Source of the DNA: Candidatus Marsarchaeota archaeon | Lineage (GTDB): Archaea; Micrarchaeota; Micrarchaeia; Micrarchaeales; Micrarchaeaceae | Length of the DNA stretch: 64,000 nucleotides | Assembly (NCBI GenBank): GCA_023485545.1 | Contig: JAMCZI010000005.1 | Span: 967 to 64,966 of the forward strand | Reading direction: 5' to 3' | Shown here: positions 1 through 64,000 of the stretch, piece by piece | Layout of the letters: every line of letters begins with the position of its first letter | How positions within the stretch are numbered: the first letter of the stretch is position 1 | Translations under genes and position numbers: made by a program | The notes under the pieces: generated by a model | The model's database searches: none | Told to the model about the DNA's origin: nothing | Seen by the model: the letters and a program-made list of their open reading frames with translations, nothing else

Positions 1-1133
1 TTTTGCTTCCTTAGCGCACCTGTCCAGTTCCAGTACGCCGATATCTCAGCGTCCTTCTCTATCATATCTATAAGCTCCAGGTCGGATTTTGCACCTTTGT
101 TGTTGAAGGCTCTTATCTTCCGCCTTATGAGATCGGTAAATCCTTCAGCTCCTGCCAGCGGCTCCTTGCCAACCCCCTCTCTTCCCTCTATCTCAGCCAG
201 CTTTTCAGGATCGTGCCTCCTCAGGTAGTGGGCGTAAAGGAAGCCTATGAAGTACTCTGTCTGTTTAGGGAATGGCACGTGCGCTATGATGAAGTCAATG
301 TTGTCTATGTTCATCTTTTCTGCGAAAAGCTCGGCCTCCTCAAAAGCCTCTGCTACTGCATATACATACATTATCTTGGAGAATGTAGAGTGCACCAGCG
401 GCGTCTCCTCCCCGTATTTTGTGAAATCGGAGAAGGGCCCATGGAAGGCGTGCGATACACCAACGGGGAATGAAACCAGCGAGGGGTTTTCCGTAATCCA
501 CATCAGGGCTGCTGCCGCGCCTTGCGTTCCTTCGGCGTTCTTCGCCCTCAGATCGCTGTAAACGGAAGTATCTACAGATATGACGAGAGAGGATCCTTTT
601 TGGGATGTGTACGAGCCTACCGCAACATCATTTATCGCCTCTCCCAGCGCCAAGACTCCGCCCACGCATGCATATGTGATGGGCACAACTCTGGCCCTTT
701 TCAGCATCTCAATTATATCGTCATATGCTCTATCCTTTGGGAGGTATGAGGCGACCATCAACAGGCTGGGCTCTATTTCCGGCCTGCTCCTGTCGGGGTT
801 GCTTTCGGTCGCAAAATAAATGCTGCGTATGGGCTCATTGCGCAGCTTTGCCATTGTTTCCTTGTCAGAAGCCGCATCTTTGATAAACCGGTACAGCCCG
901 TTGGCCACCATTGTAGAGTTGTTCTCAGTTATGCCTGGCAGCCTGACCTCATTTATCCTTAACCCCCCAGATATCTTGCCGTTTTCAAACCCCAATTCAG
1001 ATTCAAGGTCCGCGCTTCGTATCGCCGTACCAGGAGTTGTTACTACCATGCGCTCTATCCCTATGTCTGGATTGTTCTTTACCACTGGAAGAACGGTGCT
1101 GTTTTCAGCTCTTTTCACGTATTCAATCTCCAT
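1..1133 (-). CDS. Hydroxymethylglutaryl-CoA synthase (mevalonate pathway); C-terminal end cut by window edge
   Basis: Not in the supplied ORF track because it has no stop inside the window. Reverse-complement reading from ATG at 1133..1131 is open to position 1. It gives MEIEYVKRAENSTVLPVVKNNPDIGIERMVV...FATESNPDRSRP...PITYACVGGVLALGEA...AEGTQGAAAALMWI...IAHVPFPK. These match the Glu / A-C-x-G-G Cys / HxPF His motif contexts of the HMG-CoA synthase family. Confidence 0.8.
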   Translation of the reverse strand, partial: MEIEYVKRAENSTVLPVVKNNPDIGIERMVVTTPGTAIRSADLESELGFENGKISGGLRINEVRLPGITENNSTMVANGLYRFIKDAASDKETMAKLRNEPIRSIYFATESNPDRSRPEIEPSLLMVASYLPKDRAYDDIIEMLKRARVVPITYACVGGVLALGEAINDVAVGSYTSQKGSSLVISVDTSVYSDLRAKNAEGTQGAAAALMWITENPSLVSFPVGVSHAFHGPFSDFTKYGEETPLVHSTFSKIMYVYAVAEAFEEAELFAEKMNIDNIDFIIAHVPFPKQTEYFIGFLYAHYLRRHDPEKLAEIEGREGVGKEPLAGAEGFTDLIRRKIRAFNNKGAKSDLELIDMIEKDAEISAYWNWTGALRKQ

Positions 1134-1203
1134 CTAATCTGTGATATCACGCAGGAAAGGTTTAAATAGCGACGAAGTGCTGATAGACTAATAACGAAGT
1201 GTA

Positions 1204-2208
1204 TCAGTCGCGCCTCATAATTAGGTTGAGGAACCCGTACTCATTGACGGTCTTTTGCATTTCCCCCCTCTTTTTCTGGGAATCCAGATTGATGAAATCC
1301 TTGTACGGCACTATGTGCACCTCTCCGAAGCTTTTCAGATAATCCGCGAGTTCGGAGAAATTGACGTCCACAGTTATCTGGAATTTTGGCGCCAGCTCTT
1401 CGAGCTCGTTTGATAAGGAGCTTTTGCCACGGCTTCCGTAAGCCCTTACGCCCTCCTTCCTCAACCACGATGGAATATTGCCTACCCATCCATAGTCGTG
1501 TATGAAAAGCATTCCTCCTCTAGAAAGCTTGTTAACCAGGTTTTCGAGAAGCCTTATCGAATTGGGGGACACCGTAACTAGCTCTCCTTCACGGAGTCCG
1601 TATACTATCTCTTTTTCGCTGCTGTTCAAAGACTCAAATCTCGCCCCTGATTCGCCGCACTTTATCGAAAACCTTCTTCCTACGATGCTGAAACCTTCTG
1701 GAACCACCTTCTCGAGGGGCCTCATCTCATAAATATCTCCGTTGTGCACTGTGTATATCAAAGACCCTATATCATCAAATAGCTCGTTCGCGACTATCAG
1801 GTCATATTTGCCATCGAAGTCCTCCACAGTGAGATCCTTCCTAAGCAGCCGCGTCCTGAAAAAGTCGTTGTCGCGTTTTTCTAGTATCCTGTTCGCCTTT
1901 ATGAGCGCATATTGCGACAGGTCTATCCCTGTATACTCTACCATTTTTGCCGCTTCAGCATGGCTTCCAGATTCGATTGACTTCATCGATTCGTACAGCC
2001 CTTCCATGAAATAGCCGCTGTTGCATCCGACTTCAAGAATGCGCAGCGGTCCTCTTTCGGTACGGTAGCCTCCAAATTCGTGCAGGAGGAACCCTGCAAA
2101 TGCATTCCTATAAACCGAGTTCATCGACTCTGTGACGAACGGGAGCTCGACGCTCATCATGGAAGTGTAGAACCTCTTATTCGACATCTCCACGCTTATT
2201 GTTGGCAT
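1204..2208 (-). CDS. Class I SAM-dependent methyltransferase, MidA/NDUFAF7-like (DUF185-type)
   Basis: ORF 1204..2295. Motif I is ILEVGCNSGYF and there is a VANELFDDI segment. Start placed at internal ATG 2208 (residue 30 of the long ORF) because a TTTAAATA box on the minus strand (2238..2231) lies about 26 nt upstream. The longest ORF would leave only 2 nt to the divergent neighbour. Confidence 0.6.
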   Translation of the reverse strand: MPTISVEMSNKRFYTSMMSVELPFVTESMNSVYRNAFAGFLLHEFGGYRTERGPLRILEVGCNSGYFMEGLYESMKSIESGSHAEAAKMVEYTGIDLSQYALIKANRILEKRDNDFFRTRLLRKDLTVEDFDGKYDLIVANELFDDIGSLIYTVHNGDIYEMRPLEKVVPEGFSIVGRRFSIKCGESGARFESLNSSEKEIVYGLREGELVTVSPNSIRLLENLVNKLSRGGMLFIHDYGWVGNIPSWLRKEGVRAYGSRGKSSLSNELEELAPKFQITVDVNFSELADYLKSFGEVHIVPYKDFINLDSQKKRGEMQKTVNEYGFLNLIMRRD

Positions 2209-2230
2209 TAAAGTAAAGCTGCGCACCATA

Positions 2231-2276
2231 TATTTAAATGTTGCTTTTGCGCCATAACGCCGCATCCGTATAATAA
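2231..2276. promoter_or_regulatory. Back-to-back archaeal TATA boxes for divergent genes
   Basis: TTTAAATA (minus strand, 2238..2231) is about 26 nt from ATG 2208. TATAATAA (plus strand, 2269..2276) is about 26 nt from ATG 2298. This spacing implies leaderless transcripts. Confidence 0.45.
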
Positions 2277-2297
2277 GTATACTGCGGAAAACCAATA

Positions 2298-3152
2298 ATG
2301 GATAATCAAAATCCGATAATATCCGGGTTCCACATAGCAGAGCTGCTCTCTTCAGCCAACGGCAAGGCCCAGATCAGCCTTGATCTCGGATTGTCCAAAG
2401 CTACAGTCGAAAAATCTAAAGAAGGGACAACATTCCCCGGCGGTCAGTTCATTTCCACTGAAAAGATGCTGCACGCAAAAAGGCGGCACCATGACGAAGA
2501 CTGCTTCGCAATCGATGGCAATTCGATGTTCTACCTTTACAGGTTCGACGGAAAGACGGCATACAGGCTGTATGAGCCAAAGAAGGACTGGCCTCCAACC
2601 CTGTGGATAAACGGCAGCATGATGCACACAGTTTCAGTTTCGAAGCCTACGGATGAGGCGATGGAGAAGGCGCGAGAGCTCGGGCGGCGCCCAGGAAAGG
2701 TCTTAGAGACATGCTTCGGGCTGGGCTACTCCGCGATGGCGCTAACGCAGAAATGCGGTGCGACAGAGGTGCGCAGCCATGAAATATCAAGCGATGTTCT
2801 GGACATAGCGCGTGAAAACCCCTGGTCTCGCCAGGCGTTGTCCGATAGCAGAATAAGCGTAAGCAACGACGACATAAAGGAAGCCATACATGAAATTGAA
2901 GACGGCTCGTTCGACTCTGTGCTCCACGATCCTCCCAACGTCAAGATAGACGGCGAGCTCTATTCAGAGAAATTCTACTCTGAGCTTTTCAGGGTGCTGA
3001 AGCGCGGAGGGAGGCTATACCACTTCGTAGGGGGCGGCAAGACGCCTCATGAATACAAGGTGAACTATACGCGTGGGGTAATGCGCAGGCTTTCTGAAGC
3101 CGGCTTTTCCAATGTAAAGAAATCGTACCGCGGCGTAACCGCGATAAAATGA
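2298..3152 (+). CDS. Class I SAM-dependent methyltransferase with DPP-type motif IV
   Basis: 284-aa ORF. Motif I-like VLETCFGLGYSAMAL; SVLHDPPN resembles the (D/N)PP motif of amino-group methyltransferases; LKRGGRLYHFVG follows. Confidence 0.6.
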   Translation: MDNQNPIISGFHIAELLSSANGKAQISLDLGLSKATVEKSKEGTTFPGGQFISTEKMLHAKRRHHDEDCFAIDGNSMFYLYRFDGKTAYRLYEPKKDWPPTLWINGSMMHTVSVSKPTDEAMEKARELGRRPGKVLETCFGLGYSAMALTQKCGATEVRSHEISSDVLDIARENPWSRQALSDSRISVSNDDIKEAIHEIEDGSFDSVLHDPPNVKIDGELYSEKFYSELFRVLKRGGRLYHFVGGGKTPHEYKVNYTRGVMRRLSEAGFSNVKKSYRGVTAIK

Positions 3153-3155
3153 GCA

Positions 3156-3228
3156 TGCGACCGCCGGGATTTGAACCCGGGTTTTTGCCTTGGAGGGGCA
3201 AAGTCCTACCAGGCTAGACTACGATCGC
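3156..3228 (-). tRNA. tRNA-Gly (anticodon UCC)
   Basis: The reverse complement folds as a cloverleaf: GCGATCG TA GTCT AGCCTGGTA GGAC T TTGCC CCTCCAA GGCAA AAAC CCGGG TTCAAAT CCCGG CGGTCGC A. The anticodon loop CCUCCAA reads UCC but has C, not U, at position 33. No encoded CCA. Confidence 0.8.
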
Positions 3229-3253
3229 ACGGCATAAGCTTATGCAAGAAAAC

Positions 3254-4165
3254 CTATTTATGACTTGATGGAGGCATGTCAGAAAGCTTCCTGTCTATCC
3301 CGAGCAGCAGGTCTATCAGCAGCCCGCTTATTATGGAGAGGAAACCCACCACTACAAGCATAAAAGCTATAAGGGCTCTTCCGACCTCGTTCATGACTCC
3401 TGTGGCTAGGTACGTGAAGAACACCATAAGCCCGATCACCAAGCCCACCACTATCAGTATTACACCTATGCTCCCGAATATGAGGAGCGGGTTGTAGTCC
3501 CTTGCGAGCCTGATCATGTGCGATGCCACGCCTACCCCATAAAGCACCTTAGAGCGCGAGAGCTTCGACTCTCCTTCAGAACGAGGGTAATACTCCACCG
3601 GAACCTCAACTATCCTGTAGCCCTTCTTGGCGAGTTCTATCGCGAAGAAAGCATGCCCTGCGCGGTAGGGTGCCATATCCTTCACGCTGTTGAAAGCCTT
3701 CCTGCTCACAACAAACATCCCAACAAGAAAATCGTGCACGTTCACGCCGTACATGTGCCTGTACAGCCTAGAGAGAAACCTGTTGCCAAACCTCTGGTGG
3801 AACGACATAGATCCAGGATGGAGGTTCTTGAGCCTGTTGCCCATTACCATATCTGCTTTTCCTTCCTTGATTATCTTGTAGCCTTCTAACAGTGAATGGG
3901 GGTCATGCGTCCCATCCCCGTCTATGCTTGCAATTATGTCAGAACGCGCCCTCTTGAGCCCTTCGAACACCGCATTCTCCACCCCGCTGCTCTGCTGCCT
4001 TATCAGAACTACGCCTATCTTGGCAAGCCTTCTCCTATAGGCCTCGCTGCTCTTGTCCACTACTATTATCTCGGGGTTCCTGAACTCCTTCCTTATGCGT
4101 GCTATCAGCTTGAAGACTCCCTCCTCCTCTATGGTGGGTATGATTATAGATATAACAGGCTTCAT
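3254..4165 (-). CDS. Family 2 glycosyltransferase, dolichyl-phosphate sugar synthase-like, with C-terminal TM helices
   Basis: SIIIPTIEEEG, IIVVDKSS and SIDGDGTHDP (DxD-type) motifs; hydrophobic C-terminal helices. Confidence 0.8.
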   Translation of the reverse strand: MKPVISIIIPTIEEEGVFKLIARIRKEFRNPEIIVVDKSSEAYRRRLAKIGVVLIRQQSSGVENAVFEGLKRARSDIIASIDGDGTHDPHSLLEGYKIIKEGKADMVMGNRLKNLHPGSMSFHQRFGNRFLSRLYRHMYGVNVHDFLVGMFVVSRKAFNSVKDMAPYRAGHAFFAIELAKKGYRIVEVPVEYYPRSEGESKLSRSKVLYGVGVASHMIRLARDYNPLLIFGSIGVILIVVGLVIGLMVFFTYLATGVMNEVGRALIAFMLVVVGFLSIISGLLIDLLLGIDRKLSDMPPSSHK

Positions 4166-4247
4166 AGATTAACATCCCAAAAGCTAACTTTTATATCTTG
4201 CTAAAAGAAGACTATAAATATAAATCCTTAGCCTTTGAGCTGGTAAG

Positions 4248-5366
4248 ATGAGAATAGCATTTGCCTATGACCTTCCGTACCCTTGGCATATAGGCGGGAT
4301 AGAGCAGATAAACGCCACTGAAGCGGAAGAGCTTGCAAAGGCAAACGAGGTGCACTTCTTCACGATGCGGTGGCCGAATATGCCTAGCACAACCGTGCGC
4401 AACGGCGTTAACTACCACGCATGGTATCCAGCTTCGATAAATACTGTCTACAGGCACGGCAGGCGCTCGATACGCAAGGCTCTTGCTTTCTCCTTCGGGC
4501 TTTTGAGGCTCTTCGGTTACCGCTTCGACCTTCTTGTCATAGACCAGTTCCCTTATCTGCATATACCGATAGCCGTGGTATATGCGAAGCTTACGGGCTG
4601 CAAGCTTGTCATACGTGTTGCAGAAGTGTGGTCCCTGGATTACTGGAAATCATATCTCGGGGTGCTTGGCGCACCTGCGCATTCGCTAGCCATCTCCCTC
4701 TCAAAGATGGGCGACCACTACATCGCCAACTCACAGAAGACGATGCAGCAGCTTGAGCAGATAGGGGTAAAGCGGTCTAAAATAAAGGTTTTTGCGCCAG
4801 TCCTCAACAAGGAAGCGCTTGATTTTGCATTGAAGTCATCACACACTAAGCGCAGGCGTGTTGTTTTTTCTGGAAGGCTGATTAAGGAAAAGCGCATTGA
4901 TGCATGGATAAGGGCGGTTGGCAAAGCCTCAAAGCTTGACAGCCGCATAAATGGTACGATAATAGGGAAGGGCGCAGAGGAGGCTAGCCTCAAGAAACTC
5001 GTAAAGGACCTCAAGCTCGATCATGTGATCTCATTCAAGCGCTTCTTCAAGAGCAAGTCCTCGCTGTACAAGTATATTGCAGAGTCATCTGTTCTGCTCA
5101 ACATGTCATCGCGCGAGGGCCTCAGCATAATTACCCTTGAGGCGATTGCACTCGGGACAAGAGTTCTTCTGCCATCCGATTCTCCCATACCTGAAGACAT
5201 AAAGGAAATGTGCACCGTCGCGGAAGAAAGCGCAATACCAATGGCACTGAAGAGGATATGCTCTAATCCGGAGCAGAAGCGCGAAAGGATTCAAAGCCTA
5301 GAACGTTACTACTCCTCCAACGTCGTATCATTCTATTCCGCGTTGACAAAGGAAATGGGATTGTGA
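4248..5366 (+). CDS. Glycosyltransferase, GT4/group 1 family
   Basis: 372 aa. C-terminal SSREGLSIITLEAIALGTRVL (E-x7-E context) is typical of GT-B group 1 enzymes. Confidence 0.8.
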   Translation: MRIAFAYDLPYPWHIGGIEQINATEAEELAKANEVHFFTMRWPNMPSTTVRNGVNYHAWYPASINTVYRHGRRSIRKALAFSFGLLRLFGYRFDLLVIDQFPYLHIPIAVVYAKLTGCKLVIRVAEVWSLDYWKSYLGVLGAPAHSLAISLSKMGDHYIANSQKTMQQLEQIGVKRSKIKVFAPVLNKEALDFALKSSHTKRRRVVFSGRLIKEKRIDAWIRAVGKASKLDSRINGTIIGKGAEEASLKKLVKDLKLDHVISFKRFFKSKSSLYKYIAESSVLLNMSSREGLSIITLEAIALGTRVLLPSDSPIPEDIKEMCTVAEESAIPMALKRICSNPEQKRERIQSLERYYSSNVVSFYSALTKEMGL

Positions 5367-5367
5367 A

Positions 5368-6879
5368 ATGGAGAAATCGCTAAATCATGAAATAAAAAAA
5401 GTCGCTATCGCATTATGCGGAATAGCTGCAATTTTAATAGCGGCAAATTTCATAATTGCAGGAAGCCCTTCATTTATCCTTTATTCGTTCCTGTTCTTCG
5501 TAGTGCTTGCATTCATAATTTCGGCGAACGATCATAGCATACGCACTGCAGTAATATTTGCGATAGCGCTCATAGTAGCGGGGGCTATAGGGTATGCAAA
5601 CATAAGCGTACTAAAGCTATCCAGCCTCGGCGCCCCAATATTCCTTTTTGCATTCGTCATCGCTGCTGTCGTGTCCATATATGCTGAACTCGGAATATTG
5701 CGGACTGCTGCGATAAGCGGCTCGGTGCTCGTAGCATTCCTTGAGTACCTTGCAGCGCCGGCTGAATCTGTGCTTCTGAGTACAAATGCGGCCATACTGG
5801 GATACTATCTGCTCATATCCTCTGTTATTGCACTCCTAATAGCTTCGTCATCTTTGAGCCAGTGGATCGAAAGGCGCATAGCCTCAATTTCTTCTGGCAA
5901 AAATTCCATCAAAGCCGCGTATGTTCTTATCGTTTTTGTTGCAATCCTCCTCGTGCTGCCTATATGGCCGTCGTATGTTCCAATACGCGCTTCAGGGCTG
6001 CCTTACGCATCATTCACCATCGAGCCGGCTAATGGCTCTCAGCCTACGAACTACATAAGCATCAACGCCACGCGACTTTCGCTTTACGCTGATTACAACC
6101 TCTCGAATATTGCGCTTTACATAAATGGCATGAGCGTCCCAGCCGTAGTGCTTGGCAATGCAAACCTTCAGTATGAAAACGCAATCATCTACATAGAAGG
6201 CGCTCCGCCTGCAGTAGGGGAGAAGATGGACATATACTTCCTGCCATTCGATTATTCTGGAGTGCAGACACCACAGCGCGTATCGGAAAGCAATTTCACT
6301 CCGTACAGAGTGACTGCGCTGCACGCGAAATTCGCATCGCTTACCTACCATGGAAGCTACACAAACGTAACTCGAACTTATACTGAATCGTATCGCTCCA
6401 ACCATTCTTCGTCCTCAAAGATAGTAGTCTATCCCCCATATTTTGTCAATCCCGTTTGCCCCTCTGGCTCAAACGAGTCGTTGCAGCTCCTGATACATAC
6501 TAACGTAACCTCTAGCCTGTTCCTGCTCTCAGGCGAATCCAACTTTTCAAGGGCAGTTTCAGAATCGTATTCAAACTACTCTTACTCATCATACCTGCGC
6601 AGCTTTGGCGCAAACTCTTATGCCAAGTACCTGAATGCGACTTCAGCATATTTCAACAAAACGCTCGATTCATGCATGTACTATGCGATAGTGCCTGAGC
6701 ATCCGGCGCTGGTGCAAATCCAGAAGAACGAAAGCTATTACCTTAACAAGTCAGTTACAGAAACACTAAAGGCGCCATCAATACTCAGCACAAGCGCGCG
6801 CGGCGTCCTCATAAGGCCGAATTTCCTGCCATTCAACATCAGGTACCTGCAGATGGAGCTCAATCCCGGAAAGCAATAA
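5368..6879 (+). CDS. Polytopic membrane protein with large N-x-S/T-rich extracellular C-terminal domain (function unknown)
   Basis: 503-aa ORF starting 1 nt after the GT4 stop. The N-terminal ~200 aa are hydrophobic helices. The C-terminal part carries many N-x-S/T sequons (NGS, NAT, NLS, NFT, NVT, NHS, NES, NYS, NKT). Confidence 0.6.
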   Translation: MEKSLNHEIKKVAIALCGIAAILIAANFIIAGSPSFILYSFLFFVVLAFIISANDHSIRTAVIFAIALIVAGAIGYANISVLKLSSLGAPIFLFAFVIAAVVSIYAELGILRTAAISGSVLVAFLEYLAAPAESVLLSTNAAILGYYLLISSVIALLIASSSLSQWIERRIASISSGKNSIKAAYVLIVFVAILLVLPIWPSYVPIRASGLPYASFTIEPANGSQPTNYISINATRLSLYADYNLSNIALYINGMSVPAVVLGNANLQYENAIIYIEGAPPAVGEKMDIYFLPFDYSGVQTPQRVSESNFTPYRVTALHAKFASLTYHGSYTNVTRTYTESYRSNHSSSSKIVVYPPYFVNPVCPSGSNESLQLLIHTNVTSSLFLLSGESNFSRAVSESYSNYSYSSYLRSFGANSYAKYLNATSAYFNKTLDSCMYYAIVPEHPALVQIQKNESYYLNKSVTETLKAPSILSTSARGVLIRPNFLPFNIRYLQMELNPGKQ

Positions 6880-6913
6880 ATATTAATTCATAGCCATCAT
6901 CATTATTGACAAG

Positions 6914-8452
6914 GTGTTTTATCTGGCTGAGGGAAATCAACCATCTGCTGGATCCGAGCAGCATGTGGTGAGCAGGGAAGTAAAGGAGTTCTGGCGTCAT
7001 GGCAACAGCCTTTTCGAGGAGAGCAAGTTCGAGGAGGCGATAGAGCAGTACACAAGGGCGATAGAGCTCGACGGGGAGTACGCGGACGCCTATTTTAACA
7101 GGGCGCTCAACGAAACCATGCTGCACCGCTATTCTGAAGCTAAGCAGGACCTCCAGAAGGTGATGGAGCTTCAGCCTGGCAGCCCAGACGCACCTCTTCT
7201 CATGGGCGACATATCAGAGACAAATGACGACCTCATAAGCGCCCGTTTTTGGTACGAGAAGTCCCTTTCATTGAAGCCAGACTATTCCGAAGCGAAGAGC
7301 AGGCTGGAGAAGATAGACGCGATGCTTCACATGGAGGCGCCAAAGCCCAAGTCCTCATCCCAAGCAGGGTTGTCGCCGCAGAGCCAGAAGAAGTCAAGCG
7401 AGCAGGCTACTGTGATAGAGGACGGCCAGATAAAGAAGCTGCCTTTCTACAAGTCGACGATGACCTTTGACAAGGTCATGGGTCTTGAAAAGATCAAGAA
7501 GTACCTGAAGGAAAATGTCGTTCTTGCGATACAGCGCCCCGACCTTTTCAAGAAATACGGCAAGGATCTCGGCGTCGGGCTGTTGCTCTACGGTCCTCCC
7601 GGGGTCGGAAAGACCTACATAGTCAACGCGATAGCTGGCGAGAGCGGCGCCAATGTGCTAATAGCAAGGATAAACCAGATAGTGGACATGTACACAGGCA
7701 ACACGGAGAAGAACCTTCATGCAATATTCGAGCAGGCAAGGAAGAACACCCCTTGCATAATATTCTTCGATGAGCTCGACGCCCTCGGAGTAAAGCGCGG
7801 CGGCGGAGGCGGGGAAGGAGGAGAATCCTCTGCTCTCCGTCTAGCCGTCAACCAGTTCCTGGTGGAGATGAATGGGGTCGAGGAGAATCCAGAGGGCATA
7901 TTCGTCATAGGCGCCACGAACCAGCCGTGGGACATCGATCCCGCGCTGAAAAGAAGCGGCAGATTCGGCGACAGCGTATACATACGCCCTCCTACTTACA
8001 AGGAGAGGAAGGCAACGTTCGAGCTCTACACCAGGAACAAGCAGAGGGGCAGGCTGAGCTACGGCCGCCTGGCAAGAGCAACCTCCGGTTACAGCCCTGC
8101 AGACATAAAGAGGATATGCGACAAGGCTGCAATGCGCCCCCTGCTCCATGAGTACCAGTTCAATAAGCAAAGGAACCTTACCATGTCCGACATGATGGCG
8201 ATACTGAAGGACAAGGACGTCTCAGGCAGCTCGCTTGACGAGTGGTACTCAATGGTCAAGAAGGATGTCATAAGCAAGACAGAGACTCAGATAGTTGACG
8301 GCAAGAAGCAGGAGGTCGTAAAGGAGGGCAAGCTCGACCCACAGGAGAAGATACTCTACAAAGCCCTGATAAAGGACATAAAGAAGAACACATCCTCAAC
8401 GAGGATACGCATGAAAAAGTTCATGCGCTGGTGGGCGCTGCACCTGTTCTGA
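6914..8452 (+). CDS. TPR-repeat AAA+ ATPase (CDC48/FtsH-clade single AAA domain)
   Basis: N-terminal TPR-like repeats (AIEQYTRAIELDGEYADAYFNRA...). Walker A GPPGVGKT, Walker B IIFFDELD, and ATNQPWDIDPALKRSGRF second region of homology. Confidence 0.8.
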   Translation: MFYLAEGNQPSAGSEQHVVSREVKEFWRHGNSLFEESKFEEAIEQYTRAIELDGEYADAYFNRALNETMLHRYSEAKQDLQKVMELQPGSPDAPLLMGDISETNDDLISARFWYEKSLSLKPDYSEAKSRLEKIDAMLHMEAPKPKSSSQAGLSPQSQKKSSEQATVIEDGQIKKLPFYKSTMTFDKVMGLEKIKKYLKENVVLAIQRPDLFKKYGKDLGVGLLLYGPPGVGKTYIVNAIAGESGANVLIARINQIVDMYTGNTEKNLHAIFEQARKNTPCIIFFDELDALGVKRGGGGGEGGESSALRLAVNQFLVEMNGVEENPEGIFVIGATNQPWDIDPALKRSGRFGDSVYIRPPTYKERKATFELYTRNKQRGRLSYGRLARATSGYSPADIKRICDKAAMRPLLHEYQFNKQRNLTMSDMMAILKDKDVSGSSLDEWYSMVKKDVISKTETQIVDGKKQEVVKEGKLDPQEKILYKALIKDIKKNTSSTRIRMKKFMRWWALHLF

Positions 8453-8530
8453 ATTGTGGATAACCCCATGGAAAGGCATATAGAAATAGCCTTCAATTGT
8501 ATCACATGCAGCGTTGCATGTGCATAAAAA

Positions 8531-10051
8531 TTGGTTCTTTGCATGATAAGGCTCTCTGACGATTTTTCAATAAGCGAGCAGGACTTGCTCACTGGCAGAT
8601 GCTGCATAATAGGCCAGAGCGGCTCTGGCAAATCGTTCCTCGTAGGGGTCATCGCGGAGGAGCTCGCAAGGGAGCACCTGCCCTTCGTGGTGATAGATAC
8701 TGAAGGAGAATACAAATCCCTCAAGAGCCTGTTCGAGGTCATATGGGTGTCGGATGAGAGCGGAGCCGACGTAGGGATGGATGTTGATTTCTCCGCGCTG
8801 ATAGAGAAAAGCATGCTCGGCATACCGATCGTTTTCGATGTGTCTGGGCAACAGGACCAGGTCGGTAAAGTGTACTCCTTCCTCTCCGAACTTTACGCGG
8901 TGGAAGACAGGGTAAGGAAGCCGTACCTCGCAATAATAGAGGAAGCTGACAAGTTCGCCCCACAGGTAAAGCGCGGCGAGCTCAATATAATTGAGGAGAT
9001 AAGCGTCAGGGGGCGCAAGCGCGGCTTAGGCATATTGGTGGCGACCCAGAGGCCCGCAAACATAAGCAAGAATGTGCTTGCGCAGTGCTCGTACGGTTTC
9101 ATAGGCAAGCTCAGCATAGAGAATGATGTCAACGCAATAAGCATACTTTTCGAGGACAGGAACATGCTAAAGGAGCTTGTGACGCTCCATACCGGCGAAT
9201 TCATGCCTTTCGGCATAGATTCTCCACAGAAGATAAAGATAAGAAAAAGGGTGGTAGAGCACATAAGCTCCACTCCAGAGCTTGGCACGCTTCCCGGAGG
9301 AGACATACATGCTGCGATAGCGGAACTTAAGCACTCATCTGGCCAGGCACAGAAGCGTGATCTTAGCGCGCCTATCCCTAGGATACGAATCATACGCGAA
9401 AGATTCGACATGTCGTACGCGCAGGCGTACGCTTCGCATGCATCTAGGAAGATACTGCCTTTTACCGGCTTTATGGTCAATTCGGTCGAGCCTAGATACA
9501 TGCGCGTCTCATCGACGCTCGTCAGGCTGCCCACAAAGCGGAAGAACGTATACTCTGAAAAATACATCATTTCATTTGGCAGCTCACTCCTGCGGGAGAC
9601 GAAAAAGGGTATAGAGCTGTACGATGTGGGGAGCAAAAAATTTGACAAATCCGCCCTATCCATACTGGCGGAAGTCAATTCTGCAGGGTCCGTCAAGCTT
9701 GGCAAGCTTGAACAGGAATTCGGCCAGTCCTCATCAAAGAGCGTTGAGCGCCTGGCAGATGCCGGAAGGCTAGAGGTAAGGAAGGACAAAGTGACAAGAT
9801 TCCCATGGAAGAGGTTCATGCGGGAGGCCCAATATGAAACTGGAGAGTCTTCGCCTTCGCAAATCACTCCTATAAGGCCAAAGACAAAGATAAGCAGCAG
9901 AGAACTCATAAGATCAATAATACCTGAAGCTTCGATAGTACGGAGGGAAAGCGCTTACTTGAAAGTGTACGAAATCACTCTTAGGCGCGGAAGCACAGTC
10001 AAAGTACTCTTCATAGATTCGCTCACGGGCAAGGAGATAAGGCTTCAGTAG
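8531..10051 (+). CDS. HerA/FtsK-superfamily (DUF87-type) P-loop ATPase with uncharacterised ~250-aa C-terminal extension
   Basis: Walker A GQSGSGKSF, Walker B LAIIEEADKF, VATQRPANISKNVL motif. An ATG at 8543 is a possible alternative start. Confidence 0.7.
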   Translation: MVLCMIRLSDDFSISEQDLLTGRCCIIGQSGSGKSFLVGVIAEELAREHLPFVVIDTEGEYKSLKSLFEVIWVSDESGADVGMDVDFSALIEKSMLGIPIVFDVSGQQDQVGKVYSFLSELYAVEDRVRKPYLAIIEEADKFAPQVKRGELNIIEEISVRGRKRGLGILVATQRPANISKNVLAQCSYGFIGKLSIENDVNAISILFEDRNMLKELVTLHTGEFMPFGIDSPQKIKIRKRVVEHISSTPELGTLPGGDIHAAIAELKHSSGQAQKRDLSAPIPRIRIIRERFDMSYAQAYASHASRKILPFTGFMVNSVEPRYMRVSSTLVRLPTKRKNVYSEKYIISFGSSLLRETKKGIELYDVGSKKFDKSALSILAEVNSAGSVKLGKLEQEFGQSSSKSVERLADAGRLEVRKDKVTRFPWKRFMREAQYETGESSPSQITPIRPKTKISSRELIRSIIPEASIVRRESAYLKVYEITLRRGSTVKVLFIDSLTGKEIRLQ

Positions 10052-11250
10052 CCTATGCTATACTTCCCGTCAACGAGCTCGTTGGTCAGGTAGCCGAGGT
10101 TCTCAAGGGCCGAATCGGCGATGTCGAATATCTTATTCTTTATCGGGTCAGGGCTTGCGCCGCCCTCAAGCGCAACCTCTATGTTCAGGTGCTTGGGATC
10201 TGATATCTTCCTGCCTATCTGCGAAACTATGTAGACGTTGCACTCCTCTATCTGCGGATATATGTTCACTATGTCCTTTGCTATCTCGTTCGCCGCAACG
10301 CTATATATCTTCCCGACGTGGTTGACAGGGTTCTTTCCCGCAGCAGCTTCCAGCGTCATCCTCCTGAAAGGCGTGATGAGACCGTTGACCCTGTTGCCCC
10401 TCCCTACGGATCCGTCGTCTCCAGCCTCGCAGCTCAGCCCGCTCTTCGTGATGTAAACGTCGCCCCCTTTTTCGTCATCTCCTGTATTGACTTCTACGTT
10501 GACTTCAAGGCTCGTTATGCCCTTGGAGAGCTTAATCACAGATTCCTTTACCTTCTCCTTCGACTGTGCATAATCATCCATTGAAGCCAGAAGGTTTCCG
10601 ACCATCGCGGCAGAGATGGTAAGCGATATCACACCAGAATCTCTCACCCCCATCACCTTTATGTCTTCCCCCACCTCGGGTGCGGCTTTCTTGAACTCTG
10701 CACCGTTGAGGAATCTCTCCGCCTCAAGCACCAACCTTTCTGTCTCGCTGAACGGAGCAAAGCCTATTCCGAAAGATGTGTCATTTGCAAGTGGCACGTC
10801 AGCGCTCCTCTTGAATATGCCCCCAAGGTCGCTTGATCCCTTCATCACCTTGGGCGTGTACACAACTTCCTTGTCAACATCAAGGAAACGGGTGTTCTCC
10901 TTCAGGTAATTTCTTGCTGCGTCAACAGCTATCTCATCGACAGGGATGCTGAACCCCGGCCCGCTCCGCACAGCCCTTCCGGAAAGAATGACCTCAACGG
11001 GCTTGGTAATCCGGCATTTGCCAAAAGCAGTCTCCGATTCTCCCCCGACTATGAGCGCTTTGTCAACGTTGTGATGGAGTATCTCTCCTGCCTCCTCGAT
11101 GTACCTTTTGCTGAGCTCGACGCTAAATCTTTCGACTATGCCGTCAATGAGCGTGTCCGGATGGCCCTTGCCCTTCCTCTCCACATACTCGACAGGCTGC
11201 CTAGCCAACGGTGTATAATTGGACTTTGATACCTTTATGTTCCTCATCAA
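10045..11250 (-). CDS. mat: S-adenosylmethionine synthetase, archaeal type
   Basis: 401 aa; N-terminal VERKGKGHPDTLIDG signature and overall length typical of archaeal MAT. Confidence 0.85.
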   Translation of the reverse strand: MMRNIKVSKSNYTPLARQPVEYVERKGKGHPDTLIDGIVERFSVELSKRYIEEAGEILHHNVDKALIVGGESETAFGKCRITKPVEVILSGRAVRSGPGFSIPVDEIAVDAARNYLKENTRFLDVDKEVVYTPKVMKGSSDLGGIFKRSADVPLANDTSFGIGFAPFSETERLVLEAERFLNGAEFKKAAPEVGEDIKVMGVRDSGVISLTISAAMVGNLLASMDDYAQSKEKVKESVIKLSKGITSLEVNVEVNTGDDEKGGDVYITKSGLSCEAGDDGSVGRGNRVNGLITPFRRMTLEAAAGKNPVNHVGKIYSVAANEIAKDIVNIYPQIEECNVYIVSQIGRKISDPKHLNIEVALEGGASPDPIKNKIFDIADSALENLGYLTNELVDGKYSIGY

Positions 11251-11336
11251 TCCAACATCTGCAACTCAAACGCTTAAAAAGCAGAGTGGCGCAGAGTTGT
11301 AAGGCTTTACAAAAGTAACATTGCATTGCGCTGGCC

Positions 11337-13097
11337 TCAGGACTCCTTAGCGCGTGCCTTTATCCCAATTATTGTGTCGAGAAGGCGCTTCTCCTCGTCG
11401 TTCATTATTGAGGCATACTCTCCTTTAAGAAGCCGCTCGTCGGCGTCTGTCACCCGGGTGTACAGCGTCTGCCCCTCCCTGACCTGCCTTCCGAAGGTGG
11501 GCTCGTCCATCGATATTGCCACCGAATCTCCCTTCTTGGCGATGTCGAGCTGGGTCTTCTCGTTCTGTATGCCCTTAATCCTGCCTACAACTGCACCATC
11601 CTCAGTCATCATCACGTACCCCTGCTTTATCCTGCCTTCGAGCACCTCTATGCCGAAGATCGCAGGATGCGACATGCGGAAGCACGAATTGGGCAGCACG
11701 CTTATGCATCCTGGGAAAATAAGCCTCTTCTCAACGTCTGCGAGGCTTTCCTTCTTCTGCTTCTGCACCATATCCTTGTACTCGTCAACTATGCCGTATA
11801 TTATGTTGTTCTTTATGATTTTGATGCCGCTGGTGTCTGCGAACACCTCCGCATCCTGCTCTATTCCGACGTTGAATGCCAGCACCACTGCGGAAAGCCT
11901 GTCTACTGAGTTCATCCCGAAAGCGTCAAGTATATCCCTCCTGTTCACGTTGCCAAGTCCCTTCTTGCTCACCTTGAAGCCCTCCGCAGCAAGGAGCCTA
12001 GATATTGCTTCTATGCTGCCTATCGTGTCTGCCTTGAGCACCACGCCTGTCTTGTCAGTCTTGAATACCTCGCTAATCTCAGCGCTTATCTCCTTGGTGT
12101 AGTCGTTGCCCCCAACCACCTGTATCACTGGCGAGCCCGGAAGCGCATCCTCCAGTGCTGTCGCGCTTATCTTGACTCCTGACGCTGCGTCCACCCTGTC
12201 CACGTAGTAGAACTTGCTTGTAGACTCACGTATCTCGTGCAGGGGCTTGGGCTTCAGCATGGCCCTTATCTTCGTTGTGCCTATCCCGTCAGGAGTGGCG
12301 AAGGCTATCGTGTCGTTCACGCCGAGCGAACCGTCGTAGAGTATCACATCTATTGTGGTGCCAAGCCCCTTGACCTCCTTCTTCTCCAGTATGCTGCCTT
12401 TTCCTGGCCCACCAACCTCTATTTTGAGCTTTGCTTCCATATACTTCTGCGAAAGCCCTGCTACTAGCATTAAGAGCTCGGCTATGCCCTCGCCGCTCTT
12501 CGCGCTGATTGGCACTATGGCCAGCTCCTTGGTGAAATCTGCTATCCTGTCATATCTCTCGCTTGAGAACTCGTACTCGCTCAGCTTTCCTATTATGTAA
12601 AATATCCTGTCCTCAAGCTTAGCCAGCACCTGGCTATTCTGTTTCTTGAGCGCCTCCCCAATGCTCTTCGAGCCTGAAGCTATCCATCCAGTTATGAGGT
12701 CTACCTTGTTTGCAGCTATTATGAACGGGGTTTTGTACTGCTTGAGTATCTCTATGGCCTCTACTGTCTGTGGCTCGAACCCCTTTGTTATGTCGACGAC
12801 CAGTATGGCAAGATCGGCCACGCTGCCACCTCTTTGCCTAAGGTTGGTAAAAGCTTCGTGGCCAGGGGTGTCGATGAAGAGAAGCCCAGGTATCATCATT
12901 TTTGTCCCGCTGCTCTTCAGGAGTGGGCCGCATATCTCATTTACCACGTCTATCGGGACCTCGCTTGCGCCTATATGCTGCGTTATGCCGCCTACTTCCT
13001 TGGCTGCTATGGCGCTGTTGCGTATCCTGTCCAGTAGCGTAGTCTTGCCGTGGTCCACATGACCCATCACGCATATTATGGGCTGCCGTATCATCAA
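11337..13097 (-). CDS. infB: Translation initiation factor aIF5B (IF2 family GTPase)
   Basis: 586 aa. G-domain motifs GHVDHGKTTLLD, DTPGHEAF and NKVD; C-terminal beta-barrel domains. Confidence 0.9.
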   Translation of the reverse strand: MMIRQPIICVMGHVDHGKTTLLDRIRNSAIAAKEVGGITQHIGASEVPIDVVNEICGPLLKSSGTKMMIPGLLFIDTPGHEAFTNLRQRGGSVADLAILVVDITKGFEPQTVEAIEILKQYKTPFIIAANKVDLITGWIASGSKSIGEALKKQNSQVLAKLEDRIFYIIGKLSEYEFSSERYDRIADFTKELAIVPISAKSGEGIAELLMLVAGLSQKYMEAKLKIEVGGPGKGSILEKKEVKGLGTTIDVILYDGSLGVNDTIAFATPDGIGTTKIRAMLKPKPLHEIRESTSKFYYVDRVDAASGVKISATALEDALPGSPVIQVVGGNDYTKEISAEISEVFKTDKTGVVLKADTIGSIEAISRLLAAEGFKVSKKGLGNVNRRDILDAFGMNSVDRLSAVVLAFNVGIEQDAEVFADTSGIKIIKNNIIYGIVDEYKDMVQKQKKESLADVEKRLIFPGCISVLPNSCFRMSHPAIFGIEVLEGRIKQGYVMMTEDGAVVGRIKGIQNEKTQLDIAKKGDSVAISMDEPTFGRQVREGQTLYTRVTDADERLLKGEYASIMNDEEKRLLDTIIGIKARAKES

Positions 13098-13199
13098 CTC
13101 ACCTAGAATCAGTCACTCGCATATGCATTCTACTTTCACAATTTTATAACTTCCGTTGCATTAGATATAAAGCATATAAGTAATCGAAATGGTAATTGT

Positions 13200-13766
13200 A
13201 TGATGGAAAGAACACTCGTGCTGATAAAGCCTGATGGGGTATACCGCTCGCTTATAGGAAAGATAATATCCACAATGGAGGACGCTGGTCTCAAAGTTGT
13301 CGGAATGAAGATGGTGCGGCCAGACAAGAAACTGGCTGAGCAGCACTACATCCCTGACGAGAACTGGATGCGTGAGATCGGGGATAAGACCAAGGCGACA
13401 TATAAGGACCAGGGAGTCTCTAACAACGAGGAGCCTGTGGAGATAGGCAGAAGAGTCTGGATGCAGCTCATTGACTACCTAATGAGCGGGCCTGTGGCTG
13501 TGATGGTTGTGGAGGGCAACGACGCGATATTCGTAGTAAGAAAACTTGTGGGTGCAACAGAACCAAGAAAGGCAGATCCGGGCTCGATAAGGGGCAGGCT
13601 CTCAAGCGATTCCTACGCCCTTGCCGATGGGAAGCACCGCGCAGTAAAGAACCTGATACATGCATCGGACGCCCCTGAAACAGCGAAGCGTGAAATATCC
13701 GTCTGGTTCAAGCCGGAGGAACTTATAAAATACTCCAGGTCAGACGAGTCCGCGCAGTACGACTAG
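13200..13766 (+). CDS. ndk: Nucleoside diphosphate kinase (long form with internal insertion)
   Basis: ERTLVLIKPDG, catalytic-His context NLIHASD. An insertion of about 40 aa is present relative to short NDKs. Confidence 0.85.
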   Translation: MMERTLVLIKPDGVYRSLIGKIISTMEDAGLKVVGMKMVRPDKKLAEQHYIPDENWMREIGDKTKATYKDQGVSNNEEPVEIGRRVWMQLIDYLMSGPVAVMVVEGNDAIFVVRKLVGATEPRKADPGSIRGRLSSDSYALADGKHRAVKNLIHASDAPETAKREISVWFKPEELIKYSRSDESAQYD

Positions 13767-14563
13767 ATCGGGACCAGATAATACAGTATCACTAAAAACA
13801 GTGCCACAGCCAGTATAAGCGACAGGAAAGACATCGCGTAGCCCACTCCCTGCTGCTTCGACTCCGTAAACACCGCTAAAGAAATGCTCCATGCAACCCC
13901 AAGTAAAGCCAGCACTCCTCCTACTAGCGCGGAGACATGCGTGCCCAGACCGAAAAGAGGCAATACCGATTCTATTACGCTGATGTATACCCATGGCAGA
14001 TATCCGAATATAATCGCTGCAAATGAGTTGCTATATTCTCCAGAGAATCCCAGGAACATCTTGCCTACCCAGTTGCACAGCTCGGCTACAGCTATCAGTA
14101 TTAACGGCACTATTATGAAATGCTCTAGTAAGAACAGAAATACTGTGCCAGCAAGACCCGAAGTAAGAGCTTTTGGCATTATGCCTATAATGAACGAAGA
14201 AGGCATCATGTAAGATCTGAAGTACGCTGAATTCCCGTAGAAGATAAAAACGGGTATCATAAGAAGCGTAATAACTGCCATCACGCTTATGTAGAAGCCG
14301 CCAAGTCTTCCGGAGTCTATGTCACTGTCAATAAGATCTGACTTGAAAGCTATTACCTTGAATGATTCGAGGAAATCTCCTATGACGTGCACGCCCTCAA
14401 GTTTCTTCCCCATTTTTCTCCTAGCCTTCTCCCTCTCAGGATCCAGGCCGAGATATCTCTCCTCGTTCTCGAGATAAGTCTCTACATCTGGCCTCCTATT
14501 TCCTGCTTTGCCTTGGGATTCCTGGCTCGAAGGGCCATTGTTGACAGCCCAATCAGTATCCAT
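13763..14563 (-). CDS. Multi-pass membrane protein, possibly Yip1-domain family
   Basis: 266 aa. Charged N-terminal ~70 aa followed by about five hydrophobic helices. Its stop shares the CTAG tetranucleotide with the ndk stop. Family assignment is tentative. Confidence 0.45.
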   Translation of the reverse strand: MDTDWAVNNGPSSQESQGKAGNRRPDVETYLENEERYLGLDPEREKARRKMGKKLEGVHVIGDFLESFKVIAFKSDLIDSDIDSGRLGGFYISVMAVITLLMIPVFIFYGNSAYFRSYMMPSSFIIGIMPKALTSGLAGTVFLFLLEHFIIVPLILIAVAELCNWVGKMFLGFSGEYSNSFAAIIFGYLPWVYISVIESVLPLFGLGTHVSALVGGVLALLGVAWSISLAVFTESKQQGVGYAMSFLSLILAVALFLVILYYLVPI

Positions 14564-14660
14564 AGATGCATATCAACTCGACTGATTAAAATCTTTCGCT
14601 TCGCTTTCAACTCCAATAATCCTCCCCAAAAACTGTGGTTTTAACCATTTTACACAAATA

Positions 14661-14694
14661 TTTAAATATGTATTTAACTAAATATATATTTATT
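14661..14694 (+). promoter_or_regulatory. A/T-rich promoter region with TATA-like boxes upstream of the T4SS-like operon
   Basis: TTTAAATA at 14661..14668 and AAATATATATTTATT at 14680..14694. An AGGTG Shine-Dalgarno-like element at 14703..14707 lies 7 nt before ATG 14715. Confidence 0.4.
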
Positions 14695-14714
14695 TGAGTA
14701 TAAGGTGTATTACG

Positions 14715-15059
14715 ATGCAGAATAAACAAATCCGAAGTGCATTCTATCCCGTCCTTACGGCAGCTCTTTTCGCTGCAGTCCCTTTCAGCACAACAATTCT
14801 CACTGTGCTCTCAGAATTGCAGTACATACGTGGCGTTTTATACCAAGTGGGCCCTGCACTGAGTGCAGTCTTATTCATTATAGCCGGAATATTCTATGCA
14901 GTAGGGCAGATGTTACCGCCTGACAAGCGAGCCAATTTTCACACGACCGCCATAAACATAATAATAGGTGCGATAATAGTCGCGGTGCTGAGTTTCACTA
15001 GCACCTCTTTGGCAATAGCATCAACACACCTTCTTTCGAACTTTACAAATTCCTCTTGA
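14715..15059 (+). CDS. Small membrane protein with VirB2/TrbC/CedA1-like pilin architecture (candidate)
   Basis: Track ORF 14694..15059; ATG 14715 preferred because it is preceded by AGGTG. Layout: basic n-region MQNKQIRS, hydrophobic signal-like AFYPVLTAALFAAVPF, helix LSELQYIRGVLYQVGPALSAVLFIIAGIFYAVGQML, basic loop PPDKRANFH, then second hydrophobic helix TAINIIIGAIIVAVLSF. Confidence 0.5.
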   Translation: MQNKQIRSAFYPVLTAALFAAVPFSTTILTVLSELQYIRGVLYQVGPALSAVLFIIAGIFYAVGQMLPPDKRANFHTTAINIIIGAIIVAVLSFTSTSLAIASTHLLSNFTNSS

Positions 15060-15068
15060 GTTGAATAC

Positions 15069-16109
15069 GTGATAATACAAGCTTTCGGTGGGTATGCGAC
15101 TGCGTTGACGCTAGTATCACTGATGATAGGAGTATTCGGGATAGTCCTTGGTGTAGGCTATGCAATGGGCAATAAAAAGATTAAAGATTTCGGTTTTGAC
15201 GAACTGGTGCAAGCTTTCATAAGCGCAGCAATAATAGCTACTCTTTATGCTGCATTCAGCTATAACGGCATAATTAGCACCGCAATAGCACAGGTTTTTT
15301 ACAGCGCTAATGCAACTTCTACATGTTATGGATTCTTATCATCCAACCCTGCTATGTGTTTTGCCTATGCGTATACTACCGGGCTTGCACCGATATCGAT
15401 AAATGGGAAATCTTATCCGTCCCTAATGGATAGCGCAGTAACACTTCTTGCCCCCGTTTCAGTATTGTATGGCGTACTGTCAGTATTGGGTTCTATAAAA
15501 TTAAGCGGAATCTTCATAAGCGTTGGGTTCGCAAGTTTCGTGCAGCCCCTTCTTAGTCAAATAAATTACATAATAAGTAGCCTGACGTTCTCAATAATTA
15601 GCCTTGAAATACAGGGCGTAATAATAAAATTTGCTTCTATCGTTGCAGTACCAATACTTCTTCCTGCTGGAATCGTATTACGCGCCCTATATTTTACTAA
15701 AAGGCTCGGAGGGATGTTGATAGCGGTGGCTATAGGCTTTTACGCAGTTTTTCCGCTTACGTATCTTTTGGGGGCGCAGCTGATATCAGCATACGCTTCA
15801 AACCCTGGCGCACTTTCGGAATCAGTATCATCATACTCCGGAGGTGTAATAACCACTTTGCAGTCCACAACGCAACCGACTTTAACCTCTGGGAATTTCA
15901 GTATACTAAGCAGTCTCTATTCAGTTGTGAAAACCGCGATAGCCCCACTTGAAGCGATAGTCGAAGAGTTGATATCCACGATATCGCTGCTTATAACTGA
16001 GGTATTTTTTGTGCCTCTTTTGAGCTTGATGATAACAATAACATCAACGCGTGAGCTTGCAAGGATCTTAGGGTCTGAGATATCATTTGGTAAATTCGAT
16101 ATATTTTAA
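15069..16109 (+). CDS. Polytopic membrane protein (about 7-8 TM), VirB6/TrbL/CedA-like candidate
   Basis: 346 aa with a GTG start 10 nt after the previous stop. Hydrophobic helices run throughout and there is no soluble domain larger than about 40 aa. Confidence 0.45.
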   Translation: MIIQAFGGYATALTLVSLMIGVFGIVLGVGYAMGNKKIKDFGFDELVQAFISAAIIATLYAAFSYNGIISTAIAQVFYSANATSTCYGFLSSNPAMCFAYAYTTGLAPISINGKSYPSLMDSAVTLLAPVSVLYGVLSVLGSIKLSGIFISVGFASFVQPLLSQINYIISSLTFSIISLEIQGVIIKFASIVAVPILLPAGIVLRALYFTKRLGGMLIAVAIGFYAVFPLTYLLGAQLISAYASNPGALSESVSSYSGGVITTLQSTTQPTLTSGNFSILSSLYSVVKTAIAPLEAIVEELISTISLLITEVFFVPLLSLMITITSTRELARILGSEISFGKFDIF

Positions 16110-16125
16110 ACTTGGGCGAAATAGC

Positions 16126-16764
16126 ATGTTTGTGGACATTAGGTGGTATGAAAACATTAAAAAAGCATTTCAAAAATTCATGAAATTCCCCTTTGCTGAT
16201 CCGGATGGCATCAAGCCCGCACAGCAGTGGGAAATTTATGTTTCGAAGTCAGGGCTGTCTGCATATACATTTCACAAAGGAACATATCATGCTGCGGCAG
16301 GGCTGGAATTGGAAAACCCCTCTGGAGCCCCGATAGACGTGGTTGAGAATATGGTGTGCAAGTTAAATATGCCTATTAGGGTGCTAATGGACATAAAACC
16401 CGTAGGGATCAAGCGGATAATCGATGAATTAAAGTTTAAGGCTGCAAAGAAGGAAAATCAAATTAGACAACTGAACCCAAAAAAGCCATCAGGCAAAATA
16501 AAATTAAAAACTTTGGAGGTGCAAACAAAAAAGCTGCGAGAATTTGTGGAAACGATAGAAAATGGACGTATCCCATTCAAGGCATCCTTCATTATAATTT
16601 CGTCTGCAGCTTCACGAAACATCTATCAGGCCGAGGGTGACGCCCGTTCACAACTTGAGTATGCAAAATCAGGATTTGAAACGGTATATAAGTGCAGGTC
16701 AAGATTACTCTCTGGCATAGAAGTAAGAAATGTGCTATGCGGGGCCGAGAACGATGTTTACTAG
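16126..16764 (+). CDS. Soluble basic protein; candidate detached N-terminal domain of a VirB4-like ATPase
   Basis: Track ORF 16087..16764 (TTG start). ATG 16126 avoids overlap with the upstream gene. No P-loop. It sits immediately upstream of, and overlaps, the ATPase-domain gene. Confidence 0.35.
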   Translation: MFVDIRWYENIKKAFQKFMKFPFADPDGIKPAQQWEIYVSKSGLSAYTFHKGTYHAAAGLELENPSGAPIDVVENMVCKLNMPIRVLMDIKPVGIKRIIDELKFKAAKKENQIRQLNPKKPSGKIKLKTLEVQTKKLREFVETIENGRIPFKASFIIISSAASRNIYQAEGDARSQLEYAKSGFETVYKCRSRLLSGIEVRNVLCGAENDVY

Positions 16765-17875
16765 AAAAGAGATGGGCTTGAGCAATTCCAACATAATAGC
16801 TGGATTTATGCCCATTTTTCAGCCTAACGAAGATGCTGGCAGCATATCGAAAAGCGTTGGTGTACCAATAGGATTTAGCGAGAGATACTCGTCATTATTT
16901 CGGCTTGATCTAAATGCACCAGAAAATCCACATGTATCTATAATAGGGATGACCGGATCAGGGAAGACGCATTTAATTAAGACAATTATTTCAGGGACCG
17001 CATTGCTTAGTGAAGAAGTGCAGATAATAATTGACTGGAATGGCGAATATGTGGAATTATCCTTGGAATTAGGCGGTCTAGTTATAGATTTCGCTTTAAC
17101 AGACAGGTTAAAGCGTACTATGATAGAGAACCCGTCGTATAAAATTACCTGCTTTAATCTCTCTAATCTGGACGAGTCAAACCGCAGAAAAATTGCTAGT
17201 GAAATATTAAAGCAAACCCTTATTTACTCAAAATCCAAGGGCTTTAGCAAAAAAGTTGAAACTTTAATATTTGTAGACGAAGCTTGGAAGCTGCTAGACA
17301 GCGAAAGCATTACTGCTATTTTCCGTGAAGCACGCAAATATGGTCTTTCTATAATTGCAGCAAGTCAAATGTTAAGGGATATATCAAATGAAATTGTGGC
17401 TAATTCTGCGACACTTTTTGTTTTTCGGCTTCAGAATCCTGTAGATTTCGATGCGCTCAAATCCCTCAACATATTCGAGAAAATCGGAATCGATAGGATA
17501 AAAGATTTTGGCGTTGGTGAATGCGCGGTTTTAGCTTCGCCGCGTTCTGGTCTAAAGTGCGAAGTTGTGCTGAAAGTGCTTGATCTTACTAATCTAAAAA
17601 CGTATTATATACACGCATCAGGGGTGGATAAATTGGTCAGCGAAAAAAGTATAAAGAGAATTTCTGGCAGGCTTGGAATAAGCGAGAGTATGGTGTCCGA
17701 AGCAATTGCCATGTCCGTAAAAGGACGGCGCATAGATGCAGCAAAAATGTCAGCTTCGCTGTTGAAATCGGGAGTGGAATTAGCAGGTGTAATTACGCTT
17801 ATGCGACTTATTGGCGTTAGGGATATTGATATGTCCAAAATAATCTCAGGACTTTACAATTATAGTAACCGGTGA
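16754..17875 (+). CDS. P-loop ATPase of the VirB4/TrbE/TraC (HerA-FtsK superfamily) type
   Basis: Track ORF 16730..17875; ATGs at 16754 and 16772 are alternative starts. Walker A IIGMTGSGKTH, Walker B LIFVDEAWKLL (the DEAW form typical of VirB4-like ATPases), then REARKYGLSIIAASQMLRDI. Confidence 0.7.
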   Translation: MFTRKEMGLSNSNIIAGFMPIFQPNEDAGSISKSVGVPIGFSERYSSLFRLDLNAPENPHVSIIGMTGSGKTHLIKTIISGTALLSEEVQIIIDWNGEYVELSLELGGLVIDFALTDRLKRTMIENPSYKITCFNLSNLDESNRRKIASEILKQTLIYSKSKGFSKKVETLIFVDEAWKLLDSESITAIFREARKYGLSIIAASQMLRDISNEIVANSATLFVFRLQNPVDFDALKSLNIFEKIGIDRIKDFGVGECAVLASPRSGLKCEVVLKVLDLTNLKTYYIHASGVDKLVSEKSIKRISGRLGISESMVSEAIAMSVKGRRIDAAKMSASLLKSGVELAGVITLMRLIGVRDIDMSKIISGLYNYSNR

Positions 17876-17900
17876 TTCAATTAATGGCAGGGCAATCCTT

Positions 17901-18500
17901 GTGTCAGCAGTGAAGTTAGGTGTAACTTACACCTCCGACAGGAAAGCCATAATCAAAGCATTGTCCACAATTCCCTGTCTCAAGATATTGGATAAAGGGA
18001 CAATAATGAGATACTCAATTGCCGAATCTAATGAACGCGTAAAGCGTACAATTGAGCTAGGCAACGTGATTAGGGTAGTTGCAGAGTACAGCGATTATAA
18101 TCTACTGAGGCAGATAAGAATTAAATCACTGATTTATGCGTTGTCTATTGCATCATTTCTATCAGATTATATTAAAATAGACGTTTCTTCAGCATACTCC
18201 GAAATATTGGATCTTATGTTGCCTGAGATCATGCGCAACGATCAAATATCCACGGATAATAAGGATACTGTACTGCAAGAAGTATCTAAATCAAATTTTA
18301 TCCTATCGCAAAAACTTGTAGAAGCGGTTTCGCTTTTCGAAGCAGCTGAACAAAAAGCAAGCATGCTGCATTCTGCAACCATAAAGCTTTACGGCTGGCT
18401 GCAAAAGAACGTAAGCCAAACAGGCCAGAATGCACCAGCAGATACAAATGCTGCAGGCCTCTCAGATGAAGAGTTGGAACTAGTATTGGGTGGCTTATAA
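17901..18500 (+). CDS. Hypothetical soluble protein of the cluster
   Basis: 199-aa ORF (GTG start) with an acidic C-terminus DEELELVLGGL and no recognisable motif. Coding status is inferred from operon context and tight spacing. Confidence 0.45.
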   Translation: MSAVKLGVTYTSDRKAIIKALSTIPCLKILDKGTIMRYSIAESNERVKRTIELGNVIRVVAEYSDYNLLRQIRIKSLIYALSIASFLSDYIKIDVSSAYSEILDLMLPEIMRNDQISTDNKDTVLQEVSKSNFILSQKLVEAVSLFEAAEQKASMLHSATIKLYGWLQKNVSQTGQNAPADTNAAGLSDEELELVLGGL

Positions 18501-18502
18501 AA

Positions 18503-19357
18503 ATGAACAGCGTTAGGTTACTTATTGTTGTATGGGCGATAGGTGCCTTATCAATAGCCGCCATAATATATGCAAATGGCAATCTTTCAATAAGGTGCCA
18601 ACTTGTATGTCCCTCTTCTATACACCGCTCTGGTAACGCTATAACTTTTAGGCTGCCACGCATTGGTAATGCATCTCAAGTAAAAACCTTGACATTACTA
18701 TATTCTGGCGGCGCAATAATTCTAAACCCAAACAAAAGCGGCGTGTTTGGACTAAAATCTCCAGAATCGCCAGGAGTATATAGTGCTAACCTGTCTTACG
18801 CTGGCGCTAATCTTTTCTCAATATCCTTTGCATACCTTGGGGGCTTAGAATACATACCGTATGTACTGATTGGCGTGTCAATCTTTGCATCAATCGCTTC
18901 AATCTCGGAATATGTATCATCCCTTTCGGATTTTGAATTTTATGTTGGGGATTCGGTATACGATAACGTCGCCCCCTACTCATCCAATGAAATCGAGATT
19001 GAGAGAGCTATCGATATCATAAGGCTAAGGAAATCATCAAAACACGAAAAAATAGGATTTTCAGAACTTCTATTCATGATGCGTGGGATGCATGATTTTC
19101 GTGTTTCACCAAGTGAAGAAATTGTTAGGTACATGATATCCTCTGCAGAAGACAAACACATATGCGATAACTACGACAGACAACCTTCATTTAATTATGG
19201 TGAACTTTATTACGTCATTAAAGAGAGATGTCCTACAACAAATTTTAAACTAATATCTGGTCTTAAAATCCAAGAAGGAAGGAAGCGTTTCCCTAAACAC
19301 AGGCTCCTGTCAACTAGAGTAATTGCAATGATAAATGAAGGTGCCGCGAATGCTTGA
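18503..19357 (+). CDS. Two-TM membrane protein with ~90-aa external domain and ~140-aa C-terminal domain (unknown function)
   Basis: 284 aa starting 2 nt after the previous stop. N-terminal TM LLIVVWAIGALSIAAIIYA and second TM YIPYVLIGVSIFASIASI. Confidence 0.5.
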   Translation: MNSVRLLIVVWAIGALSIAAIIYANGNLSIRCQLVCPSSIHRSGNAITFRLPRIGNASQVKTLTLLYSGGAIILNPNKSGVFGLKSPESPGVYSANLSYAGANLFSISFAYLGGLEYIPYVLIGVSIFASIASISEYVSSLSDFEFYVGDSVYDNVAPYSSNEIEIERAIDIIRLRKSSKHEKIGFSELLFMMRGMHDFRVSPSEEIVRYMISSAEDKHICDNYDRQPSFNYGELYYVIKERCPTTNFKLISGLKIQEGRKRFPKHRLLSTRVIAMINEGAANA

Positions 19358-19538
19358 ACTAGGCAGATACGTAATCAAATCCGCTTTTGTGGTTTCAATG
19401 TTGTCCTTGATAACCTCAATTATAGTATACTCAGTTTCGCTTTCATCAAATGACAAGATTATTAGAAGAATATCAATAAGCATGTCGATTAGTGTGGCAC
19501 TGCTACTCTTCTTTATATTTGCGTACTACCTGGTGTGA
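19350..19538 (+). CDS. Small 2-TM membrane protein (VirB3/CedA2-like size class; speculative)
   Basis: Track ORF 19335..19538. ATG 19350 is preceded by AGGTG (19338..19342). Two hydrophobic segments flank SSNDKIIRR. Confidence 0.4.
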   Translation: MLELGRYVIKSAFVVSMLSLITSIIVYSVSLSSNDKIIRRISISMSISVALLLFFIFAYYLV

Positions 19539-19540
19539 AA

Positions 19541-19834
19541 ATGTTGGATATGGTGAGAAGATTTTATGGAAAACCGAAGGCAAGCGATAATATGCTACTG
19601 CCAGCCTGTTCGGCAATTATTGCATGGGCTTTAGCTTATACTGTGATGCCAGGCAAAGGTATGGCACCTACCTTATTTGATTTTATGCCTCCGGCAGCGA
19701 TATCGATTCCGCTATACGCATATTTGAACATAAAAAGTATACGCGGCCCAGATTCCCGCATTTTTTCCATTGCACTGTTACTCCTCACGTCTATAGTAGT
19801 AATAGCCGCGGTGATATTCAATGGAACACTATAA
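19541..19834 (+). CDS. Small membrane protein (2-3 TM)
   Basis: Track ORF 19535..19834 (GTG). ATG 19541 is preceded by GGTG. It overlaps the downstream ATPase gene by 14 nt. Confidence 0.4.
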   Translation: MLDMVRRFYGKPKASDNMLLPACSAIIAWALAYTVMPGKGMAPTLFDFMPPAAISIPLYAYLNIKSIRGPDSRIFSIALLLLTSIVVIAAVIFNGTL

Positions 19835-22076
19835 TCGTTCTAACTTTTTAGTAGAATCAGTGCCAAATGCGCAGATTGACATTGCAGGGATGTTGCAGGC
19901 AATAGGTGGCCGCACATTTTGCTTAATCCACGATTTTTTAGAAAGGCGAACGTATATTGAATTTTATTGCGATGACGTCGACCAAAGCACGACCATAATT
20001 AAAAAAATTGTACCTGGAATCTCACTTTCCCATGCAGATGTAATTACGATTGGAGAAATGCGTACAAAAGTCCTGTGCCTTTACAAGCAACCCTCTGGTA
20101 CCAGCTTCTTTAGCGAGTCGTTTTCATACTTAAGCTCTTCGAAGCTTTTCGTCTTTTTTATACCAGTGGATCAGATAGCGCTGCACTTGCGTAAGACTGA
20201 AATCGGAAAGCTGTTAAGCAAGGTAGAAGAAAAAGGAACATCTTCCGTGGCTGGCTCTGTGTTCAGTAAGCAGATAAGCACATCTTTACACACTGGCAAC
20301 TATAATGGTAGAGAAGAAGTTGAAATTCTTCGGACTATATTAGAATCTCTAGAAAATTCAATTATGAATGGATTGCCTGCATACAAGGTATATGCCTGCT
20401 TTGACAGCAGAGAGAAATCCATCCTAAATTATGTATCATCAAACTATGCCATAATAAGCAGCTTTGAGTTTGATTCGAGAGGTGATGATGCCCTGCTTCA
20501 TGAACTCGAGAAGTTCAATAGCCTTCCATTCGGGCTTCAATATTCAAAAAACTTCATCTCATTTCCGGTATCTCAAATAAAATACGTAGCTAAGACTGCC
20601 CCTCCTGCTACTTCGGGCAGAATATTGCTTGGCGAGTATGTCAGCAATGGTGCATTCCCAACTGGCGTAGCTGTGCATACTGAAGCCTCAGCATTAAATC
20701 TTGGACTGATCGTTACTGGTATGCCAGGTACGGGGAAGACCTCAGCTGTAATGAATATATTAGAGAGCGTAAGTAGGAATTCCGATGCCAGGATAATCAT
20801 AATATCTCCAACAAGAGAGTGGCGGAAATTTGGGGAGTTGGTAAAGGCAGATGTAATCGACTTGAATAATCCCTCATTAAGGATGAACCTATTCGGTTGC
20901 CCTGACGGATGCTCGGTTTCAAAGTTCTATGAGAACCTTGCCATGGTGCTTTCGCACGCCTCTGCAGCCGGCCCTTACCAGAAACCGCTTGAGAAATGCC
21001 TGCTTGATGCTTTTGAAGGCTTCAAGGATACGAACAATCCAGATCCACTAGAAGTATACAATGCAATAGAAGATTCAGTAATAAGACTGCACGGCAAGAG
21101 GACAAATACTGGCGTAAAGTATACAAAACATGGAGAGAACATCCATTCTGCAGTGGAAGATTTGCGGTTAGTACTAAGGCGCACACAGTTCAGGTCCAGA
21201 GCTGGAGTGGATATATACAATTCACCGAGCCGAAACATTATATTTGACATATCATCGTACGGCTCTCTTGCTATGAGCTACCTATACGCTGTAATACTAA
21301 ATCAGATATATTCGATAGCCGATTCAATGGATGAAATTGGAGAGGACAAGCTCCGATTGGTAGTTTGCCTTGAGGAGGCGCAATTGATATTCGGAGAAAG
21401 ATCGAAGGAGAATGATGCAGCTTTGCGCGATATAAAGAACAGGATACAGGATTTTCGCAAGAAGGGAATCGGATTGGTACTCATAACGCACAATGTATCC
21501 GATATAAATTCCGGAGTGCGTAGCATGTGCCAAACGAAAGCGTACTTCAAGCAAGCGCCTTCAGAGGCGGATAAAGCTGCTTCAGACTTGGTATTCTCTT
21601 TTTCGGAGAAGGAGAGCATAATCACAATGCTGACGCACCTTGAAAAAAGGGTCTTTGCACTTAATTATGTATTAAAACAAGAAGGTAATATGATAACTCC
21701 AGATTCTATATTCGTAAGATCCTTAGATTCATCATTCTCTAGAGTTTCTAAGCATGCGGATTCATCGGTGCCGTTTAAAGCAGTTTCAGAGGAACAGCTT
21801 ATAGAGTGCAGCATCTCATTAGCTTTTGACCCCGATAACACTGCCAAGCATAAAGGTGCTGAAGATCAAATAATTCCTGTCATCGTAGATTTCGGTATCG
21901 AGATTAAATGCGCACGGCAAATCGGAAATTCATACGCTGTAAGGCTTTATAAGCTGCAACGCTATTGGCTCTCTCTGCGCAATAGGAAAGGCGTAGAACT
22001 TTACGGTTCGTACATTCTCGCTGCAAAGCAAGTAACAGCCAGACTGGGCCAGTCCGGTATGGAAATCATTTACTGA
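19821..22076 (+). CDS. Large P-loop ATPase, HerA/FtsK/VirB4-VirD4 superfamily, with ~280-aa N-terminal domain
   Basis: 751 aa. Walker A LIVTGMPGTGKTS, Walker B RLVVCLEEAQLIF, then KKGIGLVLITHNVSDI. No TM segment of its own. Confidence 0.7.
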   Translation: MEHYNRSNFLVESVPNAQIDIAGMLQAIGGRTFCLIHDFLERRTYIEFYCDDVDQSTTIIKKIVPGISLSHADVITIGEMRTKVLCLYKQPSGTSFFSESFSYLSSSKLFVFFIPVDQIALHLRKTEIGKLLSKVEEKGTSSVAGSVFSKQISTSLHTGNYNGREEVEILRTILESLENSIMNGLPAYKVYACFDSREKSILNYVSSNYAIISSFEFDSRGDDALLHELEKFNSLPFGLQYSKNFISFPVSQIKYVAKTAPPATSGRILLGEYVSNGAFPTGVAVHTEASALNLGLIVTGMPGTGKTSAVMNILESVSRNSDARIIIISPTREWRKFGELVKADVIDLNNPSLRMNLFGCPDGCSVSKFYENLAMVLSHASAAGPYQKPLEKCLLDAFEGFKDTNNPDPLEVYNAIEDSVIRLHGKRTNTGVKYTKHGENIHSAVEDLRLVLRRTQFRSRAGVDIYNSPSRNIIFDISSYGSLAMSYLYAVILNQIYSIADSMDEIGEDKLRLVVCLEEAQLIFGERSKENDAALRDIKNRIQDFRKKGIGLVLITHNVSDINSGVRSMCQTKAYFKQAPSEADKAASDLVFSFSEKESIITMLTHLEKRVFALNYVLKQEGNMITPDSIFVRSLDSSFSRVSKHADSSVPFKAVSEEQLIECSISLAFDPDNTAKHKGAEDQIIPVIVDFGIEIKCARQIGNSYAVRLYKLQRYWLSLRNRKGVELYGSYILAAKQVTARLGQSGMEIIY

Positions 22077-23439
22077 TCAGGTACTCGCTTATGCGCTTCT
22101 GCATCATTATGTCGCGCAGTATCTTGCAGTTCCTTATCCAGTCTTTCAGCGGTATGTCCATCTTCGACCTTATGAAGCTGAACAGCTCTTCGGATGTGTT
22201 CATCACCACCGGCTTCATCGTGAGCGCTTCTCTGACATGCTCCCTCACATTCCATACGCCTACGGGCATAAGGTAACCCTCATGGACTTCCCTGAGTATC
22301 ATCACGCGCCCCTGTCCATGCATTTCGCTGAGCTTTTCGGTAACAGCAAGCCTTGCGGCATAATAGCATCCCCCTATTTCGGCATATGTCTTCCTTCCCC
22401 TGTACCCTTCATAAGAAGAGTATATCGATATGTCCTTCCCGTTCTCGTTCCACACCGTTTTCGGGTACCACGCCTCCGCTGATTCATATTCCCAGTTGCC
22501 CGGCATGAATATTATGAGCCAGCGATTATCCAGCGATACGTGGTAAAATGCGTAAATTGCATCAAGGCTTTCGAATGATTTTACATCCTTCAGCAAGTTT
22601 TTCGAAAGCGTGTCATCAACAGCTGTTATGCTCCATCTTGTTGGGACGAACTTCCTTGATTTTCCTCTGCCAAGCGTGCCAGCTGAAAGCGCCTGCTGGA
22701 TTTTTGACACTGGAATGTTGTTTTCGTATAGCTCTATGAGCGAAGTAGTGGCAGTTGCATCTGTGTCGCTGTACGCTTTCTCAAGCTTTCTGTCAGCCTT
22801 GACGTTGTAGAGATCCATAGTCTTCATTATGGCGCTTGGCCCAAACGGCTGCACCTCATCGTTGAAGCTCAACTTTACGAATGGTTTCTTGCTAAAATTC
22901 AGCTCTGCTTCCGCCGGCCTCTCTGCAAGTGCAAGATCTCTTACCATCTCCTCCATGCGCCCTTTCTCAACGTTGTCGACTCTTGTGAGGTGCATGCCCC
23001 TGACTAGCTTTGACCTGTAGCTTACTATGCTTGGAATCGAGAGGTTCCTCCACCTCTCCGGTGTCCCGAGTATGGAAGTGTCGCCGAAAGTGGGCGGCAC
23101 CATCGGGCCTATGAATACCTTTGGATAGCCGAACCTTCCTACAAAAACATCAGTTGGAGAAGAACCCGCGAGCTCAAGCTTGTCTGTCGCAGGCATCATC
23201 TTGACCCTGTAGTAATAGCGCAGCAGCGCCGGGTCGCGCATGTGCCTGTACACTATGTCTGATCGCTTGACGCCGGGGCTGGACTCGTTGAGCTCGTTTA
23301 TGAGGTTCTTCCTGGTCTCGCCTCCAAGCATGCAATCACTACCCTTTCTCAATTCAGATTTATAACCATTTTCAGCATCCGAAACAAGCCATTTTCTTGT
23401 AGAGCTGAAAGAAATATACGCATTATCATACAAAACCAA
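22066..23439 (-). CDS. nreA: Archaeal Nre-family DNA repair protein
   Basis: 457 aa. VFVGRFGYPKVFIGPMVPP matches the conserved GYPxVxxGP block of Nre (DUF650/DUF651) proteins. The true start may be the internal MLGGETRK. Confidence 0.7.
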   Translation of the reverse strand: MVLYDNAYISFSSTRKWLVSDAENGYKSELRKGSDCMLGGETRKNLINELNESSPGVKRSDIVYRHMRDPALLRYYYRVKMMPATDKLELAGSSPTDVFVGRFGYPKVFIGPMVPPTFGDTSILGTPERWRNLSIPSIVSYRSKLVRGMHLTRVDNVEKGRMEEMVRDLALAERPAEAELNFSKKPFVKLSFNDEVQPFGPSAIMKTMDLYNVKADRKLEKAYSDTDATATTSLIELYENNIPVSKIQQALSAGTLGRGKSRKFVPTRWSITAVDDTLSKNLLKDVKSFESLDAIYAFYHVSLDNRWLIIFMPGNWEYESAEAWYPKTVWNENGKDISIYSSYEGYRGRKTYAEIGGCYYAARLAVTEKLSEMHGQGRVMILREVHEGYLMPVGVWNVREHVREALTMKPVVMNTSEELFSFIRSKMDIPLKDWIRNCKILRDIMMQKRISEYLISK

Positions 23440-23441
23440 TC

Positions 23442-24539
23442 ATGGAAATAGACGGATACATAAAGAGAAGGCTCAAGTCTCTGTTTAGCGATTCTGGGCT
23501 TGACGCTGTATTAATAATGAATACAGCAACAAAAGACAGCAATTTCACATACATGACGGATTTTTCTAGCGGCGTTTTCGAGGATACAATCCTTCTTCTC
23601 TTTCCAGATGGGGAAAAATTGCTTGTAAATAAGCTGGAGCGGGAGATAGCGCTGGAATCAGCACCAAAAGTTATGGAAGTTGTAAGCGCAGACACCTCTG
23701 AGGAGCTTGCCTCACATCTTAAAAAGGACCTTAAAGGGCTGAATGTCGGCTTTAATGCGAAATTCCTGCCCTATTCGTACTATGCTGCAATAAGGAAGCT
23801 AGCAAAGCCGAAGCGCATGGTAGATGTCGGCAAGTTCTTCTCAAAGCTCAGGACAGTAAAGGATGAGTATGAGATAAGCAGGATAAGGAAGGCGAATTCG
23901 ATTGCAAAGCGTGCTTTCAGCGAGATACCCACATATTTTTCGGCAGGGATTACGGAGAGGCAGCTCGCTGCCAAGTTCGATAGCCTTATGCTCGATGCAG
24001 GAGCTACCTCGCCATCTTTCGACACAATAATATGCTTTGGCAAGAATTCGGCCCTGCCGCACCACTCACCCGACAATTCAAAACTCAGGGAGAACAGCAT
24101 AATACTGATTGACGCGGGAGCAAAGTGGGCCAACTACTGCTCCGATCTAACCAAGAGTTTCTTCTTCAAGCCCCAGAAAGCCAGCCCCACATATGCTGGG
24201 TTTGAGGAGATGTATTCGGTTGTAGAGGAGGCGCAGGCAGAAGCATTGGCGGCGATAAAGGCGGGAGCAGCAGCGTCTTCGCCTCACATAACTGCGGAGA
24301 ACGTCATAGATAAAGCATATGGTGGCAAATATGCAGGCAAGTTCATACATGCACTAGGCCATTCAATAGGGATAGAGGTGCACGACGAGTCAATGATATC
24401 CCTATCCCCCCGCTCAAAGGAAATTTTATCAAAAGGAATGGTATTCAGCGACGAGCCTGGCATATACGTGGTTGGAAAGGGAGGCGTGCGTCTCGAGGAA
24501 GATGTCCTTGTCGGGAGCGGAAGCTCATCCATCCTTTAA
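23442..24539 (+). CDS. pepQ: M24B family Xaa-Pro dipeptidase/aminopeptidase
   Basis: Pita-bread metal-ligand contexts LIDAGAKWANYCSDLT, HALGHSIGIEVHD, SDEPGIY and VRLEEDVLV. Confidence 0.8.
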   Translation: MEIDGYIKRRLKSLFSDSGLDAVLIMNTATKDSNFTYMTDFSSGVFEDTILLLFPDGEKLLVNKLEREIALESAPKVMEVVSADTSEELASHLKKDLKGLNVGFNAKFLPYSYYAAIRKLAKPKRMVDVGKFFSKLRTVKDEYEISRIRKANSIAKRAFSEIPTYFSAGITERQLAAKFDSLMLDAGATSPSFDTIICFGKNSALPHHSPDNSKLRENSIILIDAGAKWANYCSDLTKSFFFKPQKASPTYAGFEEMYSVVEEAQAEALAAIKAGAAASSPHITAENVIDKAYGGKYAGKFIHALGHSIGIEVHDESMISLSPRSKEILSKGMVFSDEPGIYVVGKGGVRLEEDVLVGSGSSSIL

Positions 24540-24570
24540 AATAAAAAAAAGAAAAAGGGAAAAAAGCCCA

Positions 24571-24948
24571 TCAAACTTCGTGGCTTATTCCGCTTCCTAT
24601 TATCCCAAGGATGAAAGCAACTATCGTCACTATGTACATCGGGAGGTTCCCAAAGGTTAACGCAACCAGTGAGAATCCCACAGCGACTGTTGCGCACGCT
24701 GCTGCGTGGGAAAGGTGCTCATGCGGCATCAGCAGGGTTCCAAAGCTTATAAAGAACAGCGAAACCGAGCCTATTATAGCCGCTGCATAGAAGAGTGGAA
24801 GCCACAAAGCCGCTCCAGACCATCCTGCTGCGCTGTAATTTCCTGATTGTGTGAAAGCCAAGCCCAAGAATATCAGGCTCGCTATCAGCATCAGGACAAA
24901 TGCTCCATAGCGCATGTTATCATTTCCGTGTTTTGCCGTTTTTGCCAT
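24571..24948 (-). CDS. Small integral membrane protein (4 TM), unknown function
   Basis: 125-aa hydrophobic ORF. A T-rich tract lies downstream on its strand (24540..24570). Confidence 0.5.
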   Translation of the reverse strand: MAKTAKHGNDNMRYGAFVLMLIASLIFLGLAFTQSGNYSAAGWSGAALWLPLFYAAAIIGSVSLFFISFGTLLMPHEHLSHAAACATVAVGFSLVALTFGNLPMYIVTIVAFILGIIGSGISHEV

Positions 24949-25055
24949 ATTATCACTATTTAAAGATGATAATTAATGCTTTTAAACCTAACTACACTAT
25001 CGTGTATATGCATATACATTTTATACGTGATTACAAGGTAAGATAAGATCACGCA

Positions 25056-26036
25056 ATGCACCTTTTCCGTGCAAAACAAGATATAAATCTATCCCTGCAA
25101 TCTATATTCATGGGAATTCTCAACCAGATGCCTCCTTACAACCTTTTCGGGCTGGAGCGCCAGGATTATTCAGTTTCACGCATAGCTGCATTTCCGATAC
25201 CATACGATTCTACTGTTACTTACAGGTCTGGGGCGCGCGATGGGCCTGCCGCGATAATAAGCGCAAGCAGAAATCTGGAGCTTTACAACCATGAGCTAAA
25301 TTTCACACTTCCAGAAACATTCGTGTTTACAATGGAGTCAATGGCGCCGGATCTAAACTCTCCAGAAGGCATGATAAGGAGGATAGAGAAAGAGGTCGGG
25401 ATAGCTGTTGATGACGGAAAGGTGCCCTTCCTTATAGGCGGCGAGCATACTATTTCATTGGGAGCAATACGGGCTATAGCATCACGCTCTGACGTTTTCA
25501 GCATACTGCACCTAGATGCGCATTCGGACTCAAGGGATGAAATATTTGGCACTAAGAACTCGCATGCATCCATCATGGCCCGTGCACGTGAAATAGTGCA
25601 ATCAAGCTACAGCGTTGGAATACGCAGCATTGATTCTGAGAGCATGGCGCTCTACGGAAAGGACATGCTCTTCATTGATGAGATTCACAGGGCAGGGATA
25701 CAAAAGTCTGCAGAAACCATCCTCAGCAGGCTCGGCAAGCGCGTTTATGTCACAGTTGACCTTGATGTCCTTGATCCGTCTGAGATGCCGAGCGTAGGCA
25801 CTCCAGAGCCAGATGGACTTCATTATGCTGAGCTGCGCCACATCCTCAGCTCGGTGTTTTCAAAACGCGAGATAGTAGGGTTTGACATAACAGAGCTTTG
25901 CCCGATACCCGGAATTGTTGCGCCTGATTTCCTCGCAGCCAAGTTGGCTTATTCGATGGCATGCGATCTTTACAAATCATCAGAGCCAAGAAAAGCTGCT
26001 GGAAAAACAAAGCATTCAGGAAAGAAAAAGCTCTGA
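25056..26036 (+). CDS. speB: Agmatinase (arginase/ureohydrolase family)
   Basis: GGEHTISLG, LHLDAHSD and VTVDLDVLDPSEMPSVGTPEPDG metal-binding motifs. The real start may be the internal ATG at 25110. Confidence 0.8.
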   Translation: MHLFRAKQDINLSLQSIFMGILNQMPPYNLFGLERQDYSVSRIAAFPIPYDSTVTYRSGARDGPAAIISASRNLELYNHELNFTLPETFVFTMESMAPDLNSPEGMIRRIEKEVGIAVDDGKVPFLIGGEHTISLGAIRAIASRSDVFSILHLDAHSDSRDEIFGTKNSHASIMARAREIVQSSYSVGIRSIDSESMALYGKDMLFIDEIHRAGIQKSAETILSRLGKRVYVTVDLDVLDPSEMPSVGTPEPDGLHYAELRHILSSVFSKREIVGFDITELCPIPGIVAPDFLAAKLAYSMACDLYKSSEPRKAAGKTKHSGKKKL

Positions 26037-26058
26037 AAGCTGTTTCCAGCATGCGCGT

Positions 26059-26514
26059 TCAGAATATTGACGATTTCCTCCTTATCTCTGCAGCAATTTC
26101 TGCAAGGCTTGAGTCGTCCGCCCTAGGCCCGTGCAATGTAGTTATGAAGCCAGGGTACGATTCAAAACTGGCTTCCCCATCCGCTATAACGCTTCCCTCC
26201 TCCTTGAACCCTATTGCAGGGTACAGCTTGGCGTGAAGGTGGTCGACTTCGGTGCCTTCCAGCGCCATGTGCACCCTCTTTACCCCTAATCCCTTCTCAA
26301 GTATCTTTGCGACCCTCTTGGTTGAGCTCATGAATTCCGAAAGCGTAGTGTCATCCAGATCAAAGGCGTAGCTCGGTATATGGCGCTTCGGTATAACCAG
26401 CGACTGGCCTTTAATATTTGGGAACGCATCGAGTATGCCGAGGTAGTTCCTGTCCTCGTATATCTTGTAGTGCTTCGCACCGCCGTACGCTATTTCGCAG
26501 AATATGCATTCCAT
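26059..26514 (-). CDS. HIT (histidine triad) family nucleotide hydrolase/transferase
   Basis: 151 aa. CIFCEI N-terminus and DHLHAKLYP triad region (degenerate HxHxH). Confidence 0.7.
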   Translation of the reverse strand: MECIFCEIAYGGAKHYKIYEDRNYLGILDAFPNIKGQSLVIPKRHIPSYAFDLDDTTLSEFMSSTKRVAKILEKGLGVKRVHMALEGTEVDHLHAKLYPAIGFKEEGSVIADGEASFESYPGFITTLHGPRADDSSLAEIAAEIRRKSSIF

Positions 26515-26522
26515 GAAACCAC

Positions 26523-27176
26523 TTATATCTCCATGCTCTCCCGTATCTCTTTCAAAGTGGCCTGGTCCTTCCCGTATATGTACGGTGCAAGGTCGAGGTC
26601 CTTTGGGCTCTTGGAAAGCTTCTTCTGGTAAACTATGTGTAGCTGCTTTCCGAGCTCCTCATCGTATCTTTCCCACTTTATCCCTACTGATTCGACATAC
26701 TCCTTTTCTATCCCTGTCGCGGTTTCGTGGGCGTATGGGTACTCGTAAGCATCATCAGAAAGCCATTTCTCCGGAAGTTCGTGGTGTTTTCCGACGCTCT
26801 CCAGTATGCTTATCTTCTTGCCGTCTATCTCCATCTCCTTGGGGAGATCTCTGGCGATGTATATCGTTTTCCCATCCCTTGAATATCCTCCGTTGTATTT
26901 TATGTCGTAATCGACATTTATCTTTACTGAGTTGCTGTCCTGCCTCTTAACTACCTCCCCAATTTGCTCATCTCCTAGAAAAACCTTGCTGCCGCCGTTA
27001 ACCCCTATCTTCTGCCCAACCGGAACGTCCTTCTTAGAAAGCACAGTGATATACGTGGGCGAGATGTAGTTTATCCCTTTTATAACGAAAAGTTTTTTCT
27101 CCTCATCGGGGTCGTTTTTATGCTCAATGACGCTGAATTCTTCCATCCAATCTACATTCATGGGATTGAAACACAA
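26523..27176 (-). CDS. Hypothetical protein
   Basis: 217-aa ORF with ordinary amino-acid composition, tightly packed after the HIT gene. No motif recognised. Confidence 0.45.
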   Translation of the reverse strand: MCFNPMNVDWMEEFSVIEHKNDPDEEKKLFVIKGINYISPTYITVLSKKDVPVGQKIGVNGGSKVFLGDEQIGEVVKRQDSNSVKINVDYDIKYNGGYSRDGKTIYIARDLPKEMEIDGKKISILESVGKHHELPEKWLSDDAYEYPYAHETATGIEKEYVESVGIKWERYDEELGKQLHIVYQKKLSKSPKDLDLAPYIYGKDQATLKEIRESMEI

Positions 27177-27203
27177 TATATTTAACGGTTTTCGGATGTC
27201 ATG

Positions 27204-29285
27204 TCACTGGAAGGCCCCGTTTGTTGGGCCTGTCCCGACATCAGTATACGTGTTCAGTACCGTGTAGTTCAGCGCAGATATCATCACGACCTCGTTGGCC
27301 TTCTGGTTTGGCAGGTAAAGGAACGCCCCGTTTGGCGAAATTATTATGCCTGTTGGATCCGGCCCTCCCGGTGCAGAAGCAACAATACTGTCTGATTGCA
27401 GGTCAAGAATGTTGACCCTGTTGCTGCCGCTTCCTACGAGATATATGTACCTGTTGTTAGGCTCAGCCGTAGCGCCTATCGGGCCAAAGCTGGAGGAGAG
27501 GTTGCCTATCACGTATTTGTCAACTATCTTGTTGTAAGTGGTGTTTATGACGGACAAGTAGTCCGGTGCCGTGAATGCGTAAAGGTTCGACATGTTAGGC
27601 GACATCAGAAGCACGGGTGAACTCGATCCCGAAAGCCCCATATCCTGTACTATCGTGTTTGTCGAGGTCGAAAGTATCGCTATTTCGGCGCTGCTGGTAG
27701 CCTGCGGGCCCTGCGTCCCAGCTATATAAACATACTTGCCCCTCGGGCCAACCGCCATCTGGTTATTCACGTTTATCACAGGGAAGTAAGGCAGGCCGGA
27801 AGTGCTCAGCTGCGTTATCGCTCCCGTAGACATGTCGGTCACTATGAGCCCATACCCTCCGAACTGTGTTATCGTCGGCGAATAAGCGTATTTGTAATTA
27901 TCTATGAAACCCTCGCCAAGCGGGTCCTCCCCTGGAAGCGTGACGTTAGAGCTGTGCGTCCCTACTATCACCGATATATTTGCATTGTTGAGCGATGCAT
28001 ACCCTATGCTGTTGTTGAAGAAAAGCATGGTGGCTACCGATCCTGCAGCCACCTGTATCACATTTGTAGAAGTATTGAGCTTCATTATCTCCCCGTCGCT
28101 GGTGAACGGGAAGAGCTCGCCGTTGTTCAACACGTCCGATATGTAAAGGTTGCCGACTGGGAGGTACCTGGCCTTATAATATGCGCGTATCGTAGTATTG
28201 CTGCATGTCGCGAAGTTTCCCGATGCAGCGTCGTATGCCACTCCGCATGAAGTTATATTCTGGAACGCGAAATCCAGGCCTGTAATGTTTGAGGGTATTA
28301 GCTGCACCGCAGAATAGTTTTGGGTGCTTCCATTGACCCATTCGAAAAGAGTTGAAAACAGCCCTGATTCATTGTACTCCTTTCCGTCAATCTGTATCAT
28401 ATCACCAACCAGTCCCCCCACACTTCCAGTTTTGGAGATGAATGTGGGCACTACAATGTAGTTCTGCACTTTGCTGAACCTTATGCTGGTGCTGGCGTTG
28501 ACATCTGAATAGCTTGCCGTTACATTGAAAGTTCCCGGCACTTTGCTGTAAGCATAGTCGGTTGCATATCCATTACTTACGGTTATTGCAGAAGGGTACC
28601 CCAGCTTCGCCCCTGTGCCGTTTATAGTGAAATACACGTTTGCCCCTCTTATTCTGGTGCCGTATACTGACACGCTTGCGCTCAGGCCGTCATGAGTGCC
28701 GTTGTCCGCGACGACTGGCTTTGACGCCATTATGGATACCGAGATGTTATCGCTTTTGAACTTCTGCACTACTGTATCCAATATGGCGGGATAATACTCT
28801 ACGGTTGCGTTCGTGCAGTTCCCCCCTGAAACGTACGCTGCGCTCGTGCCGCAGTATCCTGCAAGAAGGTAGACGTTTGCCTGAAGCCTCTGCCCGACTG
28901 CCAGGCTCTCCTTCTTTGGGAGCGTTACCGTGCATATGAAAGAGCCGCCGGTAGGGATGTATCCGTATGTGCACGTGTTGGATGTGTAATTCGTGTTTTT
29001 AAGGTCAACAAGCACGCGCGGCTGGTAGATCGGATATTGCTGCAGATTTCCTATCACGAATGCTATGGTCGTGCTCCCATTAGCAGTACCCGCCATGAAA
29101 TCCTTGCACGAGACGGATGCCTGGAATGAGCAATAGTTTGGAACAATTGTGTTGGGCAGTACAGTAAAGAAGTAAAACAGCCCAAGCACTATAGTAATTA
29201 TGAGAAGAGCCCAGGTATAAGTGGAAAGATATTCAAATCCTGACTGCGCTTTAATGGCTGTGCTCGCCAATGTCATCCACCCCAA
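27204..29285 (-). CDS. Class III signal peptide (archaeal prepilin-like) protein with C-terminal YVTN-type beta-propeller repeats
   Basis: N-terminus MGWMTLASTAIKA/QSGFEYLSTYTWALLIITIVLGLFYFF has a K-A/Q cleavage context, Glu at +5 and a hydrophobic helix. The C-terminus has repeats such as NRYIYLVGSGSNRVNILD and NGAFLYLPNQKANEVVMIS. Confidence 0.7.
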   Translation of the reverse strand: MGWMTLASTAIKAQSGFEYLSTYTWALLIITIVLGLFYFFTVLPNTIVPNYCSFQASVSCKDFMAGTANGSTTIAFVIGNLQQYPIYQPRVLVDLKNTNYTSNTCTYGYIPTGGSFICTVTLPKKESLAVGQRLQANVYLLAGYCGTSAAYVSGGNCTNATVEYYPAILDTVVQKFKSDNISVSIMASKPVVADNGTHDGLSASVSVYGTRIRGANVYFTINGTGAKLGYPSAITVSNGYATDYAYSKVPGTFNVTASYSDVNASTSIRFSKVQNYIVVPTFISKTGSVGGLVGDMIQIDGKEYNESGLFSTLFEWVNGSTQNYSAVQLIPSNITGLDFAFQNITSCGVAYDAASGNFATCSNTTIRAYYKARYLPVGNLYISDVLNNGELFPFTSDGEIMKLNTSTNVIQVAAGSVATMLFFNNSIGYASLNNANISVIVGTHSSNVTLPGEDPLGEGFIDNYKYAYSPTITQFGGYGLIVTDMSTGAITQLSTSGLPYFPVINVNNQMAVGPRGKYVYIAGTQGPQATSSAEIAILSTSTNTIVQDMGLSGSSSPVLLMSPNMSNLYAFTAPDYLSVINTTYNKIVDKYVIGNLSSSFGPIGATAEPNNRYIYLVGSGSNRVNILDLQSDSIVASAPGGPDPTGIIISPNGAFLYLPNQKANEVVMISALNYTVLNTYTDVGTGPTNGAFQ

Positions 29286-29309
29286 TTGATATAGCGCCTT
29301 CCAAGATAT

Positions 29310-29891
29310 TTAAGCCTTGGCTGGGCCATTCCACAACTGCCTAAAGTGCTTCTCGAGTTCAGCAATCCTGTCGCCTTCCTTTATTACTTCAATGTGCTCA
29401 ATGTTTTTATGCATGCCGCTGTACGTGAGGTTTGCGCTGCCCACGACGGCAACTCCATCCCCGATGTATACCTTTTCGTGTATCAGCTTGCCCTCCATGA
29501 GCTTGACCCGCCCGGCAGGCTTCGCAGCCTCTGCCTTTATTGCCTGGTATATAAATATAACGAAGAGGATGGTGAAAGCCAGCACGTACAGCCCCAGCCC
29601 GTATATGTATGAAAGCACGACAAGCAGCACCATAACCAAGGATACGCCGAAGAGAGAGTGGCTTCTTCCTGGGTTGCGTTTGCTCAGCGCCAGTACTCCC
29701 TCTGCGTTTTCCTTGACGTTCATAGTTATTATGCGGACATCCCTGTCGCTCCTGGAGTTTCTGAGCATCTCGCCATAGTGCTTGCCTATGTACGGGCTTA
29801 TTATCCAGACTCTCCTGCTGCCCTGTATGAGCGGGTCCACGTACCTGTAGGATTCGCTTCCGCTGTAAGACACAGTTTCCTCTTCTGGCAT
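29310..29891 (-). CDS. Phospholipase D/nuclease-superfamily (single HKD motif) protein with internal two-TM insertion
   Basis: HKD motif IHEKVYIGDGVAVVGSANLT near the C-terminus. Hydrophobic segment FGVSLVMVLLVVLSYIYGLGLYVLAFTILFVIFIY lies in the middle. Confidence 0.65.
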   Translation of the reverse strand: MPEEETVSYSGSESYRYVDPLIQGSRRVWIISPYIGKHYGEMLRNSRSDRDVRIITMNVKENAEGVLALSKRNPGRSHSLFGVSLVMVLLVVLSYIYGLGLYVLAFTILFVIFIYQAIKAEAAKPAGRVKLMEGKLIHEKVYIGDGVAVVGSANLTYSGMHKNIEHIEVIKEGDRIAELEKHFRQLWNGPAKA

Positions 29892-29958
29892 CTGATCGGC
29901 TTATTATCCGCTTTAACAAATAAGAATATTACCGGCAAAACGCCACAGCATGGCAGAA

Positions 29959-30180
29959 TCAGGCCTGTACGCTCTTTGCGTGTGCTACGTAAGCCCTCTT
30001 GTTCTTGTACGCCTTCCTCTTCGGCATTGAGCTCCAGCAGTCCTTGCAGATTATGAGCCTTCGCACCTTCGAAGCGCGCTGCGAGCTCTTCATGCAGCTG
30101 TTGCATATCTTTCTGCCGCAGTAGTCGCACTTCTCGTACTTGAAAATCTCACGCTTGCATCTTTCGCATGTAATAGTCAT
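29959..30180 (-). CDS. Small double zinc-ribbon protein
   Basis: 73 aa with four CxxC pairs (CERC, CDYC, CNSC, CKDC) and a basic tail. Confidence 0.55.
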   Translation of the reverse strand: MTITCERCKREIFKYEKCDYCGRKICNSCMKSSQRASKVRRLIICKDCWSSMPKRKAYKNKRAYVAHAKSVQA

Positions 30181-30267
30181 AAATGCACCATCCGGAAAAC
30201 CAGAGAACCAGCGAAATCGTTAAAGCTTTAAACTGCCTCTGGTAAACATTCCAGCAGATAGATTATC

Positions 30268-31536
30268 ATGAAAGCATATATAAAAACATATGGCTGCACC
30301 CTTAACCAGGCAGATGGCGACATGATAAGCGCAGTTCTCTCTGCCGGAGGAATATCAGCTGCCGCAAGCGAAGACGATGCGGACATAGTGGTTCTCAACA
30401 CCTGCACCGTAAAGGAGCAGACGCAGACCAGGATAGTGCAGAAGATGCGCGATCTTGACCGTACAAAGAAGCCCATGCTCATAACAGGATGCATGGCAGG
30501 GGCGAACCAGGACATCATACGAAAGCATGCGCCTTCCGCCTCGATAGTGTCAGTACACAACATGTCGCGCATTGCAGAAGCCGCATTGTCAGCTGTCGAT
30601 CGCAAGCCCGTCGAGTACACTAAAAAGCACAGAAGCAACAGGCTCGATATGTTCTCCCCAACTAACGGAGTTGTGGCGCGCATACCAATAAACGATGGAT
30701 GCCTAAGCAGCTGCAGCTTCTGCGAAACGAGGTACGCACGCGGCAGCCTTAACAGTTTTGCAGATAACGTGATACTTAAGGCAGTCGAATCTAGCGTGCG
30801 CCGCGGCGCAAAGGAAATAGATATAACGTCACAGGATACGGGCGCTTACGGCCGGGACAGGGGCACAGGCATAGTCGAGCTAATGCAGCAAATGGCTTCA
30901 ATCGAAGGCGATTTCAAGGTGCGAATCGGAATGATGAATCCTGAGCACCTAAAGGATTCGATAGAAGGTTTTGCAGATGCGCTGTGCCTAGACAAATTCT
31001 ACAGATTCGCACACATCCCCATACAGAGCGGCAGCGACAAAATCCTGGAAGCGATGGGGCGCTCGAAGTGCACAGTTGAAGAGTTTGAAGAATATGTATC
31101 CTGCCTAAGGAAGAGGGTCCCTGGCATAACCATAGAGACAGACGTAATAGTCGGCTTCCCCGGCGAATCCGATGCGGATTTTGAGATGACAATAAATATG
31201 CTCAAAATGGTAAAGCCTGATGTTACAAACATATCAAGGTTCACAAAGAGGCCTCACGCACGCGCGTCAAGGATGCCGCAGGTCGCTACTGCTATAATAA
31301 ATGAGCGCAGTTCGTATGCCACAAAAACTGTGCGCGCTATACAGTCAGAGATCAATTCGCATTTTGTTGGGAAGCGCATGCGAGTATTGATAACTGAGCC
31401 CGGCGTATCTCCGGTAGGGCGCGACCCGTGCTATAGACATGCTGTTGTCACTGCTCGGGGCCTTGATTTAGGCGCTACAATCGAAGCGAGGGTGTATTCC
31501 TCATCTGCGTACAGCATCATATGCGCCCCAGAATAG
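30268..31536 (+). CDS. Radical-SAM methylthiotransferase, archaeal MtaB/CDKAL1-like (ms2t6A tRNA modification)
   Basis: N-terminal MTTase domain YIKTYGCTLNQADGD, radical SAM cluster motif CLSSCSFCETRY, and a C-terminal TRAM-like domain. Confidence 0.8.
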   Translation: MKAYIKTYGCTLNQADGDMISAVLSAGGISAAASEDDADIVVLNTCTVKEQTQTRIVQKMRDLDRTKKPMLITGCMAGANQDIIRKHAPSASIVSVHNMSRIAEAALSAVDRKPVEYTKKHRSNRLDMFSPTNGVVARIPINDGCLSSCSFCETRYARGSLNSFADNVILKAVESSVRRGAKEIDITSQDTGAYGRDRGTGIVELMQQMASIEGDFKVRIGMMNPEHLKDSIEGFADALCLDKFYRFAHIPIQSGSDKILEAMGRSKCTVEEFEEYVSCLRKRVPGITIETDVIVGFPGESDADFEMTINMLKMVKPDVTNISRFTKRPHARASRMPQVATAIINERSSYATKTVRAIQSEINSHFVGKRMRVLITEPGVSPVGRDPCYRHAVVTARGLDLGATIEARVYSSSAYSIICAPE

Positions 31537-31607
31537 ATTGCATCAGGATACGCTTAGCCTCTCAGTTATATTTTTATAGCTGGGATAAATGTATGAAAGG
31601 TGATTGA

Positions 31608-32810
31608 ATGGCTGACGCAATGGCTTTGATAGACTCATATGCAAACCAAGTGGTTGATACATCAAAGAAAATGATACCTATAAAGGCGATTTCGCCGGAA
31701 AGCGGCGGAAGCGGCGAATCAGCAAGGGCAGACTTTCTCCAGTCCCTCATAGAAAGCTTCGGTGTTGCGGTAAAGCGCTACTCCTACAAGGACGAGAGCG
31801 GAACCGAGAGGCCCAACCTTGTCGCCATGTACGGCAATTCCCCGAGAACCGTATGGGTTATTGCTCATATGGATACCGTCAGCGAGGGGGATCGCAGTCT
31901 TTGGGAATACGAGCCCTTCGAGGCTACTGTAGATGGAGACAGAATATACGGCAGAGGCATAAATGACGACGGTCAGGACGTGATTGCCGGGATATATGCG
32001 CTAAAAGCGCTAAAGGAGAGCGGCGCCAATCTGGCATACTCTTACGGCCTCGCCATAGTGGCAGATGAGGAGCTTGGCAGCAAATACGGGATACAGAAGC
32101 TGATAGCTGAGGGTATATTCAAGAAGGACGACCTTATAATCGTGCCTGATGGCGGTACGGCATCAGGGGACGAGATAGAAGTCGCAGAAAAGGGAATACT
32201 CTGGCTAAAAATATCCGTGAAAGGGAAGCAGGTTCATGCCAGCACTCCAGACAAGGGCGTAAACGCCTACCGCATGGCGATAAGGTTCCTTGCTGAAGCG
32301 GATAGCGCGCTGCATTCCAAATTCACGTCTTCAAACAAGCTGTTCGAGCCAAGTGCTTCGACGTTCGAGATGACTAAGCACGAGAAGAATACGGACAGCG
32401 TCAACATAATACCAGGGTTGGAAGTCAGCTACATGGACTGCAGAGTCCTTCCAGAATACAAGCTTGACGACGTAATCTCCACCGTATCTGAACTCACGAA
32501 AAGGCCCGAATTTTCCGCAGCGGGCATATCCGTCGAGGTATTCAACAGGGAGGATGCTGCACCGCCCACTTCAGCAGATTCGGAGATTGCGGAACTGCTC
32601 AAGCACAGCGTAGAAAGAGTTCTAAGCTGCAATCCGAAGATTGTTGGGGTTGGAGGAGGGACGTGCGCCGCATACTTCAGGCAGAAGGGCATGAATGCCG
32701 TGGTGTGGAGCAAGAAGCCGGATACTGAGCACAGGCCTAATGAGTACGCGCTTGTATCAGACATGCTCGTCGATGCAAAGGTTTTCGCCGACATGTGCTT
32801 GCAGAGGTAA
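31608..32810 (+). CDS. M20 family metallopeptidase (ArgE/DapE/ACY1-like)
   Basis: VIAHMDTV, GINDDGQD and VADEELGS metal-ligand contexts; 400 aa. Confidence 0.75.
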   Translation: MADAMALIDSYANQVVDTSKKMIPIKAISPESGGSGESARADFLQSLIESFGVAVKRYSYKDESGTERPNLVAMYGNSPRTVWVIAHMDTVSEGDRSLWEYEPFEATVDGDRIYGRGINDDGQDVIAGIYALKALKESGANLAYSYGLAIVADEELGSKYGIQKLIAEGIFKKDDLIIVPDGGTASGDEIEVAEKGILWLKISVKGKQVHASTPDKGVNAYRMAIRFLAEADSALHSKFTSSNKLFEPSASTFEMTKHEKNTDSVNIIPGLEVSYMDCRVLPEYKLDDVISTVSELTKRPEFSAAGISVEVFNREDAAPPTSADSEIAELLKHSVERVLSCNPKIVGVGGGTCAAYFRQKGMNAVVWSKKPDTEHRPNEYALVSDMLVDAKVFADMCLQR

Positions 32811-32815
32811 AACTG

Positions 32816-34066
32816 ATGGGCCACTCCAATCATCCCAGCTGGATGTACACAATAGTTCCGATAAACGTGATAAGCAGCGGCCTAAGCGTGCTTATACCCC
32901 TTTACATACTTTCGCTGCATGGCGACGTTTTTGATGTGGGAATTGCTGTAGCTCTGTACAACCTGGTTGTAATTCCGTCCTCGCTCATCTGGGGCAAGCT
33001 CGCCGACAGGCTTAGGCGGAATCGCATATTCGTCATAGGATCGACTGCAGCGACAATACCAATACTGCTCATGCTGCTTCTGTTCAGGAGCATAGCTTTC
33101 GCATATCTCGGTTATGCAATATACGCGATAGCAGCTGCCGCATCCGCTCCTGCAATAAACATAATGGTGATGGGGACACGGCGTTCTAGGAAGATGCCGC
33201 AGACGTACAGCAGGTACGGCACATTCACATTGGTCGGGTCCTTGATAGCATACGCCATAGGCGCATTTCTTGACGGAAGCGGGCTTGCATACTATCTCGT
33301 AGCGCTGATAGCATTCAACATTGCAGCTCTAGTAATGTCAATAACGCTAATACACGAACGCAGGAGCAGGCAGTATGCGAAGAATGACCTGAAGTACGTG
33401 AGCAACGCAACACCTGTGCTGAACGCCCTTGCGCCGAAATCCCCCCACTCGCTGATAAGCGCCTCGTTCATGAAAAGGCTGTATTCCTCGTTCAAAACAA
33501 CTGAGAGCAACAGCATATACATATTATTCATCGCAATAGCGCTTTTTGCGCTGGGCTACAACCTGTTCAACACGTCATTCATTCCCTATCTGGAAGTTCA
33601 CGGCCTGACGTACGGCAAGATATTCATGATAAACATAGCGAACAGCCTCGGCCAGATACTGATACTTCTTCTGGTTGCGTTCAAGATAAAGATACGCAAC
33701 ATAAACAGGTACTACACGCTCTCAACAGTATATAGGAGCACAGGCTACGTGCTTTCTGCGCTGGCTATAATACTCCCGGTAAGCGCATTCTTCATAACCA
33801 ATGTTTTCGCATACCTAATAGCCGGGTTTGCTTTCGCGGCATGGAGCATATCGTCCTCCGTAATGCTCTACGAGAAGATACGCGGAGCGAAGCAGGGCTA
33901 CTACATAGGGCTTTGGACCGCCATACTTGGAGGCTCGTCGGTTGCCGGCTCGCTGATATCCGGAGCAATATCCTCTGTATACGGCTACCTTGCCACATTC
34001 ATCCTTGCGGTGATTATCACTGCGGTCTCCGGGCTGGTGTTTGAGAGCAAGATCAAGACTTCTTAG
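32816..34066 (+). CDS. Major facilitator superfamily transporter
   Basis: Track ORF 32795..34066 (GTG). ATG 32816 is preceded by GAGGT (32804..32808) and avoids overlap with the M20 gene. About 12 hydrophobic helices; loop GKLADRLRRNR between TM2 and TM3. Confidence 0.7.
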   Translation: MGHSNHPSWMYTIVPINVISSGLSVLIPLYILSLHGDVFDVGIAVALYNLVVIPSSLIWGKLADRLRRNRIFVIGSTAATIPILLMLLLFRSIAFAYLGYAIYAIAAAASAPAINIMVMGTRRSRKMPQTYSRYGTFTLVGSLIAYAIGAFLDGSGLAYYLVALIAFNIAALVMSITLIHERRSRQYAKNDLKYVSNATPVLNALAPKSPHSLISASFMKRLYSSFKTTESNSIYILFIAIALFALGYNLFNTSFIPYLEVHGLTYGKIFMINIANSLGQILILLLVAFKIKIRNINRYYTLSTVYRSTGYVLSALAIILPVSAFFITNVFAYLIAGFAFAAWSISSSVMLYEKIRGAKQGYYIGLWTAILGGSSVAGSLISGAISSVYGYLATFILAVIITAVSGLVFESKIKTS

Positions 34067-34325
34067 CTTTCCCTTCTGTTTGCATGAAGTGCATGGCATA
34101 GCTGCATGCGGGTATTACCTGGAGCCCCTTCTCTTTTGCAAGTTTTGTAGCTTCGACAGTAAGGTCGTGGGCAATTCCCTTTCCTCTCTCCTCTTCCGGG
34201 ACGAATGTCTCGTATATGGTCATGTTGCCCCCTTCTATCTTGTATAAGAGATGCGCCTCGCCATGCTCTGTTTCAACCCAGAACTTACCTTCCTTGTGCA
34301 TTATCTCCATAATGTAGCATCCCAA
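34053..34325 (-). CDS. Small GNAT-like N-acetyltransferase domain protein (YjdJ-type)
   Basis: 90 aa. VPEEERGKGIAHDL...VIPACSY is typical of the single-domain GNAT-like family. Confidence 0.6.
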   Translation of the reverse strand: MGCYIMEIMHKEGKFWVETEHGEAHLLYKIEGGNMTIYETFVPEEERGKGIAHDLTVEATKLAKEKGLQVIPACSYAMHFMQTEGKAKKS

Positions 34326-34382
34326 TAAAGCAATAAAAAGCCTTACAAAAGCCCTTAATATCTGAAAATACGCAATATCCTA

Positions 34383-34919
34383 ATGGCAAACAGCATCACA
34401 AACTTAAAAGACGCGCACGCTGCAATAGAAAGCAACGTATCAGAACTGCTTAGACTGGCAGAGTCAGACGCAAGGCCGGAGTTTGCGGAGATCAATACCG
34501 TCTTCTCAAACATATACAAAAAGCTACCGGAGTTTTCTGAAATATTCCTAAAAGAATATGGCAAAAAGGCACAGGAGCTAAAGTTGGATCCAGGACTGAA
34601 GGGCCTTTATATAGTCGGCGGAAGGGTGAAGGGCAAACCAATATCAGATGACAGCGACATAGACATATTCATGGTAGTTGAAAACCCTATGGAGTCGATT
34701 GAGTCGCTTAAGTCGATATCGGACCGCAATGGTTCTGATATGAGTACTGCTCATCAGCTTAGGCTTATTGCGATAAAATCACTGAAGGATTCAATCAGTA
34801 TAATCTGCAAAAATCTCGGGATACCAAACAAATTCGATACGCTGAGCTTCGGTTCCGCTTTTCCCAAATCCGATGTGCTCTCATCCAACAAGCACATGCT
34901 CATAGGCATCAGGGAATGA
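34383..34919 (+). CDS. Nucleotidyltransferase-domain protein (minimal NTase fold)
   Basis: GGRVKGKPISDDSDIDIFMVV, a G-x...D-x-D NTase signature. Confidence 0.6.
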   Translation: MANSITNLKDAHAAIESNVSELLRLAESDARPEFAEINTVFSNIYKKLPEFSEIFLKEYGKKAQELKLDPGLKGLYIVGGRVKGKPISDDSDIDIFMVVENPMESIESLKSISDRNGSDMSTAHQLRLIAIKSLKDSISIICKNLGIPNKFDTLSFGSAFPKSDVLSSNKHMLIGIRE

Positions 34920-35009
34920 AGGTTTGCCCAGCAAACCATCCTAAAGCATACAAGCGCTTAATACCTAATTATGGCTGCAATTAGCGAATAGTTTTAGCAC
35001 AAGTCAGAA

Positions 35010-35081
35010 TGGACTCTGCGGGATTCGCACCCGCGGCCTTTCCGTTGCGAACGGAACGCTCTACTCCTGAGCTAAGAGCCC
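35010..35081 (-). tRNA. tRNA-Ala (anticodon CGC)
   Basis: The reverse complement folds: GGGCTCT TA GCTC AGGAGTA GAGC G TTCCG TTCGCAA CGGAA AGGCC GCGGG TGCGAAT CCCGC AGAGTCC A. The G3:U70 Ala identity pair is present. The T-loop reads UGCGAAU (G at position 55). Confidence 0.85.
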
Positions 35082-35140
35082 GCATAGAGATTTAGCACCG
35101 CTAATTTATTATTTGTTGTCAAAGGCTTATCTAATAAGGT

Positions 35141-36526
35141 GTGATTTTGTCAGAAACCCGTGACCACAACATATCATCAATACTTTCGCGTGTCCTCTCT
35201 GAGGTAAAGCCGTCGGAGGCTGAGATAGCCCATACAACAGAAAAGGCTAACGAGCTGATGGGAAGGATAAAGGCCATCGCGCCAAAAAGCGTTGAAATAA
35301 TAATGGCAGGGTCGACCGCCAGGGGCACGCAAACGAAGGGCAATTCAGACATAGACATATTCCTCCTATTTCCCAAAGCCGCCGAGGAGAGGCCCATGGA
35401 ATTGAAAGGGCTTGCAATAGCAAAAAAGATCGTGAATAAGTCAAAAGGCGAAAAGTTTGAGATAAAGTATGCGGAGCACCCGTACCTCAAGCTTATCATG
35501 CCTGAAGACGGGATCAGTGCCGACATAGTTCCTGCGTTCAAGATAATCGATTCATCGGAAAGGGTCAGCGCTGTAGACAGGACGCAGCTGCACAACGTTT
35601 TTGTCAATTCCACATTGAGTGCGCAGCAGAAGGACGATGTGCGCCTGTTAAAGAGTTTCATGCGCTTCCACAACGTTTACGGCGCAGAAGCTAGGACGCT
35701 TGGCTTTTCCGGATACCTGTGCGAACTGCTTGTCGCGCACTTCGGATCCTTCCAAAATGTGCTCTCAGCATTTTCATCGATAAAGCTTCCAATGGTTATA
35801 CGCTTTGAGAAAAGCAGCATGTCTGCAGACGAGACTGCAAAGAAATTCAATTCGAAATTTGTTGTGGTGGACCCTACGGACAGCAACCGCAATGTGGCAG
35901 CTGTTGTCTCCGAGGATTCCCTGGCGAGATTCTCCATAGCGTCGCGCAGGTTCCTGTCCAGTCCCTCAATAGAGTACTTTTACGGCGCCAGATATTCCGA
36001 CATAGGCTCCTCTTCCAAGCTTTTAGAGCTGAAGAATGCGCTAGGCACGGAGCTGTATTCCATGTCGTTCTCATTCCCAAAGATAAGCGAGGAGATACTC
36101 TGGCAGCAGTTGTACAAGCTTGACATCTCCATTCGCAAATCGCTATCTGAGCATGGCTTTCCTATAGTTATGGCAGTTGCGGGAATAGAGGGGCGTACTG
36201 GGTCCGTTGGCTATTTTATCAACAAGTCCGTTCTCGGCAGCAGAGCGGTTAGGGGACCAGCAGCATTCATGCCCGATAATTTCGATGCATTTGCCGAGGC
36301 ACACAAGAATTCGCTCTCGTTTTTCATGGATGGCGGATTCGGCATAGCAATAGAGAAAGCAAAGTTCCGCTCACCCAAGGAGCTCCTGGAATTCCTGCTG
36401 AAGGGCGGCGGCATTAAGCTGCCCTCATACATAAAGCAGAAGGGAATCAGAATAAGCGGCGGAAAGGTGCCGGAGCGAAGCGCAAAAATACTGTATGCGA
36501 GCTACGTCCGGATGACATACATATGA
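35141..36526 (+). CDS. cca: CCA-adding enzyme (tRNA nucleotidyltransferase, archaeal class I)
   Basis: 461 aa, GTG start. GSTARGTQTKGNSDIDIFLLFP NTase motif and YAEHPYL block. Confidence 0.85.
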   Translation: MILSETRDHNISSILSRVLSEVKPSEAEIAHTTEKANELMGRIKAIAPKSVEIIMAGSTARGTQTKGNSDIDIFLLFPKAAEERPMELKGLAIAKKIVNKSKGEKFEIKYAEHPYLKLIMPEDGISADIVPAFKIIDSSERVSAVDRTQLHNVFVNSTLSAQQKDDVRLLKSFMRFHNVYGAEARTLGFSGYLCELLVAHFGSFQNVLSAFSSIKLPMVIRFEKSSMSADETAKKFNSKFVVVDPTDSNRNVAAVVSEDSLARFSIASRRFLSSPSIEYFYGARYSDIGSSSKLLELKNALGTELYSMSFSFPKISEEILWQQLYKLDISIRKSLSEHGFPIVMAVAGIEGRTGSVGYFINKSVLGSRAVRGPAAFMPDNFDAFAEAHKNSLSFFMDGGFGIAIEKAKFRSPKELLEFLLKGGGIKLPSYIKQKGIRISGGKVPERSAKILYASYVRMTYI

Positions 36527-37120
36527 TCACAATCCAAGTTCGGGATGGGACATTACGAACTTTTCAAATTCAACGCCCCTGCTTCTAACATTTGGTCTTG
36601 GCATCTTGCCTAGCTTCCCTTGCTGCGCATGCATCCTGCGCACCAACGCAATGACGCGTTTTTCATCAGTTTTCGAATATACTTCAAAGGTCTTCATTCC
36701 ATTATTCCTCGCAGTCTCGCCGCAGTAATCGGACATTTCTGCCGAAATGTTCTCCCGAATCTTGTCGCGAGGGTAGCCTCTCCTTGCCATCCTGCCATAG
36801 AGTTCTTCAAGGGAAGCCCTAACTACTATCGTGAGATCTGTATCTACTCCAATGTCCTGGAGCATGTGGCCTACGATAATAAGAGTCCCTCCATTATCCG
36901 ATTCTGCATCAAGGAATCGCTTCAGCTTACGCATGTCTGCAACATAAGACCTGTCCTTCCTGTCGTATGAGGTGTGGAATCCTGGTCGCCTGACGATATC
37001 CCCTATCTCTATGACTCTGCTTCCAGTCAGCTCATCTGCGATGATTGCCGCAAGCCTGCTCTTCCCGGAAGATGGGGTTCCTGTTATCCCTATCACTATT
37101 GCGCGGTGCAACCGCATCAC
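36527..37120 (-). CDS. Putative adenylate kinase / NTPase Fap7 (AK6-like)
   Basis: P-loop GITGTPSSGKS; later VVRASLEELYGRMARRGYPRDKIRENISAEM resembles the AK6/Fap7 LID-region block. Confidence 0.65.
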   Translation of the reverse strand: MMRLHRAIVIGITGTPSSGKSRLAAIIADELTGSRVIEIGDIVRRPGFHTSYDRKDRSYVADMRKLKRFLDAESDNGGTLIIVGHMLQDIGVDTDLTIVVRASLEELYGRMARRGYPRDKIRENISAEMSDYCGETARNNGMKTFEVYSKTDEKRVIALVRRMHAQQGKLGKMPRPNVRSRGVEFEKFVMSHPELGL

Positions 37121-37719
37121 TTCGAAAGGTAATCGAACGCCGCGTCAAGCAGGGTCTCGAGCTCTTCCCTCGCGTATTCCAGTGAGATGTACTCGCTTGT
37201 TGGTGTGTAAACGGTTACGGAATAAGCCTGTGCTCCGCTGAAGAGCCATGACCCTATGTTGTAATCCTTGTACTTGTACGATTGGTCGAATATCATCGTC
37301 GAGCTGGAGACGAGCTTCTCTATGATAGAAAGCACACCCTGGTCGACCGAATCAATGTATATCTTTGTGTCGTCGTCATCCTTCCTGTCTAGCACTATGG
37401 GCTTGGCAAGGGGCACTTTGTACTGCTTGGACTGCATAGACACGTTTTGTGCAAGCTGCTGAGTTATGGCGGAAGCCTTAGACATCCCGTCTTCTACCCT
37501 CTTCTTCTCCGGACCCATCGATTCGGCGAGCTCGTCCAAGTAGGCATCAACATCCTCCTTGATCTGCTTTATCGAATCGGCAACGCCGCTCTTCGATGCT
37601 ACGGATGATGGATCAGAAAGCAAATCCCTGAGCGATACGCCGTACTTGCTCTTCACCATCCCGTCCATGTTGCTTACTATAACGTCGGTATAATCGCTCC
37701 AAGTATTTTCCATCTGCAC
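37117..37719 (-). CDS. Hypothetical acidic protein
   Basis: 200-aa ORF overlapping the downstream Fap7-like gene by 4 nt (operon-like). No motif recognised. Confidence 0.45.
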   Translation of the reverse strand: MQMENTWSDYTDVIVSNMDGMVKSKYGVSLRDLLSDPSSVASKSGVADSIKQIKEDVDAYLDELAESMGPEKKRVEDGMSKASAITQQLAQNVSMQSKQYKVPLAKPIVLDRKDDDDTKIYIDSVDQGVLSIIEKLVSSSTMIFDQSYKYKDYNIGSWLFSGAQAYSVTVYTPTSEYISLEYAREELETLLDAAFDYLSK

Positions 37720-37777
37720 ACCTTAAATAATATAACTAACTGATAGCAAACTATAAAATAATAAGCAGGCGCTGTCC

Positions 37778-38026
37778 ATGGTTGAAGAGATACACGTCAG
37801 GATAACGAAGGATATAGAGATGTTTTACCCAAATGCATCGAAGATTCCTGCTGAAGGGCTAAGCAAGGCTGAGCTGCACGTTTTCGAGTTGTCGAAGATG
37901 TACGCAAGCGATGCAAAGAGCTATCTGGACAAGGGCGACCTCTACACCTCTTTCTCCTGCATATCCTACGCCCACGGGCTGCTTGACGCGCTGAGGGAGA
38001 TTTTGGATGGAAGGAACGTACACTGA
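37778..38026 (+). CDS. Small conserved archaeal protein, possibly DUF357-like
   Basis: 82 aa. A TATAAAAT box at 37753..37760 lies upstream. SYAHGLLDAL resembles DUF357 proteins (from memory; weak). Confidence 0.4.
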   Translation: MVEEIHVRITKDIEMFYPNASKIPAEGLSKAELHVFELSKMYASDAKSYLDKGDLYTSFSCISYAHGLLDALREILDGRNVH

Positions 38027-39122
38027 GGGCTTCGCAAAGGTGAATGCGGGGAATGCATTCATAAACCCGCTCGCAAAGCTGAACAGGGATATTGGCATAG
38101 CGATAGTGGGCCCAAAAAAACGCGGGAAAGGGCTTAAGATGCTGGACGCAACCGCTGCCACAGGAATACGCGGCATAAGGTATCTAATCGAATCTGCAGT
38201 GGACGATTGCACCTTCCTAGAAATAAATGAAGACGTTTTCAGCCAGCTAGGGGCAAACATAAAATCAAACGGAGTAAAGGCAGCAGCCCTGAATACGAGC
38301 ATACAGGAATTCTGCAGCTCAACACGCGAACGTTTTGACCTCGTTGAGCTTGACCCATTCGGGGGGATATACCCGTATGTGTTCGACGTGGCCAAGGTGC
38401 TGCGTGGTGGCTCCTACTTCTTCGCCACCGCAACAGACGCGGCTGTCCTCTGCGGCGCGCAGAAAAACGCGTGCCTCAAGCTATATTCTGCAAAGCCGAT
38501 GCACAACAAGCTATGCCACGAAACAGGGCTCAGGATAATGATAGGGTATATGGCAAGGATGCTTGCGCAGTTCAATTTCGGCATCGATGTTTTGCTCGGC
38601 ATGTTCCACGACCATTACATGCGTGTTTATGCAAGGATTGAAAGCGGCGCAGCAGCCGCAACAAAAAGCATAGGGGAGCTCGGCTTCGCGTTCTACTGCG
38701 ACAGCTGCGGCGCGATAACCTCATCAAAAGGGCTTGTGCCAGTGCATGCAGAATGCCATGAATGCGGCTCAAAGATGAGAGCTTCAGGGCCTCTCTGGCT
38801 CGGCAGGCTGAAGAGCGATGCTGCAATCGAAGCTGTGTCTGCATATGCATCAAAGAGCGGCGACAGGCATCTGAAGTCAGTGTCGCAGTTGCTATCATCA
38901 GAGCTCGACATCCCGCTTTTCTACCATATACCTTCCTTCACCAAGAAGCTCGGCATAACAGGGGTAAGCCCTGATGCTGTCATCGAATCCTTGGTAATGC
39001 GTGGGCTCTCCGCATCGCACACCCATTTCGACCCAAACGGCATCAAAAGCAGTGCTACGGCTGCCGACGTCACAGCAGCAATAAAGGGATGTGCAGCCGG
39101 TAGCGGATCCGCGATGCATTGA
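38007..39122 (+). CDS. trm1: tRNA (guanine26-N2)-dimethyltransferase
   Basis: LDATAATGIRGIRY, ELDPFG, ATDAAVLCG, HETGLRIMIGY and a Cys4 insert CDSCG...CHECG. Confidence 0.85.
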   Translation: MEGTYTEGFAKVNAGNAFINPLAKLNRDIGIAIVGPKKRGKGLKMLDATAATGIRGIRYLIESAVDDCTFLEINEDVFSQLGANIKSNGVKAAALNTSIQEFCSSTRERFDLVELDPFGGIYPYVFDVAKVLRGGSYFFATATDAAVLCGAQKNACLKLYSAKPMHNKLCHETGLRIMIGYMARMLAQFNFGIDVLLGMFHDHYMRVYARIESGAAAATKSIGELGFAFYCDSCGAITSSKGLVPVHAECHECGSKMRASGPLWLGRLKSDAAIEAVSAYASKSGDRHLKSVSQLLSSELDIPLFYHIPSFTKKLGITGVSPDAVIESLVMRGLSASHTHFDPNGIKSSATAADVTAAIKGCAAGSGSAMH

Positions 39123-39217
39123 CTTTCCATCCCTTCAATTTCCTTAAATCGCCAATCGTTCATTGGCAGGAAAGGCTTAAATATGTTGAAAAAAAATTTA
39201 TAAACGGGTGAAGGGGC

Positions 39218-39523
39218 ATGAGTGGGGAAGAACTCAAAGCTATTATGGGCAGCCAGAGCGCTGTCCAAGACAGAAGGGAAGGATACGCCTGCCTCAAGTG
39301 CGGCAGGAAGATAGGCAAGAGCGAAATCAAGGTAGCGGTCTCGCCTATAGAGTTCCCTGGAAGCGCCGACGCAAGAAGGCGGGTGGTGTGTGCAGAGTGC
39401 TTCAGGAAAGCAGCTTCTACATACGCGCGCAGGAGCGTCTCAAAAAGGCACAACTCCCATGCTAGCATGCGCTTGATTCAAAAGGTGCACATGCACAGCA
39501 GCCTGAGATTGGCATATAGCTGA
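39218..39523 (+). CDS. Small zinc-ribbon protein (hypothetical)
   Basis: 101 aa with CLKCG...CAEC. A TTTATAAA box lies at 39196..39203. Preferred over the antisense ORF 39160..39468, which has shadow-like composition. Confidence 0.4.
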   Translation: MSGEELKAIMGSQSAVQDRREGYACLKCGRKIGKSEIKVAVSPIEFPGSADARRRVVCAECFRKAASTYARRSVSKRHNSHASMRLIQKVHMHSSLRLAYS

Positions 39524-39705
39524 AATAATGCCGAAAGCCTGGCTATAGCCAGCCCTAGGATTCCCCACCGCAGTTTGCTCCTTCTTTGAATATGCTGATT
39601 TTCACAAAGCCTAAAAGCTAACTTTGACGAAGCCGCCAAAATCTGATTTTTCCCACAGCGCCAAAAGCGTATAAACATTTCCATTGATATGGAATACAAT
39701 TTCTC

Positions 39706-40593
39706 GTGGGTGAAACAATGAGAAAAGAAGCAAAGATAGGAATCATGGCAGCCGCAGCCCTTTTTTCAATATTACTCGTGCCTATGTTCGCATATGCACA
39801 AATCGGCCCTGCACTGCACCTGCAGCAACACATACCTGGACCGGCAGGCCCAGCAATGTACTCGTTCAACCTTACGGAGTTCGACAACGACTTCCTGTGG
39901 ACTGCGCAGAATGCATTCTACGCTCCGGCAGTTCCGTTCGGCAACTGGTCTGCAACGCCTCAGGGCTGCTATACGTATGCAGTCGCTAACACAGGCATAT
40001 GCACGACTCCGGGCAACAGCTACGCCAACTTAGGTGGATCGCAGGACCTTGGCACGATAATTGTGACTCCTGGAGGGCTGCAGACATCGCTTTACGGCTA
40101 TCCAAACGACACCGTAGGCAATCATCTGGTGTTCTCAAGGACAGGCACCACATATACACTGATGCCCACAGCAGTGAGCTATCCGGTAGGCAACTTTACT
40201 GTGTCTGAGATATGGGAGGGATACCTGAACTTCGGTAACATGCCGCCGAGCGAGCAGAACTTCAGCTCTGGAGAGCTGTACCAGTGGGTGGTCATAAAGG
40301 CGCCTAGCAACGACTGCAACGTGCTTGCTGCATACCCTGATGCAGTGTTCGTAGGGCCGAGCCTCAACGCATGGCTCATAGGCTTCAACGTGTACGACAT
40401 GGCGCACGGGATAATATCAAAGAGCTACTTCACCATGCCGTTCCCGGCGGTGAATGGAAGCTTGACCATGTTCCCAACGCCAACCCCGCCACTGCCTGCA
40501 ATGCCTCCGGCAAGGCTGATGCCTCCTGGGCAGCCTAACGGAAACATGCCAGGATCGTGCTCACAGAGCACCACTGTAGTATCTGTGCAGTAG
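39706..40593 (+). CDS. Secreted protein with Sec-type signal peptide and Pro-rich C-terminus (unknown function)
   Basis: N-terminus MRKEAKIGIMAAAALFSILLVPMFAYAQ; C-terminal PTPTPPLPAMPPARLMPPGQP. Confidence 0.55.
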   Translation: MGETMRKEAKIGIMAAAALFSILLVPMFAYAQIGPALHLQQHIPGPAGPAMYSFNLTEFDNDFLWTAQNAFYAPAVPFGNWSATPQGCYTYAVANTGICTTPGNSYANLGGSQDLGTIIVTPGGLQTSLYGYPNDTVGNHLVFSRTGTTYTLMPTAVSYPVGNFTVSEIWEGYLNFGNMPPSEQNFSSGELYQWVVIKAPSNDCNVLAAYPDAVFVGPSLNAWLIGFNVYDMAHGIISKSYFTMPFPAVNGSLTMFPTPTPPLPAMPPARLMPPGQPNGNMPGSCSQSTTVVSVQ

Positions 40594-40610
40594 AACAGAG
40601 GATTCGAAGA

Positions 40611-40643
40611 GCGGCAGGGAGACCCTGCCGCTTTTTTTCTTTT
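40611..40643 (+). terminator. GC-rich hairpin followed by T-tract
   Basis: GCGGCAGGG-AGA-CCCTGCCGC (9-bp perfect stem, 40611..40631) followed by TTTTTTTCTTTT. It sits between convergent genes. Confidence 0.6.
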
Positions 40644-41277
40644 ACCTTACAACCTTGAATCCCATCTTAGAGCCCATGTTCTGCTTGTATCCGAGATGTA
40701 TGTTCAGCATGCCGAGAGCCTCAAGGTATCTCGCCGCTTCCAGCTTTCCTGCGTCTATAACGTCGAAGCCTATCTTCTCGCCGAACTCCCTCACGGTCTT
40801 CTTTGCGTCGTCGGAATCGGATGCGATGAACAGGCCGAGCTTCTCGCCGTTTATGCTCCCGACAGCCATGTGCTCAGCAAAAACTGTGTTGAACGCCTTG
40901 ACCACGTTAGCGCCCTTCATCTCCTTGGCCATCTCCTCTGCAGAGGAGGTCTTGAACCCTACCGCCCAGTCCATGTTCTTGCCGAGCGGGTTGGTGACGT
41001 CGACAACGGTCTTGCCCTTGAAGCTGTCCTTTCCAGCTTCCTTTATGGCGTCCTTTACGGCGCTGTAAGGCACTGCCATTATCACAACGTCCGCTTCTGC
41101 TGCTGCCTCCTTCGGTGTCGCAGCCCTCGTGCCCTGCGGCACCTTCGCCTGCTGCGGGTTCCTTGACCCGTATATAACCTCATAGCCTTTCGACGCAAGC
41201 GCACCGCCTATCGCCGATCCGACCTTTCCTGTGCCTATTATGCCAACTTTCATTTTTTCACCATAATAATAGCTCAA
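40642..41277 (-). CDS. NADPH-dependent F420 reductase-like oxidoreductase (NpdG family)
   Basis: Rossmann motif KVGIIGTGKVGSAIG, about 210 aa. The likely start is the internal MKVGII at 41253. Confidence 0.65.
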   Translation of the reverse strand: MSYYYGEKMKVGIIGTGKVGSAIGGALASKGYEVIYGSRNPQQAKVPQGTRAATPKEAAAEADVVIMAVPYSAVKDAIKEAGKDSFKGKTVVDVTNPLGKNMDWAVGFKTSSAEEMAKEMKGANVVKAFNTVFAEHMAVGSINGEKLGLFIASDSDDAKKTVREFGEKIGFDVIDAGKLEAARYLEALGMLNIHLGYKQNMGSKMGFKVVR

Positions 41278-41468
41278 TCAAAATTCTTATGGATTTGTCA
41301 AAAAGTGCGTTATCGCCGTAATAAATACGTCGTAAATACGTCGCCGTCAAGGCGTGTTGCTGGCTTAGAAACATTTAAATATTACCTAATGCTGATACAT
41401 TTACTGTGATATAATTACCTCGCCCCTGCAAAATATTATAATAATAGCAACTACAAAGATAGCAGTGT

Positions 41469-41566
41469 GCAGGGATGGCAGAGCCTGGTCAAATGCGACG
41501 GACTCAAGATCCGTTGACCTAGGTCTACGGGAGTTCAAAACCTGTGAACAAATCTCCCTCCCTGCA
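41469..41566 (+). tRNA. tRNA-Leu (anticodon CAA) with 13-nt non-canonical intron in the T-loop
   Basis: GCAGGGA TG GCA GAGCCTGGTCAAA TGC G ACGGA CTCAAGA TCCGT TGACCTAGGTCTAC GGGAG [20 nt] CTCCC TCCCTGC A. Removing 13 nt between the A-runs (about 41539..41551) restores a canonical TTCAAAT T-loop. A BHB-like fold is possible (see findings). Confidence 0.8.
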
Positions 41567-41599
41567 TATATTACGTTTACCATATTAGGGTGTTAAGAA

Positions 41600-42259
41600 A
41601 TGTCAAACAATGTGAAGCGCGACCAGAAGAAGGTAAAGGATTCAAAGATATACGAGATACCAAACTACGCACAGAGCGAGGAATTTACCAGCGCAGCAGC
41701 GTGTGCGATGATGCTTCTCAAGTACGTCAAGAAGGGATACAAGATGACGAAGGAGAACGAGTTTGCCATATGGGAGGAGGCGGTGCGCGGAAGCGTATGG
41801 CACGGCTCCAGATACGGCATAGCTTATGCCCTGGCCAAGAGGGGCGTGAATCCGCAGATAATAACAACTGCCAAGGATGAGGGCTACGAGAAGAGGCTTG
41901 CAGTCCTTGAAGGCATAAACCTGGACGCGCTCAAGGCGTCCTTCACCGAGATAAAGGACAAGGCAAAGGACATGTCGATAAAGGAGAGCTACGGCCTCGC
42001 CACCATAAACACGATAAAGAAGCAGCTCACGAGCAACAAGGTGCCAATGGTCGTGGTGAACGCAAACGCGATAAACTCGTATCTCGAATCATCTCCGCAC
42101 TGGGTCGTGGTAAAGGGGTACGACAAGGAGTTCTTCTACATAAATGATCCGTACTCGGACAGCACCATAACGATGGAGCCAGAGCAGTTCAAGCAGGCTC
42201 TGGGCTACGAGGGCGAGCACCACATGATAGTGATAAGCGCATCTGCAAAGAATAAATAA
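41600..42259 (+). CDS. Peptidase C39-like (papain-fold cysteine peptidase) domain protein
   Basis: Candidate catalytic residues: Cys in SAAACAMMLLKY, His in SSPHWVVVKGYD, and Asp/Asn in YINDPY. Confidence 0.55.
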   Translation: MSNNVKRDQKKVKDSKIYEIPNYAQSEEFTSAAACAMMLLKYVKKGYKMTKENEFAIWEEAVRGSVWHGSRYGIAYALAKRGVNPQIITTAKDEGYEKRLAVLEGINLDALKASFTEIKDKAKDMSIKESYGLATINTIKKQLTSNKVPMVVVNANAINSYLESSPHWVVVKGYDKEFFYINDPYSDSTITMEPEQFKQALGYEGEHHMIVISASAKNK

Positions 42260-43513
42260 ATGCAGCCCCAAGCCTTATCATCGGGGCTGCATACAATGCG
42301 CATACTCATAATGGAAAGCGGTTCCTTCAAGACCATAGGAGGCGCTGCGAAGGACACATACCGCCTTTTCAGGTACCTTAAAAGCAGCCTTAAGGGAGCG
42401 CGCATAGACCTTTATGCCGATTTTTCTAAATTTACCGGGGAGAAGCTTGGCTATGTAACCAAGGAAGCGCTATTCAAAAGGAAGTACGATGTAGTGTTGC
42501 TGAACTCGATAAGGGATTCTTCAATCGCCGGAGAATACATAAGCAAAACGGGGAACCGCCCTTTCACTATCTACACCGACAGGGGCGACATAATCACTGC
42601 ATATTCAAAGAGCCCCGTAAAGCGGTTCGCATCGCTATATGGCGGGATCCCGCTATTCAGCTCCAATATAGAGCTTATAGAGCGCAAGGTATCTCGCGTC
42701 CAGAGCTCAAATGCGGCGCAGCTGAAGAAGGTCCGGAATTTCTTCTCGAAGTCATACGCGCTGTACATGTTCAGGTCTATGCGCTTATGGCTCGACTGCT
42801 ACGTAGCTACCACCCCTATCCAAGCCAGGCTTGCCGAGGCGTTCTTTGCCAATGCTGGCGTAAGGATAGAATATATGCCGCGCGCTCCACACGAGCAGTT
42901 TAGGCGCCTCGGAGCAAGGAAAAGCTTCCGCGGCGGGCTATTTGTCGGGCGCCTTGAGGAATCGCAGAAGAATGTATCCTTCATGATACGCGGCGTAGCG
43001 CAAGTCCTTAAATCCAGGCCAGACCTTTCAAAAGCAGACCTCCTTCACATAGTTGGAGAAGGGCCGGATAGGGAGGCGTACGCTTTGCTGGTGCGCAGGC
43101 TCGGCCTGGCGCGCAATGTGGAATTCTCCGGCTTCAAGGGCGACGACAAGCTTCCGGGCATATACAACAATGCCGGGTTCTTCGTAGCGACATCTAACTG
43201 GGAGTCGCCCGGCAGGGCAATAATGGAAGCCATGGCATGCGGCATACCAATACTAATGCGCGACAGGATAAATTCGCCCATACGCACCAAGCCGTTGAGG
43301 ATGCTTGTTGAGGACGGGAAGAGCGGCCTTATCTATCACGACATGAAGGATTTCGTGCCGAAGTTCATACGCATGTACGAAGACAGGGAGCGCTCTGAGG
43401 CGATGGGAAGATACGCAAGCAGATACATAGGAAAGGAGCTCAGCCTGGGGCGGCTTTATAAGTCCTACTTGAAGCTAATACTTTCTCGCACAGCAAGGAT
43501 GGAATCCAGATAA
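42260..43513 (+). CDS. Glycosyltransferase, GT4/group 1 family
   Basis: Starts 1 nt after the C39-like gene stop. NWESPGRAIMEAMACGIPIL E-x7-E context. Confidence 0.75.
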   Translation: MQPQALSSGLHTMRILIMESGSFKTIGGAAKDTYRLFRYLKSSLKGARIDLYADFSKFTGEKLGYVTKEALFKRKYDVVLLNSIRDSSIAGEYISKTGNRPFTIYTDRGDIITAYSKSPVKRFASLYGGIPLFSSNIELIERKVSRVQSSNAAQLKKVRNFFSKSYALYMFRSMRLWLDCYVATTPIQARLAEAFFANAGVRIEYMPRAPHEQFRRLGARKSFRGGLFVGRLEESQKNVSFMIRGVAQVLKSRPDLSKADLLHIVGEGPDREAYALLVRRLGLARNVEFSGFKGDDKLPGIYNNAGFFVATSNWESPGRAIMEAMACGIPILMRDRINSPIRTKPLRMLVEDGKSGLIYHDMKDFVPKFIRMYEDRERSEAMGRYASRYIGKELSLGRLYKSYLKLILSRTARMESR

Positions 43514-43516
43514 TGC

Positions 43517-44284
43517 TCATGTAAGGCCGAGTGCGCTGCCGCCCGGCAGTGCGCTGTACGGTATGGGTATCCAGCTGTACGCCGCCGCCTCAGTGGAGCT
43601 AAGGCTCGACGGATAGGCGGATTCTGTGGAAGGCAGGCCTGAAATCGGTATGTGTGCCAGCCCCGAAGAGAGCGAGAGCAGCACCGGAACCGCCAGCAAT
43701 ACTATGATGAAGCCTGCAACGAAAGACATTATAACCATGCTCATTACCACGCTTTCAACGCTCGTGCCGTGCAGCTTCGCCAGCGCCGCTACAAGAATCA
43801 CAAAGCCCCAGAATATGCCTATGAGCTTGGCAAGCGTTCCTACTACTGGTATCTCAAAGCTCCAGGACAGCGCGACGAGCGGCATGAAGCTGTAAACCAC
43901 CGCACTTGCTGTATTGCTGAATCCTCCCTTGAACCTGCGCATGAGCCCGTATCCTACCACATGGTAAAAGAACGCTTCGAACAGTATCATGGCTGGTATC
44001 AGGACAAGCATGGTAAGGATATCGAAAGCGAGCTCGTATGCTGCGCTGAAAGGCGCCGAAGTCACGCCGAGCTGGCTTCCCGGAAATCCCCCTATTCCAG
44101 ACGAGGAATACTGCGCGATCGAGCTCCCGAAAAGAAGCAGTATCGCAGCCGATACTATTATCGGCACCACTGTAGATTTGTAGTAGAACCCGAAAGCCTT
44201 CTTGGCTGAAAGCCCGTGTGAAATCGAATCCTCGTCGTACAGCGAAATCCTGACAGCCTTTATGAAGTCGCTTATGAAAATCAT
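43517..44284 (-). CDS. Yip1-domain-like multi-pass membrane protein
   Basis: 255 aa. The N-terminal FISDFIKAVRISLYDEDSI... is followed by five hydrophobic helices and a Ser/Ala-rich tail. Family call is tentative. Confidence 0.45.
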   Translation of the reverse strand: MIFISDFIKAVRISLYDEDSISHGLSAKKAFGFYYKSTVVPIIVSAAILLLFGSSIAQYSSSGIGGFPGSQLGVTSAPFSAAYELAFDILTMLVLIPAMILFEAFFYHVVGYGLMRRFKGGFSNTASAVVYSFMPLVALSWSFEIPVVGTLAKLIGIFWGFVILVAALAKLHGTSVESVVMSMVIMSFVAGFIIVLLAVPVLLSLSSGLAHIPISGLPSTESAYPSSLSSTEAAAYSWIPIPYSALPGGSALGLT

Positions 44285-44396
44285 CAGTCACACCGCATCG
44301 CGTTTGCCGATGAACTGGCATCTCCCCCAAAGCATAAAAATATTGCCCGCACCAACTGCATGTGCGACTTTTTGCTGGTTTCAGACACGTTTTTAA

Positions 44397-45929
44397 TTGT
44401 TGTTCCCGCTATTCTACCGTGTAAGCATGATGGTAGGGTTCAAGTACTACAGCAATGCAAAGGTTGCAGCTGCATTGTTTGTGTCAATCGCTATCATAGT
44501 GTTCCTAATAACGATAAGGGCTGACCACCTGTTCTTCTTCGCGCTGCCAAAGCCAGTTACAATCAGGCTCCCGCCGCCAACCCCTGCCCAAGTGTGCAGC
44601 AAAAACCTCTCGGTAGACTACGGTTATGCAAAGGCCCTCTCGCTCGCGGCATATTCTACGCTGTCCAATTACACCGCATACTCCTCAGGTTCAGGCCAAG
44701 AATCAAACGCGAGCCTCAAGTATCTCAAGCTTCTTTATTCCGCAATGAATTCTTCAGCATTGATTCCAGAGCTTCTAGGGGCAGTATCCGGCTATAATCT
44801 TTCTTCCTCATATTCAGCCTCGAGTCCGTGCAGCATGGCGAACTACAATGAAAATACGAGCCAGGCTGAAGTCCTCGGAGTCCTTCTTGGGTACAATATA
44901 AGCGTATTCAGAAGCCACCAGGCGCGTGATGAATTCCTCGCGCTCAACGTCGACACATCGCTGCTCCCAACGCCCTATTGGCCAAACGTAACTCCTTTGC
45001 TATCTGTTCAGGAGCCGCAGCCTGCGTATACCGCTTTGTATTCTACAGAACTTATGAACGGCTTTGAGCGCGCTCTCAATGCGACTGCAGATTATGCACT
45101 GCATGCCGGCATGCAGAAAAACGCATTTTCCAGCATCTCTACTGAACCAGAGAACGCATCGCTCGGCGGCATGTTCATAAGCTACCTCCCGCCAGGTGAG
45201 AACCTGTCTGCGCTAAGCAAATCTGGATATTTGCCGCAAACGCTACCGTTAATCACCCTATCGGAATATTCATGCCTTGCATATCCGTACCAGTCCAATG
45301 CCGCTTGCGCTTACAATTCTACGCACAGCGAGCGCAGGCTTCTGCTCTATGAAATTTTTGCTGAGCAGCAGGTAGGATATTCGCTTTCACAGCTCATCTA
45401 TCATCGCAGCTTCAACCCCTCAATCGCTTTTGCAGGATACCGCAACGGCAGCCTCATGCTTGAGGTAGCAAATGCGCAGCAGGATGAGCTGGCCAACGCC
45501 ACAATATCGTTGAACGGAAAGAACTACAGCCATACAAGATTTCTTTCCTACTTCTACATCAACGTGAGCCTCAAGCCAGGATACAATAATATATCCTTCA
45601 AATCGCAAAATATTAAGCTCAGCACGACCCTATACATAAATCCTGAGGTGTCGGTATCTGCGGTGGCCTATCACGCAAACGGAAGCGCAGAGCTGTACCT
45701 CTCAAACTACGGCGCCTCCAATGTATCGATATACAATCTCAAGGTTTCAAACTTTCCAGATTCAAACACAATAGTCCCTGTCCTCGCCATCGCTTCCGGG
45801 AACTCGACTGCAATCAGGTTTTCAGGAGAACCATGCAATGCGTCAACAGGGCCGCAGGTGCCTATATACGTGCGCTTCAATTCCAGCAAAGGGAACGGCG
45901 TTTACTACACCACAATGTCATGCGGCTGA
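44397..45929 (+). CDS. N-terminally anchored extracellular protein rich in N-x-S/T sequons (unknown function)
   Basis: 510 aa with a single TM AAALFVSIAIIVFLITI. Many sequons (NLS, NYT, NAS, NSS, NTS, NIS, NVT, NGS). Confidence 0.55.
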   Translation: MLFPLFYRVSMMVGFKYYSNAKVAAALFVSIAIIVFLITIRADHLFFFALPKPVTIRLPPPTPAQVCSKNLSVDYGYAKALSLAAYSTLSNYTAYSSGSGQESNASLKYLKLLYSAMNSSALIPELLGAVSGYNLSSSYSASSPCSMANYNENTSQAEVLGVLLGYNISVFRSHQARDEFLALNVDTSLLPTPYWPNVTPLLSVQEPQPAYTALYSTELMNGFERALNATADYALHAGMQKNAFSSISTEPENASLGGMFISYLPPGENLSALSKSGYLPQTLPLITLSEYSCLAYPYQSNAACAYNSTHSERRLLLYEIFAEQQVGYSLSQLIYHRSFNPSIAFAGYRNGSLMLEVANAQQDELANATISLNGKNYSHTRFLSYFYINVSLKPGYNNISFKSQNIKLSTTLYINPEVSVSAVAYHANGSAELYLSNYGASNVSIYNLKVSNFPDSNTIVPVLAIASGNSTAIRFSGEPCNASTGPQVPIYVRFNSSKGNGVYYTTMSCG

Positions 45930-45959
45930 AAGCCGAGTAAACTGTCACCAGGAATCTAC

Positions 45960-46910
45960 ATGTACTTGAACCTGTATAATCCAACTGATGTATCCTTAAT
46001 CGAGGCTCTCATATTGTCCTACCTCCTAGGGATAGTCCACGGCATAACTCCTGACGAGCATACGTGGCCCATAACGTTTTCCTATTCCGTAGGGAGCTAC
46101 AGCACAAAGGGCGGCGCGAAGGCCGGGCTGCTGTTTTCCCTCGGGTTCACTGCCCAAAGGTCTATACTGTCCGAAGTCGCATACGTAGGACTCGCCGGAA
46201 TCTTCATCACGGCTGCGGCGTTTGGGATAACATACATAGTGGTGGGCGTAGCAATGGCCGCAGCCGGATTCTACGTGGTGCGCTTTAAGAAATATCCGCA
46301 CTGGCACTATCTGGAGAAGAAGCTGGGCATTATCTCTGGCCTTCACAAAAGCGAGAAGGAGCAGGCGCCAGAGCTGATGCACAAGCGCGACCCCTCTTCG
46401 CAGCGCAGGGACGAGGTTGCCGGCACCAAGCCTGTGCCGCTGAAGCTTGCGCTCCTGCACGGTTTTGTTGCCGGATTCGGATTTGGCGCATTTGCGCTCC
46501 TGATATACTTCGTTCTCGCCCCGACAATGCCGTCCGCGCTGTACGGGTGGGTACCAGGCATGCTCTTTGGCCTCGGAACGATGACAATGCAAATAATATT
46601 CGGTGCATTCTTCGGAAGGTATATGCGCCATGCCAAGCGCCTCACCGAAAACGGCATAAAGTTTGTTGCCAGGACAATATCCGGATTCGTGCTGCGCTAT
46701 GGAGGGATAGCCTTCATCGTCGGCGGCATACTCATACTCGTGTTCCCGCAGCTTCTCAGCTACGGAATAAACACAGGGATCAAGGTCCACAACCTTGACA
46801 ACCTTGGGATAGGGTTCTTCCTTGTCATAATAAGCGTCGTCGTCATCGGGATTATAGGATATTTTTCGGCGATGTCAAGAGCGAGGAAACTGGGCTATGT
46901 TTCAGCATAG
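45960..46910 (+). CDS. Polytopic membrane protein, possible metal-ion transporter (H-x4-D-x-H in TM1)
   Basis: 316 aa with about 6-7 helices. LGIVHGITPDEHTWPI is reminiscent of NiCoT-type H-x4-D-H signatures. Function is not established. Confidence 0.4.
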   Translation: MYLNLYNPTDVSLIEALILSYLLGIVHGITPDEHTWPITFSYSVGSYSTKGGAKAGLLFSLGFTAQRSILSEVAYVGLAGIFITAAAFGITYIVVGVAMAAAGFYVVRFKKYPHWHYLEKKLGIISGLHKSEKEQAPELMHKRDPSSQRRDEVAGTKPVPLKLALLHGFVAGFGFGAFALLIYFVLAPTMPSALYGWVPGMLFGLGTMTMQIIFGAFFGRYMRHAKRLTENGIKFVARTISGFVLRYGGIAFIVGGILILVFPQLLSYGINTGIKVHNLDNLGIGFFLVIISVVVIGIIGYFSAMSRARKLGYVSA

Positions 46911-48321
46911 GCAGGACGGTGACAGCAGGAGCAGAGCGGCTCCCGTGTGACACTGCCGAATGGGTCTCCCCTATCTTCGGTATTACTACGTCGTATGCCA
47001 ACACTAGCGACTGGCTAAGCGAAATCTGCTTGCCCTTCTCGCCATGCACTATGAATATTTTCTTCAACCCGTGCACCCTCCTCGGTATCTCCTCCAAGTT
47101 CTTCCTGTCGGAGTGCGCCATTATTTTGTGCTGCTCAACTGTGAGGCGTATCGGTACGAGATGGCCCTCAAAGTCCACCTCCTTGGCTCCGTCGAGTATA
47201 GCCCTTCCAGGGGTGCCGTCAGCCTGGTATCCTACTATTATGAGCTTGTTGTTCGGGTCACTTGCGAGCTTCTGCATGTAGAATACTACCGGCCCTCCCT
47301 TCATCATGCCGCTCGTTGTCACAATCACGCAGCTTCCACCCTTAACTATCCTGTTCCTCTCGTTCCTGCTCACAAACTTGAAGTTCTTGTCGCTCTGCAT
47401 AGCTTCCCTTATGTCCTTCTTGCAGTACCTAAGGTTGCGCCTATGGACCTTCATTATCTTGCCTACTGCGCCGTCGGCATACACCGGGACCTTCTCCATC
47501 CTTCCGGATTCTATCGCGTGGTTGAGGAACATCAGCACCTCCTGCGACCTGCCTATGCCAAAGCTGGGTATTATTACCTTGCCACCTGCAAGCAAGGTCG
47601 CGTTTATGCTATTTATCATCTTTTCAGCGCGCGCCTCCTGATCCCCATAAATGTCGTCCGCCCCGCCGTAGGTGCTCTCCATTATTAGCGTATCCGCCTT
47701 GATGTTGTTGAGGTCTGCCCCGTTAAGTATCAGGCTCTTCTGCAGGTTTATATCTCCAGTATAGAGTATTGACTTGCCGTTGTACGTTATGCGTATTAAC
47801 GAGCTGCCTATTATGTGCCCCGCGTTTATGAATTCAACGCGCACATTCCGGAATGAAAATGGCTTCCTGTACTCCACTACCTTGTAGCTGCTTGCCAGGG
47901 CCTTCATCACCTTTCCGGTGATCTCTTCAGGCTTCGATATCCTTACGTAATCGGCTACCTGGAGCTTCATGAGCTCTGCTGTCGGCTCTGTGAGGTAGAC
48001 GTTGCCCTTGTAGCCCCTCGCGAATGCGTGTGTCACGAAGCAGCAGTGGTCCAGGTGTGCGTGAGTCACGAATATTGCGCTCACTCCTTTCAGCTCCTCA
48101 TCCGATATTTCGGGCATGCGCATCTTTCCGTTCTGGTCGTTTCCAGGCTCGTTGATGTTTCCCAACCCTGCGTCGAGAAGTATCTTTGTCTTCCCTGCCC
48201 TTATCATTATGCAGCTTCTTCCGACCTCCTCTGCGGCTCCGTAGAAAGAGATTTCCATTTCATTCTGTTCATTTCCTTTGCGATTGCGCGAATGGCTATC
48301 GCTTCCGTTCTGTTCTTCCAT
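46852..48321 (-). CDS. Beta-CASP / metallo-beta-lactamase-fold ribonuclease (aCPSF-like)
   Basis: VTHAHLDHCC (HxHxDH) plus downstream beta-CASP motifs. The last ~20 codons overlap the convergent gene 45960..46910. Confidence 0.8.
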   Translation of the reverse strand: MEEQNGSDSHSRNRKGNEQNEMEISFYGAAEEVGRSCIMIRAGKTKILLDAGLGNINEPGNDQNGKMRMPEISDEELKGVSAIFVTHAHLDHCCFVTHAFARGYKGNVYLTEPTAELMKLQVADYVRISKPEEITGKVMKALASSYKVVEYRKPFSFRNVRVEFINAGHIIGSSLIRITYNGKSILYTGDINLQKSLILNGADLNNIKADTLIMESTYGGADDIYGDQEARAEKMINSINATLLAGGKVIIPSFGIGRSQEVLMFLNHAIESGRMEKVPVYADGAVGKIMKVHRRNLRYCKKDIREAMQSDKNFKFVSRNERNRIVKGGSCVIVTTSGMMKGGPVVFYMQKLASDPNNKLIIVGYQADGTPGRAILDGAKEVDFEGHLVPIRLTVEQHKIMAHSDRKNLEEIPRRVHGLKKIFIVHGEKGKQISLSQSLVLAYDVVIPKIGETHSAVSHGSRSAPAVTVLPMLKHSPVSSLLTSPKNIL

Positions 48322-48596
48322 ATATTCACTTTTTTTTCTTAATCTTAAAATCAGGAATAGGCACGCCTGCCATTGACATAGTCCAACGTTTCAAACCTTA
48401 AACCACCAAACAAGCAGATCAATGCAATCTTCCTGCAAATTGCAGACATTCCGTAAAGAATAAGCGCACAATGGTGCAAATTCAATAACTAACCGCAATT
48501 AAACAGTTATACTATGCATGTCCTAATATTTAAACCCCACGGTTTGCAGTGCGCTGTGCACATTCCCATATTGCGCGCGCGATGTTTACGATAGCA

Positions 48597-48694
48597 AGCC
48601 TCAGGAGGGATTTGAACCCCCGGCCTTCTGCTTTGTGGCATCCCTAAGCCGGGATTTACCATGCAGACGCTCTGCCATGCTGAGCTACTGAGGC
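48597..48694 (-). tRNA. tRNA-Thr (anticodon GGU) with 24-nt intron at the canonical 37/38 position
   Basis: Reverse complement: GCCTCAG TA GCTC AGCATGGCA GAGC G TCTGC ATGGTA[AATCCCGGCTTAGGGATGCCACAA]A GCAGA AGGCC GGGGG TTCAAAT CCCTC CTGAGGC T. Intron is about 48633..48656. Confidence 0.8.
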
Positions 48695-48731
48695 ACATGC
48701 AGATGATATTGCCCTCAAAAAGTTTAATAGC

Positions 48732-50252
48732 TTAACTTATGCTTACCTGCGGCATGGTTCCCCCAGGCGGGCAGTCGCGCAGCGCGAACCACTGGAATGT
48801 CGCCTGCGCTCCGCTTCCGTGGTTGTACGTAGATATGCCCGGGATGTAGCTTCCATTGCCGAACGTTGCGTCTGATGATGTTATCGTGTTGGTGTAGTTC
48901 TGCTGCGCATAATGGTTCCCATCACCGCAGAATCCAAGGCTCACTATTGAAGGGTAGTATGAAGAGGTCCCAGACGCCAAATCAGTATAAGCTCCGGAGA
49001 CGTCCTTCCAAAGCTCCTCTGTTGTGCCGCCAGCATACCCTCCAAGGTAGCCGTCGTTTATGTTAGCCCCGCTTGTCGGAGTGGATGAAAGATTGTTCTG
49101 TGAGAAGAAAACAGCAGCGTCAGACGTAGTGTCAGATGTCACCATCGCGTCCGCAACCTGCGGCACGCTTACCGTGCTGTTGTAATATACGTCCGTCTCA
49201 CCGCTTCCTGGCGTGATTATGAGCTGGTTGTCTAGCGACACACTGCCTCCGTTCAGAAGCTCGCCAAAGCCCTGCGGAAGCGCACTACCTGCAAAATTGG
49301 AGTACTCAGAGAAGACCTTTGCGCCATTGTCATACTCGCCGTACGTCTTGCACGTTGCTGTGAGCGAAGGATTGGGACAGCTCAGCTGCGGCGCCTCCCC
49401 CGCAAAATTGTCCTTGTAATCCGCAACCTTGGGAAGGAAGTACATGCTTATGCCCAGGGTCGCGCCTGCCTGTATGCCGTTCGGCAGCTTAACCCAGAAT
49501 ATTGCATTTGATGTCGATGTGTTCGAGCAGCCTGACTCGCACCAGCTGTAGAGCTCCTCGTTGCCTGAGAAGAATCTCACATTGCCAAGGTTCGCTCTCT
49601 CGTACTGCGCGTATGTCGAGGGGCCGAAAGTTATCATCTGCTGGAATCCCGGCGGCGCTGCTTGCGAAGCGGTGTTTATTACGTTGACTGTGAGGAAGGA
49701 GCGCCCGGAAGACACTGGTTGCTGGCTGATCAGATCATACGGCACAGGCTCGGACTGCAGCCTTACGTTGCCCCTGAAAGTAAAATTGTCGTTTGCTTTG
49801 CAGTAAAAGCTGCCTATGCCAGGCGAGGACGGCGCGCAATAATTGGCATACATGTAGAAAGTGCCCGAGTACAGATTGCCGTTTGTCGGGGTGACGCTGA
49901 CGTTGGCCATGCAGTACGTGTACTCGCCGTCCACCACCAGGCTTGGTATGCAGTACCCGCTGACGCTGTTCTTTCCGCCTATGAATGCGCTGAAACTGCT
50001 TATGTTCACTATACCGGGCTCAACATCCTGCGCGACTATGAACAGTTTCGACCCTATGCCTGTCGTGGTGTTTACTGTGTACTCCGAATCTACGCAGTTG
50101 AAATTGTTGAAGAAAACGCACTGCGAAGGCACTATCGCCTTCGGGAGGCCTATGAAGAAATACAGTATCGCTATCACTATCGCAAGTAGGAGGAATACAA
50201 ATCCGTAAGTGGACATGAATTCCAGCGCGCTTTGCGATCTCATACCTGCCAT
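48732..50252 (-). CDS. Class III signal peptide (prepilin-like) protein with DUF2341/LamG-like domains
   Basis: N-terminus MAGMRS/QSALEFMSTYGFVFLLLAIVIAILYFF. The internal segment NVRFFSGNEELYSWCESG...AIFWVKLPNGIQAGATLGISMYF resembles DUF2341. Confidence 0.65.
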   Translation of the reverse strand: MAGMRSQSALEFMSTYGFVFLLLAIVIAILYFFIGLPKAIVPSQCVFFNNFNCVDSEYTVNTTTGIGSKLFIVAQDVEPGIVNISSFSAFIGGKNSVSGYCIPSLVVDGEYTYCMANVSVTPTNGNLYSGTFYMYANYCAPSSPGIGSFYCKANDNFTFRGNVRLQSEPVPYDLISQQPVSSGRSFLTVNVINTASQAAPPGFQQMITFGPSTYAQYERANLGNVRFFSGNEELYSWCESGCSNTSTSNAIFWVKLPNGIQAGATLGISMYFLPKVADYKDNFAGEAPQLSCPNPSLTATCKTYGEYDNGAKVFSEYSNFAGSALPQGFGELLNGGSVSLDNQLIITPGSGETDVYYNSTVSVPQVADAMVTSDTTSDAAVFFSQNNLSSTPTSGANINDGYLGGYAGGTTEELWKDVSGAYTDLASGTSSYYPSIVSLGFCGDGNHYAQQNYTNTITSSDATFGNGSYIPGISTYNHGSGAQATFQWFALRDCPPGGTMPQVSIS

Positions 50253-50304
50253 CGCCTATCATATCCTATAAAGTTAATAAAACCCTTTTGCTAATTATCA
50301 TGCG

Positions 50305-51141
50305 ATGCTACAATTTGATCCGGTATCGGCTGCGCGTTCGTTCAAGCCAAGGCGGGACTACGGGCAGAACTTCCTGATTGAGGACAGATTTGCCGATTAT
50401 GAAGCATCGTGCATCTCTGGAAAAAAGGTCATGGAGTTCGGCCCCGGATTGGGGATGCTGACACGGCACCTCTGCGACAAGGCTGATACTGTCCTTGCCA
50501 TAGAAAAGGACAAGCGGCTCTACGAGGCTTTGATAGCGAGCCTCGACTTTAAAAATCTGGAAATCATCAACTCCGATTTCTTCTCGCTCGGGCCTGAAGT
50601 AACTGACGGCTATGGCGTCTTGATAGGCAATGTTCCATACAACATATCTGGAAAACTGGTCCTCTGGCTCGCCTCCTCGCGCATCGAAGCTTTCATCTGC
50701 GTGCAGAAGGAGTTCATAGACCACGTTCTCGCAAGGAGCGGGACACGCAAGTATTCAAGGATAAGCGTAATCTCCGCCCTCTCCAGCGACATTACAATCC
50801 TGCGCGACAGAATACCACCGTCTTACTTCTTTCCAAAGCCGAAAGTAGAATCCGTATTCGTACGGATAACGCCGAAGAAGACCAAAATCGGCGACCTTGA
50901 AGTACGCATAATCTCATCAATAATGTCATACAAGAAGAAGACGATTGCAAACGCGCTGCGCGACTCTGCAACCGCGCTCGGCATTGGCAAGGGCGACATG
51001 GCTCAAATTATTGGGGAAATAGGCATTCCAGAAAAAAGGCCTTTCATGATGGAGCCAGGCGAGCTGCTTGGGGTAGCTGAAGCAGTCATTGGTGTGATGG
51101 CTGGCGGTACCAAAAAGCCGAAAGAAAAGCATACTTACTAA
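50305..51141 (+). CDS. rsmA: 16S rRNA (adenine1518/1519-N6)-dimethyltransferase KsgA/Dim1
   Basis: GQNFLIED, EFGPGLGMLT and GNVPYNISG motifs. Confidence 0.85.
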   Translation: MLQFDPVSAARSFKPRRDYGQNFLIEDRFADYEASCISGKKVMEFGPGLGMLTRHLCDKADTVLAIEKDKRLYEALIASLDFKNLEIINSDFFSLGPEVTDGYGVLIGNVPYNISGKLVLWLASSRIEAFICVQKEFIDHVLARSGTRKYSRISVISALSSDITILRDRIPPSYFFPKPKVESVFVRITPKKTKIGDLEVRIISSIMSYKKKTIANALRDSATALGIGKGDMAQIIGEIGIPEKRPFMMEPGELLGVAEAVIGVMAGGTKKPKEKHTY

Positions 51142-51143
51142 TA

Positions 51144-51153
51144 TTATAAATAA
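51144..51153 (+). promoter_or_regulatory. TATA-like box upstream of the giant surface-protein gene
   Basis: TTATAAATAA lies 3 nt after the ksgA stop. The predicted TSS near 51175 favours ATG 51189 over GTG 51159 as the start. Confidence 0.4.
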
Positions 51154-51188
51154 TTGCCGTGGTAATAAAGACTGTAAGAAGTGTGAAA

Positions 51189-54100
51189 ATGCGACAAACG
51201 GGCATGTATCTTGTCTTAATCATAATCTCCCTGATGCTTGCACACTCATCTGCCGCACAGTCCTTGCAGCAGGGCCAACAGGCCAACGCAACTCTGCCGC
51301 AGGTCGCATACCAAACCACTTCACAACCAACATCCGACTACGCCTATTACACGGTTACGCAGCCACAGTACCCTGGAGGGCCACCAGTCACCAATTCGTA
51401 CTACTATACAAATTTCACACTTGTCGGCGGATTCAATAGCGGCTGCAGGAGCTCGCTCTGGCATGCAGGCCCCGGAACAACAGTGACGTGCACCCGCAAC
51501 GGGGCCACATTCTCATTTACCGAAACACAAAACAACGACACCACTGTCGTATACGGATCCGGGCAGAACTATCCAAAGAACAATATGTTTACCGTATCTG
51601 GCCAGCCTGATGCTGTGTGGGTGAGCTATTCTACCTCATGCGGTTTCTTTAGCACATGCTACCATGTCGGCTATGCAAGCATAAACCAGCCCCCTACTGG
51701 AAGCTATCTTGATATATATGGGGTTTACTACGCAGGATTTACACAGACCAACATGCCGAGCTCCTGTGCAGGAGATATGAATTCAAACAACAGCCCCGTC
51801 ACCTGCAACAGCATCACATACGATAAAATTCACGACGGGTCTGCCCTAATGTACGAGCAATACTCGACTGATGGTTTTCCTGAAGCATACATGAAGGTCA
51901 GTATATATCAGAATGAAAGCAACAAGTCGCAGTATTACGCCGCCTTCCCGTATGAAACCGTATCATCGTGCAGTGGGCCATCATGCCGTTTCGGAGGGAC
52001 TAAAAGCGCCGTCTACGCAGCTGGAATGACCCCTGCCCTATCGCTTTCCGTTTCGCCATCCAGCTTTGTCACTGTCCTCAAAAGACAGGTTACCTTTACT
52101 CTTTCAGCAAAAAAAGGTTACGGCCCATATTCCTACACTTACAGCGTCTCAGGCCCGGGCAAGTACAGCGAGAGTGGGTCCGGAACCTCGGAAAGCTTCA
52201 CCTTCTATTCACAGGGCAGCTACTTGATAACTTTTACGGTCACGGATGCTGGCGGGCAGACAGCTACTGCAACTGCCCAGGTGACTGTTAATAAGCCAAC
52301 CATACCTCCACAGTGCAATCCATATACGCCTACTGCAGGAAACTGCATCTTCCTCAACGGCAGCACCATAACCACTGGGAATTATGGCAATTACGCCGGG
52401 ACAGGCAGCTTCAGCACCTCTCAGAATGGCCCCACGAGCAACACTCCAGTAATAGCAAATGTAATACTCTCAAACCTTGCTAACAACCAGTACCTGCTTA
52501 CATGCCCCAATACTCCAAATCCGTCCAACACTTTAGAGTATATAGTTGGCAACGGCGTTTCTAGGATAGGTGGTGACGCCTGCCTTGCGAACGCAAACTC
52601 CCTGAAAACCAACGTATCCCTTGAGACAAACGTCACGTGGAGCCAGTACCAAGTAGCAAACGGCACCATAAACGTGCATTTCATCAACTTGACACAGGCA
52701 TATCTGGACGACCTTGGCTATGTGGGAGAGGCCAACAATTCTGGCTCCTATGCATACAACATATCGAACGGCTACGGCACCAATACACTGATATACCAGA
52801 ATGTTCCGTCGCAGACGCAGTACGGCATATGGTCATGGTACGCCAAGTATGCCGATCTCTCCAGTGCAAACAATCCCTCGTTCCTCTCAAAAGCCAAATT
52901 CGCCGAGGCGTTTCCTTCTCTGGACGCACCGTTCCAATACCTCACTGTCGATGTAAATGAGACCAATTCAGCAGGAAACTCATACACATGTGCCTACAAC
53001 TACACGTATTCGATAGGGGACAGTTTAGACTCAATACAGAGCGCCAACATAACCATACCCAAGCAGATCAATGCGCAGGGAGATAGTTACGTCAACATAA
53101 ACGGAATCAACCACAAGCCCTACACATACGCCAACGGCGGGAATTCAGTGTATAGCCAGTCATGCACAAATTATGTGTTCTACCAATCCTGCAGCACCTC
53201 CGGCAATTCAGGATATGATAGCCTGTGGGCAGGGCAGAATGACATAGTGATAGGCAGCAACACGTTTACCCTTGCATCTCCAAACAATGTCGCCACTGTA
53301 AAAGTCTACTCCAGCGGCAAGTACACATCTGAGCCTGGCAACTACTATTTTTATGACAACGGCGCTACAAATACCTACTGGGTGCCATATTGTATACTCG
53401 CTTCCAGCGGTCTTGTTGGGCCAACATGCAAGCAACAAAGCAGCGGCCTCGCGCTTGGAGTAGGAACATATACTGCAAACATCTACTTCGGCTCTGCTCC
53501 AAACGGGCAGCAGTGGACCAATTCCTCCATATTCCCATATTTCCTATACAACATATCGGTTCCTGCAACATACAGCAATCTGGCTGCTCACGCGGAATAC
53601 CTTAACTTGTCATATGACACATACAGCCCTTACAATTATCTCAACCCTGCAAACGCGCTTGAGCCCCTGCCAATACAAATGGGCTCCGGCCTGTTCGCCA
53701 CTATAAACGGCATACTGTCTGTACTGCCGCTCAACATAACATCAACTACAGACCCCAATGTGCAGGAACTGTCAAGCGCACCCCAGGCCTACTTCATCTC
53801 TGACCTCACACCAACAACAGCCAACTCGCTCCACCTCGGCTTCCTAAAGAGCCTCTTCGGCAACTACACGTCTGCAGCAGTCTCCAGCCCTTCCTTCATA
53901 GCTGCGTCGCCCAATGACAATATATACGCGCTCAACTACACATCAATACCAAGCGACTGCTTTGGCTTCTGCATATCCACAACAACTGATTCATATCTGT
54001 ACGACATGCGCTTCATACCATACGGCTACTTCAACGTGAGCAACGAGCAGCCTGACAGCGTGGCGCCTGAGCCTAACAGCATTGCATGGAACGAGAGCTG

Positions 54101-57100
54101 GAAGTCTTACTGGAATGCATCGCTCGCGGAGCAGTCTGCCAACCTCTACATAGTCGGGGTGTCAAACGTATCAAGGGTGCAGGGAGGTATATTTGGCATT
54201 TCCGGAGGGTTCTTCGGCTGGGGCAAATCCATAATACCAAAGGCTCTGACGTTCAACGCCATACCTACTGCGATAACTACCGACGACGCTGGCGATGTGT
54301 TTTTCAGCGGCGTGGATCCGAACAACGGCAAGCTCACTCTCGGCTACAGGCTTGCGAACGGCACGAGCAATGAATCTGCAGCGCAGCAGGTTCCACCAGG
54401 ATTCCACGCGTCAGACATGCTTGCGTCAGACCCCGGCGGCCAGTATCTGTACCTTGCCAACAGCAGCTTCGCAAATGTGACTGTCTATGGAAGCGTCAAC
54501 GCCACATACGTGGGTGAGATAGCGCTTAACTATTCAAACCCGCTCAACATGCTCAACATAACGTCATACCTTGCGCACGGCGGGCCTTATGGCAATGCGC
54601 AGATAGCTGCTGCTTACTCCGGTGCACCTACGTCAAATGACATATCGTCGTATCACCATCCGATTGCGCTCGCAGATGTTGGGGGCATACAGTACGTCAT
54701 GGATAACTGGACATTCACTGTGAACGGACTCAAGTCCACGGTGCTCACGCTTCGCGCCTTCACCTCAAATGGCATAGAGGTTAGCATAGACCCCCAGAGC
54801 TATTATGATCTGATACCTTCCAATTCAGGCCTAGTATCTGTATCAACAGGGAGCTTGGGAGGAGCGCTCAGCAACCCGCCCTATGGGTGGCCGCTTGCAG
54901 CAAACATATCGCTGCCCGATGGCACTTACGTAAGCTACTGCGCGTATGGCTGCACATACACTCCAAACAGCCTTGATACTGCGTATCCGCCAATAGCATC
55001 TATGGTAGAGGCTGACGGGGCGAATGTGGGGCAGCGCAACTTCTCAATCGGGATCAACTTCAACGGCACTGTATACATAATCTCGCACTCGTATATCTCT
55101 GGGGTGAAGAGCTGCACGTCATCTGGTGTTCACGGAGGGATTGTCTGCACAACTACTCCGTCAAAGCCACTTTATGCGGAGCTTCTCTCATTCCAGCCGC
55201 AGATAGTGAATTATACGACTGTATCGAACATGGCCAATTCGCATTACACCTGCTACGTGGCTCCAGACGCTTCATCCAGCACGGCAAGCAATACGCCCTG
55301 CACCGTGGAGCAGCAGAACATAAAAACGTCATCATCTTCCGGAAGCTCATCCGAGCCCAATCCCGCATGGTCAATATTGAGCGACATGTACGGCCCCATA
55401 CTCGGCGTGCCAAGCTCATTCAAGTATGTCGAGAACCTCGGCTACCCAACCGATTACGTCTCCGCTGTTACCGCTCTTGCATCCACTTCATCCTCACTCT
55501 CCTCAAGCTCGTCGAGCCCATCCAGCGCCAACATCATAGCAAATACGATAAACGTTGGCAACGGCATACCAAGCAATTCGCTGCCGATAAGCCCGTCGCA
55601 GCTCATACCACGCACCAGCCTGACGAGCAACATAAGCGGATACGTGCTCGTTCCATACAAAGCTTCGTTCTCGCTATCAGAAGACTGGACTCCATCTTCG
55701 CAAGCCCCGAAGTCAAGCAACGGCGATTCATGCCCGTCCTCCTACTCTTTCCCTAGCAGCGTTAACAAGAAATACACGATTTTCACCTACGGCGTGTCAA
55801 AGGTCAACTCAAGTACAAACACAACCGCAATAGAAGGCGGCAGCATATTCCTGCAGTACTTCGGCACAGGCGTGTATTATTCCCCCGAGCTGTCAGACGC
55901 GAACCTGATAATGCCTCCCAGAATCGGCTACGAGATGTTTACAAACAGGCTGATAGGCGAGGCCTACGTAAACCTCACTGCGACAACTTCAGGAGAGCAG
56001 AATCCCCAGATGATCCTGAACCAGAGCCACAACTACAACTACTACGAGTCGCTGCACTACCTTGATGCTTTCGGCAAGTCTGTTCCTGCATACGCAACCG
56101 AGGTTGCGGTTCCAGATAACGTCGTTGGCAACCTTGGAAGCGTATCCGGATACTACAACCCTAACAATTATCTTCCGAAATCCAATAACTTCACCCTCTC
56201 AAACTTCACAAATGACGGAGGAATAGCAAGCATAGTCAATGCATATCACATAGCCTCTACGCTAGATTCTCTTGGGATAGACATGACCGGCCACAAATCC
56301 ATATTGGGGTACGACAGGCTGGTGTACAACCTCATAGACAGGTTCGGGAACAAGATATCGATGCCCCTTGATATTGACATGGCCAACATAACTTCGCTGT
56401 CGCTCTCAGCGGTTGACAACATAGACCCAACAAACCCCAACCAGAGCACCATAGCCGTGAAGGGCTTTGCGGGCTACGTCACAGGAAGCACGCCCGTCTC
56501 GGTAAACCCGCTTCCCGCAGGGCAGAAGATATACGTATACTACGATACCAACATAAACTTCTATCCAAGCCAGACATACCAGAGCCTGCAGTCCTACGCC
56601 CAATATGCTGAGAACTGCGCATACGGCTCTAACGCATACGGCTGCACACTGGCCAATCCGACAAACGCAACACAAAACGGGGGCAACACTGTCGGAGGAG
56701 AAGTGGTGTCATCGCTCGTTACATATTCGCCGCAGTACGTTAATGGCCAATCGTGCTCACCGCAGCCGAGCAGCCTGCTAACGCAGCAGAACTACTGGGA
56801 ATGCAACATATACGGGGATTACGGGCTCAAGTCCTCGCAGATAGGCCCATCCGGGCAGGTGGAATACTGCCTTCCAGACTTCATCAACGGTACCGGGCAG
56901 TTTACCTCCCAGCTCGGCCTCGTAGGAATAGCGACTACAAACTCCTCGGGAGGATTTTCGATGAACGTCCCGGCATGCGGCACAGGCACATCCAGGATAA
57001 TCGCAGAATACTACGGGGTGCCTTCGCCGCAGCCTAACCTTGTGAGCCAGGTGCCACTAGCATACTCTGCAAACACGGTCGACAGCTCCAATGCTGCGCT

Positions 57101-57284
57101 TTACATTTCGACTCCGGAGTACAGTTACACCTACTCCCCTAACCAGACTATACAGTCTCTTCCGATAGGCAGCTACGCCCTGAGCCTCGGAGATATCGAG
57201 GCAGTGCTGCTTGTTGCCATAGCTGCTATACTGATCATGCTTGCCGCAATGCACCCCAGAAAGTGGGCCTTCACACATGGCTAA
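51189..57284 (+). CDS. Giant secreted, C-terminally anchored surface protein (PKD-like domain, Ser-rich linkers, many N-glycosylation sequons)
   Basis: Track ORF 51159..57284 (2041 aa). Signal peptide MRQTGMYLVLIIISLMLAHSSAAQS. PKD-like segment VTFTLSAKKGYGPYSYTYSV...FTVTDAGGQTATATAQVTV. C-terminal TM AVLLVAIAAILIMLAAM followed by basic residues. Confidence 0.75.
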   Translation: MRQTGMYLVLIIISLMLAHSSAAQSLQQGQQANATLPQVAYQTTSQPTSDYAYYTVTQPQYPGGPPVTNSYYYTNFTLVGGFNSGCRSSLWHAGPGTTVTCTRNGATFSFTETQNNDTTVVYGSGQNYPKNNMFTVSGQPDAVWVSYSTSCGFFSTCYHVGYASINQPPTGSYLDIYGVYYAGFTQTNMPSSCAGDMNSNNSPVTCNSITYDKIHDGSALMYEQYSTDGFPEAYMKVSIYQNESNKSQYYAAFPYETVSSCSGPSCRFGGTKSAVYAAGMTPALSLSVSPSSFVTVLKRQVTFTLSAKKGYGPYSYTYSVSGPGKYSESGSGTSESFTFYSQGSYLITFTVTDAGGQTATATAQVTVNKPTIPPQCNPYTPTAGNCIFLNGSTITTGNYGNYAGTGSFSTSQNGPTSNTPVIANVILSNLANNQYLLTCPNTPNPSNTLEYIVGNGVSRIGGDACLANANSLKTNVSLETNVTWSQYQVANGTINVHFINLTQAYLDDLGYVGEANNSGSYAYNISNGYGTNTLIYQNVPSQTQYGIWSWYAKYADLSSANNPSFLSKAKFAEAFPSLDAPFQYLTVDVNETNSAGNSYTCAYNYTYSIGDSLDSIQSANITIPKQINAQGDSYVNINGINHKPYTYANGGNSVYSQSCTNYVFYQSCSTSGNSGYDSLWAGQNDIVIGSNTFTLASPNNVATVKVYSSGKYTSEPGNYYFYDNGATNTYWVPYCILASSGLVGPTCKQQSSGLALGVGTYTANIYFGSAPNGQQWTNSSIFPYFLYNISVPATYSNLAAHAEYLNLSYDTYSPYNYLNPANALEPLPIQMGSGLFATINGILSVLPLNITSTTDPNVQELSSAPQAYFISDLTPTTANSLHLGFLKSLFGNYTSAAVSSPSFIAASPNDNIYALNYTSIPSDCFGFCISTTTDSYLYDMRFIPYGYFNVSNEQPDSVAPEPNSIAWNESWKSYWNASLAEQSANLYIVGVSNVSRVQGGIFGISGGFFGWGKSIIPKALTFNAIPTAITTDDAGDVFFSGVDPNNGKLTLGYRLANGTSNESAAQQVPPGFHASDMLASDPGGQYLYLANSSFANVTVYGSVNATYVGEIALNYSNPLNMLNITSYLAHGGPYGNAQIAAAYSGAPTSNDISSYHHPIALADVGGIQYVMDNWTFTVNGLKSTVLTLRAFTSNGIEVSIDPQSYYDLIPSNSGLVSVSTGSLGGALSNPPYGWPLAANISLPDGTYVSYCAYGCTYTPNSLDTAYPPIASMVEADGANVGQRNFSIGINFNGTVYIISHSYISGVKSCTSSGVHGGIVCTTTPSKPLYAELLSFQPQIVNYTTVSNMANSHYTCYVAPDASSSTASNTPCTVEQQNIKTSSSSGSSSEPNPAWSILSDMYGPILGVPSSFKYVENLGYPTDYVSAVTALASTSSSLSSSSSSPSSANIIANTINVGNGIPSNSLPISPSQLIPRTSLTSNISGYVLVPYKASFSLSEDWTPSSQAPKSSNGDSCPSSYSFPSSVNKKYTIFTYGVSKVNSSTNTTAIEGGSIFLQYFGTGVYYSPELSDANLIMPPRIGYEMFTNRLIGEAYVNLTATTSGEQNPQMILNQSHNYNYYESLHYLDAFGKSVPAYATEVAVPDNVVGNLGSVSGYYNPNNYLPKSNNFTLSNFTNDGGIASIVNAYHIASTLDSLGIDMTGHKSILGYDRLVYNLIDRFGNKISMPLDIDMANITSLSLSAVDNIDPTNPNQSTIAVKGFAGYVTGSTPVSVNPLPAGQKIYVYYDTNINFYPSQTYQSLQSYAQYAENCAYGSNAYGCTLANPTNATQNGGNTVGGEVVSSLVTYSPQYVNGQSCSPQPSSLLTQQNYWECNIYGDYGLKSSQIGPSGQVEYCLPDFINGTGQFTSQLGLVGIATTNSSGGFSMNVPACGTGTSRIIAEYYGVPSPQPNLVSQVPLAYSANTVDSSNAALYISTPEYSYTYSPNQTIQSLPIGSYALSLGDIEAVLLVAIAAILIMLAAMHPRKWAFTHG

Positions 57285-57312
57285 CGCTATAGCACATTAT
57301 TTATATTAATAA

Positions 57313-59304
57313 ATGCGGTATTATATCGGTGGTATGGTGCTCGGAATAGCCCTTGCCGGAGTGGTGCTGAGTTTTGGCGGCGTATACGCTTTCGTCCCGA
57401 TAGTCATAATAGTAATACTTATAGCTGCCGCAGCCGGGCTTTCGAGGGGGGCCAGCATATTCAGCGCATTCGGGATAGGCGCCATAATAGGCTTGGGCGG
57501 CTCATTCGGCGGCGGGGGGCGCGGCAAGGCGTTGCACAAGCAGGGATACGGCGGCGGCGCAGGGCAGAGGAACGCTGCAAAAGGTAGATTGCAGGGCAAG
57601 AAGTTCGGCGCCAAAGACCTTAAGAAGGCTGGAGGAATGCTAAAGAAGGGTGCTACAGCCCTTAGGGCTAAGAAGCTGTCCTCGAATTCGAAGCTGACAA
57701 GCGCACTCGCAGAGAAGGGCAGGGAGGCACTCGCGAAGAAGGGCATGCCGACAGACATAATCGAGGGAGCGGCAGCCGGCGGCATAGGCTTTTCTACGAT
57801 GGCCGGCTCAAAGGTGCTGAAGAGGCGCGACACCGCCGCTAAGGCAAAGGAGGAGGCCAGAAAGAAGCTTGTCCTGGCTCAGGAGGCGGCAGCAGGCTAT
57901 GGTGCCCAGGGATCCGCAAAGGGTGCGCCGCTCGCTGCTCCGTCATCAAAAGGCGGCCCTGAAAATCTAGGTTTGCTCGAGAAGCACAAGATAACAAAGA
58001 TGGGCGAAAAGGCAGAAAAGACAAAGGAGAAGCTTGAAAAGGATGTTAAAAAGGCCGAGTTCAAGTCGCTTGGCAAGGAGGCAAAGCACGCAGTTGCAGA
58101 GAAGAAAGCCCTTTACGAGGCACTGGCAGCCACGCTCGGCACTGAGGAGGCCAAGAAGCTGATGAAATCGGCGAAGGAGAGCGTGGGCGGGGCCAGCAAT
58201 ACCGAGAGCACCAGCAGGGCCCTCGAGCGCCAGGAGTCCAAGCTCAAGAAGAGGCAGGACGCCTACTTTGTGCAGACATCAAAAGCCGACAAGCTGCTCG
58301 AGGAGCTCAATAGCATAAAGGCGATGAACAACGGCAAGTTCGTGAAAGGCGTAGCTTACGGCGCTTCTGAAAAGCACGAACTTAGCAAGCAGCAGAATTA
58401 CCTTAAGCAGATAAATAAGAAGGTAGAGCCGGAACTTTACGAGAAGGAAGCAAGGAAGCTCGAGGAGATGAAGGGGACATTTGTGCACTCCAAGGTGCTT
58501 GACGACCTGAAGAAGTCGCAGGGCGAGGAGATTAAGGCCTTAAAGAATAGGCAGGAGGCTGAGAAGAAATCATTCATGGAAGCCAGGAAGGCAGATCTCA
58601 AGAGCGGCGCGTCGCCGAAAGGGCAGGTCAAGTCGGATTCGGTGGAGTCGCTCTCAGGCCTTGAAGCCCGGCAGCGTGCCGCAATGAGTGAGCTTGAGGC
58701 GAAGCACAAGAAAGAGCTTTCCGACCTGTCGAATTCGCAGGTTGATGCCGCGCAGAGAGAGCGGCTCAGGCTCATATCCGCAAGTCCGGATCTTATGCTC
58801 AAGCGCATAGACGACCAGATAAACAAGCTGGAGAAGTCCATGAGCGCATACGTCTCGGCGCAGCCTGCTGCCTCAAAGGGTGAGGGCTTCAAAACGGTAT
58901 CTGATGAAAATGCCGAAACCAACCTGCCTGGCGCACAGCGTTTGGCAGAACTGAAGCGCTATCGTGATGCAATATCATCAGAGAAGAAGGATTTCCTTGC
59001 CGGCAGCGCAGCAGACCGCGAAAAACTCCTGGGCGCGACTTCGGCTCTGCTTAAATCCGAGTCTGTCGTCAGCTCTGCAAAAACTGGTGTTGCCAAGGAG
59101 CTCGGCAATCCAAGCGATGCGCCGAAGAACCTGCGCAAGATGAAGGAAAAGAAGAGCGCTGATGAGGAAGCCGAAGCAAAGAGGATACGCGACGAAGTTG
59201 AAGCCGAGCGTGAGAGGAAGGCAGCTGAGGCAAGGGAGCTTGCAAAGAAGAAGGCTGAAGAAGAGCAGAAGAAGAAGCCTTCTGGTGGCAAAAGCCAGCC
59301 GTGA
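57313..59304 (+). CDS. Membrane-anchored Gly-rich / Lys-Glu-Ala-rich (probable coiled-coil) protein
   Basis: 663 aa. Two N-terminal hydrophobic helices, then GGSFGGGGRGK...GYGGGAGQ, then about 550 aa dominated by K/E/A with a heptad-like appearance. It starts 28 nt after the giant gene. Confidence 0.55.
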   Translation: MRYYIGGMVLGIALAGVVLSFGGVYAFVPIVIIVILIAAAAGLSRGASIFSAFGIGAIIGLGGSFGGGGRGKALHKQGYGGGAGQRNAAKGRLQGKKFGAKDLKKAGGMLKKGATALRAKKLSSNSKLTSALAEKGREALAKKGMPTDIIEGAAAGGIGFSTMAGSKVLKRRDTAAKAKEEARKKLVLAQEAAAGYGAQGSAKGAPLAAPSSKGGPENLGLLEKHKITKMGEKAEKTKEKLEKDVKKAEFKSLGKEAKHAVAEKKALYEALAATLGTEEAKKLMKSAKESVGGASNTESTSRALERQESKLKKRQDAYFVQTSKADKLLEELNSIKAMNNGKFVKGVAYGASEKHELSKQQNYLKQINKKVEPELYEKEARKLEEMKGTFVHSKVLDDLKKSQGEEIKALKNRQEAEKKSFMEARKADLKSGASPKGQVKSDSVESLSGLEARQRAAMSELEAKHKKELSDLSNSQVDAAQRERLRLISASPDLMLKRIDDQINKLEKSMSAYVSAQPAASKGEGFKTVSDENAETNLPGAQRLAELKRYRDAISSEKKDFLAGSAADREKLLGATSALLKSESVVSSAKTGVAKELGNPSDAPKNLRKMKEKKSADEEAEAKRIRDEVEAERERKAAEARELAKKKAEEEQKKKPSGGKSQP

Positions 59305-59333
59305 CGCAAGGAAAACCAAGCCTTCTCTCGAGC

Positions 59334-60071
59334 TCACTGGAAACGCTTGGCCAGCACGTCCCCTATCTCAGCACCAACAGTTATTTCCGGCATGACCATT
59401 CTAAGCGCGCCGGCGCTCCCTATCTTGGATATGTCGTCTTCGCTGCTTACCCTCGACACTACTTCTATGGAAGGGTTGGCGGTCTTTGCGGTTATTGTTA
59501 TTAGCGCGTTCTCTATGTCGCTGTCGCTGCAGGCAACAACCCTCTTAGCCCTTTCGGCCCCAGCATCTATGAAAGCGTCAACAGATTTGATATCCCCAAC
59601 TACTGACAATATAGAATGCCTGTGCATCTCCATCCTGTCCTTTTCGCTTGCGACGACAACTACCGCGTCCATTTTTTCCTTCTTCATCTCCTGCGCCAGA
59701 TAAATTGAAAACCTGTTGTAGGGCGCAAGTATCACGTGCCCACCGACCTTTGCAACCTTTGCATCTATTATTCTGGAGCGTATGTTGACCTTCTTTATGA
59801 AATTGAAGAATAGCGTCGCAAGCACTACAGTAAGCAGAGCGAAAGCTATGGTGTCGAGTATGTCTGCTGTAAGTATGTAAGCGTTCTCCCCGAGGCTGAA
59901 CGGCAGGAGGAGGGGATAGGAAACGTTAAGCATGCTGAGGAGGTTCCACACCAAAGCAATGTAGAATTTCACTCCTGAGGCGAGAGTGAGAAGCAGGGCA
60001 GCTGCGAAGAGTATTATTATGCTGTAGAAAAGCATGCGCATCCTGCCAAGTGCTATTGCCACAAATCTCAC
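59334..60071 (-). CDS. 2-TM membrane protein fused to RCK/TrkA-N domain (channel-like; no canonical K+ filter)
   Basis: Hydrophobic N-terminal ~100 aa. RCK region GHVILAPYNRFSIYLAQEM...VVACSDSDIENALITITAK. No T-x-G-Y/F-G motif. Confidence 0.6.
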   Translation of the reverse strand: MRFVAIALGRMRMLFYSIIILFAAALLLTLASGVKFYIALVWNLLSMLNVSYPLLLPFSLGENAYILTADILDTIAFALLTVVLATLFFNFIKKVNIRSRIIDAKVAKVGGHVILAPYNRFSIYLAQEMKKEKMDAVVVVASEKDRMEMHRHSILSVVGDIKSVDAFIDAGAERAKRVVACSDSDIENALITITAKTANPSIEVVSRVSSEDDISKIGSAGALRMVMPEITVGAEIGDVLAKRFQ

Positions 60072-60835
60072 CTGAAAAGCTTCGATACTATATAGTTGCC
60101 GAGCTCGACTCCCGCAACTATCTCAGGCACGACGCACTGGTCGGCCCCTGCCCTGTGCATCTTAGTAACTGTGTACTCGTCTTTCACGCGCGTTATGACT
60201 TTTATCCTGCTGTTGAGATGCTTGGCTGAAATCACGCCCATCATGTTGTCGAAGTCGTCTCTCGCGTCGAATATGATTGTTTTTGCGTTCTCCACATACG
60301 CCTTCCTGAGCACGTTCTCGGATTTGAAGTCGCCCTCTATTGTCTGATAGCCGAGTGCCCTTAGCATCTCAGCATCTGCTTCGCTGTCCACTATCACTAT
60401 GAACTTCCTTTTCTGCGCCGCCAGCTCTGCGCAAAGCCTTTCTGCGAGCATCGAATACCCGCATATTACCGTGTGGCCGCTGATCCTCTTGGCAACGATT
60501 CCGGCAAGCTTTGATTTTATATCTATGTCGGACATTATGTTTATGAAAGACGCCATAACCAGGCCGATTATTACTATCTTCACCACTCCGTCTGCGGCTA
60601 GGATTAGGATAAGCCTGTAAAACTCTAGGGTGAAAGGCGCTATATAATTGGTAATCGGGGTAATCCCTTCAGCATCAAATATCGATAGGAGCGAGTAGTA
60701 GCTGGCGTTGTATACGTTTCCTGTAATAGTATAAAACTCCAGTATGGAAAATGCGGTAAAAGCTATGCCTATTGCGGTAAGCACCACAAGGGTGAGCCCG
60801 GCAAGTCTCTCCTCCTCCTGTTTCTTTCCTTCCAT
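60068..60835 (-). CDS. 2-TM membrane protein fused to RCK/TrkA-N domain (channel-like; no canonical K+ filter)
   Basis: GHTVICGYSMLAERLCAEL Rossmann-like RCK motif. A membrane pair flanks SYYSLLSIFDAEGITP. It overlaps the downstream paralogue by 4 nt. Confidence 0.6.
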   Translation of the reverse strand: MEGKKQEEERLAGLTLVVLTAIGIAFTAFSILEFYTITGNVYNASYYSLLSIFDAEGITPITNYIAPFTLEFYRLILILAADGVVKIVIIGLVMASFINIMSDIDIKSKLAGIVAKRISGHTVICGYSMLAERLCAELAAQKRKFIVIVDSEADAEMLRALGYQTIEGDFKSENVLRKAYVENAKTIIFDARDDFDNMMGVISAKHLNSRIKVITRVKDEYTVTKMHRAGADQCVVPEIVAGVELGNYIVSKLFR

Positions 60836-60838
60836 AAA

Positions 60839-61273
60839 TCAACCAGCATCGTTTTTCTTGAGTTCGCTTATTATCTCCCTGCTCGCAGCCTTCTGCGGCA
60901 TCACTATGTAGTCCGCTCCAGCCTCTATGAGCTTCTCCCTGACGAAATCATCATTGGCCCTGGTCACTATGAAAATCTTCTTGTTGAGATCCCTGGCAGT
61001 CAGCACTGCGAAAAGGTTCTTGGCGTCGTTGTCCATCACTACCGCTATCGCCTTTGCTCCAACTATGCCAGCATCCTTAAGGGTCTTGGAGCTTGTTGCA
61101 TCCCCTTTGACGACTTTAAGCCCCTGCTCCTCTAGCTTCCCGGTGAGCGAGTCGTTGTTGTCCACTATGATGAAGTCTATCATATGCTCGCCTAGAACTT
61201 CGCCTATTTTCTGGCCTACGACTCCATAGCCGCAAATTATTATGTGGTCCTTCTCCTGCTTGAAGCTCGCCAT
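60839..61273 (-). CDS. Soluble RCK/TrkA-N domain protein
   Basis: 144 aa. HIIICGYGVVGQKIGEVL NAD-binding-like motif. The palindromic TTTATAAA box at 61295..61302 lies about 26 nt upstream of the ATG. Confidence 0.75.
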   Translation of the reverse strand: MASFKQEKDHIIICGYGVVGQKIGEVLGEHMIDFIIVDNNDSLTGKLEEQGLKVVKGDATSSKTLKDAGIVGAKAIAVVMDNDAKNLFAVLTARDLNKKIFIVTRANDDFVREKLIEAGADYIVMPQKAASREIISELKKNDAG

Positions 61274-61402
61274 GATAATAGTTGGAATGCCTCATTTATA
61301 AATCCTTATTGCGCAGCGTCAAGCATGCGGCATTTGCAGAAAAACTAGGAACCTGTGATGCGCTCTGCAGCACCGACGGATTTTGGCGCAACTTATCCCT
61401 AT

Positions 61403-61475
61403 TAGTCCCACCCAGATTCGAACTGGGGTTTGCAGGTCCAGAGCCTGCCGTCCTTGACCACTAGACGATGGGACT
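61403..61475 (-). tRNA. tRNA-Gln (anticodon CUG)
   Basis: Reverse complement: AGTCCCA TC GTCT AGTGGTCAA GGAC G GCAGG CTCTGGA CCTGC AAAC CCCAG TTCGAAT CTGGG TGGGACT A. An A1:U72 pair is typical of archaeal tRNA-Gln. Confidence 0.85.
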
Positions 61476-61530
61476 GCGCACATATAATTGCAGCAACATA
61501 TTTTATACATTTGTGGGCAAATAAGAATTT

Positions 61531-62472
61531 ATGGCATCCGCAAAGGCCAGAAGAGCCAGTTCAAGGCAGGCGCAACCCCACAACGCAAAAGCCAACCTCA
61601 TCGAAGGGGTGGGCGTGATAATAGCGGTCCTCGCGTTCCTGCTGCTCGGCATATACCTCTCTACAAGCGTGTTTCACATCATACCGGACAGTTTCTCAAA
61701 GCTGATATATGCAGCAATAATCGGGATAACAGTATTCGCCGTACTTCGGATATTCACAAGGATACTAGAGTCAAGGCTCACTAGGGCGACGTCGCAGGGG
61801 CGCGCAAGGCCGATAGTGCTGATAGTGAACCTTGTCGGTTACTTCATACTTGCACTATTCGTGCTCTCGGCGCTTGGGATAAACACCTCCTCCGTGCTGC
61901 TTAGCGGCACCATAATAGGCGCAGTGGTGGGACTGGCCTCGCAGAATGTGCTGTCAAACATATTCGGCGGAATAATGCTCATCTTTGTAAAGCCCTTCAA
62001 GGTGGGCGACAAGGTGGAAGTAAGCACATGGCAATACGGAGTGATGCTCACACTAACGCCTCCAAAGTATTTCTCCAGGGATGAGATCAAGAACGGGTAC
62101 AGAGGCACAATAGAGGACCTCACCCTGATGTATACCATAATAAAGGACAAGGACAACGAGCACATAAAGATACCGAACAGCATAATGGTCCAGGCAGCTA
62201 TTGCGATATCGAGTTCTACGCACATGCTCAACGTGCGCTTTGAGATCCCAAAGTCAATACCATTCAGCAAAATCAGCTCCGACATAGAGAAAGCCGTCAG
62301 GGCTGCGGCAGGCATAAAAAATGCGCCAAGCATAATTGTAGAAGAGACTACCGTTCTAACGTACCTCCTCCGCATAAGCTTTGAGTGTGAAATCGAAATG
62401 GAAGAAAAGGTCAAAAGCGACATACTGCAGAGCCTTATCACGATAACGGAGCCGCTGAAACCAAAGAACTGA
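61531..62472 (+). CDS. Small-conductance mechanosensitive channel (MscS family)
   Basis: Three N-terminal TMs, then SNIFGGIMLIFVKPFKVGDKVEV, the MscS pore-helix/beta-domain junction. Confidence 0.8.
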   Translation: MASAKARRASSRQAQPHNAKANLIEGVGVIIAVLAFLLLGIYLSTSVFHIIPDSFSKLIYAAIIGITVFAVLRIFTRILESRLTRATSQGRARPIVLIVNLVGYFILALFVLSALGINTSSVLLSGTIIGAVVGLASQNVLSNIFGGIMLIFVKPFKVGDKVEVSTWQYGVMLTLTPPKYFSRDEIKNGYRGTIEDLTLMYTIIKDKDNEHIKIPNSIMVQAAIAISSSTHMLNVRFEIPKSIPFSKISSDIEKAVRAAAGIKNAPSIIVEETTVLTYLLRISFECEIEMEEKVKSDILQSLITITEPLKPKN

Positions 62473-62480
62473 GTGTCTTC

Positions 62481-63167
62481 TTGCGCAGCAACGAAAATAC
62501 AAAGAGGGAAATAAAGGACATAGTGATAGCTGATGCTGTGCTCATAATAGCGTTCTCCATGACGTTATCCGGCGGCATATTCGGCCTTTCAAGAGGTTCT
62601 CCATTAGGTTTTGCAGTCCTTATACCCGCGGTGGCGCTCGGCGTCTCGCTCAGCTTCATACTGCACGAGCTGATGCACAAGTTCGTCGCACAGCACTATG
62701 GCGCCATAGCCGGGTTCAGGACATCGTATAACGGCCTGATAGTGACGCTTCTCACTGGGGCGTTCGGCTTCCTGCTCGGGATACCCGGAGCGACTATGAT
62801 ATATACAAACAGCTTCACTAAGCGCGAAAATGGGATAGTCTCACTCGCTGGGCCGCTCACCAATTTCGTTGTATTCGGCATCTTCGTCGGGCTTCTTTTC
62901 GCGCTCAATCCTCCCAATGGGTCATACTTAGGCTACGCGATAAATCTGACGATATTCATAAGCATACTGCTAGCATTCTTCAACATGCTGCCGATATACC
63001 CTCTTGACGGAAGCAAGGTGCTCGCGTGGAACAAAGAGGCCTACTTCATAACGATGGGAACGATATTTGTGCTGATGCTCGCCTTCCATGTAATAGGCCT
63101 GATAGACATAATATTCATGATAGGCATAGCCATATTCTTCTCGCTCTTCTACAGAAACATGATGTAG
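62481..63167 (+). CDS. Site-2 protease family (M50) intramembrane metalloprotease
   Basis: HELMHK (HExxH) in a TM helix and NMLPIYPLDGSKV (NxxPxxxLDG). Confidence 0.8.
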   Translation: MRSNENTKREIKDIVIADAVLIIAFSMTLSGGIFGLSRGSPLGFAVLIPAVALGVSLSFILHELMHKFVAQHYGAIAGFRTSYNGLIVTLLTGAFGFLLGIPGATMIYTNSFTKRENGIVSLAGPLTNFVVFGIFVGLLFALNPPNGSYLGYAINLTIFISILLAFFNMLPIYPLDGSKVLAWNKEAYFITMGTIFVLMLAFHVIGLIDIIFMIGIAIFFSLFYRNMM

Positions 63168-63215
63168 CCAAGGCTTTCCGGAAAAATATTTATTACAGCG
63201 CTGGCATATAATATC

Positions 63216-63476
63216 ATGCAGATAAGGAAGGAGTATTCAACCAGCTCTGGAAGGCTGTCCGTGCTTGCGGAGGTGTCCGACGGCAGGATTGAGGAGATAA
63301 AGCTTGAGGGCGACTCAGCTGACGACTCCTACCTTGAGATGCTCTCGAAACACCTAATAGGAAGAAAATACGAGATAGGTGACCTCGAGGCTGCGATGCT
63401 TGAGCTGTCGCTCTCGGGAGTTGTGCCGAGAGGCTTCAACGAACAGGAGCTTGTGGAGGCTCTTCTTGAGGGCTGA
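63216..63476 (+). CDS. Small protein resembling the C-terminal domain of lipoate-protein ligase (LplB-like); tentative
   Basis: 86 aa. GRIEEIKLEGDSADD...LSKHLIGRKYE pattern is similar to the Lip_prot_lig_C architecture. From memory only. Confidence 0.3.
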   Translation: MQIRKEYSTSSGRLSVLAEVSDGRIEEIKLEGDSADDSYLEMLSKHLIGRKYEIGDLEAAMLELSLSGVVPRGFNEQELVEALLEG

Positions 63477-63487
63477 ATGGTGATGTT

Positions 63488-63643
63488 ATGGCGATGGCCA
63501 ACAACAAGGTCGAATGCGTAGTCTGCGGAAACAAGTTCGACTACAGCAGGATAAGCGCTTTTTTTGCGGGTGCGAAGAGCGGCGCAAAGAGGTACATACG
63601 CTGCCCGGTATGCAGGACGTGGGCAAGCTTTACCAAGCCCTAA
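63488..63643 (+). CDS. Small zinc-ribbon protein (51 aa; below ORF-track cutoff)
   Basis: Hand translation: MAMANNKVECVVCGNKFDYSRISAFFAGAKSGAKRYIRCPVCRTWASFTKP, with two CxxC pairs. GGTGA Shine-Dalgarno-like element (63479..63483) lies 4 nt upstream of the ATG. Confidence 0.4.
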   Translation: MAMANNKVECVVCGNKFDYSRISAFFAGAKSGAKRYIRCPVCRTWASFTKP

Positions 63644-64000
63644 TCTGAGAATTTGTCAACTGCTTTTTCCAGTATGAGCCTCCTGAGCTTTTGGGCAGTG
63701 TCTTCCCCGAACCCTTCGAGCCTGATGATATCCAGCTTCCTGTCGGACTTCTTCACGCTGAACTTTTCCCCCTTTTCAAACTTTTTCAGCCTGACTCCGT
63801 CGCATTCGAGGAATCCCTTGTACCTGACTACTACAACTTCTATGCTGCTGCTGTCAGGCACTATGACAGGATTGCGAAGCGGCCCATCTGGGTTGAGGAG
63901 AGTGATGCACAGCGCATCTGGGTCCATTATTATTGGCCCTCCCGCGGCCCTGTTGTACGCTGTTGAGCCTATCGCACTCGTGACTAAGACACCGTCGCCA
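63640..64000 (-). CDS. nadK: NAD kinase (N-terminal part lies beyond the window)
   Basis: The reading frame stays open upstream of the track ORF. Reverse complement of 63928..64000 gives GDGVLVTSAIGSTAYNRAAGGPII, the conserved NAD kinase motif. Confidence 0.8.
   Translation of the reverse strand, partial: GDGVLVTSAIGSTAYNRAAGGPIIMDPDALCITLLNPDGPLRNPVIVPDSSSIEVVVVRYKGFLECDGVRLKKFEKGEKFSVKKSDRKLDIIRLEGFGEDTAQKLRRLILEKAVDKFSD

Follow-up and report, generated by a model that had tools for sequence, protein, structure and literature searches.

A conserved nine-gene Micrarchaeota operon probably encoding a minimal, relaxase-less T4SS-like pilus apparatus

What kind of apparatus is encoded by nine small and large genes that lie head to tail on the plus strand of this DNA? 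The window (the whole stretch analysed, 64,000 nt) comes from a Micrarchaeote (DPANN), which agrees with the small-genome, possibly host-dependent archaeon that had been supposed in the preliminary description, and the reading of its open reading frames (ORFs) returned all nine between two minus-strand genes, with the junctions as described before. They are packed as one cluster from 14694/14715 to 22076, with gaps and overlaps ranging from -35 to +25 nt, and constitute one operon; membrane proteins make up five of the nine products, which include a VirB2-type pilin. The features, with the upstream elements read from the sequence, are listed here.

14661..14714, plus strand: A/T-rich upstream stretch, putative promoter region
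14661-14668, plus strand: TATA-like box TTTAAATA, putative promoter element
14680-14692, plus strand: second A/T run upstream of g1
14704-14707, plus strand: GGTG, Shine-Dalgarno-like, 7 nt 5′ of ATG 14715
14694..15059, plus strand: g1, VirB2/TrbC-type pilin precursor, 121 aa from TTG 14694 or 114 aa from ATG 14715
15069..16109, plus strand: g2, polytopic membrane protein, 346 aa (hydropathy, AlphaFold)
16087..16764, plus strand: g3, soluble protein, 225 aa, with a central coiled-coil-like segment and a 35 nt overlap with g4
16730..17875, plus strand: g4, CedB/VirB4/HerA-like ATPase of the FtsK-HerA superfamily, 381 aa, ATPase domain only
17901..18500, plus strand: g5, soluble, fast-evolving protein, 199 aa (alignment)
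18503..19357, plus strand: g6, bitopic or two-TM membrane protein, 284 aa (hydropathy, alignment)
19335..19538, plus strand: g7, two-helix membrane protein, 67 aa (position, size, helices)
19535..19834, plus strand: g8, membrane protein of two or three helices, 99 aa, with a 14 nt overlap with the g9 start
19821..22076, plus strand: g9, three-part VirB4/CedD-like ATPase, 751 aa, comprising an alpha/beta N-domain (residues 1-260), an FtsK-HerA ATPase core with GMPGTGKTS as Walker A and CLEEAQ as Walker B, a helical insert within the core in which the motif GVKYTKHGENI is invariant, and a beta-domain at the C terminus (residues 660-751)
13763-14563, minus strand: left flanking gene, Yip1-family membrane protein
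22066-23439, minus strand: right flanking gene, DNA-repair protein Nre, abutting the cluster

The start of the cluster had been placed at 14661, but that position is non-coding and is the first base of the TATA-like box. The earliest in-frame start of g1 is TTG 14694; ATG 14715 is the more likely start, as it is preceded by the GGTG at 14704-14707.

The nine-gene order was found again in 17 loci from different Micrarchaeota genomes, including ARMAN-1, with a shared size pattern for g1 to g9 of approximately 120/350/240/375/225/150-280/60/90/735 aa, all nine ORFs unbroken and protein identities of 30-90%. Since the same order and sizes recur in these 17 loci, tiny ORFs included, the arrangement is not due to chance. 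Among the carriers are chromosome-sized contigs (0.15–0.94 Mb) on which housekeeping genes flank the cluster, and the synteny of the cluster with Nre and an M24 peptidase is kept across divergent genomes, while the accessory cluster genes share 25-50% identity with a second locus (L001) versus 70-84% for the flanking genes. The cluster is a phylum-wide, syntenic chromosomal trait of Micrarchaeota, a conservation not raised in the preliminary description, which had suggested looking for the same gene order elsewhere; relatives of g9 were absent from the IMG/VR, PLSDB and INPHARED plasmid, phage and viral collections. The GC content of the cluster is 0.41, versus 0.50 in the rest of the window, a difference that would allow for a recent lateral replacement; in 13/17 loci the cluster is lower in GC than its flanks, and in this window strongly so. 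One genome has a g9 homologue on its own.

The small protein with a signal peptide and two helices had been taken for a VirB2-like pilin, and this identification was borne out by recurrent Pfam matches and by profile comparison. The g1 product has an N-terminal signal peptide, two hydrophobic helices with a basic loop (PPDKRANFH) between them, and conserved N-x-S/T sequons in its C-terminal tail. In the alignment, cleavage sites of the AxA type are visible and 22 positions are invariant, and g1 is the most conserved gene in the cluster. The window copy matches Pfam T4SS_pilin (E 1e-4) and TrbC (E 2e-3), both under the gathering cut-off, and these models were matched by 8/15 and 9/15 g1 orthologs, respectively, and by 17 and 13 of the 32 members of the wider family. 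Its top PDB profile match is the R388 pilin TrwL (E 0.031), to which the g1 profile aligns with 82.5% probability (hhalign, E 9.8e-6).

Both ATPases carry the motifs reported previously (GMTGSGKTH and FVDEAWKLL in g4, GMPGTGKTS and CLEEAQLIF in g9), with FVDEAW as the g4 Walker B, and profile and structure searches placed both within the FtsK-HerA superfamily. Pfam matches of g4 are DUF87, AAA_10 and TrwB_AAD_bind, and in NCBIfam all 15 g4 orthologs matched CedB (best 3e-18), the CD1110 VirB4-like family, TraC and also HerA families, with 12/15 matching CedD; scores of g4 and g9 are far below the cut-offs of the curated families (43-55 bits versus 600-700 for CedB and CedD). In the PDB profile search, g4 matched HerA (7.7e-21) and also the C-terminal domain of VirB4 (4ag5, 6.9e-11). 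By sequence, g4 taken alone is inseparable from HerA, which scores as well as VirB4/CedB, and the earlier designation of both ATPases as VirB4-like holds with that reservation, the best family and fold matches being VirB4, CedB and CedD. Of the g9 orthologs, 24/54 matched CedD in NCBIfam, while 16/54 and 11/54 matched VirB4-like families and 1/54 matched HerA. The AlphaFold model of g9 (pLDDT 85.1, pTM 0.79) is nearest to R388 TrwK/VirB4, the first PDB match in Foldseek (E 2.4e-15, about 800 aligned columns), followed by HerA (2.9e-14), with the VirB4 C-terminal domain at TM 0.64-0.68. There are at least 178 clusters of g9 homologues, and those with a named source are nearly all labelled Micrarchaeota. 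Profile alignment (hhalign probability 94.8%, E 5e-8) identifies g4 and g9 as paralogues. The soluble g3, kept at the same position in 15 loci, has no Pfam, NCBIfam or PDB match and did not align significantly with the g9 N-domain or with TrwK (hhalign); it is possibly a detached N-terminal partner of the g4 ATPase, which is unproven.

The proposal of a minimal VirB2/VirB6/VirB4 apparatus fared well for the pilin, the ATPases and the compact layout of the conjugation, Ced or Ted type, but not for the VirB6 part. An assignment of g2 as a VirB6/TrbL/CedA homologue was not supported, as it failed every sequence and fold test applied: g2 has no Pfam, NCBIfam or PDB sequence match, the comparison with TrwI was negative (hhalign), and its model has no significant fold match, with TrwI/VirB6 at rank 12 (E 1.2). 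The model (pLDDT 77.9, pTM 0.69) shows about 6-7 long helices, instead of the 7-8 transmembrane segments counted before, and a small ectodomain with an invariant Cys86/Cys97 pair; the family was seen in Micrarchaeota only (57 clusters). We consider g2 a candidate pilus platform or channel, analogous to VirB6, CedA or TedA by position and topology only. No recognisable relatives were found for g3 and g5–g8. For g5 there was no Pfam match and there were weak PDB profile matches to HTH regulators (E 0.04-2); most of its orthologs have a C-terminal HTH/winged-helix-like module, which is truncated in the window copy. The very variable g6, with no Pfam or PDB match, has in this lineage an additional N-terminal TM and a beta-rich ectodomain of ~90 aa. 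The position, size and hydrophobic helices of g7 are kept in 15 loci at ~20% identity, and a CedA2 match in 1/15 orthologs (E 0.13) was rejected as chance. Size and hydrophobic helices are likewise maintained in g8 despite ~20% identity; its size and its position before g9 resemble those of VirB3 relative to VirB4, by analogy only, and the comparison with R388 TrwM/VirB3 was negative (hhalign).

Two chromosomally encoded DNA importers, Ced and Ted, derive from VirB2/VirB6/VirB4 (PMC9905601). Like Ted of Thermoproteales (TedC pilin, TedA, TedB; PMC9905601), the Micrarchaeota cluster is chromosomal, relaxase-less and associated with a single membrane, uses a VirB4-family ATPase, has a pilin with a signal peptide of the kind that signal peptidase I removes (cf. 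g1), its gene directly followed by a gene for a ~350 aa polytopic membrane protein, and lies near DNA-repair genes (Rad50 and HerA-like for Ted, Nre here). Unlike Ted, it has two ATPases instead of one, five additional conserved genes (g3, g5-g8) and a g2 lacking detectable sequence similarity to any known VirB6-like protein, and it belongs to another phylum (DPANN), to acidophilic or mesophilic episymbionts and not to a free-living hyperthermophile. Two paralogous VirB4-derived ATPases are also present in Ced, as CedB and CedD (PMC11868833). This system of Sulfolobales (CedA, CedA1, CedA2, CedB, CedD, CedE; PMC11868833, PMC11823120) carries out chromosomal DNA import with no relaxase, as is proposed for the Micrarchaeota cluster, and likewise has small two-helix accessory proteins in the membrane; it also supplies the best-fitting models, CedB for the g4 orthologs (15/15) and CedD most often for those of g9 (24/54). 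However, scores remain far below the Ced family cut-offs, g2 does not match CedA nor g7 CedA2, the CedA1 pilin is unprocessed whereas g1 has a signal peptide, and the Ced genes, dispersed and induced by UV, act together with Ups type IV pili, in contrast to nine genes in one operon.

The T4SS of Patescibacteria/CPR (PMC12102498; bioRxiv 10.64898/2026.06.21.733656) is similarly a system of ultra-small episymbionts whose genomes are reduced; it is chromosomal, lacks a relaxase, occurs throughout the phylum and has VirB2-like pilins (PMC12102498) found by the same Pfam models (PF04956, PF18895), with a proposed role in uptake of host macromolecules. Its tandem pilin arrays have a counterpart on one archaeal contig (L034). 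It is a bacterial system of the MPF-FATA lineage in which homologues of VirB3, VirB6 and TrsD can be recognised, whereas beyond the pilin and ATPases the Micrarchaeota proteins are not recognisably homologous. The likeness to R388 Trw (TrwL/VirB2, TrwM/VirB3, TrwK/VirB4, TrwI/VirB6) lies in the alignment of g1 to TrwL (82.5%) and in TrwK as best PDB match of the g9 model, but not in g2–TrwI or g8–TrwM similarity; a small membrane protein directly upstream of the large ATPase recalls virB3 before virB4 in bacterial conjugative T4SS, from which the cluster differs in not being plasmid-borne and in lacking VirB1, VirB5, VirB7-11, coupling protein and relaxase. Profile searches and the neighbourhood gave no relaxase, integrase, VirB7-11 or PilB/FlaI gene in or adjoining the cluster, as had been noted for relaxase, integrase, VirB7-10 and a PilB/FlaI-type ATPase. 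Taken together, the cluster probably represents a vertically inherited, relaxase-less, minimal single-membrane T4SS-like pilus apparatus, which would join Ced and Ted as a third archaeal system and have its bacterial analogue in the chromosomal T4SS of Patescibacteria; no earlier description of the nine-gene cluster was found in the literature.

The same pilus apparatus might serve host attachment or effector delivery instead of DNA movement, by adhesion or by injection or extraction of proteins or metabolites with a Thermoplasmatales host, which we regard as unlikely but worth serious consideration. The relaxase-less T4SS genes of Patescibacteria are essential for epibiotic growth according to a single experimental study cited in a review (PMC12102498), tubular, possibly T4SS, pili occur at the parasite-host interface (bioRxiv 10.64898/2026.06.21.733656), and nanohaloarchaeal giant surface proteins with VirB4-like ATPase domains have been proposed to act in effector secretion (PMC10266531); the lineage-specific g6 ectodomain and the fast evolution of accessory genes fit such a role. 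Nevertheless, the cluster has no recognisable effector, adhesin or chaperone gene, the nearest archaeal systems, Ced and Ted, import DNA, and the top-scoring ATPase families are DNA translocases. There is little to recommend an integrated conjugative element that survives in domesticated or decaying form and exports DNA as in classical conjugation: the gene content, a pilin plus two ATPases of VirB4/TraG-like type, recalls conjugative plasmids of archaea, the GC content is lowered, and the Mia14 paper speculates on conjugative elements in genomic islands (PMC5498576), but relaxase, integrase, replication gene, att-like tRNA flank and plasmid partner were all absent near the cluster in the window and three further loci (L001, L002, L033), the Nre and M24 peptidase synteny persists, the ORFs are intact in 17 loci, and plasmid, phage and viral collections hold no homologues.

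An HerA-type DNA-repair or anti-phage defence system that is incidentally membrane-associated is very improbable, even though g4 has its best PDB sequence matches (7.7e-21) in defence complexes, namely in the HerA proteins of SIR2-HerA and DUF4297-HerA, HerA models match 15/15 g4 orthologs and Nre abuts the cluster, as there is no NurA, Sir2, DUF4297 or other nuclease partner in the cluster, g9 orthologs favour CedD (24) and VirB4-like families (16) over HerA (1/54), and five of the nine products, including the pilin, are membrane proteins. Hardly any weight is given to a virus-derived module, whether it combined coat proteins with an inovirus-like Zot/pI assembly ATPase or membrane proteins with a packaging ATPase of the PRD1/STIV type. 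Pfam Zot scores above the gathering score on g9 (25.1 bits), in residues 514-578 only, PHROG 'terminase large subunit' family 2666 matches g4 at 4e-18, and STIV B204 is among the g4 PDB matches, but PHROG matches are restricted to the ATPase cores, with the seven other proteins unmatched. In the viral structure library the VirB4-like proteins of the Bacillus phages G and JL rank highest, with Zot only at rank 45 (E 2e-3) and packaging ATPases at 1e-6 or worse; IMG/VR and INPHARED contain no relative, g1 has two helices as in VirB2 where inovirus coat proteins have one, and inheritance is chromosomal.

For a T4SS-like pilus apparatus, we propose that g1 would be inserted via Sec and cleaved by signal peptidase I, after which, by analogy with VirB2, the mature two-helix protein would be drawn from the membrane to build up, probably along with lipid, a thin pilus with a hollow core, its lumen lined by the basic inter-helix loop and the glycosylatable C-terminal tail facing outward. 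The assembly base may consist of g2, which is polytopic, together with the small membrane proteins g6-g8, judging from position and topology only, and the two paralogous VirB4/CedB/CedD-like ATPases, presumably hexameric, would act as motors, one consisting of g4 with its putative partner g3 and the other of g9, translationally coupled to g8. By comparison with Ced and Ted, the likeliest cargo activity would be nucleic-acid import into the Micrarchaeote, from a Thermoplasmatales host or sibling cells, and the imported nucleic acid may be used for nucleotide supply, gene acquisition or recombinational repair. The cluster resembles a stripped-down bacterial conjugation machine, with a hollow-pilus subunit and two motors of the DNA-pump type, held in the chromosome, and provides a concrete candidate route for nucleic-acid exchange or uptake in Micrarchaeota (the "ARMAN" group), which are tiny host-dependent archaea.

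Nine ORFs on the plus strand (g1-g9, numbered in gene order) follow one another closely, and an ORF listing of the window reproduced exactly the junctions given in the preliminary description; adjacent ORFs overlap by up to 35 nt or are separated by up to 25 nt. The listing, with the hydropathy of each product, gave:

14694-15059, plus strand: g1, a signal-like segment followed by two helices
15069-16109, plus strand: g2, about 6-7 hydrophobic stretches
16087-16764, plus strand: g3, soluble
16730-17875, plus strand: g4, soluble, with GMTGSGKTH and FVDEAWKLL
17901-18500, plus strand: g5, soluble
18503-19357, plus strand: g6, two hydrophobic stretches
19335-19538, plus strand: g7, two hydrophobic stretches
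19535-19834, plus strand: g8, two or three hydrophobic stretches
19821-22076, plus strand: g9, 751 aa, soluble, with GMPGTGKTS and CLEEAQLIF

The Walker motifs of g4 and g9 were thus found as previously reported, and the pairs g3/g4 and g8/g9 are presumably translationally coupled. The start of the region had been placed at position 14661, which is non-coding and begins a TATA-like TTTAAATA; the earliest possible start of g1 is a TTG at 14694, and an ATG at 14715, with GGTG ahead of it at 14704-14707, is the more plausible one. By its gene arrangement, the cluster is a conserved operon. The order and sizes of the nine genes are repeated in 17 loci from different genomes (typically about 120, 350, 240, 375, 225, 150-280, 60, 90 and 735 aa for g1-g9), the nine-gene cluster is also carried by ARMAN-1, and across g6-g9 the window is matched at 100% identity by a 2.3-kb contig from 'Candidatus Micrarchaeota archaeon clean1451', which assigns the window to a Micrarchaeote (DPANN). 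Homologues of g9 form at least 178 clusters at 90% identity; among the 120 clusters listed, nearly all have proteins of 700-770 aa, and those with a source name are almost all from Micrarchaeota, Micrarchaeaceae or ARMAN-1. The g2 and g4 families were likewise found almost exclusively in Micrarchaeota. The contigs bearing the cluster reach 0.15-0.94 Mb and therefore indicate a chromosomal location, and the cluster is chromosomal and inherited across the phylum Micrarchaeota.

The genes of the cluster are conserved to very different degrees. The highest conservation in the region is that of mature g1, with 22 invariant positions and 92% identity to the closest relative, L001 (over the BLAST-aligned part only), versus 84% for aIF5B, and g3 and g5-g8 reach 10-30% identity. 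The GC content is 0.41 in the cluster (14000-22100) versus 0.50 in the rest of the window, and is below that of the flanks in 13 of the 17 loci, the related loci L002, L006 and L017 being exceptions. This dip may reflect either a lateral replacement of the cluster between Micrarchaeota or a compositional bias of fast-evolving genes. On a 658-kb Micrarchaeota contig (L030), a lone g9 homologue (9938-12106) has unrelated neighbours (thioredoxin reductase-like, ArsR-like and DinB-like) and no g1-g4 within 10 kb, so that in some lineages the cluster is split or has been lost in part.

The genes flanking the cluster are housekeeping genes according to the window annotation, as had been proposed. 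Upstream these are, in order, a GT4 glycosyltransferase, a TPR-AAA ATPase, a 506-aa DUF87 ATPase, AdoMet synthetase, aIF5B, NDK and a Yip1-like membrane protein, followed downstream by Nre, an M24 peptidase and arginase; the flanks differ in other genomes (e.g. GatDE and AhpC in L002). The Yip1-family gene (13763-14563, minus strand), between NDK and g1, is missing at that place in L001, which makes it a lineage-specific insertion outside the conserved cluster. The 506-aa DUF87 protein (8531-10051, plus strand, 4.6 kb upstream of the cluster) is a third FtsK/HerA-type ATPase, with its P-loop at residues 17-65 and a weak TraG P-loop match; it adjoins the TPR-AAA+ ATPase (6914-8452, plus strand), and this third ATPase is syntenic only in L001. 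The gene for Nre (Nre_N/Nre_C; 22066-23439, minus strand) converges on the end of g9 with an 11-nt overlap. Besides the window, nine further distinct Micrarchaeota loci have the two genes abutting, and in four more Nre is at a distance of ~0.7 kb. Nre is described as an archaeal DNA-repair protein, and the adjacency could be plain synteny or could reflect a functional link to DNA import and repair. Elsewhere in the window, a giant 2041-aa protein with a PKD domain (51159-57284, plus strand), the 663-aa ORF that follows it (57313-59304, plus strand) and a 693-aa protein with a Big_1 Ig-like domain (27204-29285, minus strand) may be exposed on the surface or serve in adhesion. Introns are apparent in two 98-nt tRNA genes, at 41469-41566 (plus strand) and 48597-48694 (minus strand), one detected by Rfam only and the other as tRNA-Phe(aaa) by ARAGORN.

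The g1 alignment consists of a variable N-terminal signal peptide, mostly ending in an AxA-type site, and a mature protein with the consensus FDIIxTLNxIQxxLxQxGPxLSAVLFIxAGIFYAxGQLFPxxKRAxFHTASIDIIIGAIIVAVLS...LLSN-x-T, in which two hydrophobic helices are joined by a basic loop and N-x-S/T sequons are conserved in the C-terminal tail. A signal peptide, two hydrophobic helices and a short basic loop are the features of VirB2/TrbC pilins. Pfam TrbC/VirB2 and T4SS_pilin were the sole recurrent matches of g1, with TrbC matching 9/15 and T4SS_pilin 8/15 of the orthologs (best 5.4e-7), and 13/32 and 17/32 in the wider family; the g1 of the window itself scored 22.7 bits, under the gathering score of 26.6. 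When the g1-family profile was searched against the PDB, the R388 pilin TrwL (VirB2) was on top (E 0.031), and hhalign of the profile with TrwL gave a probability of 82.5% (E 9.8e-6, 55 columns). We accept on these profile matches that g1 is a remote VirB2-type pilin precursor, in agreement with the VirB2-like pilin first suggested. A full HMMER scan of 1.84 billion representatives returned only 35 g1 relatives, from which the profile compared with TrwL was built. From a single distant pilin (P0232) we also reached an archaeal contig (L034, JGI contig Ga0209777_10003568; GC 0.51, with ribosomal proteins, GatE and GluRS) carrying three tandem g1-like pilin paralogues (9545-10906) with no ATPase gene within 8 kb of them; these paralogues resemble the VirB2 pilin arrays reported in Patescibacteria.

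The cluster encodes two VirB4/CedB/CedD-like ATPases, g4 and g9. The first is an FtsK-HerA protein made up of the ATPase domain only, with a P-loop starting at about residue 70 and no barrel domain ahead of it. Pfam matched DUF87, AAA_10 and TrwB_AAD_bind on g4, and all 15 of its orthologs matched the CedB (best 3e-18), CD1110 VirB4-like and TraC models and also HerA models, with a PDB profile search giving HerA at 7.7e-21 and the VirB4 C-terminal domain at 6.9e-11; only weak generic P-loop matches were found in a plasmid collection. Judged by such profiles, g4 taken by itself is indistinguishable from HerA. The second ATPase, g9, is a paralogue of g4 (hhalign probability 94.8%) with an additional N-domain, a helical insert and a C-terminal beta-domain. 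Its AlphaFold model (pLDDT 85) retrieved from the PDB, at full length, R388 TrwK/VirB4 first (E 2.4e-15) and then HerA (2.9e-14), with a TM-score of 0.64-0.68 to the VirB4 C-terminal domain. NCBIfam matches among g9 orthologs were to CedD (24/54, best 3e-12), two VirB4-like models (16/54 and 11/54) and HerA (1/54). With regard to the VirB4-like ATPases of the preliminary description, the g9 model matches TrwK best, with HerA close behind, and g4 alone is inseparable from HerA. The g4 and g9 matches to VirB4-like NCBIfam models are partial and far under their cut-offs, Pfam CagE_TrbE_VirB (the VirB4 N-terminal domain) was not found in the cluster proteins, and single-sequence hhalign against TrwK gave only a weak signal at the P-loop of g9 and around Walker B of g4. 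Within the helical insert, between Walker A and Walker B, the sequence GVKYTKHGENI (g9 residues 431-441; 21111-21143) is fully or almost fully conserved across 54 g9 orthologs; it sits in a beta-hairpin and helix start, and could be a substrate-contacting, pore-loop-like element.

The affinity of g4 to HerA raises the alternative of a HerA-NurA repair or HerA defence module. This is consistent with the matches of g4 to HerA models, but the single HerA match among the g9 orthologs and the lack in g4 of a barrel domain such as the HAS-barrel of HerA argue against it, and no nuclease or effector family (NurA, Sir2, DUF4297) was found among the other eight proteins. We consider this alternative very unlikely. 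In a viral structure library, the g9 model best matched VirB4-like proteins of Bacillus phages, with Zot and packaging ATPases far weaker, a result that speaks against a viral origin. An inovirus Zot/pI module was discarded, as the Zot Pfam match is limited to g9 residues 514-578 and Zot ranked 45 in the viral fold search, and beyond the ATPase matches the cluster proteins matched no other phage family. Relatives of g9 were absent from IMG/VR viral contigs, PLSDB plasmids and INPHARED phages, which argues against a mobile-element origin. The same holds for a conjugative plasmid or ICE, since relaxase, TM-anchored coupling protein, integrase and replication genes were not found in the cluster neighbourhoods of the window and the relative loci L001, L002 and L033; the absence of relaxase and integrase noted before therefore extends to these relatives. 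No tRNA adjoins the cluster in the window.

Besides the pilin, the cluster encodes four membrane proteins (g2, g6, g7 and g8), which would form the base of the apparatus. The VirB6 identity given to g2 received no support from Pfam, NCBIfam, PDB profiles, fold comparison or hhalign: there was no Pfam match in 15 and no NCBIfam match in 47 orthologs, the PDB profile search gave only ABC-transporter noise (E 0.08), and Foldseek with the AlphaFold model (pLDDT 78, pTM 0.69) returned nothing under E 0.4, with TrwI, the R388 VirB6, at rank 12 (E 1.2, TM 0.28) and also negative in hhalign. By these searches g2 could not be assigned to VirB6, TrbL, CedA or any other family, the agreement with VirB6 being confined to its position after the pilin gene, its size and its multi-helix topology. 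The helices of g2 are long, and its ectodomain contains a cysteine pair that is invariant. The N-terminal hairpin of CedA is reportedly homologous to CedA1; for the corresponding hairpin of g2, hhalign with the g1 pilin aligned the expected regions at E 0.014 and a probability of 3%, and the relationship was not accepted. The 99-aa g8 (2-3 TM), which overlaps the start of g9 by 14 nt, is VirB3-like by position, but was dismissed as VirB3 after hhalign with TrwM (R388 VirB3) was negative and Pfam and NCBIfam gave no match, and g7 was not retained as CedA2, the CedA2 model matching 1/15 of its orthologs at E 0.13. A detached VirB4-type N-domain was likewise not supported for g3, as hhalign with the g9 N-domain and with TrwK was not significant; Pfam and PDB profile searches of g3 found nothing. 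No match was obtained for g6 in the PDB profile search, and in the window, L001, L002 and L006 it has an additional N-terminal TM and a ~90-aa beta-rich ectodomain, missing in other lineages. Except that most g5 orthologs show weak HTH-like similarity at their C-terminus (PDB profile search), g3 and g5-g8 have no recognisable relatives in Pfam, NCBIfam, PDB profiles, PHROG or by hhalign. The g5 of the window is without the C-terminal winged-helix-like module found in most orthologs.

Comparison with known systems shows resemblances in organisation. The order of a pilin gene followed by a polytopic-protein gene, and a pilin with a signal peptide, are common to the cluster and Ted (PMC9905601), the pair of paralogous ATPases in Ced is matched by g4 and g9, and the Patescibacteria T4SS shares the status of a chromosomal, relaxase-less system in an ultra-small symbiont. 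The g4 and g9 proteins of the window score 43-47 bits with the CedB and CedD models, which have cut-offs of 600-700; scores an order of magnitude under the cut-offs place the cluster outside the curated VirB4, CedB and CedD families, and the NCBIfam Ced models did not match g1 or g2 at E<=1. By these comparisons the cluster appears related to Ced in design, without family membership, and its base (g2, g6-g8) differs in not being recognisably homologous to VirB6, VirB3, VirB8 or CedA. Full-text searching, the coverage of which is incomplete so that absence is not proof, found no published description of the cluster in Micrarchaeota or DPANN; the Mia14 genome paper gives type IV pili and Sec/Tat as the only secretion systems (PMC5498576), and Beltran et al. 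do not mention DPANN.

We propose that the g1 pilin would be inserted by Sec and cut by signal peptidase I, and, once drawn out of the membrane, would polymerise with lipid into a hollow pilus on a base of g2 and g6-g8, with the energy provided by the two ATPases. By analogy with solved VirB2 pili, here the F- and T-pilus structures, the basic loop of g1 would face the lumen and the sequon-bearing C-terminus would point outward. Ced and Ted, the closest archaeal precedents, import DNA (PMC9905601; PMC11868833), and the Patescibacteria T4SS, the closest precedent in ecology, is reported to be essential for epibiosis and is linked to the uptake of host macromolecules (PMC12102498; bioRxiv 10.64898/2026.06.21.733656), which together favour nucleic-acid import. 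Given the T4SS-like reading, we thus tentatively suggest, at somewhat under an even chance, that the cargo may be nucleic acid imported from host or sibling cells, attachment or effector transfer being the chief alternative. A more specific proposal, which we consider rather unlikely, is that the operon would build the long-sought physical conduit between ARMAN/Micrarchaeota and their Thermoplasmatales hosts, in which a hollow, lipid-containing VirB2-type pilus with two DNA-translocase-like motors and a base unrelated to VirB6, VirB3 and VirB8 brings host DNA or RNA into a symbiont unable to make nucleotides itself. If true, this would be the first T4SS-type inter-species nucleic-acid import machine in Archaea, and an independent archaeal counterpart of the Patescibacteria T4SS.

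The operon bears on how DPANN archaea acquire host-derived DNA, nucleotides and other macromolecules, and the pili-like connections imaged between ARMAN and Thermoplasmatales cells have no machinery assigned to them (recounted in PMC5498576). As a phylum-wide chromosomal operon clearly belonging to the conjugative-pilus type, the cluster provides a concrete set of nine genes, testable in existing Micrarchaeota co-cultures. It would offer very divergent T4SS base components, or non-homologous replacements of VirB6, VirB3 and VirB8, for evolutionary and structural study, would widen the domesticated archaeal T4SS-like systems past the Crenarchaeota (Ced, Ted), and would show that ultra-small symbionts of both domains (CPR and DPANN) converged on the retention of a relaxase-less T4SS.

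Follow-up and report, generated by a model that had tools for sequence, protein, structure and literature searches.

In the Ced and Ted systems of Crenarchaeota, a pilin gene is followed by a gene for a polytopic membrane protein, and a VirB4-class ATPase is encoded nearby (PMC9905601). For the type IV secretion systems (T4SSs) of Patescibacteria (CPR), a co-opted role in interacting with the host, instead of one in conjugation, has been proposed; they have a recognizable MPF-FATA-type VirB4, often together with homologs of VirB6, VirB3 and VirB8, and frequently carry arrays of 2–11 highly variable pilin genes (PMC12102498). Imaging of DPANN archaea has revealed tubes and filaments that run between cells (PMC11329633; PMC5498576).

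Here we report a gene, g1, whose product is probably the pilin of a T4SS-derived apparatus that is fixed in the chromosome and conserved across the Micrarchaeota. It opens a nine-gene operon (g1–g9; Table 1) within the 64,000-nucleotide stretch of DNA that was analyzed as a whole (the window). The usual order at this locus is pilin, the polytopic protein g2, an ATPase of the CedB/VirB4/HerA class and, commonly, a paralogous ATPase further down. This matches the gene arrangement of Ced (CedA1/CedA/CedB/CedD) and Ted (TedC/TedA/TedB), which are also domesticated, chromosomal and T4SS-derived (PMC9905601; 10.1101/2024.09.27.615246), in that the pilin gene directly precedes g2 with its 6–7 transmembrane (TM) segments; the likeness is one of position and topology. 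The two paralogous ATPases recall CedB and CedD, and the locus shares with Ced and Ted the lack of outer-membrane components and of a relaxase. It differs from them in adding five lineage-specific genes (g3 and g5–g8), in that no match to CedA1, TedC, CedA or TedA could be demonstrated in sequence or structure, the comparison drawing on their published descriptions, and in belonging to a DPANN episymbiont rather than to a free-living crenarchaeon.

The T4SSs of Patescibacteria are likewise chromosomal, relaxase-less and widespread in an ultra-small episymbiotic lineage, and they are linked to the Micrarchaeota pilin through its best Pfam match, PF18895 (PMC12102498). In contrast to their variable arrays, the Micrarchaeota locus has a single, highly conserved pilin, and its ATPases and membrane partner are lineage-specific. 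Pilins of the VirB2/TrbC type (PF04956; TrwL of R388 and VirB2 of the Ti plasmid) share with the g1 product a leader, a helix α1-α2, a basic loop and a helix α3, as well as a mature size of ~87–90 residues, and sequence homology to them is detectable through intermediates. The trwL gene of R388 likewise opens its transfer operon. Unlike these pilins, that of Micrarchaeota is archaeal, chromosomal and phylum-fixed, has a conserved C-terminal N-glycosylation sequon and is far better conserved than its partner proteins; VirB3 and VirB4 do not follow it, and no relaxase lies nearby. Because no canonical VirB4, no VirB3, no VirB6 Pfam signature and no relaxase was detected in the operon, we regard it as a divergent, domesticated T4SS-derived system that is closest in logic to Ced/Ted.

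Table 1. Positions in the window of g1, its upstream elements and predicted subdivisions, and the remaining operon genes
Feature	Position	Strand	Basis and remarks
AT-rich promoter-like region	14661–14692	+	TATA-box-like TTTAAATA (14661–14668) and ATATATATT (~14682–14690); read from sequence
Shine-Dalgarno-like AAGGTG	14702–14707	+	7 nt before ATG 14715; read from sequence
Nine-gene operon g1–g9	14715–22076	+	same strand; spacing from 25-nt gap to 35-nt overlap
g1, putative VirB2/T4SS_pilin-like pilin precursor	14715–15059	+	114 aa plus stop; translation, Pfam, profile matches, AlphaFold2 (AF2)
Variable N-terminal leader, residues 1 to ~27	14715–14795	+	basic n-region and hydrophobic core; alignment A1
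Helix α1-α2, residues 24–65	14784–14909	+	AF2 helix; invariant columns of A1
Basic loop PPDKRANFH, residues 68–76	14916–14942	+	A1; AF2 turn 66–68
Helix α3, residues 69–113, hydrophobic	14919–15053	+	AF2 helix; A1
C-terminal tail, two N-x-S/T sequons (N109-F-T, N112-S-S)	15039–15056	+	A1; homolog count
g2, 346-aa polytopic membrane protein, ~6–7 TM	15069–16109	+	hydropathy; AF2 pLDDT 77
g3, 225 aa	16087–16764	+	alignment A8; N-terminal 2-TM hairpin of most orthologs missing here
g4, 381-aa P-loop ATPase of the HerA/VirB4/CedB class, consisting of the ATPase domain only	16730–17875	+	Pfam, NCBIfam, PDB
g5, 199-aa soluble protein	17901–18500	+	no TM segments, no family matches
g6, 284-aa membrane-anchored protein	18503–19357	+	hydropathy, operon maps; no family match
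g7, 67-aa two-TM protein	19335–19538	+	hydropathy
g8, 99-aa small membrane protein	19535–19834	+	hydropathy; alignment A10
g9, 751-aa ATPase, g4 paralog, ~290-aa N-terminal domain	19821–22076	+	hhalign, PDB; detected in 42 loci

Predicted Layout and Conservation of the g1 Product

The g1 product had originally been described as a leader followed by a helix, a short basic loop and a second helix, and an AlphaFold2 monomer model built on a 38-sequence alignment of the pilin and its relatives (A1) agrees with that order. The model has a mean pLDDT of 85.6 and comprises a leader helix at residues 4–21 (pLDDT 63–71), a helix at residues 24–65, a turn at 66–68 and a helix at 69–113, with values of 87–97 in the core. 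The alignment contains 28 invariant columns that are concentrated around the loop, and the leader is the sole poorly conserved part. Helix α1-α2 starts with an amphipathic half, passes through the invariant pair G46-P47 and ends in a hydrophobic half in which A57, G58, F60, Y61, A62, G64 and Q65 are invariant. The loop PPDKRANFH, which is the only basic cluster of the pilin, has invariant P69, K71, A73, F75 and H76, and α3 has invariant N81, I84, G85, A86, L92, S93, S103 and H105. In solved conjugative pili the inter-helix loop faces the cytoplasm as long as the subunit belongs to the membrane pool, and it faces the lumen once the subunit is in the pilus (PMC9905601), and by analogy PPDKRANFH would be placed likewise.

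The leader had also been read as a signal peptide, and its basic n-region and hydrophobic core conform to that reading. A small-x-small signal-peptidase site is present in 100 of 120 homologs but is absent from the window leader (…AAVPFSTTILTVLS) and from its clade, and for this reason a signal peptide is plausible in the lineage of the window and its cleavage uncertain. CedA1 provides an example of a pilin without leader processing (PMC9905601). At the opposite end of the protein, N109 is invariant in A1 and at least one N-x-S/T sequon falls within the last 25 residues of 118 of 120 pilin homologs, with two in most of them, from which we infer N-glycosylation of the C-terminal tail. Median identity to the window protein was 65% for the pilin, compared with 54% for Nre, a housekeeping protein encoded next to the operon, and with 40% for g2, 35% for g9 and 30% for g4; the mature pilin is the best-conserved protein of the locus.

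Homology to VirB2/TrbC Pilins

Among 24,736 Pfam models, T4SS_pilin (PF18895; E = 1e-4, 84% of the model, 22.7 bits) and TrbC/VirB2 (PF04956; E = 0.0028, 18.3 bits) were the top two for the window protein, both scores lying under the respective gathering scores of 26.6 and 27.9 bits. At E ≤ 0.01, PF18895 matched 37 of 38 relatives and PF04956 20 of 38. By the thresholds used for VirB2-like pilins of Patescibacteria (i-E < 0.001 and > 50% model coverage; PMC12102498), the window protein counts as one of them. A search of 1.84 billion proteins with the family profile recovered members of both PF18895 (best 4.6e-32) and PF04956 (best 3.2e-24). When a broadened profile (A3) was searched against 177,635 PDB sequences, the single match below E = 0.5 was the R388 pilin TrwL (E = 0.0053), and hhalign of the same profile against the TrwL family gave a probability of 93.4% (E = 2.5e-7) with α1-α2, loop and α3 in the expected register, the motif of G-x-x-Y-A-x-G(Q), loop and basic residue included. 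The narrow Micrarchaeota profile A1 yielded zero matches among the PDB sequences and an hhalign probability of 1% (E = 0.05) against the TrwL family; alone it is not significant, and the pilin homology therefore rests on intermediate sequences. Taken together, these searches support the homology of the g1 product to VirB2/TrbC/T4SS_pilin-type pilins, as had been predicted. None of the unrelated small-membrane-protein families reached a comparable score, so neither such a family nor an ordinary pair of membrane anchors in a non-filament protein became the better account of g1.

We considered whether an ordinary two-TM protein, for example a subunit of a transporter or of a HerA-associated defense system, might resemble a pilin by coincidence, its Pfam matches reflecting hydrophobic composition. 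The rank of the two pilin models and the recurrence of PF18895 through the family make this very unlikely, as do the isolation of TrwL among the PDB matches and the register of the shared motif, even though the Pfam matches of the window protein are sub-threshold and come from short, hydrophobic pilin-like models. The ATPases of the operon do match HerA and mad8 defense models, but these models match the ATPases only, the other operon genes being without a PADLOC match, and an anti-phage defense reading of the operon was rejected on the same ground.

The monomer model reproduced the helical hairpin that had been expected. A Foldseek search with it against the PDB found no pilus subunit and returned generic helical hairpins only, such as those of Esx proteins, chemoreceptors and the c subunits of ATP synthase, with every E value above 0.3. 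We treat this result as uninformative rather than negative, because the model retains the leader helix and its fold is too simple. A type IV pilin with a class III signal peptide was rejected, since the model is an all-helical hairpin without a globular domain and T4P Pfam matches were nil.

A genuine VirB2 homolog could also function without an extended pilus, remaining resident in the membrane or forming only a short stalk or channel collar in an envelope-spanning translocon with g2 and the ATPases, a reading that we consider unlikely. Micrarchaeota possess an S-layer that must be crossed, and the conserved sequon at the exposed C terminus suits a surface-exposed polymer. Furthermore, all VirB2-type proteins with a solved assembly form pili (PMC9905601), and the TrwL entry 8s6h contains 69 chains of that one sequence. 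Set against this, firm demonstrations of extended VirB2-type pili are still lacking for the comparable chromosomal T4SSs of Patescibacteria (PMC12102498), and the wording chosen elsewhere is "may be T4SS pili" (10.64898/2026.06.21.733656). That the pilin is so very highly conserved would suit a subunit with many fixed protein contacts as well, and the presence of one pilin gene, with no second copies or arrays within the window and no recognizable tip or adhesin gene in the operon, is also compatible with the lack of a long filament.

The Membrane Partner and ATPases of the Operon

The original prediction had placed the pilin gene first in its operon, and g1 indeed leads nine genes on the same strand in an order that recurs in 42 other loci. 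The gap between g1 and g2 is 9 nt, and g2 lies directly downstream of the pilin gene in 81 of 82 loci, its homologs being confined to Micrarchaeota. An extracytoplasmic loop of g2 holds the invariant residues C86 and C97. We found no Pfam match and no meaningful PDB sequence match for g2, and in the Foldseek ranking TrwI/VirB6 chains came second and twelfth, at non-significant E values of 0.38 and 1.0; g2 occupies the CedA/TedA/VirB6 slot by position and topology only. A resemblance between a pilin and the N terminus of a VirB6-like protein was described by Beltran et al. A corresponding resemblance of the g1 pilin to g2 was not supported (hhalign probability 0.3%, E = 0.18).

The ATPase g4 was found in 77 of 82 loci. 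Its Pfam matches to DUF87 (46.2 bits), AAA_10 (31.6) and TrwB_AAD_bind (28.7) all exceed the gathering scores. NCBIfam models for CedB, CedD and anti-phage HerA each matched 29 of 29 members of the g4 family, and those for TraC and the VirB4-like CD1110 each matched 27 of 29; CedB gave the best E overall (7.8e-22) and CedD 4.2e-20, but the scores for all of these ATPase models lie far under the curated cut-offs, which are 700 bits for CedB and 600 bits for CedD. Against the PDB, g4 matched HerA-like chains (4e-24) and the VirB4 C-terminal domain 4ag5 (7e-13). The second ATPase, g9, aligned with the g4 family at 97.5% in hhalign and with a HerA-like PDB chain at 2.4e-8, and its family is restricted to Micrarchaeota. 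A plasmid-type VirB4 was rejected for g9, as tblastn found no match in 72,556 plasmids and its homologs are all from Micrarchaeota. The VirB4 N-domain PF03135 matched neither g4 nor g9 and is missing from the Pfam annotations of 120 g9 homologs. Matches to VirB4-like NCBIfam models are confined to the P-loop region and lie far under cut-off, and for both ATPases the scores against HerA-like proteins from defense systems are equally good or better.

The smaller genes vary in how strictly they are kept. A positional ortholog of g5 of ~200–235 residues is conserved across loci, g6 ranges from ~150 to 340 residues between genomes, and a positional ortholog of g7 of ~45–82 residues is present in most of the 42 loci. 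A pilin-like identity for g7 was rejected (E = 1.5 against A3 and no match with A1), as was a VirB3 identity for g8, where hhalign showed no similarity. No match to g3 was found in the PDB or Pfam, and the notion that g3 is a split VirB3 plus VirB4 N-domain, an idea only, was set aside for want of support from either.

Distribution and Chromosomal Setting

At E ≤ 0.01 we found 384 homologs of g1. Relatives are encoded in no fewer than 154 species-level genomes, and Micrarchaeota (DPANN) account for every one of the best 80 loci. The nine-gene order is conserved as far as the complete genome of Mancarchaeum acidiphilum, and in 11–12 loci, that genome included, the operon adjoins the same housekeeping genes (Nre and M24 peptidase). 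The g1 gene is chromosomal and fixed across the Micrarchaeota phylum.

This conserved synteny and wide distribution bear on a rival reading in which the nine genes would form the transfer module of a conjugative element that has integrated into the chromosome, and the pilin would serve the self-transfer of that element instead of a function of the host cell. Pilins of the T4SS type are classically borne by plasmids or ICEs, the GC content of the operon is 0.412 against 0.49–0.50 in its flanks, and Golyshina et al. speculated on conjugative elements in Mancarchaeum genomic islands (PMC5498576). However, most other genomes show only a small drop in GC (median −0.021), Pfam revealed neither a relaxase nor an integrase domain among the operon genes, the nearest tRNAs lie at 3155 and 35010 so that none flanks it, and g9 is unmatched among the plasmids searched. 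In view of these findings and of the recurring Nre and M24 peptidase neighbors, we judge a mobile element to be highly improbable here.

A Proposed Role for the Pilin

In the mechanism that we propose for a chromosomally fixed apparatus, the pilin precursor would be inserted into the cytoplasmic membrane such that its basic loop (K71/R72/H76) lies on the cytoplasmic side and the ends of both helices lie outside. Its leader would be removed in most lineages, which is uncertain for that of the window, and its exposed C-terminal tail would be N-glycosylated at the invariant N109 sequon. With g2 as a platform, the ATPases g4 and g9 would power the extraction of the pilin together with membrane lipid, and the subunits would polymerize into a narrow hollow protein–lipid tube with the conserved loop lining its lumen. 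Such a tube would pass the S-layer and touch another cell, probably a Thermoplasmatales-type host or a conspecific, and could provide docking or a conduit by which macromolecules are transferred, the most plausible use being the import of nucleic acids as in Ced/Ted. To our knowledge, the VirB2-type superfamily is the only one that forms hollow protein–lipid conduits for nucleic acids.

Micrarchaeota are obligate episymbionts of the DPANN group that lack nucleotide and lipid synthesis, and filamentous connections between ARMAN/Micrarchaeota and Thermoplasmatales hosts have been seen by cryo-electron tomography. It is conceivable, if rather doubtful, that the g1 pilin builds these "filamentous connections" to the wall-less hosts as phylum-wide protein–lipid tubes and that nucleic acids or other macromolecules are drawn from the host through them. 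If this were true, the system would be an archaeal counterpart of the Patescibacteria T4SS, either independently evolved or horizontally shared, and the lipids of the host membrane and the cargo in the lumen would be the constraints behind the unusually strong conservation of the pilin.

We found no prior description of the system in Micrarchaeota in the searchable literature, in which no paper pairs Micrarchaeota with VirB2; where Micrarchaeota are paired with "type IV secretion", the titles and abstracts of the papers give no sign of describing it. As a single conserved gene in an operon with two ATPases, g1 is a concrete candidate for the structures of DPANN–host exchange. With it, DPANN would join Crenarchaeota (Ced/Ted) and Patescibacteria as carriers of domesticated T4SS-derived machinery, which suggests that ultra-small episymbionts have arrived at this solution repeatedly. 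The g1 family is annotated at present as "hypothetical protein", and the assignment supplies an annotation rule for several hundred unannotated proteins as well as a target for structural biology.

Start Codon and Upstream Region of g1

Translation of the g1 interval reproduced exactly the 114-residue protein that had been predicted from ATG 14715. The AT-rich region further upstream may act as an archaeal promoter, to judge from its TATA-box-like elements. An alternative start at TTG 14694 would lengthen the product; we favor ATG 14715 because of the spacing of the AAGGTG motif and because the closest g1 homologs begin with MQNK or MQTN.

The pilin gene heads a conserved nine-gene operon

The 114-residue product quoted in the original prediction is identical to the translation of 14715-15059. 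An alternative in-frame TTG start at 14694 would add seven residues, but ATG 14715 is the likely start because an AAGGTG motif (14702-14707) lies 7 nt 5' of it and the nearest homologs begin with MQNK or MQTN. The AT-rich spacer of 150 nt 5' of the gene contains TATA-box-like motifs and may represent an archaeal promoter. An AlphaFold2 model built with 38 homologs (mean pLDDT 85.6) reproduces the four-part layout that had been read from the sequence, with a leader helix of low confidence (residues 4-21) followed by a helix (24-65), a turn (66-68), and a second helix (69-113). The only pilin copy in the window does stand first in its operon, at the head of nine genes on one strand (14715-22076) that lie at most 25 nt apart and overlap by up to 35 nt. 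Related loci in other genomes were compared with the window operon proteins by tblastn (82 loci), and where all anchors were present (42 loci), maps of the ORFs were alike in gene order and sizes, with few exceptions.

Features of the pilin operon and its surroundings, with matches among 82 related loci, protein sizes in 42 loci, and identity to the window proteins (median across loci; closest genome, L004)
Feature	Position	Strand	Loci matching (of 82)	Size (aa)	Character	Median identity	Identity, L004
TATA-box-like motif, e.g. TTTAAATA	14661-14668				upstream spacer; read from sequence		
g1, pilin	14715-15059	+	82	110-200, mostly 120-140		65%	91%
g2	15069-16109	+	81, directly downstream	~345	polytopic	40%	72%
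g3	16087-16764	+		~240	N-terminal 2-TM hairpin usual		
g4	16730-17875	+	77	~365-465	ATPase	30%	50%
g5	17901-18500	+		~175-260, mostly 205-235	soluble		
g6	18503-19357	+		~130-350	membrane-anchored		
g7	19335-19538	+		~45-80	2 TM		
g8	19535-19834	+		~95	membrane		
g9	19821-22076	+	42 (many contigs stop earlier)	~660-820, mostly 720-800	ATPase	35%	53%
Nre	22066-23439	-			DNA-repair-associated; convergent on operon end	54%	83%
M24 peptidase	23442-24539	+			after Nre	42%	70%
'tRNA-Phe' (ARAGORN)	48597-48694	-			98 nt, anticodon AAA		

Homology to the VirB2/TrbC/T4SS_pilin superfamily

The earlier reading of the gene as a VirB2/TrbC-type pilin is supported by Pfam matches, a reverse search, and the TrwL comparison, together with operon context. 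The two best Pfam models for the window pilin were T4SS_pilin (PF18895; E=1e-4, 22.7 bits, 84% of the model) and TrbC/VirB2 (PF04956; E=0.0028), both under the Pfam gathering scores. At E<=0.01, PF18895 was matched by 37 of 38 family members and PF04956 by 20, and any third Pfam family recurred in at most three. The window pilin also lies within the limits applied to VirB2-like pilins of Patescibacteria, i-E<0.001 and >50% model coverage (PMC12102498). When 1.84 billion representatives were searched exhaustively with HMMER, the family profile returned 63 matches at E<=1e-3; among the 49 distant ones, 16 belong to PF18895 (best 4.6e-32) and 13 to PF04956 (best 3.2e-24), and they share the in-register motif L-x-x-I-x-P…AG-x-x-YA-x-GQ…(A/P)(E/D)-x-(R/K)-A-(K/N). 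Many pilin homologs already hold precomputed PF18895 or PF04956 labels.

A PDB search with the narrow profile (the 38-sequence Micrarchaeota alignment) gave zero matches. With the profile broadened by distant relatives, the sole match below E=0.5 among 177,635 PDB sequences was TrwL, the VirB2 pilin of plasmid R388 (8s6h; E=0.0053). In profile-profile alignment with the trwL/virB2 genes of R388 and five related plasmids, the narrow profile found the correct register without reaching significance (E=0.05), whereas the broadened profile gave 93.4% probability and E=2.5e-7 over 77 columns, from the leader end into alpha3. Foldseek with the monomer model returned generic hairpins only and was uninformative. 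Sequence comparison thus supports homology of the pilin to the VirB2/TrbC/T4SS_pilin superfamily via intermediate sequences, and by the same comparison it is a new, divergent member. Between CedA1 and TedC, mutual sequence similarity is not recognisable (PMC9905601).

Partner genes and likeness to Ced and Ted

The g2 protein contains ~6-7 hydrophobic segments, and two cysteines in one loop, C86 and C97, are invariant. Its homologs are confined to Micrarchaeota, and its sequence matched nothing in Pfam or the PDB. Foldseek with its AlphaFold2 model (pLDDT 77) gave no significant match; TrwI/VirB6 chains of the R388 T4SS ranked 2 and 12 at non-significant E values of 0.38 and 1.0. We treat g2 as the counterpart of CedA/TedA/VirB6 in position and topology and as at most a putative homolog.

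The g4 ATPase scored above Pfam thresholds for DUF87/HerA-central, AAA_10, and TrwB_AAD_bind. The NCBIfam models that its family matched most consistently were CedB, CedD, and anti-phage HerA (29/29 each), TraC and VirB4-like CD1110 (27/29 each), and VirB4_CagE (26/29), in every case far under the curated cut-offs. In the PDB HerA-like proteins came top (4e-24), and a C-terminal domain of VirB4 reached 7e-13. The second ATPase, g9, is paralogous to g4 (hhalign 97.5%) and is extended by ~290 aa that form an additional N-terminal domain; its family is found in Micrarchaeota only, lacks a VirB4 N-domain annotation, and had no match to plasmids. No matches at all, VirB3 included, were obtained for g3 and g8, and PADLOC models hit only the ATPases among the operon genes. 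Across genomes g4 falls into two length classes, ~350-400 aa (as in the window) and ~435-465 aa (451 aa in Mancarchaeum). A two-TM hairpin of ~45 residues opens most g3 orthologs (L006, L009, L011, and others) and is missing from g3 of the window and of its closest relative, L004; in the window g3 overlaps the end of g2, leaving no upstream room for it.

The operon follows the logic of Ced and Ted, in which a pilin precedes a polytopic protein and one or two ATPases of the HerA/VirB4 class are present (PMC9905601), and the Ced system likewise has two paralogous ATPases (10.1101/2024.09.27.615246). The components of the operon are lineage-specific. The Micrarchaeota system is phylum-wide; its one pilin is ultra-conserved, its two ATPases are lineage-specific, and no VirB3, VirB4-NTD, VirB6 signature, or relaxase was detectable in it. 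Among the domesticated machines derived from T4SS (Ced, Ted, Patescibacteria T4SS) it is best classed as a new variant. Judged by title and abstract, the few papers that mention both Micrarchaeota and 'type IV secretion' do not seem to cover it, and a full-text search found nothing combining Micrarchaeota with VirB2; subscription literature, outside that search, may hold an earlier mention. The Mancarchaeum genome paper reports type IV pili only (PMC5498576).

The pilin is strongly conserved

A word-indexed search found 384 pilin homologs at E<=0.01, and, with each GTDB species represented by one genome, relatives were located in at least 154 species genomes, the best 80 all Micrarchaeota. Named homologs come almost entirely from Micrarchaeota, Micrarchaeia, Micrarchaeaceae, or Marsarchaeota-labelled MAGs, Mancarchaeum acidiphilum among them; a few MAGs bear bacterial labels (Acidoferrum). 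In the 38-sequence alignment the leader varies in length and sequence, whereas the mature part is strikingly conserved, with 28 invariant columns that gather at the alpha2 end, the loop, and the alpha3 start (including G46, P47, A57, G58, F60, Y61, A62, G64, Q65, P69, K71, A73, F75, H76, N81, I84, G85, and A86). Also invariant is N109, the first residue of an N-x-S/T sequon; in 118 of 120 homologs a sequon occurs once or more within the 25 C-terminal residues, usually twice. A small-x-small motif occupies the expected signal-peptidase position in 100 of 120 homologs and is absent from the window pilin and its closest relatives (…AVPFSTTILTVLS).

Judged by identity both across loci and to L004 (Table), the pilin is at least as constrained as the flanking housekeeping genes, and its operon partners evolve fast. 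Such conservation, which differs from the variable pilin arrays of Patescibacteria, suggests that many demands act on the protein at once, for instance from the packing of subunits, from bound lipid, and from the chemistry of the lumen.

Genomic setting

The flanks of the window hold archaeal housekeeping genes (aIF5B, nucleoside-diphosphate kinase, Nre, M24 peptidase). Mancarchaeum acidiphilum, whose genome is complete, likewise has an opposite-strand Nre and then the M24 peptidase after the operon. Downstream synteny of this kind recurs in 11-12 loci; the Nre-M24 pair was counted beside the operon in 10-12 loci, Mancarchaeum included, two of them with Nre alone. Ted loci, too, tend to adjoin DNA-repair genes (PMC9905601). 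The operon contains no relaxase or integrase, and no tRNA adjoins it; it is a chromosomal system inherited vertically rather than a recent mobile element.

Operon GC is 0.412 (GC3 0.33-0.46), lower than that of the 10-kb flanks (0.498 and 0.488). As the drop in 36 other Micrarchaeota loci is far smaller (median -0.021, negative in 27), the 8-point dip is lineage-specific, and replacement by recombination from a lower-GC relative is one possibility. The unusually long 'tRNA-Phe' with its odd anticodon (Table) could be an archaeal tRNA interrupted by an intron, or else a false prediction.

GenBank holds identical pilin and aIF5B sequences, the pilin annotated 'hypothetical protein', from an acid-environment MAG labelled 'Candidatus Marsarchaeota archaeon' (MCL5430753.1, MCL5430750.1). 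This label looks wrong because the operon proteins have close named homologs almost exclusively in Micrarchaeota or likewise-labelled MAGs, and on sequence grounds the window is a Micrarchaeota (DPANN) chromosome segment.

Proposed mechanism and cargo

The best explanation, which we consider likely, is that the gene encodes the pilin of a chromosomally fixed, T4SS-derived apparatus conserved across Micrarchaeota, with filament, processing, and cargo putative. By analogy with established VirB2-type pili (PMC9905601), the precursor would insert with its basic loop cytoplasmic and both ends outside, the leader would be removed in most lineages, and the exposed C-terminal tail could be N-glycosylated. 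The g2 protein and the ATPases would then pull out pilin with lipid and assemble it as a hollow tube, with the conserved loop facing the lumen, and this tube might pass through the S-layer to contact another cell. Given ATPases of the HerA/FtsK class, and with Ced/Ted as a precedent, nucleic acid is the favoured putative cargo, probably in the import direction; uptake from a host is an attractive idea for an episymbiont without many biosynthetic pathways. 'Pili-like' or 'filamentous' ARMAN-Thermoplasmatales connections (PMC5498576) and, in another DPANN co-culture, proteinaceous nanotubes attributed to the host (PMC11329633) have been imaged without molecular identification; that the pilin is a component of either is speculation.

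Divergent pilin relatives

Some distant relatives outside the window (P0139, P0142, P0151) comprise 2-4 tandem pilin-like domains per polypeptide, in some cases with Cys-rich linkers, and some single-domain relatives have Cys-rich tails. Divergent pilin-like genes at two further loci (L083, 10001-10243; L084, 10001-10459), from an Anstonellaceae MAG and another archaeal contig, stand alone amid housekeeping genes, without g2 or ATPase partners.

Follow-up and report, generated by a model that had tools for sequence, protein, structure and literature searches.

A putative two-piece VirB4-like motor encoded in a conserved chromosomal gene cluster of Micrarchaeota

Known type IV systems and the Micrarchaeota locus

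To our knowledge, VirB4 is the only ATPase that all type IV secretion and conjugation systems share, and in every well-studied case that we know of, its docking N-domain and its motor domain lie on one chain. In bacterial type IV systems, the N-terminal domain (NTD) docks the motor to VirB3, VirB8 and VirB6. The structural reference for what follows is TrwK, the VirB4 protein of R388 (PDB 7o41–7o43, 8rtb, 8rtd), the N-domain of which comprises residues 15–400 (PMC9259494). A variant of this layout is seen in VirB3–VirB4 fusions, where a two-helix membrane hairpin is followed by the N-domain; several such fusions are annotated among the matches to the TrwK NTD. In archaea, Ced (Sulfolobales) and Ted (Thermoproteales) are composed of VirB2-, VirB6- and VirB4-like proteins, and a HerA-like ATPase is often found beside Ted loci (PMC9905601). 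The ATPases CedB and CedD possess, besides a transmembrane (TM) segment, N-domains that can be superposed on portions of the VirB4 NTD (PMC11868833).

The locus described here lies in a 64,000-nucleotide stretch of DNA (the window) from the genome of a micrarchaeon, an acid-mine archaeon. It includes two neighbouring genes on the forward strand: ORF1 (16126–16764), encoding a soluble, 212 aa protein without a P-loop, and ORF2 (16754–17875), encoding a 373 aa ATPase of the HerA/VirB4 clade when read from the ATG at 16754. We consider it probable that, together, ORF1 and ORF2 encode a translationally coupled, two-piece VirB4-like motor for secretion or DNA translocation, belonging to a chromosomal, minimal type IV apparatus of the Ced/Ted kind. 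ORF2 would be the motor subunit, and ORF1 the N-domain subunit, with a predicted fold like that of the VirB4 NTD.

The pair resembles TrwK/VirB4 in several respects: the motor is of the HerA/VirB4 clade and displays Walker A, DEAW and R-x-x-R-K...Q motifs, the N-module has a similar predicted fold, a VirB2-like pilin gene adjoins, and full-length TrwK is the top structural match both for ORF1 alone and for ORF1 and ORF2 together. It differs in that N-module and motor are on separate polypeptides in the Micrarchaeota cluster, and in that the ORF2 motor carries an additional C-terminal helical extension of ~80 aa. Most members of the ORF1 family share the hairpin-then-N-domain order of the VirB3–VirB4 fusions, but the chain stops before the motor domain, and the ORF1 of the window is without the hairpin.

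The likeness to Ced and TedB lies in an archaeal, chromosomal, minimal set of genes: a VirB2-like pilin, a polytopic membrane protein, and a VirB4/HerA-like ATPase. As in Ced, which has two paralogous ATPases per system, the Micrarchaeota cluster encodes a second ATPase (751 aa) besides ORF2; as in CedB and CedD, a TM segment accompanies a divergent N-domain that resembles the VirB4 NTD in part and is recognizable by structure only. However, each of CedB, CedD and TedB unites TM, NTD and ATPase in one polypeptide, whereas the TM/NTD part is a gene of its own in Micrarchaeota. The hosts also differ—hyperthermophilic crenarchaea as opposed to a DPANN archaeon of acid mine environments—and DNA import, the function of Ced and Ted, is a candidate function of the Micrarchaeota cluster. 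An ecological analogy is offered by the type IV secretion system (T4SS) of Patescibacteria, which is likewise chromosomal, conserved and minimal, occurs in ultra-small episymbionts and possibly forms a pilus; it differs in being bacterial, akin to monoderm conjugation systems, and in having VirB4 as a single protein (PMC12102498; review PMC12857230).

An old and conserved split

ORF1 lies in frame 1, with a start at ATG 16126 or TTG 16087 and a TAG stop at 16762–16764. ORF2 lies in frame 2: an in-frame stop is found directly upstream of 16730, the candidate starts are ATG 16730, 16754 and 16772, and the gene ends with TGA at 17873–17875. The starts of homologues correspond to 16754. With this start, the two genes overlap by 11 nt (16754–16764, forward strand), giving a junction of the translational-coupling type; use of ATG 16772 would instead leave a 7 nt gap after ORF1. 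ORF2 contains Walker A (GMTGSGKT, 16946–16969), Walker B (D-E-A-W, 17276–17287), and an R-E-A-R-K-Y-G...A-S-Q block (17324–17368). An earlier note on this DNA had described two overlapping ORFs, an upstream 212 aa product lacking a P-loop, and the DEAW and R-K-Y-G...ASQ motifs, all of which are borne out by the sequence. The note left a choice between translational coupling of two genes and a frameshift, authentic or introduced by sequencing, in a once-continuous gene.

Viewed locally, two ORFs that lie side by side in different frames and overlap slightly could be the halves of one gene, broken by a frameshift (that is, a pseudogene) or split by an indel that arose in sequencing or assembly. 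Wider comparison refutes this reading, and we give it practically no credence. The junction is identical, with no indels, in contigs from four independent metagenome assemblies (four runs from four studies, depth 8–55), and exact copies of the ORF1 and ORF2 proteins have been called in other assemblies. Among the 43 related loci that were fetched (from species-representative MAGs), all 41 that could be scored show the two-gene arrangement and none shows a fusion: an upstream ORF of 202–265 aa abuts an ATPase ORF of 285–472 aa (mostly 363–383 aa). The genes are also separate in loci L001–L005 and L058, and the split persists in all homologous loci, including those with no more than ~25% ATPase identity. 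At most of the related loci, the junction is an overlap of 4 nt (13 loci), 1 nt (seven loci) or 8 nt (four loci), or else a gap of no more than 10 nt. In L058, which is the closest relative, ORF1 and ORF2 overlap by 14 nt, and a 3 nt indel within this overlap leaves both frames open. Comparison with L058 gives dN/dS values of ~0.11 for ORF1 and ~0.10 for ORF2, indicative of purifying selection on both, and the catalytic motifs of ORF2 are intact.

Protein databases tell the same story. No fused form was found (i) in a HMMER search of 1.84e9 representative proteins with an ORF1 profile (36 matches, all of 125–254 aa), (ii) in a search of a 5.8e9-protein database with a 42-member family profile (13 matches, all of 177–242 aa), or (iii) in a word-indexed search with ORF1. 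One consequence of the lack of fused forms among these matches is that Rosetta-stone evidence for ORF1 and ORF2 is not to be had. The pairing goes beyond chance, since the homologues always adjoin in the 41 scorable loci and purifying selection acts on both genes. What these comparisons show is a split that is old and conserved, and that is due neither to sequencing error nor to gene breakage; of the two alternatives in the earlier note, it is the translational coupling of two real genes that the data favour.

The motor protein and its upstream partner

ORF2 matches Pfam families DUF87 (7.9e-12) and AAA_10 (1.2e-7). Its best partial matches in NCBIfam are to the VirB4-like CD1110 (4.1e-15), TraC (2.7e-13), CedD (1.6e-12) and CedB (2.5e-11), and TrbE is also among the partially matched models. 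The scores stay far under the curated NCBIfam cut-offs (TIGR00929, TraC, TrbE, CD1110: 55 bits vs. 325, 48.8 vs. 567, 32.8 vs. 643). Against the CedB and CedD equivalogs (NF041017 and NF053655), only the ATPase core is matched, at 42.9 bits vs. a cut-off of 700 and 46.9 vs. 600, respectively; with scores of 43–47 bits against cut-offs of 600–700, ORF2 is not a CedB/CedD orthologue.

At the sequence level, the top scores of the ATPase core are with HerA-like proteins. Among PDB sequences, HerA-type proteins are matched at 2e-17 and the VirB4 C-terminal domain (CTD; 4ag5) at 6e-10. The top single family score is to PADLOC mad8 (2.1e-21), the 314 aa profile of which is covered nearly end to end; the only other mad family matched, mad3, scores 0.0083. 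The mad8 protein belongs to a defence system (MADS) and is a HerA-like ATPase that is short and stands alone; short motors without an N-domain, such as ORF2, thus do exist. ORF2 differs from HerA in being without a HAS-barrel, and in its linkage to pilin and membrane protein genes rather than to NurA, SIR2, DUF4297 or a methylase.

ORF2 lacks any N-domain: neither PF03135 (CagE_TrbE_VirB) nor a HAS-barrel was found on the ATPase polypeptide. It aligns with HerA from residue ~130 onwards; in the VirB4, TraC and CedB/CedD models, it is the C-terminal halves that it matches. ORF2 starts ~30 residues ahead of the HerA-aligning region and ~65 residues ahead of Walker A. The earlier proposal that ORF2 is a motor domain only is upheld by these alignments. 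In keeping with membership of the VirB4 family, ORF2 has a RecA-like ATPase domain of the HerA/FtsK/VirB4 clade with both Walker A and Walker B intact, and its catalytic motif residues are invariant across an alignment of 21 homologues. The protein ends in a C-terminal helical extension of ~75–90 aa (17642–17872, forward strand), which is conserved in the family (alignment columns ~330–400), contains a near-invariant L-R-x-x-G-x-x-D motif, and is modelled as helices (residues 509–583 of a concatenated ORF1+ORF2 model) at pLDDT 85–93. No Pfam match was obtained beyond residue ~290.

ORF1 has no Pfam or NCBIfam family match. When Pfam was run on the 42 members of the ORF1 family alignment with E values up to 10, PF03135 did not appear and coiled-coil noise was all that was returned, as was also the case for the family profile against PDB sequences. 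Alignment of the family by hhalign gave E 0.38 against TrwK, E 0.074 (prob 0.8%) against a purpose-built alignment of 13 proteobacterial VirB4 NTD sequences, and no match against TrwM/VirB3 (R388 reference proteins TrwK, TrwL, TrwI and TrwM from NC_028464). Loci L049–L056, from a genome scan, had been candidates for the NTD reference, and were dropped because they are not canonical VirB4 genes.

Predicted structure gave a different outcome. The AF2 model of ORF1 (pLDDT 81.9, pTM 0.65) shows an alpha/beta fold that includes a long helical hairpin. In a Foldseek search of the PDB, the best 14 matches are all TrwK/VirB4 chains (E 3.8e-4 to 5e-2, prob 0.97–1.0), while the next match has a prob of 0.16. 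The fold match to TrwK is a moderate one (TMq 0.40–0.49, rmsd 6–8 Å) between one solved protein and one predicted model. A viral structure library (BFVD) returned two significant matches only, including a "Component of type IV transporter system". The possibility that ORF1 is the HAS-barrel of HerA was ruled out by the fold, as no HerA structure was matched by the model. With ORF1 and ORF2 concatenated, the best 11 PDB matches are full-length TrwK (E 6.6e-15 to 3.8e-12, 486–655 columns), with HerA (~6e-12) and the VirB4 CTD alone (4ag5, 2e-10) at lower ranks. The concatenated model was built from a block-diagonal alignment and has a pTM of 0.50 and a disordered linker; it consequently supports no claim about an ORF1–ORF2 interface. 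What it does suggest, through its colinear, full-length alignment, is a placement of ORF1 on the VirB4 NTD.

The view that ORF1 is a relative of the VirB4 N-domain is hence partly supported, with the predicted fold speaking for it and all sequence and profile tests negative. The earlier note had cast ORF1 as the missing N-terminal domain, membrane-proximal and of the expected size. The first of these propositions gains from the exclusive TrwK/VirB4 fold matches and from the colinearity of the concatenate with full-length TrwK, and loses from the sequence and profile tests. The size argument goes part of the way, given a folded core of ~175 aa that amounts to roughly half of the TrwK N-domain. 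Membrane proximity does not hold for the protein of the window: an N-terminal TM hairpin is kept by 40 of the 42 family members, but a hydropathy scan shows that it is missing here.

The surrounding cluster and its possible role

ORF1 and ORF2 are part of a co-oriented cluster on the forward strand. The first gene of its conserved core (14694–15059) encodes a candidate VirB2/TrbC-like pilin of 121 aa with hydrophobic segments. The window protein matches Pfam T4SS_pilin (E=1.1e-4) and TrbC (E=2.1e-3), each under the gathering score; among orthologues, T4SS_pilin is matched by 21 of 38 (best 9.8e-7) and TrbC by 19 of 38, and hhalign aligns the pilin with R388 TrwL over 50 columns (E=0.0015). An orthologue occupies the same relative position in 40 related loci. 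The next gene (15069–16109) encodes a polytopic membrane protein of 346 aa with ~8 hydrophobic segments in a hydropathy scan, and has an orthologue directly 5' of the ORF1 homologue in 41 related loci. None of 37 members of this family had a Pfam match, and hhalign found none against TrwI/VirB6; by its position, which is that of the VirB6/CedA/TedA channel, the protein is presumably a channel. The core order—VirB2-like pilin, polytopic membrane protein, N-domain protein, ATPase—is invariant in the related loci.

Downstream, four co-oriented genes (17901–19834, forward strand) encode a soluble protein of 199 aa, a protein of 284 aa with two hydrophobic segments, a 67 aa TM hairpin and a 99 aa membrane protein. 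L001 and L058 have genes of matching sizes in an identical order, and phmmer finds the 199 aa protein in nine loci. None of the four has a family match in Pfam, NCBIfam, PADLOC or PHROG; a role as accessory components of the apparatus is probable. The last cluster gene in this lineage (19821–22076, forward strand) encodes the 751 aa ATPase, also of the HerA/VirB4 clade, with weak matches to Pfam Zot, HerA_C and DUF87, and to NCBIfam VirB4_plasma (3.8e-8), PADLOC mad8 (1.7e-14) and PDB HerA (3.8e-6). In 22 of 42 loci, an orthologue follows the ORF2 homologue 2.4–3.6 kb downstream. The cluster is flanked by housekeeping genes (AdoMet synthase, IF-2, NDK, Nre) that are syntenic in L001 and L058, so that it occupies the same chromosomal site in three related genomes. 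VirB3, VirB5, VirB7–VirB11, VirD4 and a relaxase were not recognised in the cluster, and its proteins gave no relaxase or integrase match in Pfam or NCBIfam. Its gene order and housekeeping flanks suit a Ced/Ted-type system.

Two further readings of these data were weighed. ORF2 could be a complete, short, stand-alone ATPase of the HerA/mad8 kind, in which case ORF1 would be a lineage-specific accessory protein or tether, functionally similar to VirB3 or VirB8, and its likeness to TrwK convergent or a coincidence of modelling; the two would be partners instead of pieces of a split VirB4. The negative outcome of every sequence and profile test of ORF1 against VirB4 is in line with this, as are the nearly full coverage of the mad8 profile, the VirB3-like hairpin on most ORF1 homologues, and the lack of Rosetta-stone evidence wherever fused forms were searched for. 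Other HerA-like ATPases are also without an N-domain, both in the window (8531–10051) and in bacteria (forms of ~500 aa, with Walker A at residue ~36). Yet a tether of this kind would have to account for fold matches that are significant for TrwK/VirB4 chains and for nothing else in the PDB, for a T4SS component emerging from an independent viral structure library, and for the way in which adding ORF1 to ORF2 lifts full-length VirB4 above both HerA and the VirB4 CTD alone. The ORF1 family does not match VirB3 (TrwM) in hhalign, and CedB and CedD provide an archaeal precedent for divergent, partial VirB4-NTD-like domains that are detectable by structure alone (PMC11868833). The earlier note would have given up its idea if relatives kept the genes separate and the ATPase aligned end to end with a complete, short ATPase that leaves no N-domain missing. 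Formally, half of this was found: the genes are apart in relatives, and the ATPase can be aligned over its full length with homologues that are just as short. All of these short homologues, however, carry the same upstream partner, indicating an N-domain that is delivered in trans and not one that can be dispensed with. On balance, we regard the stand-alone reading as improbable.

It is very unlikely, in our judgement, that the cluster is a HerA-based defence system, or the remnant of a virus or plasmid with a packaging-type ATPase, and that ORF1 is a partner specific to such a system. ORF2 and the 751 aa ATPase do match PADLOC HerA and mad8, and terminase-like and Zot-like families of PHROG; the STIV2 packaging ATPase B204 is among the PDB matches; and the G+C content of the cluster is lower than that of its flanks (41% vs. 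48–51%). But matches to the defence and viral libraries are confined to the ATPases: no effector, methylase, nuclease, capsid or integrase was found among the cluster proteins in Pfam, NCBIfam, PADLOC or PHROG, and searches of the nine cluster proteins against Pfam, NCBIfam and PADLOC gave none of the partners NurA, SIR2, DUF4297 or a methylase. No mad partner genes were found by PADLOC among the neighbours of ORF2, of which only the 751 aa ATPase matches mad8. A VirB2/TrbC-like pilin sits in the core, and the G+C deficit of the core is not consistent over 37 related loci (mean -0.005). In addition, the cluster's presence in 40 or more species-level MAGs, with an invariant core order and housekeeping flanks, is unlike the patchy distribution of defence islands or proviruses.

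Under the two-piece VirB4-like motor that we favour, ORF2 would provide a RecA-like, hexameric ATPase of the HerA/VirB4 clade, and ORF1 would provide, in trans, a domain folded like part of the VirB4 NTD. Overlap of stop and start would couple translation and so keep the amounts of the two subunits matched. The ORF1 protein of most Micrarchaeota would be held by its N-terminal two-helix membrane anchor; this anchor appears to have been lost in the lineage of the window, where docking would therefore proceed through other membrane proteins of the cluster. The pair would energise a vertically inherited apparatus consisting of the VirB2-like pilin, the presumed channel, small membrane proteins and the second ATPase, with the archaeal DNA-exchange systems Ced and Ted as nearest analogues. 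Features that we infer are a physical association of ORF1 with ORF2, the kind of substrate (DNA or something else) and the direction in which it moves.

A family with stable separation of the two, found in no fewer than 40 species-level genomes, would demonstrate that docking and motor functions can be supplied in trans, and archaeal T4SS-derived systems, a group recognised only recently and represented by Ced and Ted, would extend to DPANN archaea. Micrarchaeota are DPANN episymbionts of acidophilic archaea. More tentatively, they may use a domesticated, vertically inherited type IV-like pilus to take up DNA or material from hosts or neighbours, with a motor that arose by stable fission of VirB4 and that has lost its anchor in the lineage of the window. 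If fission and anchor loss did occur, the VirB4 N-domain would be workable in trans, and the cluster would offer a natural system for parting docking from motor; if the pilus serves uptake, Micrarchaeota would possess an archaeal equivalent of the Patescibacteria T4SS. A literature search returned no account of the Micrarchaeota cluster or of a split VirB4, although prior publication is still possible. On co-transcription, three metatranscriptomes of the same study gave no RNA evidence, containing nothing over positions 14600–18000.

Genes of the ORF1 and ORF2 families are at present annotated as "hypothetical protein" and "DUF87/ATP-binding protein". The results call for a correction of these annotations, and for caution against "repairing" such pairs as frameshifts.

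The ORF1–ORF2 junction

The pair of interest consists of two overlapping genes on the forward strand. ORF1 runs from ATG 16126 to TAG 16762–16764 (212 aa, with a further TTG upstream at 16087), and ORF2, read in the +1 frame with respect to ORF1, runs from ATG 16754 to TGA 17873–17875 (373 aa counted from that ATG). The ORF2 frame is open from just before 16730 and offers three candidate starts (ATG 16730, 16754 and 16772); the position of ATG 16754 matches the start of ORF2 homologues, and taking it as the start gives an overlap of 11 nt. ORF2 carries, all on the forward strand, (i) a Walker A motif, GMTGSGKT (16946–16969), (ii) a DEAW Walker B motif (17276–17287), and (iii) a REARKYG...ASQ block (17324–17368). 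The sequence therefore bears out the basic layout described in an earlier note: a P-loop-free ORF, overlapped by an ATPase ORF with the DEAW and R-K-Y-G...ASQ motifs.

The earlier note read ORF1 and ORF2 as a VirB4-like ATPase apparently split over two genes, consistent either with translational coupling or with a frameshift (authentic or a sequencing error). The second option does not hold. The region 16400–17100 is covered at depth 8–55 by contigs of four runs, each from a different study (the sources being mine drainage, mine tailings and sediment), and each contig differs by one SNP and zero indels; hence, the indel that the note proposed looking for around the junction is absent from all four. 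Proteins identical to those of ORF1 and ORF2 have been called independently in other assemblies, and ORF2 homologues of 100% to ~23% identity are nearly all 362–382 aa long. Scanning one genome per species gave 43 loci with an ORF2 relative, nearly all of them labelled Micrarchaeota. Of these, 41 were scored; L039, which is cut by a contig end, and L044, which gave no ORF, were left out. All 41 have a same-strand ORF of 202–265 aa directly before an ATPase ORF of 285–472 aa (mostly 363–383), and a fused gene was found in none of them. At most of the junctions the two ORFs overlap by 4 nt (13 loci), 1 nt (7 loci) or 8 nt (4 loci), or lie no more than 10 nt apart; larger apparent overlaps are an effect of the ORF finder choosing the most upstream start. 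The same two-gene arrangement is seen in gene calls of metagenomic contigs.

In L058, the closest relative (74% and 80% identity), synteny is complete and the genes overlap by 14 nt; the 3-nt indel that separates the window from L058 within the overlap leaves both frames open. Against L058, dN/dS is ~0.11 for ORF1 and ~0.10 for ORF2, similar to neighbouring genes, these values being approximate with dS near saturation. Searches for a fused form in larger databases were also negative: an ORF1 HMMER profile gave 36 matches among 1.84 billion representative proteins, all of 125–254 aa, and a 42-member profile gave 13 matches in a 5.8-billion-protein database, all of 177–242 aa. Given the indel-free contigs, the conserved split, the dN/dS values and the lack of a fused form, we rule out a frameshift or a sequencing or assembly artefact at the junction; that either explains the two ORFs is improbable in the extreme.

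Sequence nearly identical to 16400–17100 (85–96% of sampled words) occurs in at least 13 metagenome runs, drawn from six studies on acid mine drainage, mine tailings and sediment, which makes the organism a widespread one at such sites.

Family relationships and predicted fold

ORF2 is a motor domain of the HerA/VirB4 clade without an N-domain; a conserved helical extension of ~80 aa follows at the C-terminus. The Pfam matches of ORF2 are DUF87 (HerA central domain, 7.9e-12), AAA_10 and TrwB_AAD_bind. The best NCBIfam matches are VirB4-like CD1110 (4.1e-15), TraC (2.7e-13), CedD (1.6e-12), mycoplasma VirB4 (9e-12) and CedB (2.5e-11), together with HerA; all are partial, covering the C-terminal halves of long models with scores far under the cut-offs. 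Among PDB sequences, the ORF2 family profile matches HerA-type ATPases at 2e-17 to 6e-14 and 4ag5, the C-terminal domain of VirB4, at 6e-10; the start of the query falls near HerA residue ~130, past the HerA N-domain. It follows from these partial alignments that ORF2 is a bare motor domain, as its length had suggested. The extension (17642–17872, +) contains a near-invariant L-R-x-x-G-x-x-D and matches no family; on visual inspection, it resembles small helix-turn-helix-like modules.

The ORFs upstream of the ATPase form one family (42 aligned members). In 40 of these, a strongly hydrophobic N-terminal stretch of ~45 aa, which reads as two transmembrane helices, precedes a soluble domain of ~175 aa. 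Window ORF1 and its homologue in the related locus L006 lack the hydrophobic part and begin at the conserved amphipathic W-Y-x-I helix immediately after it; the L058 homologue, from outside the alignment, is likewise 212 aa long and without the two-helix anchor. There is no space for the missing segment 5' of ORF1, the preceding gene ending at 16109.

The earlier note suggested that the upstream product could be the missing N-terminal domain, judging by its size, to be checked by aligning the joined products to full-length VirB4/TrbE/CedB. At the level of sequence, this finds no support: neither Pfam on all members nor a profile search of PDB sequences links the ORF1 family to a known family, and hhalign gives no link to TrwK (VirB4 of plasmid R388), to TrwM/VirB3, or to a purpose-built 13-sequence alignment of VirB4 N-terminal domains. 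The predicted fold, however, points to TrwK. The AlphaFold2 model of ORF1 (37 sequences; pLDDT 81.9, pTM 0.65) is confident, with a core at residues 34–206; the fold is alpha/beta, and a long helical hairpin spans residues 95–145. In a Foldseek search of the PDB, its top 14 matches are all TrwK/VirB4 chains of R388 (E 3.8e-4 to 5e-2, probability 0.97–1.00, query TM-score 0.40–0.49, 172–243 columns); the match after these has a probability of only 0.16, and no HerA chain is among the matches. Against predicted viral structures only two matches are significant, one annotated "Component of type IV transporter system".

A model of the joined ORF1 and ORF2 (pLDDT 78.7, pTM 0.50, disordered junction) has full-length TrwK as its 11 best PDB matches (E 6.6e-15 to 3.8e-12, 486–655 columns), above HerA (about 6e-12) and the isolated VirB4 C-terminal domain (2e-10). 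Foldseek reports a single colinear local alignment, here over nearly all of the 585-aa query, and so ORF1 must align N-terminal to the TrwK motor. ORF1 would thus fall inside the TrwK N-domain (residues 15–400; PMC9259494), a placement inferred from colinearity, as the Foldseek output carries no residue ranges. With a high rmsd of ~22 Å, the modelled domain orientation is uninformative.

ORF1 is likely to be a genuine VirB4-NTD-like subunit. The main rival, in which ORF1 is an unrelated accessory subunit and ORF2 a complete short motor, would sit well with the negative sequence comparisons and with the top PADLOC match of ORF2, mad8, a short stand-alone HerA-like ATPase (2.1e-21); the TrwK matches of both models speak against it, and we regard it as unlikely.

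We conclude that the two genes are real and conserved and encode a VirB4-like motor. With scores far under every cut-off, the pair falls outside the curated VirB4, TraC, TrbE, CedB, CedD and HerA families: the defining single-chain NTD-CTD architecture and PF03135 of VirB4 are both absent, as is the HAS barrel of HerA. CedB and CedD of Sulfolobales combine a TM segment with N-domains that can be superposed on different portions of the VirB4 N-domain; Ced and Ted are minimal sets of VirB2-, VirB6- and VirB4-like proteins (PMC11868833, PMC9905601); the pair would work like the VirB4 of such a system. The description that fits it best is a new split variant in the VirB4/HerA clade, where "split" means two genes and is no claim of a fused ancestor. 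We found no description of a split VirB4 or type IV-like cluster in Micrarchaeota in the open-access literature; DPANN archaea have no entry in the 2025 T4SS nomenclature review, from which the word "split" is likewise absent.

Gene cluster and proposed working

The order of pilin-like gene, polytopic membrane protein, ORF1 homologue and ATPase is identical in all related loci. The first gene encodes a VirB2/TrbC-like protein of 121 aa (Pfam T4SS_pilin in 21/38 orthologues, best 9.8e-7, and TrbC in 19/38; hhalign with R388 TrwL, E 0.0015). The second product, of 346 aa, has about eight hydrophobic segments and no detectable similarity to VirB6; its position and the Ced/Ted precedent make it a putative channel. 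Downstream of ORF2 lie genes for a soluble protein of 199 aa, for three small membrane proteins and, last in the cluster, for a second HerA/VirB4-clade ATPase of 751 aa (19821–22076), the N-terminal ~290 aa of which have no family assignment. In 22 of 42 loci this second ATPase is conserved at a distance of 2.4–3.6 kb downstream from the ORF2 homologue; candidate identities are a CedD-like paralogue, a coupling protein and a HerA of the Ted-locus type.

In R388, VirB3 wraps around the VirB4 N-domain, which contacts the VirB8 tails and VirB6 and docks the hexameric motor beneath the membrane channel (PMC9259494). By analogy, the ORF1 protein would be the docking subunit and ORF2 the motor; the overlapping stop and start may provide matched amounts of the two products, which would assemble non-covalently and power the extraction of pilin and/or the transfer of substrate through the membrane protein whose gene lies upstream. 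Association of the products, substrate and direction of transport are all inferred here. In the window lineage, the docking subunit would have lost its own anchor and would have to rely on protein–protein contacts; the small TM-hairpin proteins encoded downstream are possible partners.

The cluster (14000–22100) has a G+C content of 39–44% per gene and 41% overall, against 48–51% in the flanks; a core G+C deficit is not consistent across 37 other loci. Despite the low G+C here, the cluster occupies the same chromosomal site in related genomes, with the same flanking housekeeping genes in L001/L006 and L058 (AdoMet synthase, IF-2 and NDK upstream; Nre downstream), and family searches of its proteins gave no match to integrase, relaxase, nuclease, methylase or capsid families. 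It looks like a resident chromosomal system rather than a mobile element, provirus or defence island.

A gene for a 266-aa Yip1-domain-like membrane protein (13763–14563, −) separates NDK from the pilin gene; it has a size counterpart (267 aa) in L058, and L001/L006 has no gene at that place. The MAGs of three loci with the same cluster (L013, L008 and L028) bear the label Candidatus Acidoferrum (Acidobacteriota) or Marsarchaeota, not Micrarchaeota, which probably reflects mis-binning or labelling.

Other features of the window

Located 4.6 kb upstream of the cluster, a third DUF87/HerA-like ATPase (506 aa; 8531–10051) has syntenic counterparts in L001 and L058. Its Walker A motif is only ~30 residues from the N-terminus, so it has no N-domain; bacterial proteins of ~500 aa with a similar layout are found at L051, L054 and L055. 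Two large ORFs on the reverse strand, one of 2041 aa with a weak PKD-domain match (51159–57284) and one of 693 aa with a bacterial Ig-like (Big_1) domain (27204–29285), are candidate surface/adhesion proteins of the sort discussed for DPANN–host contact. Finally, ARAGORN calls a 98-nt tRNA-Phe with anticodon AAA (48597–48694, −); both length and anticodon are unusual, and it may be a mis-called intron-containing archaeal tRNA.
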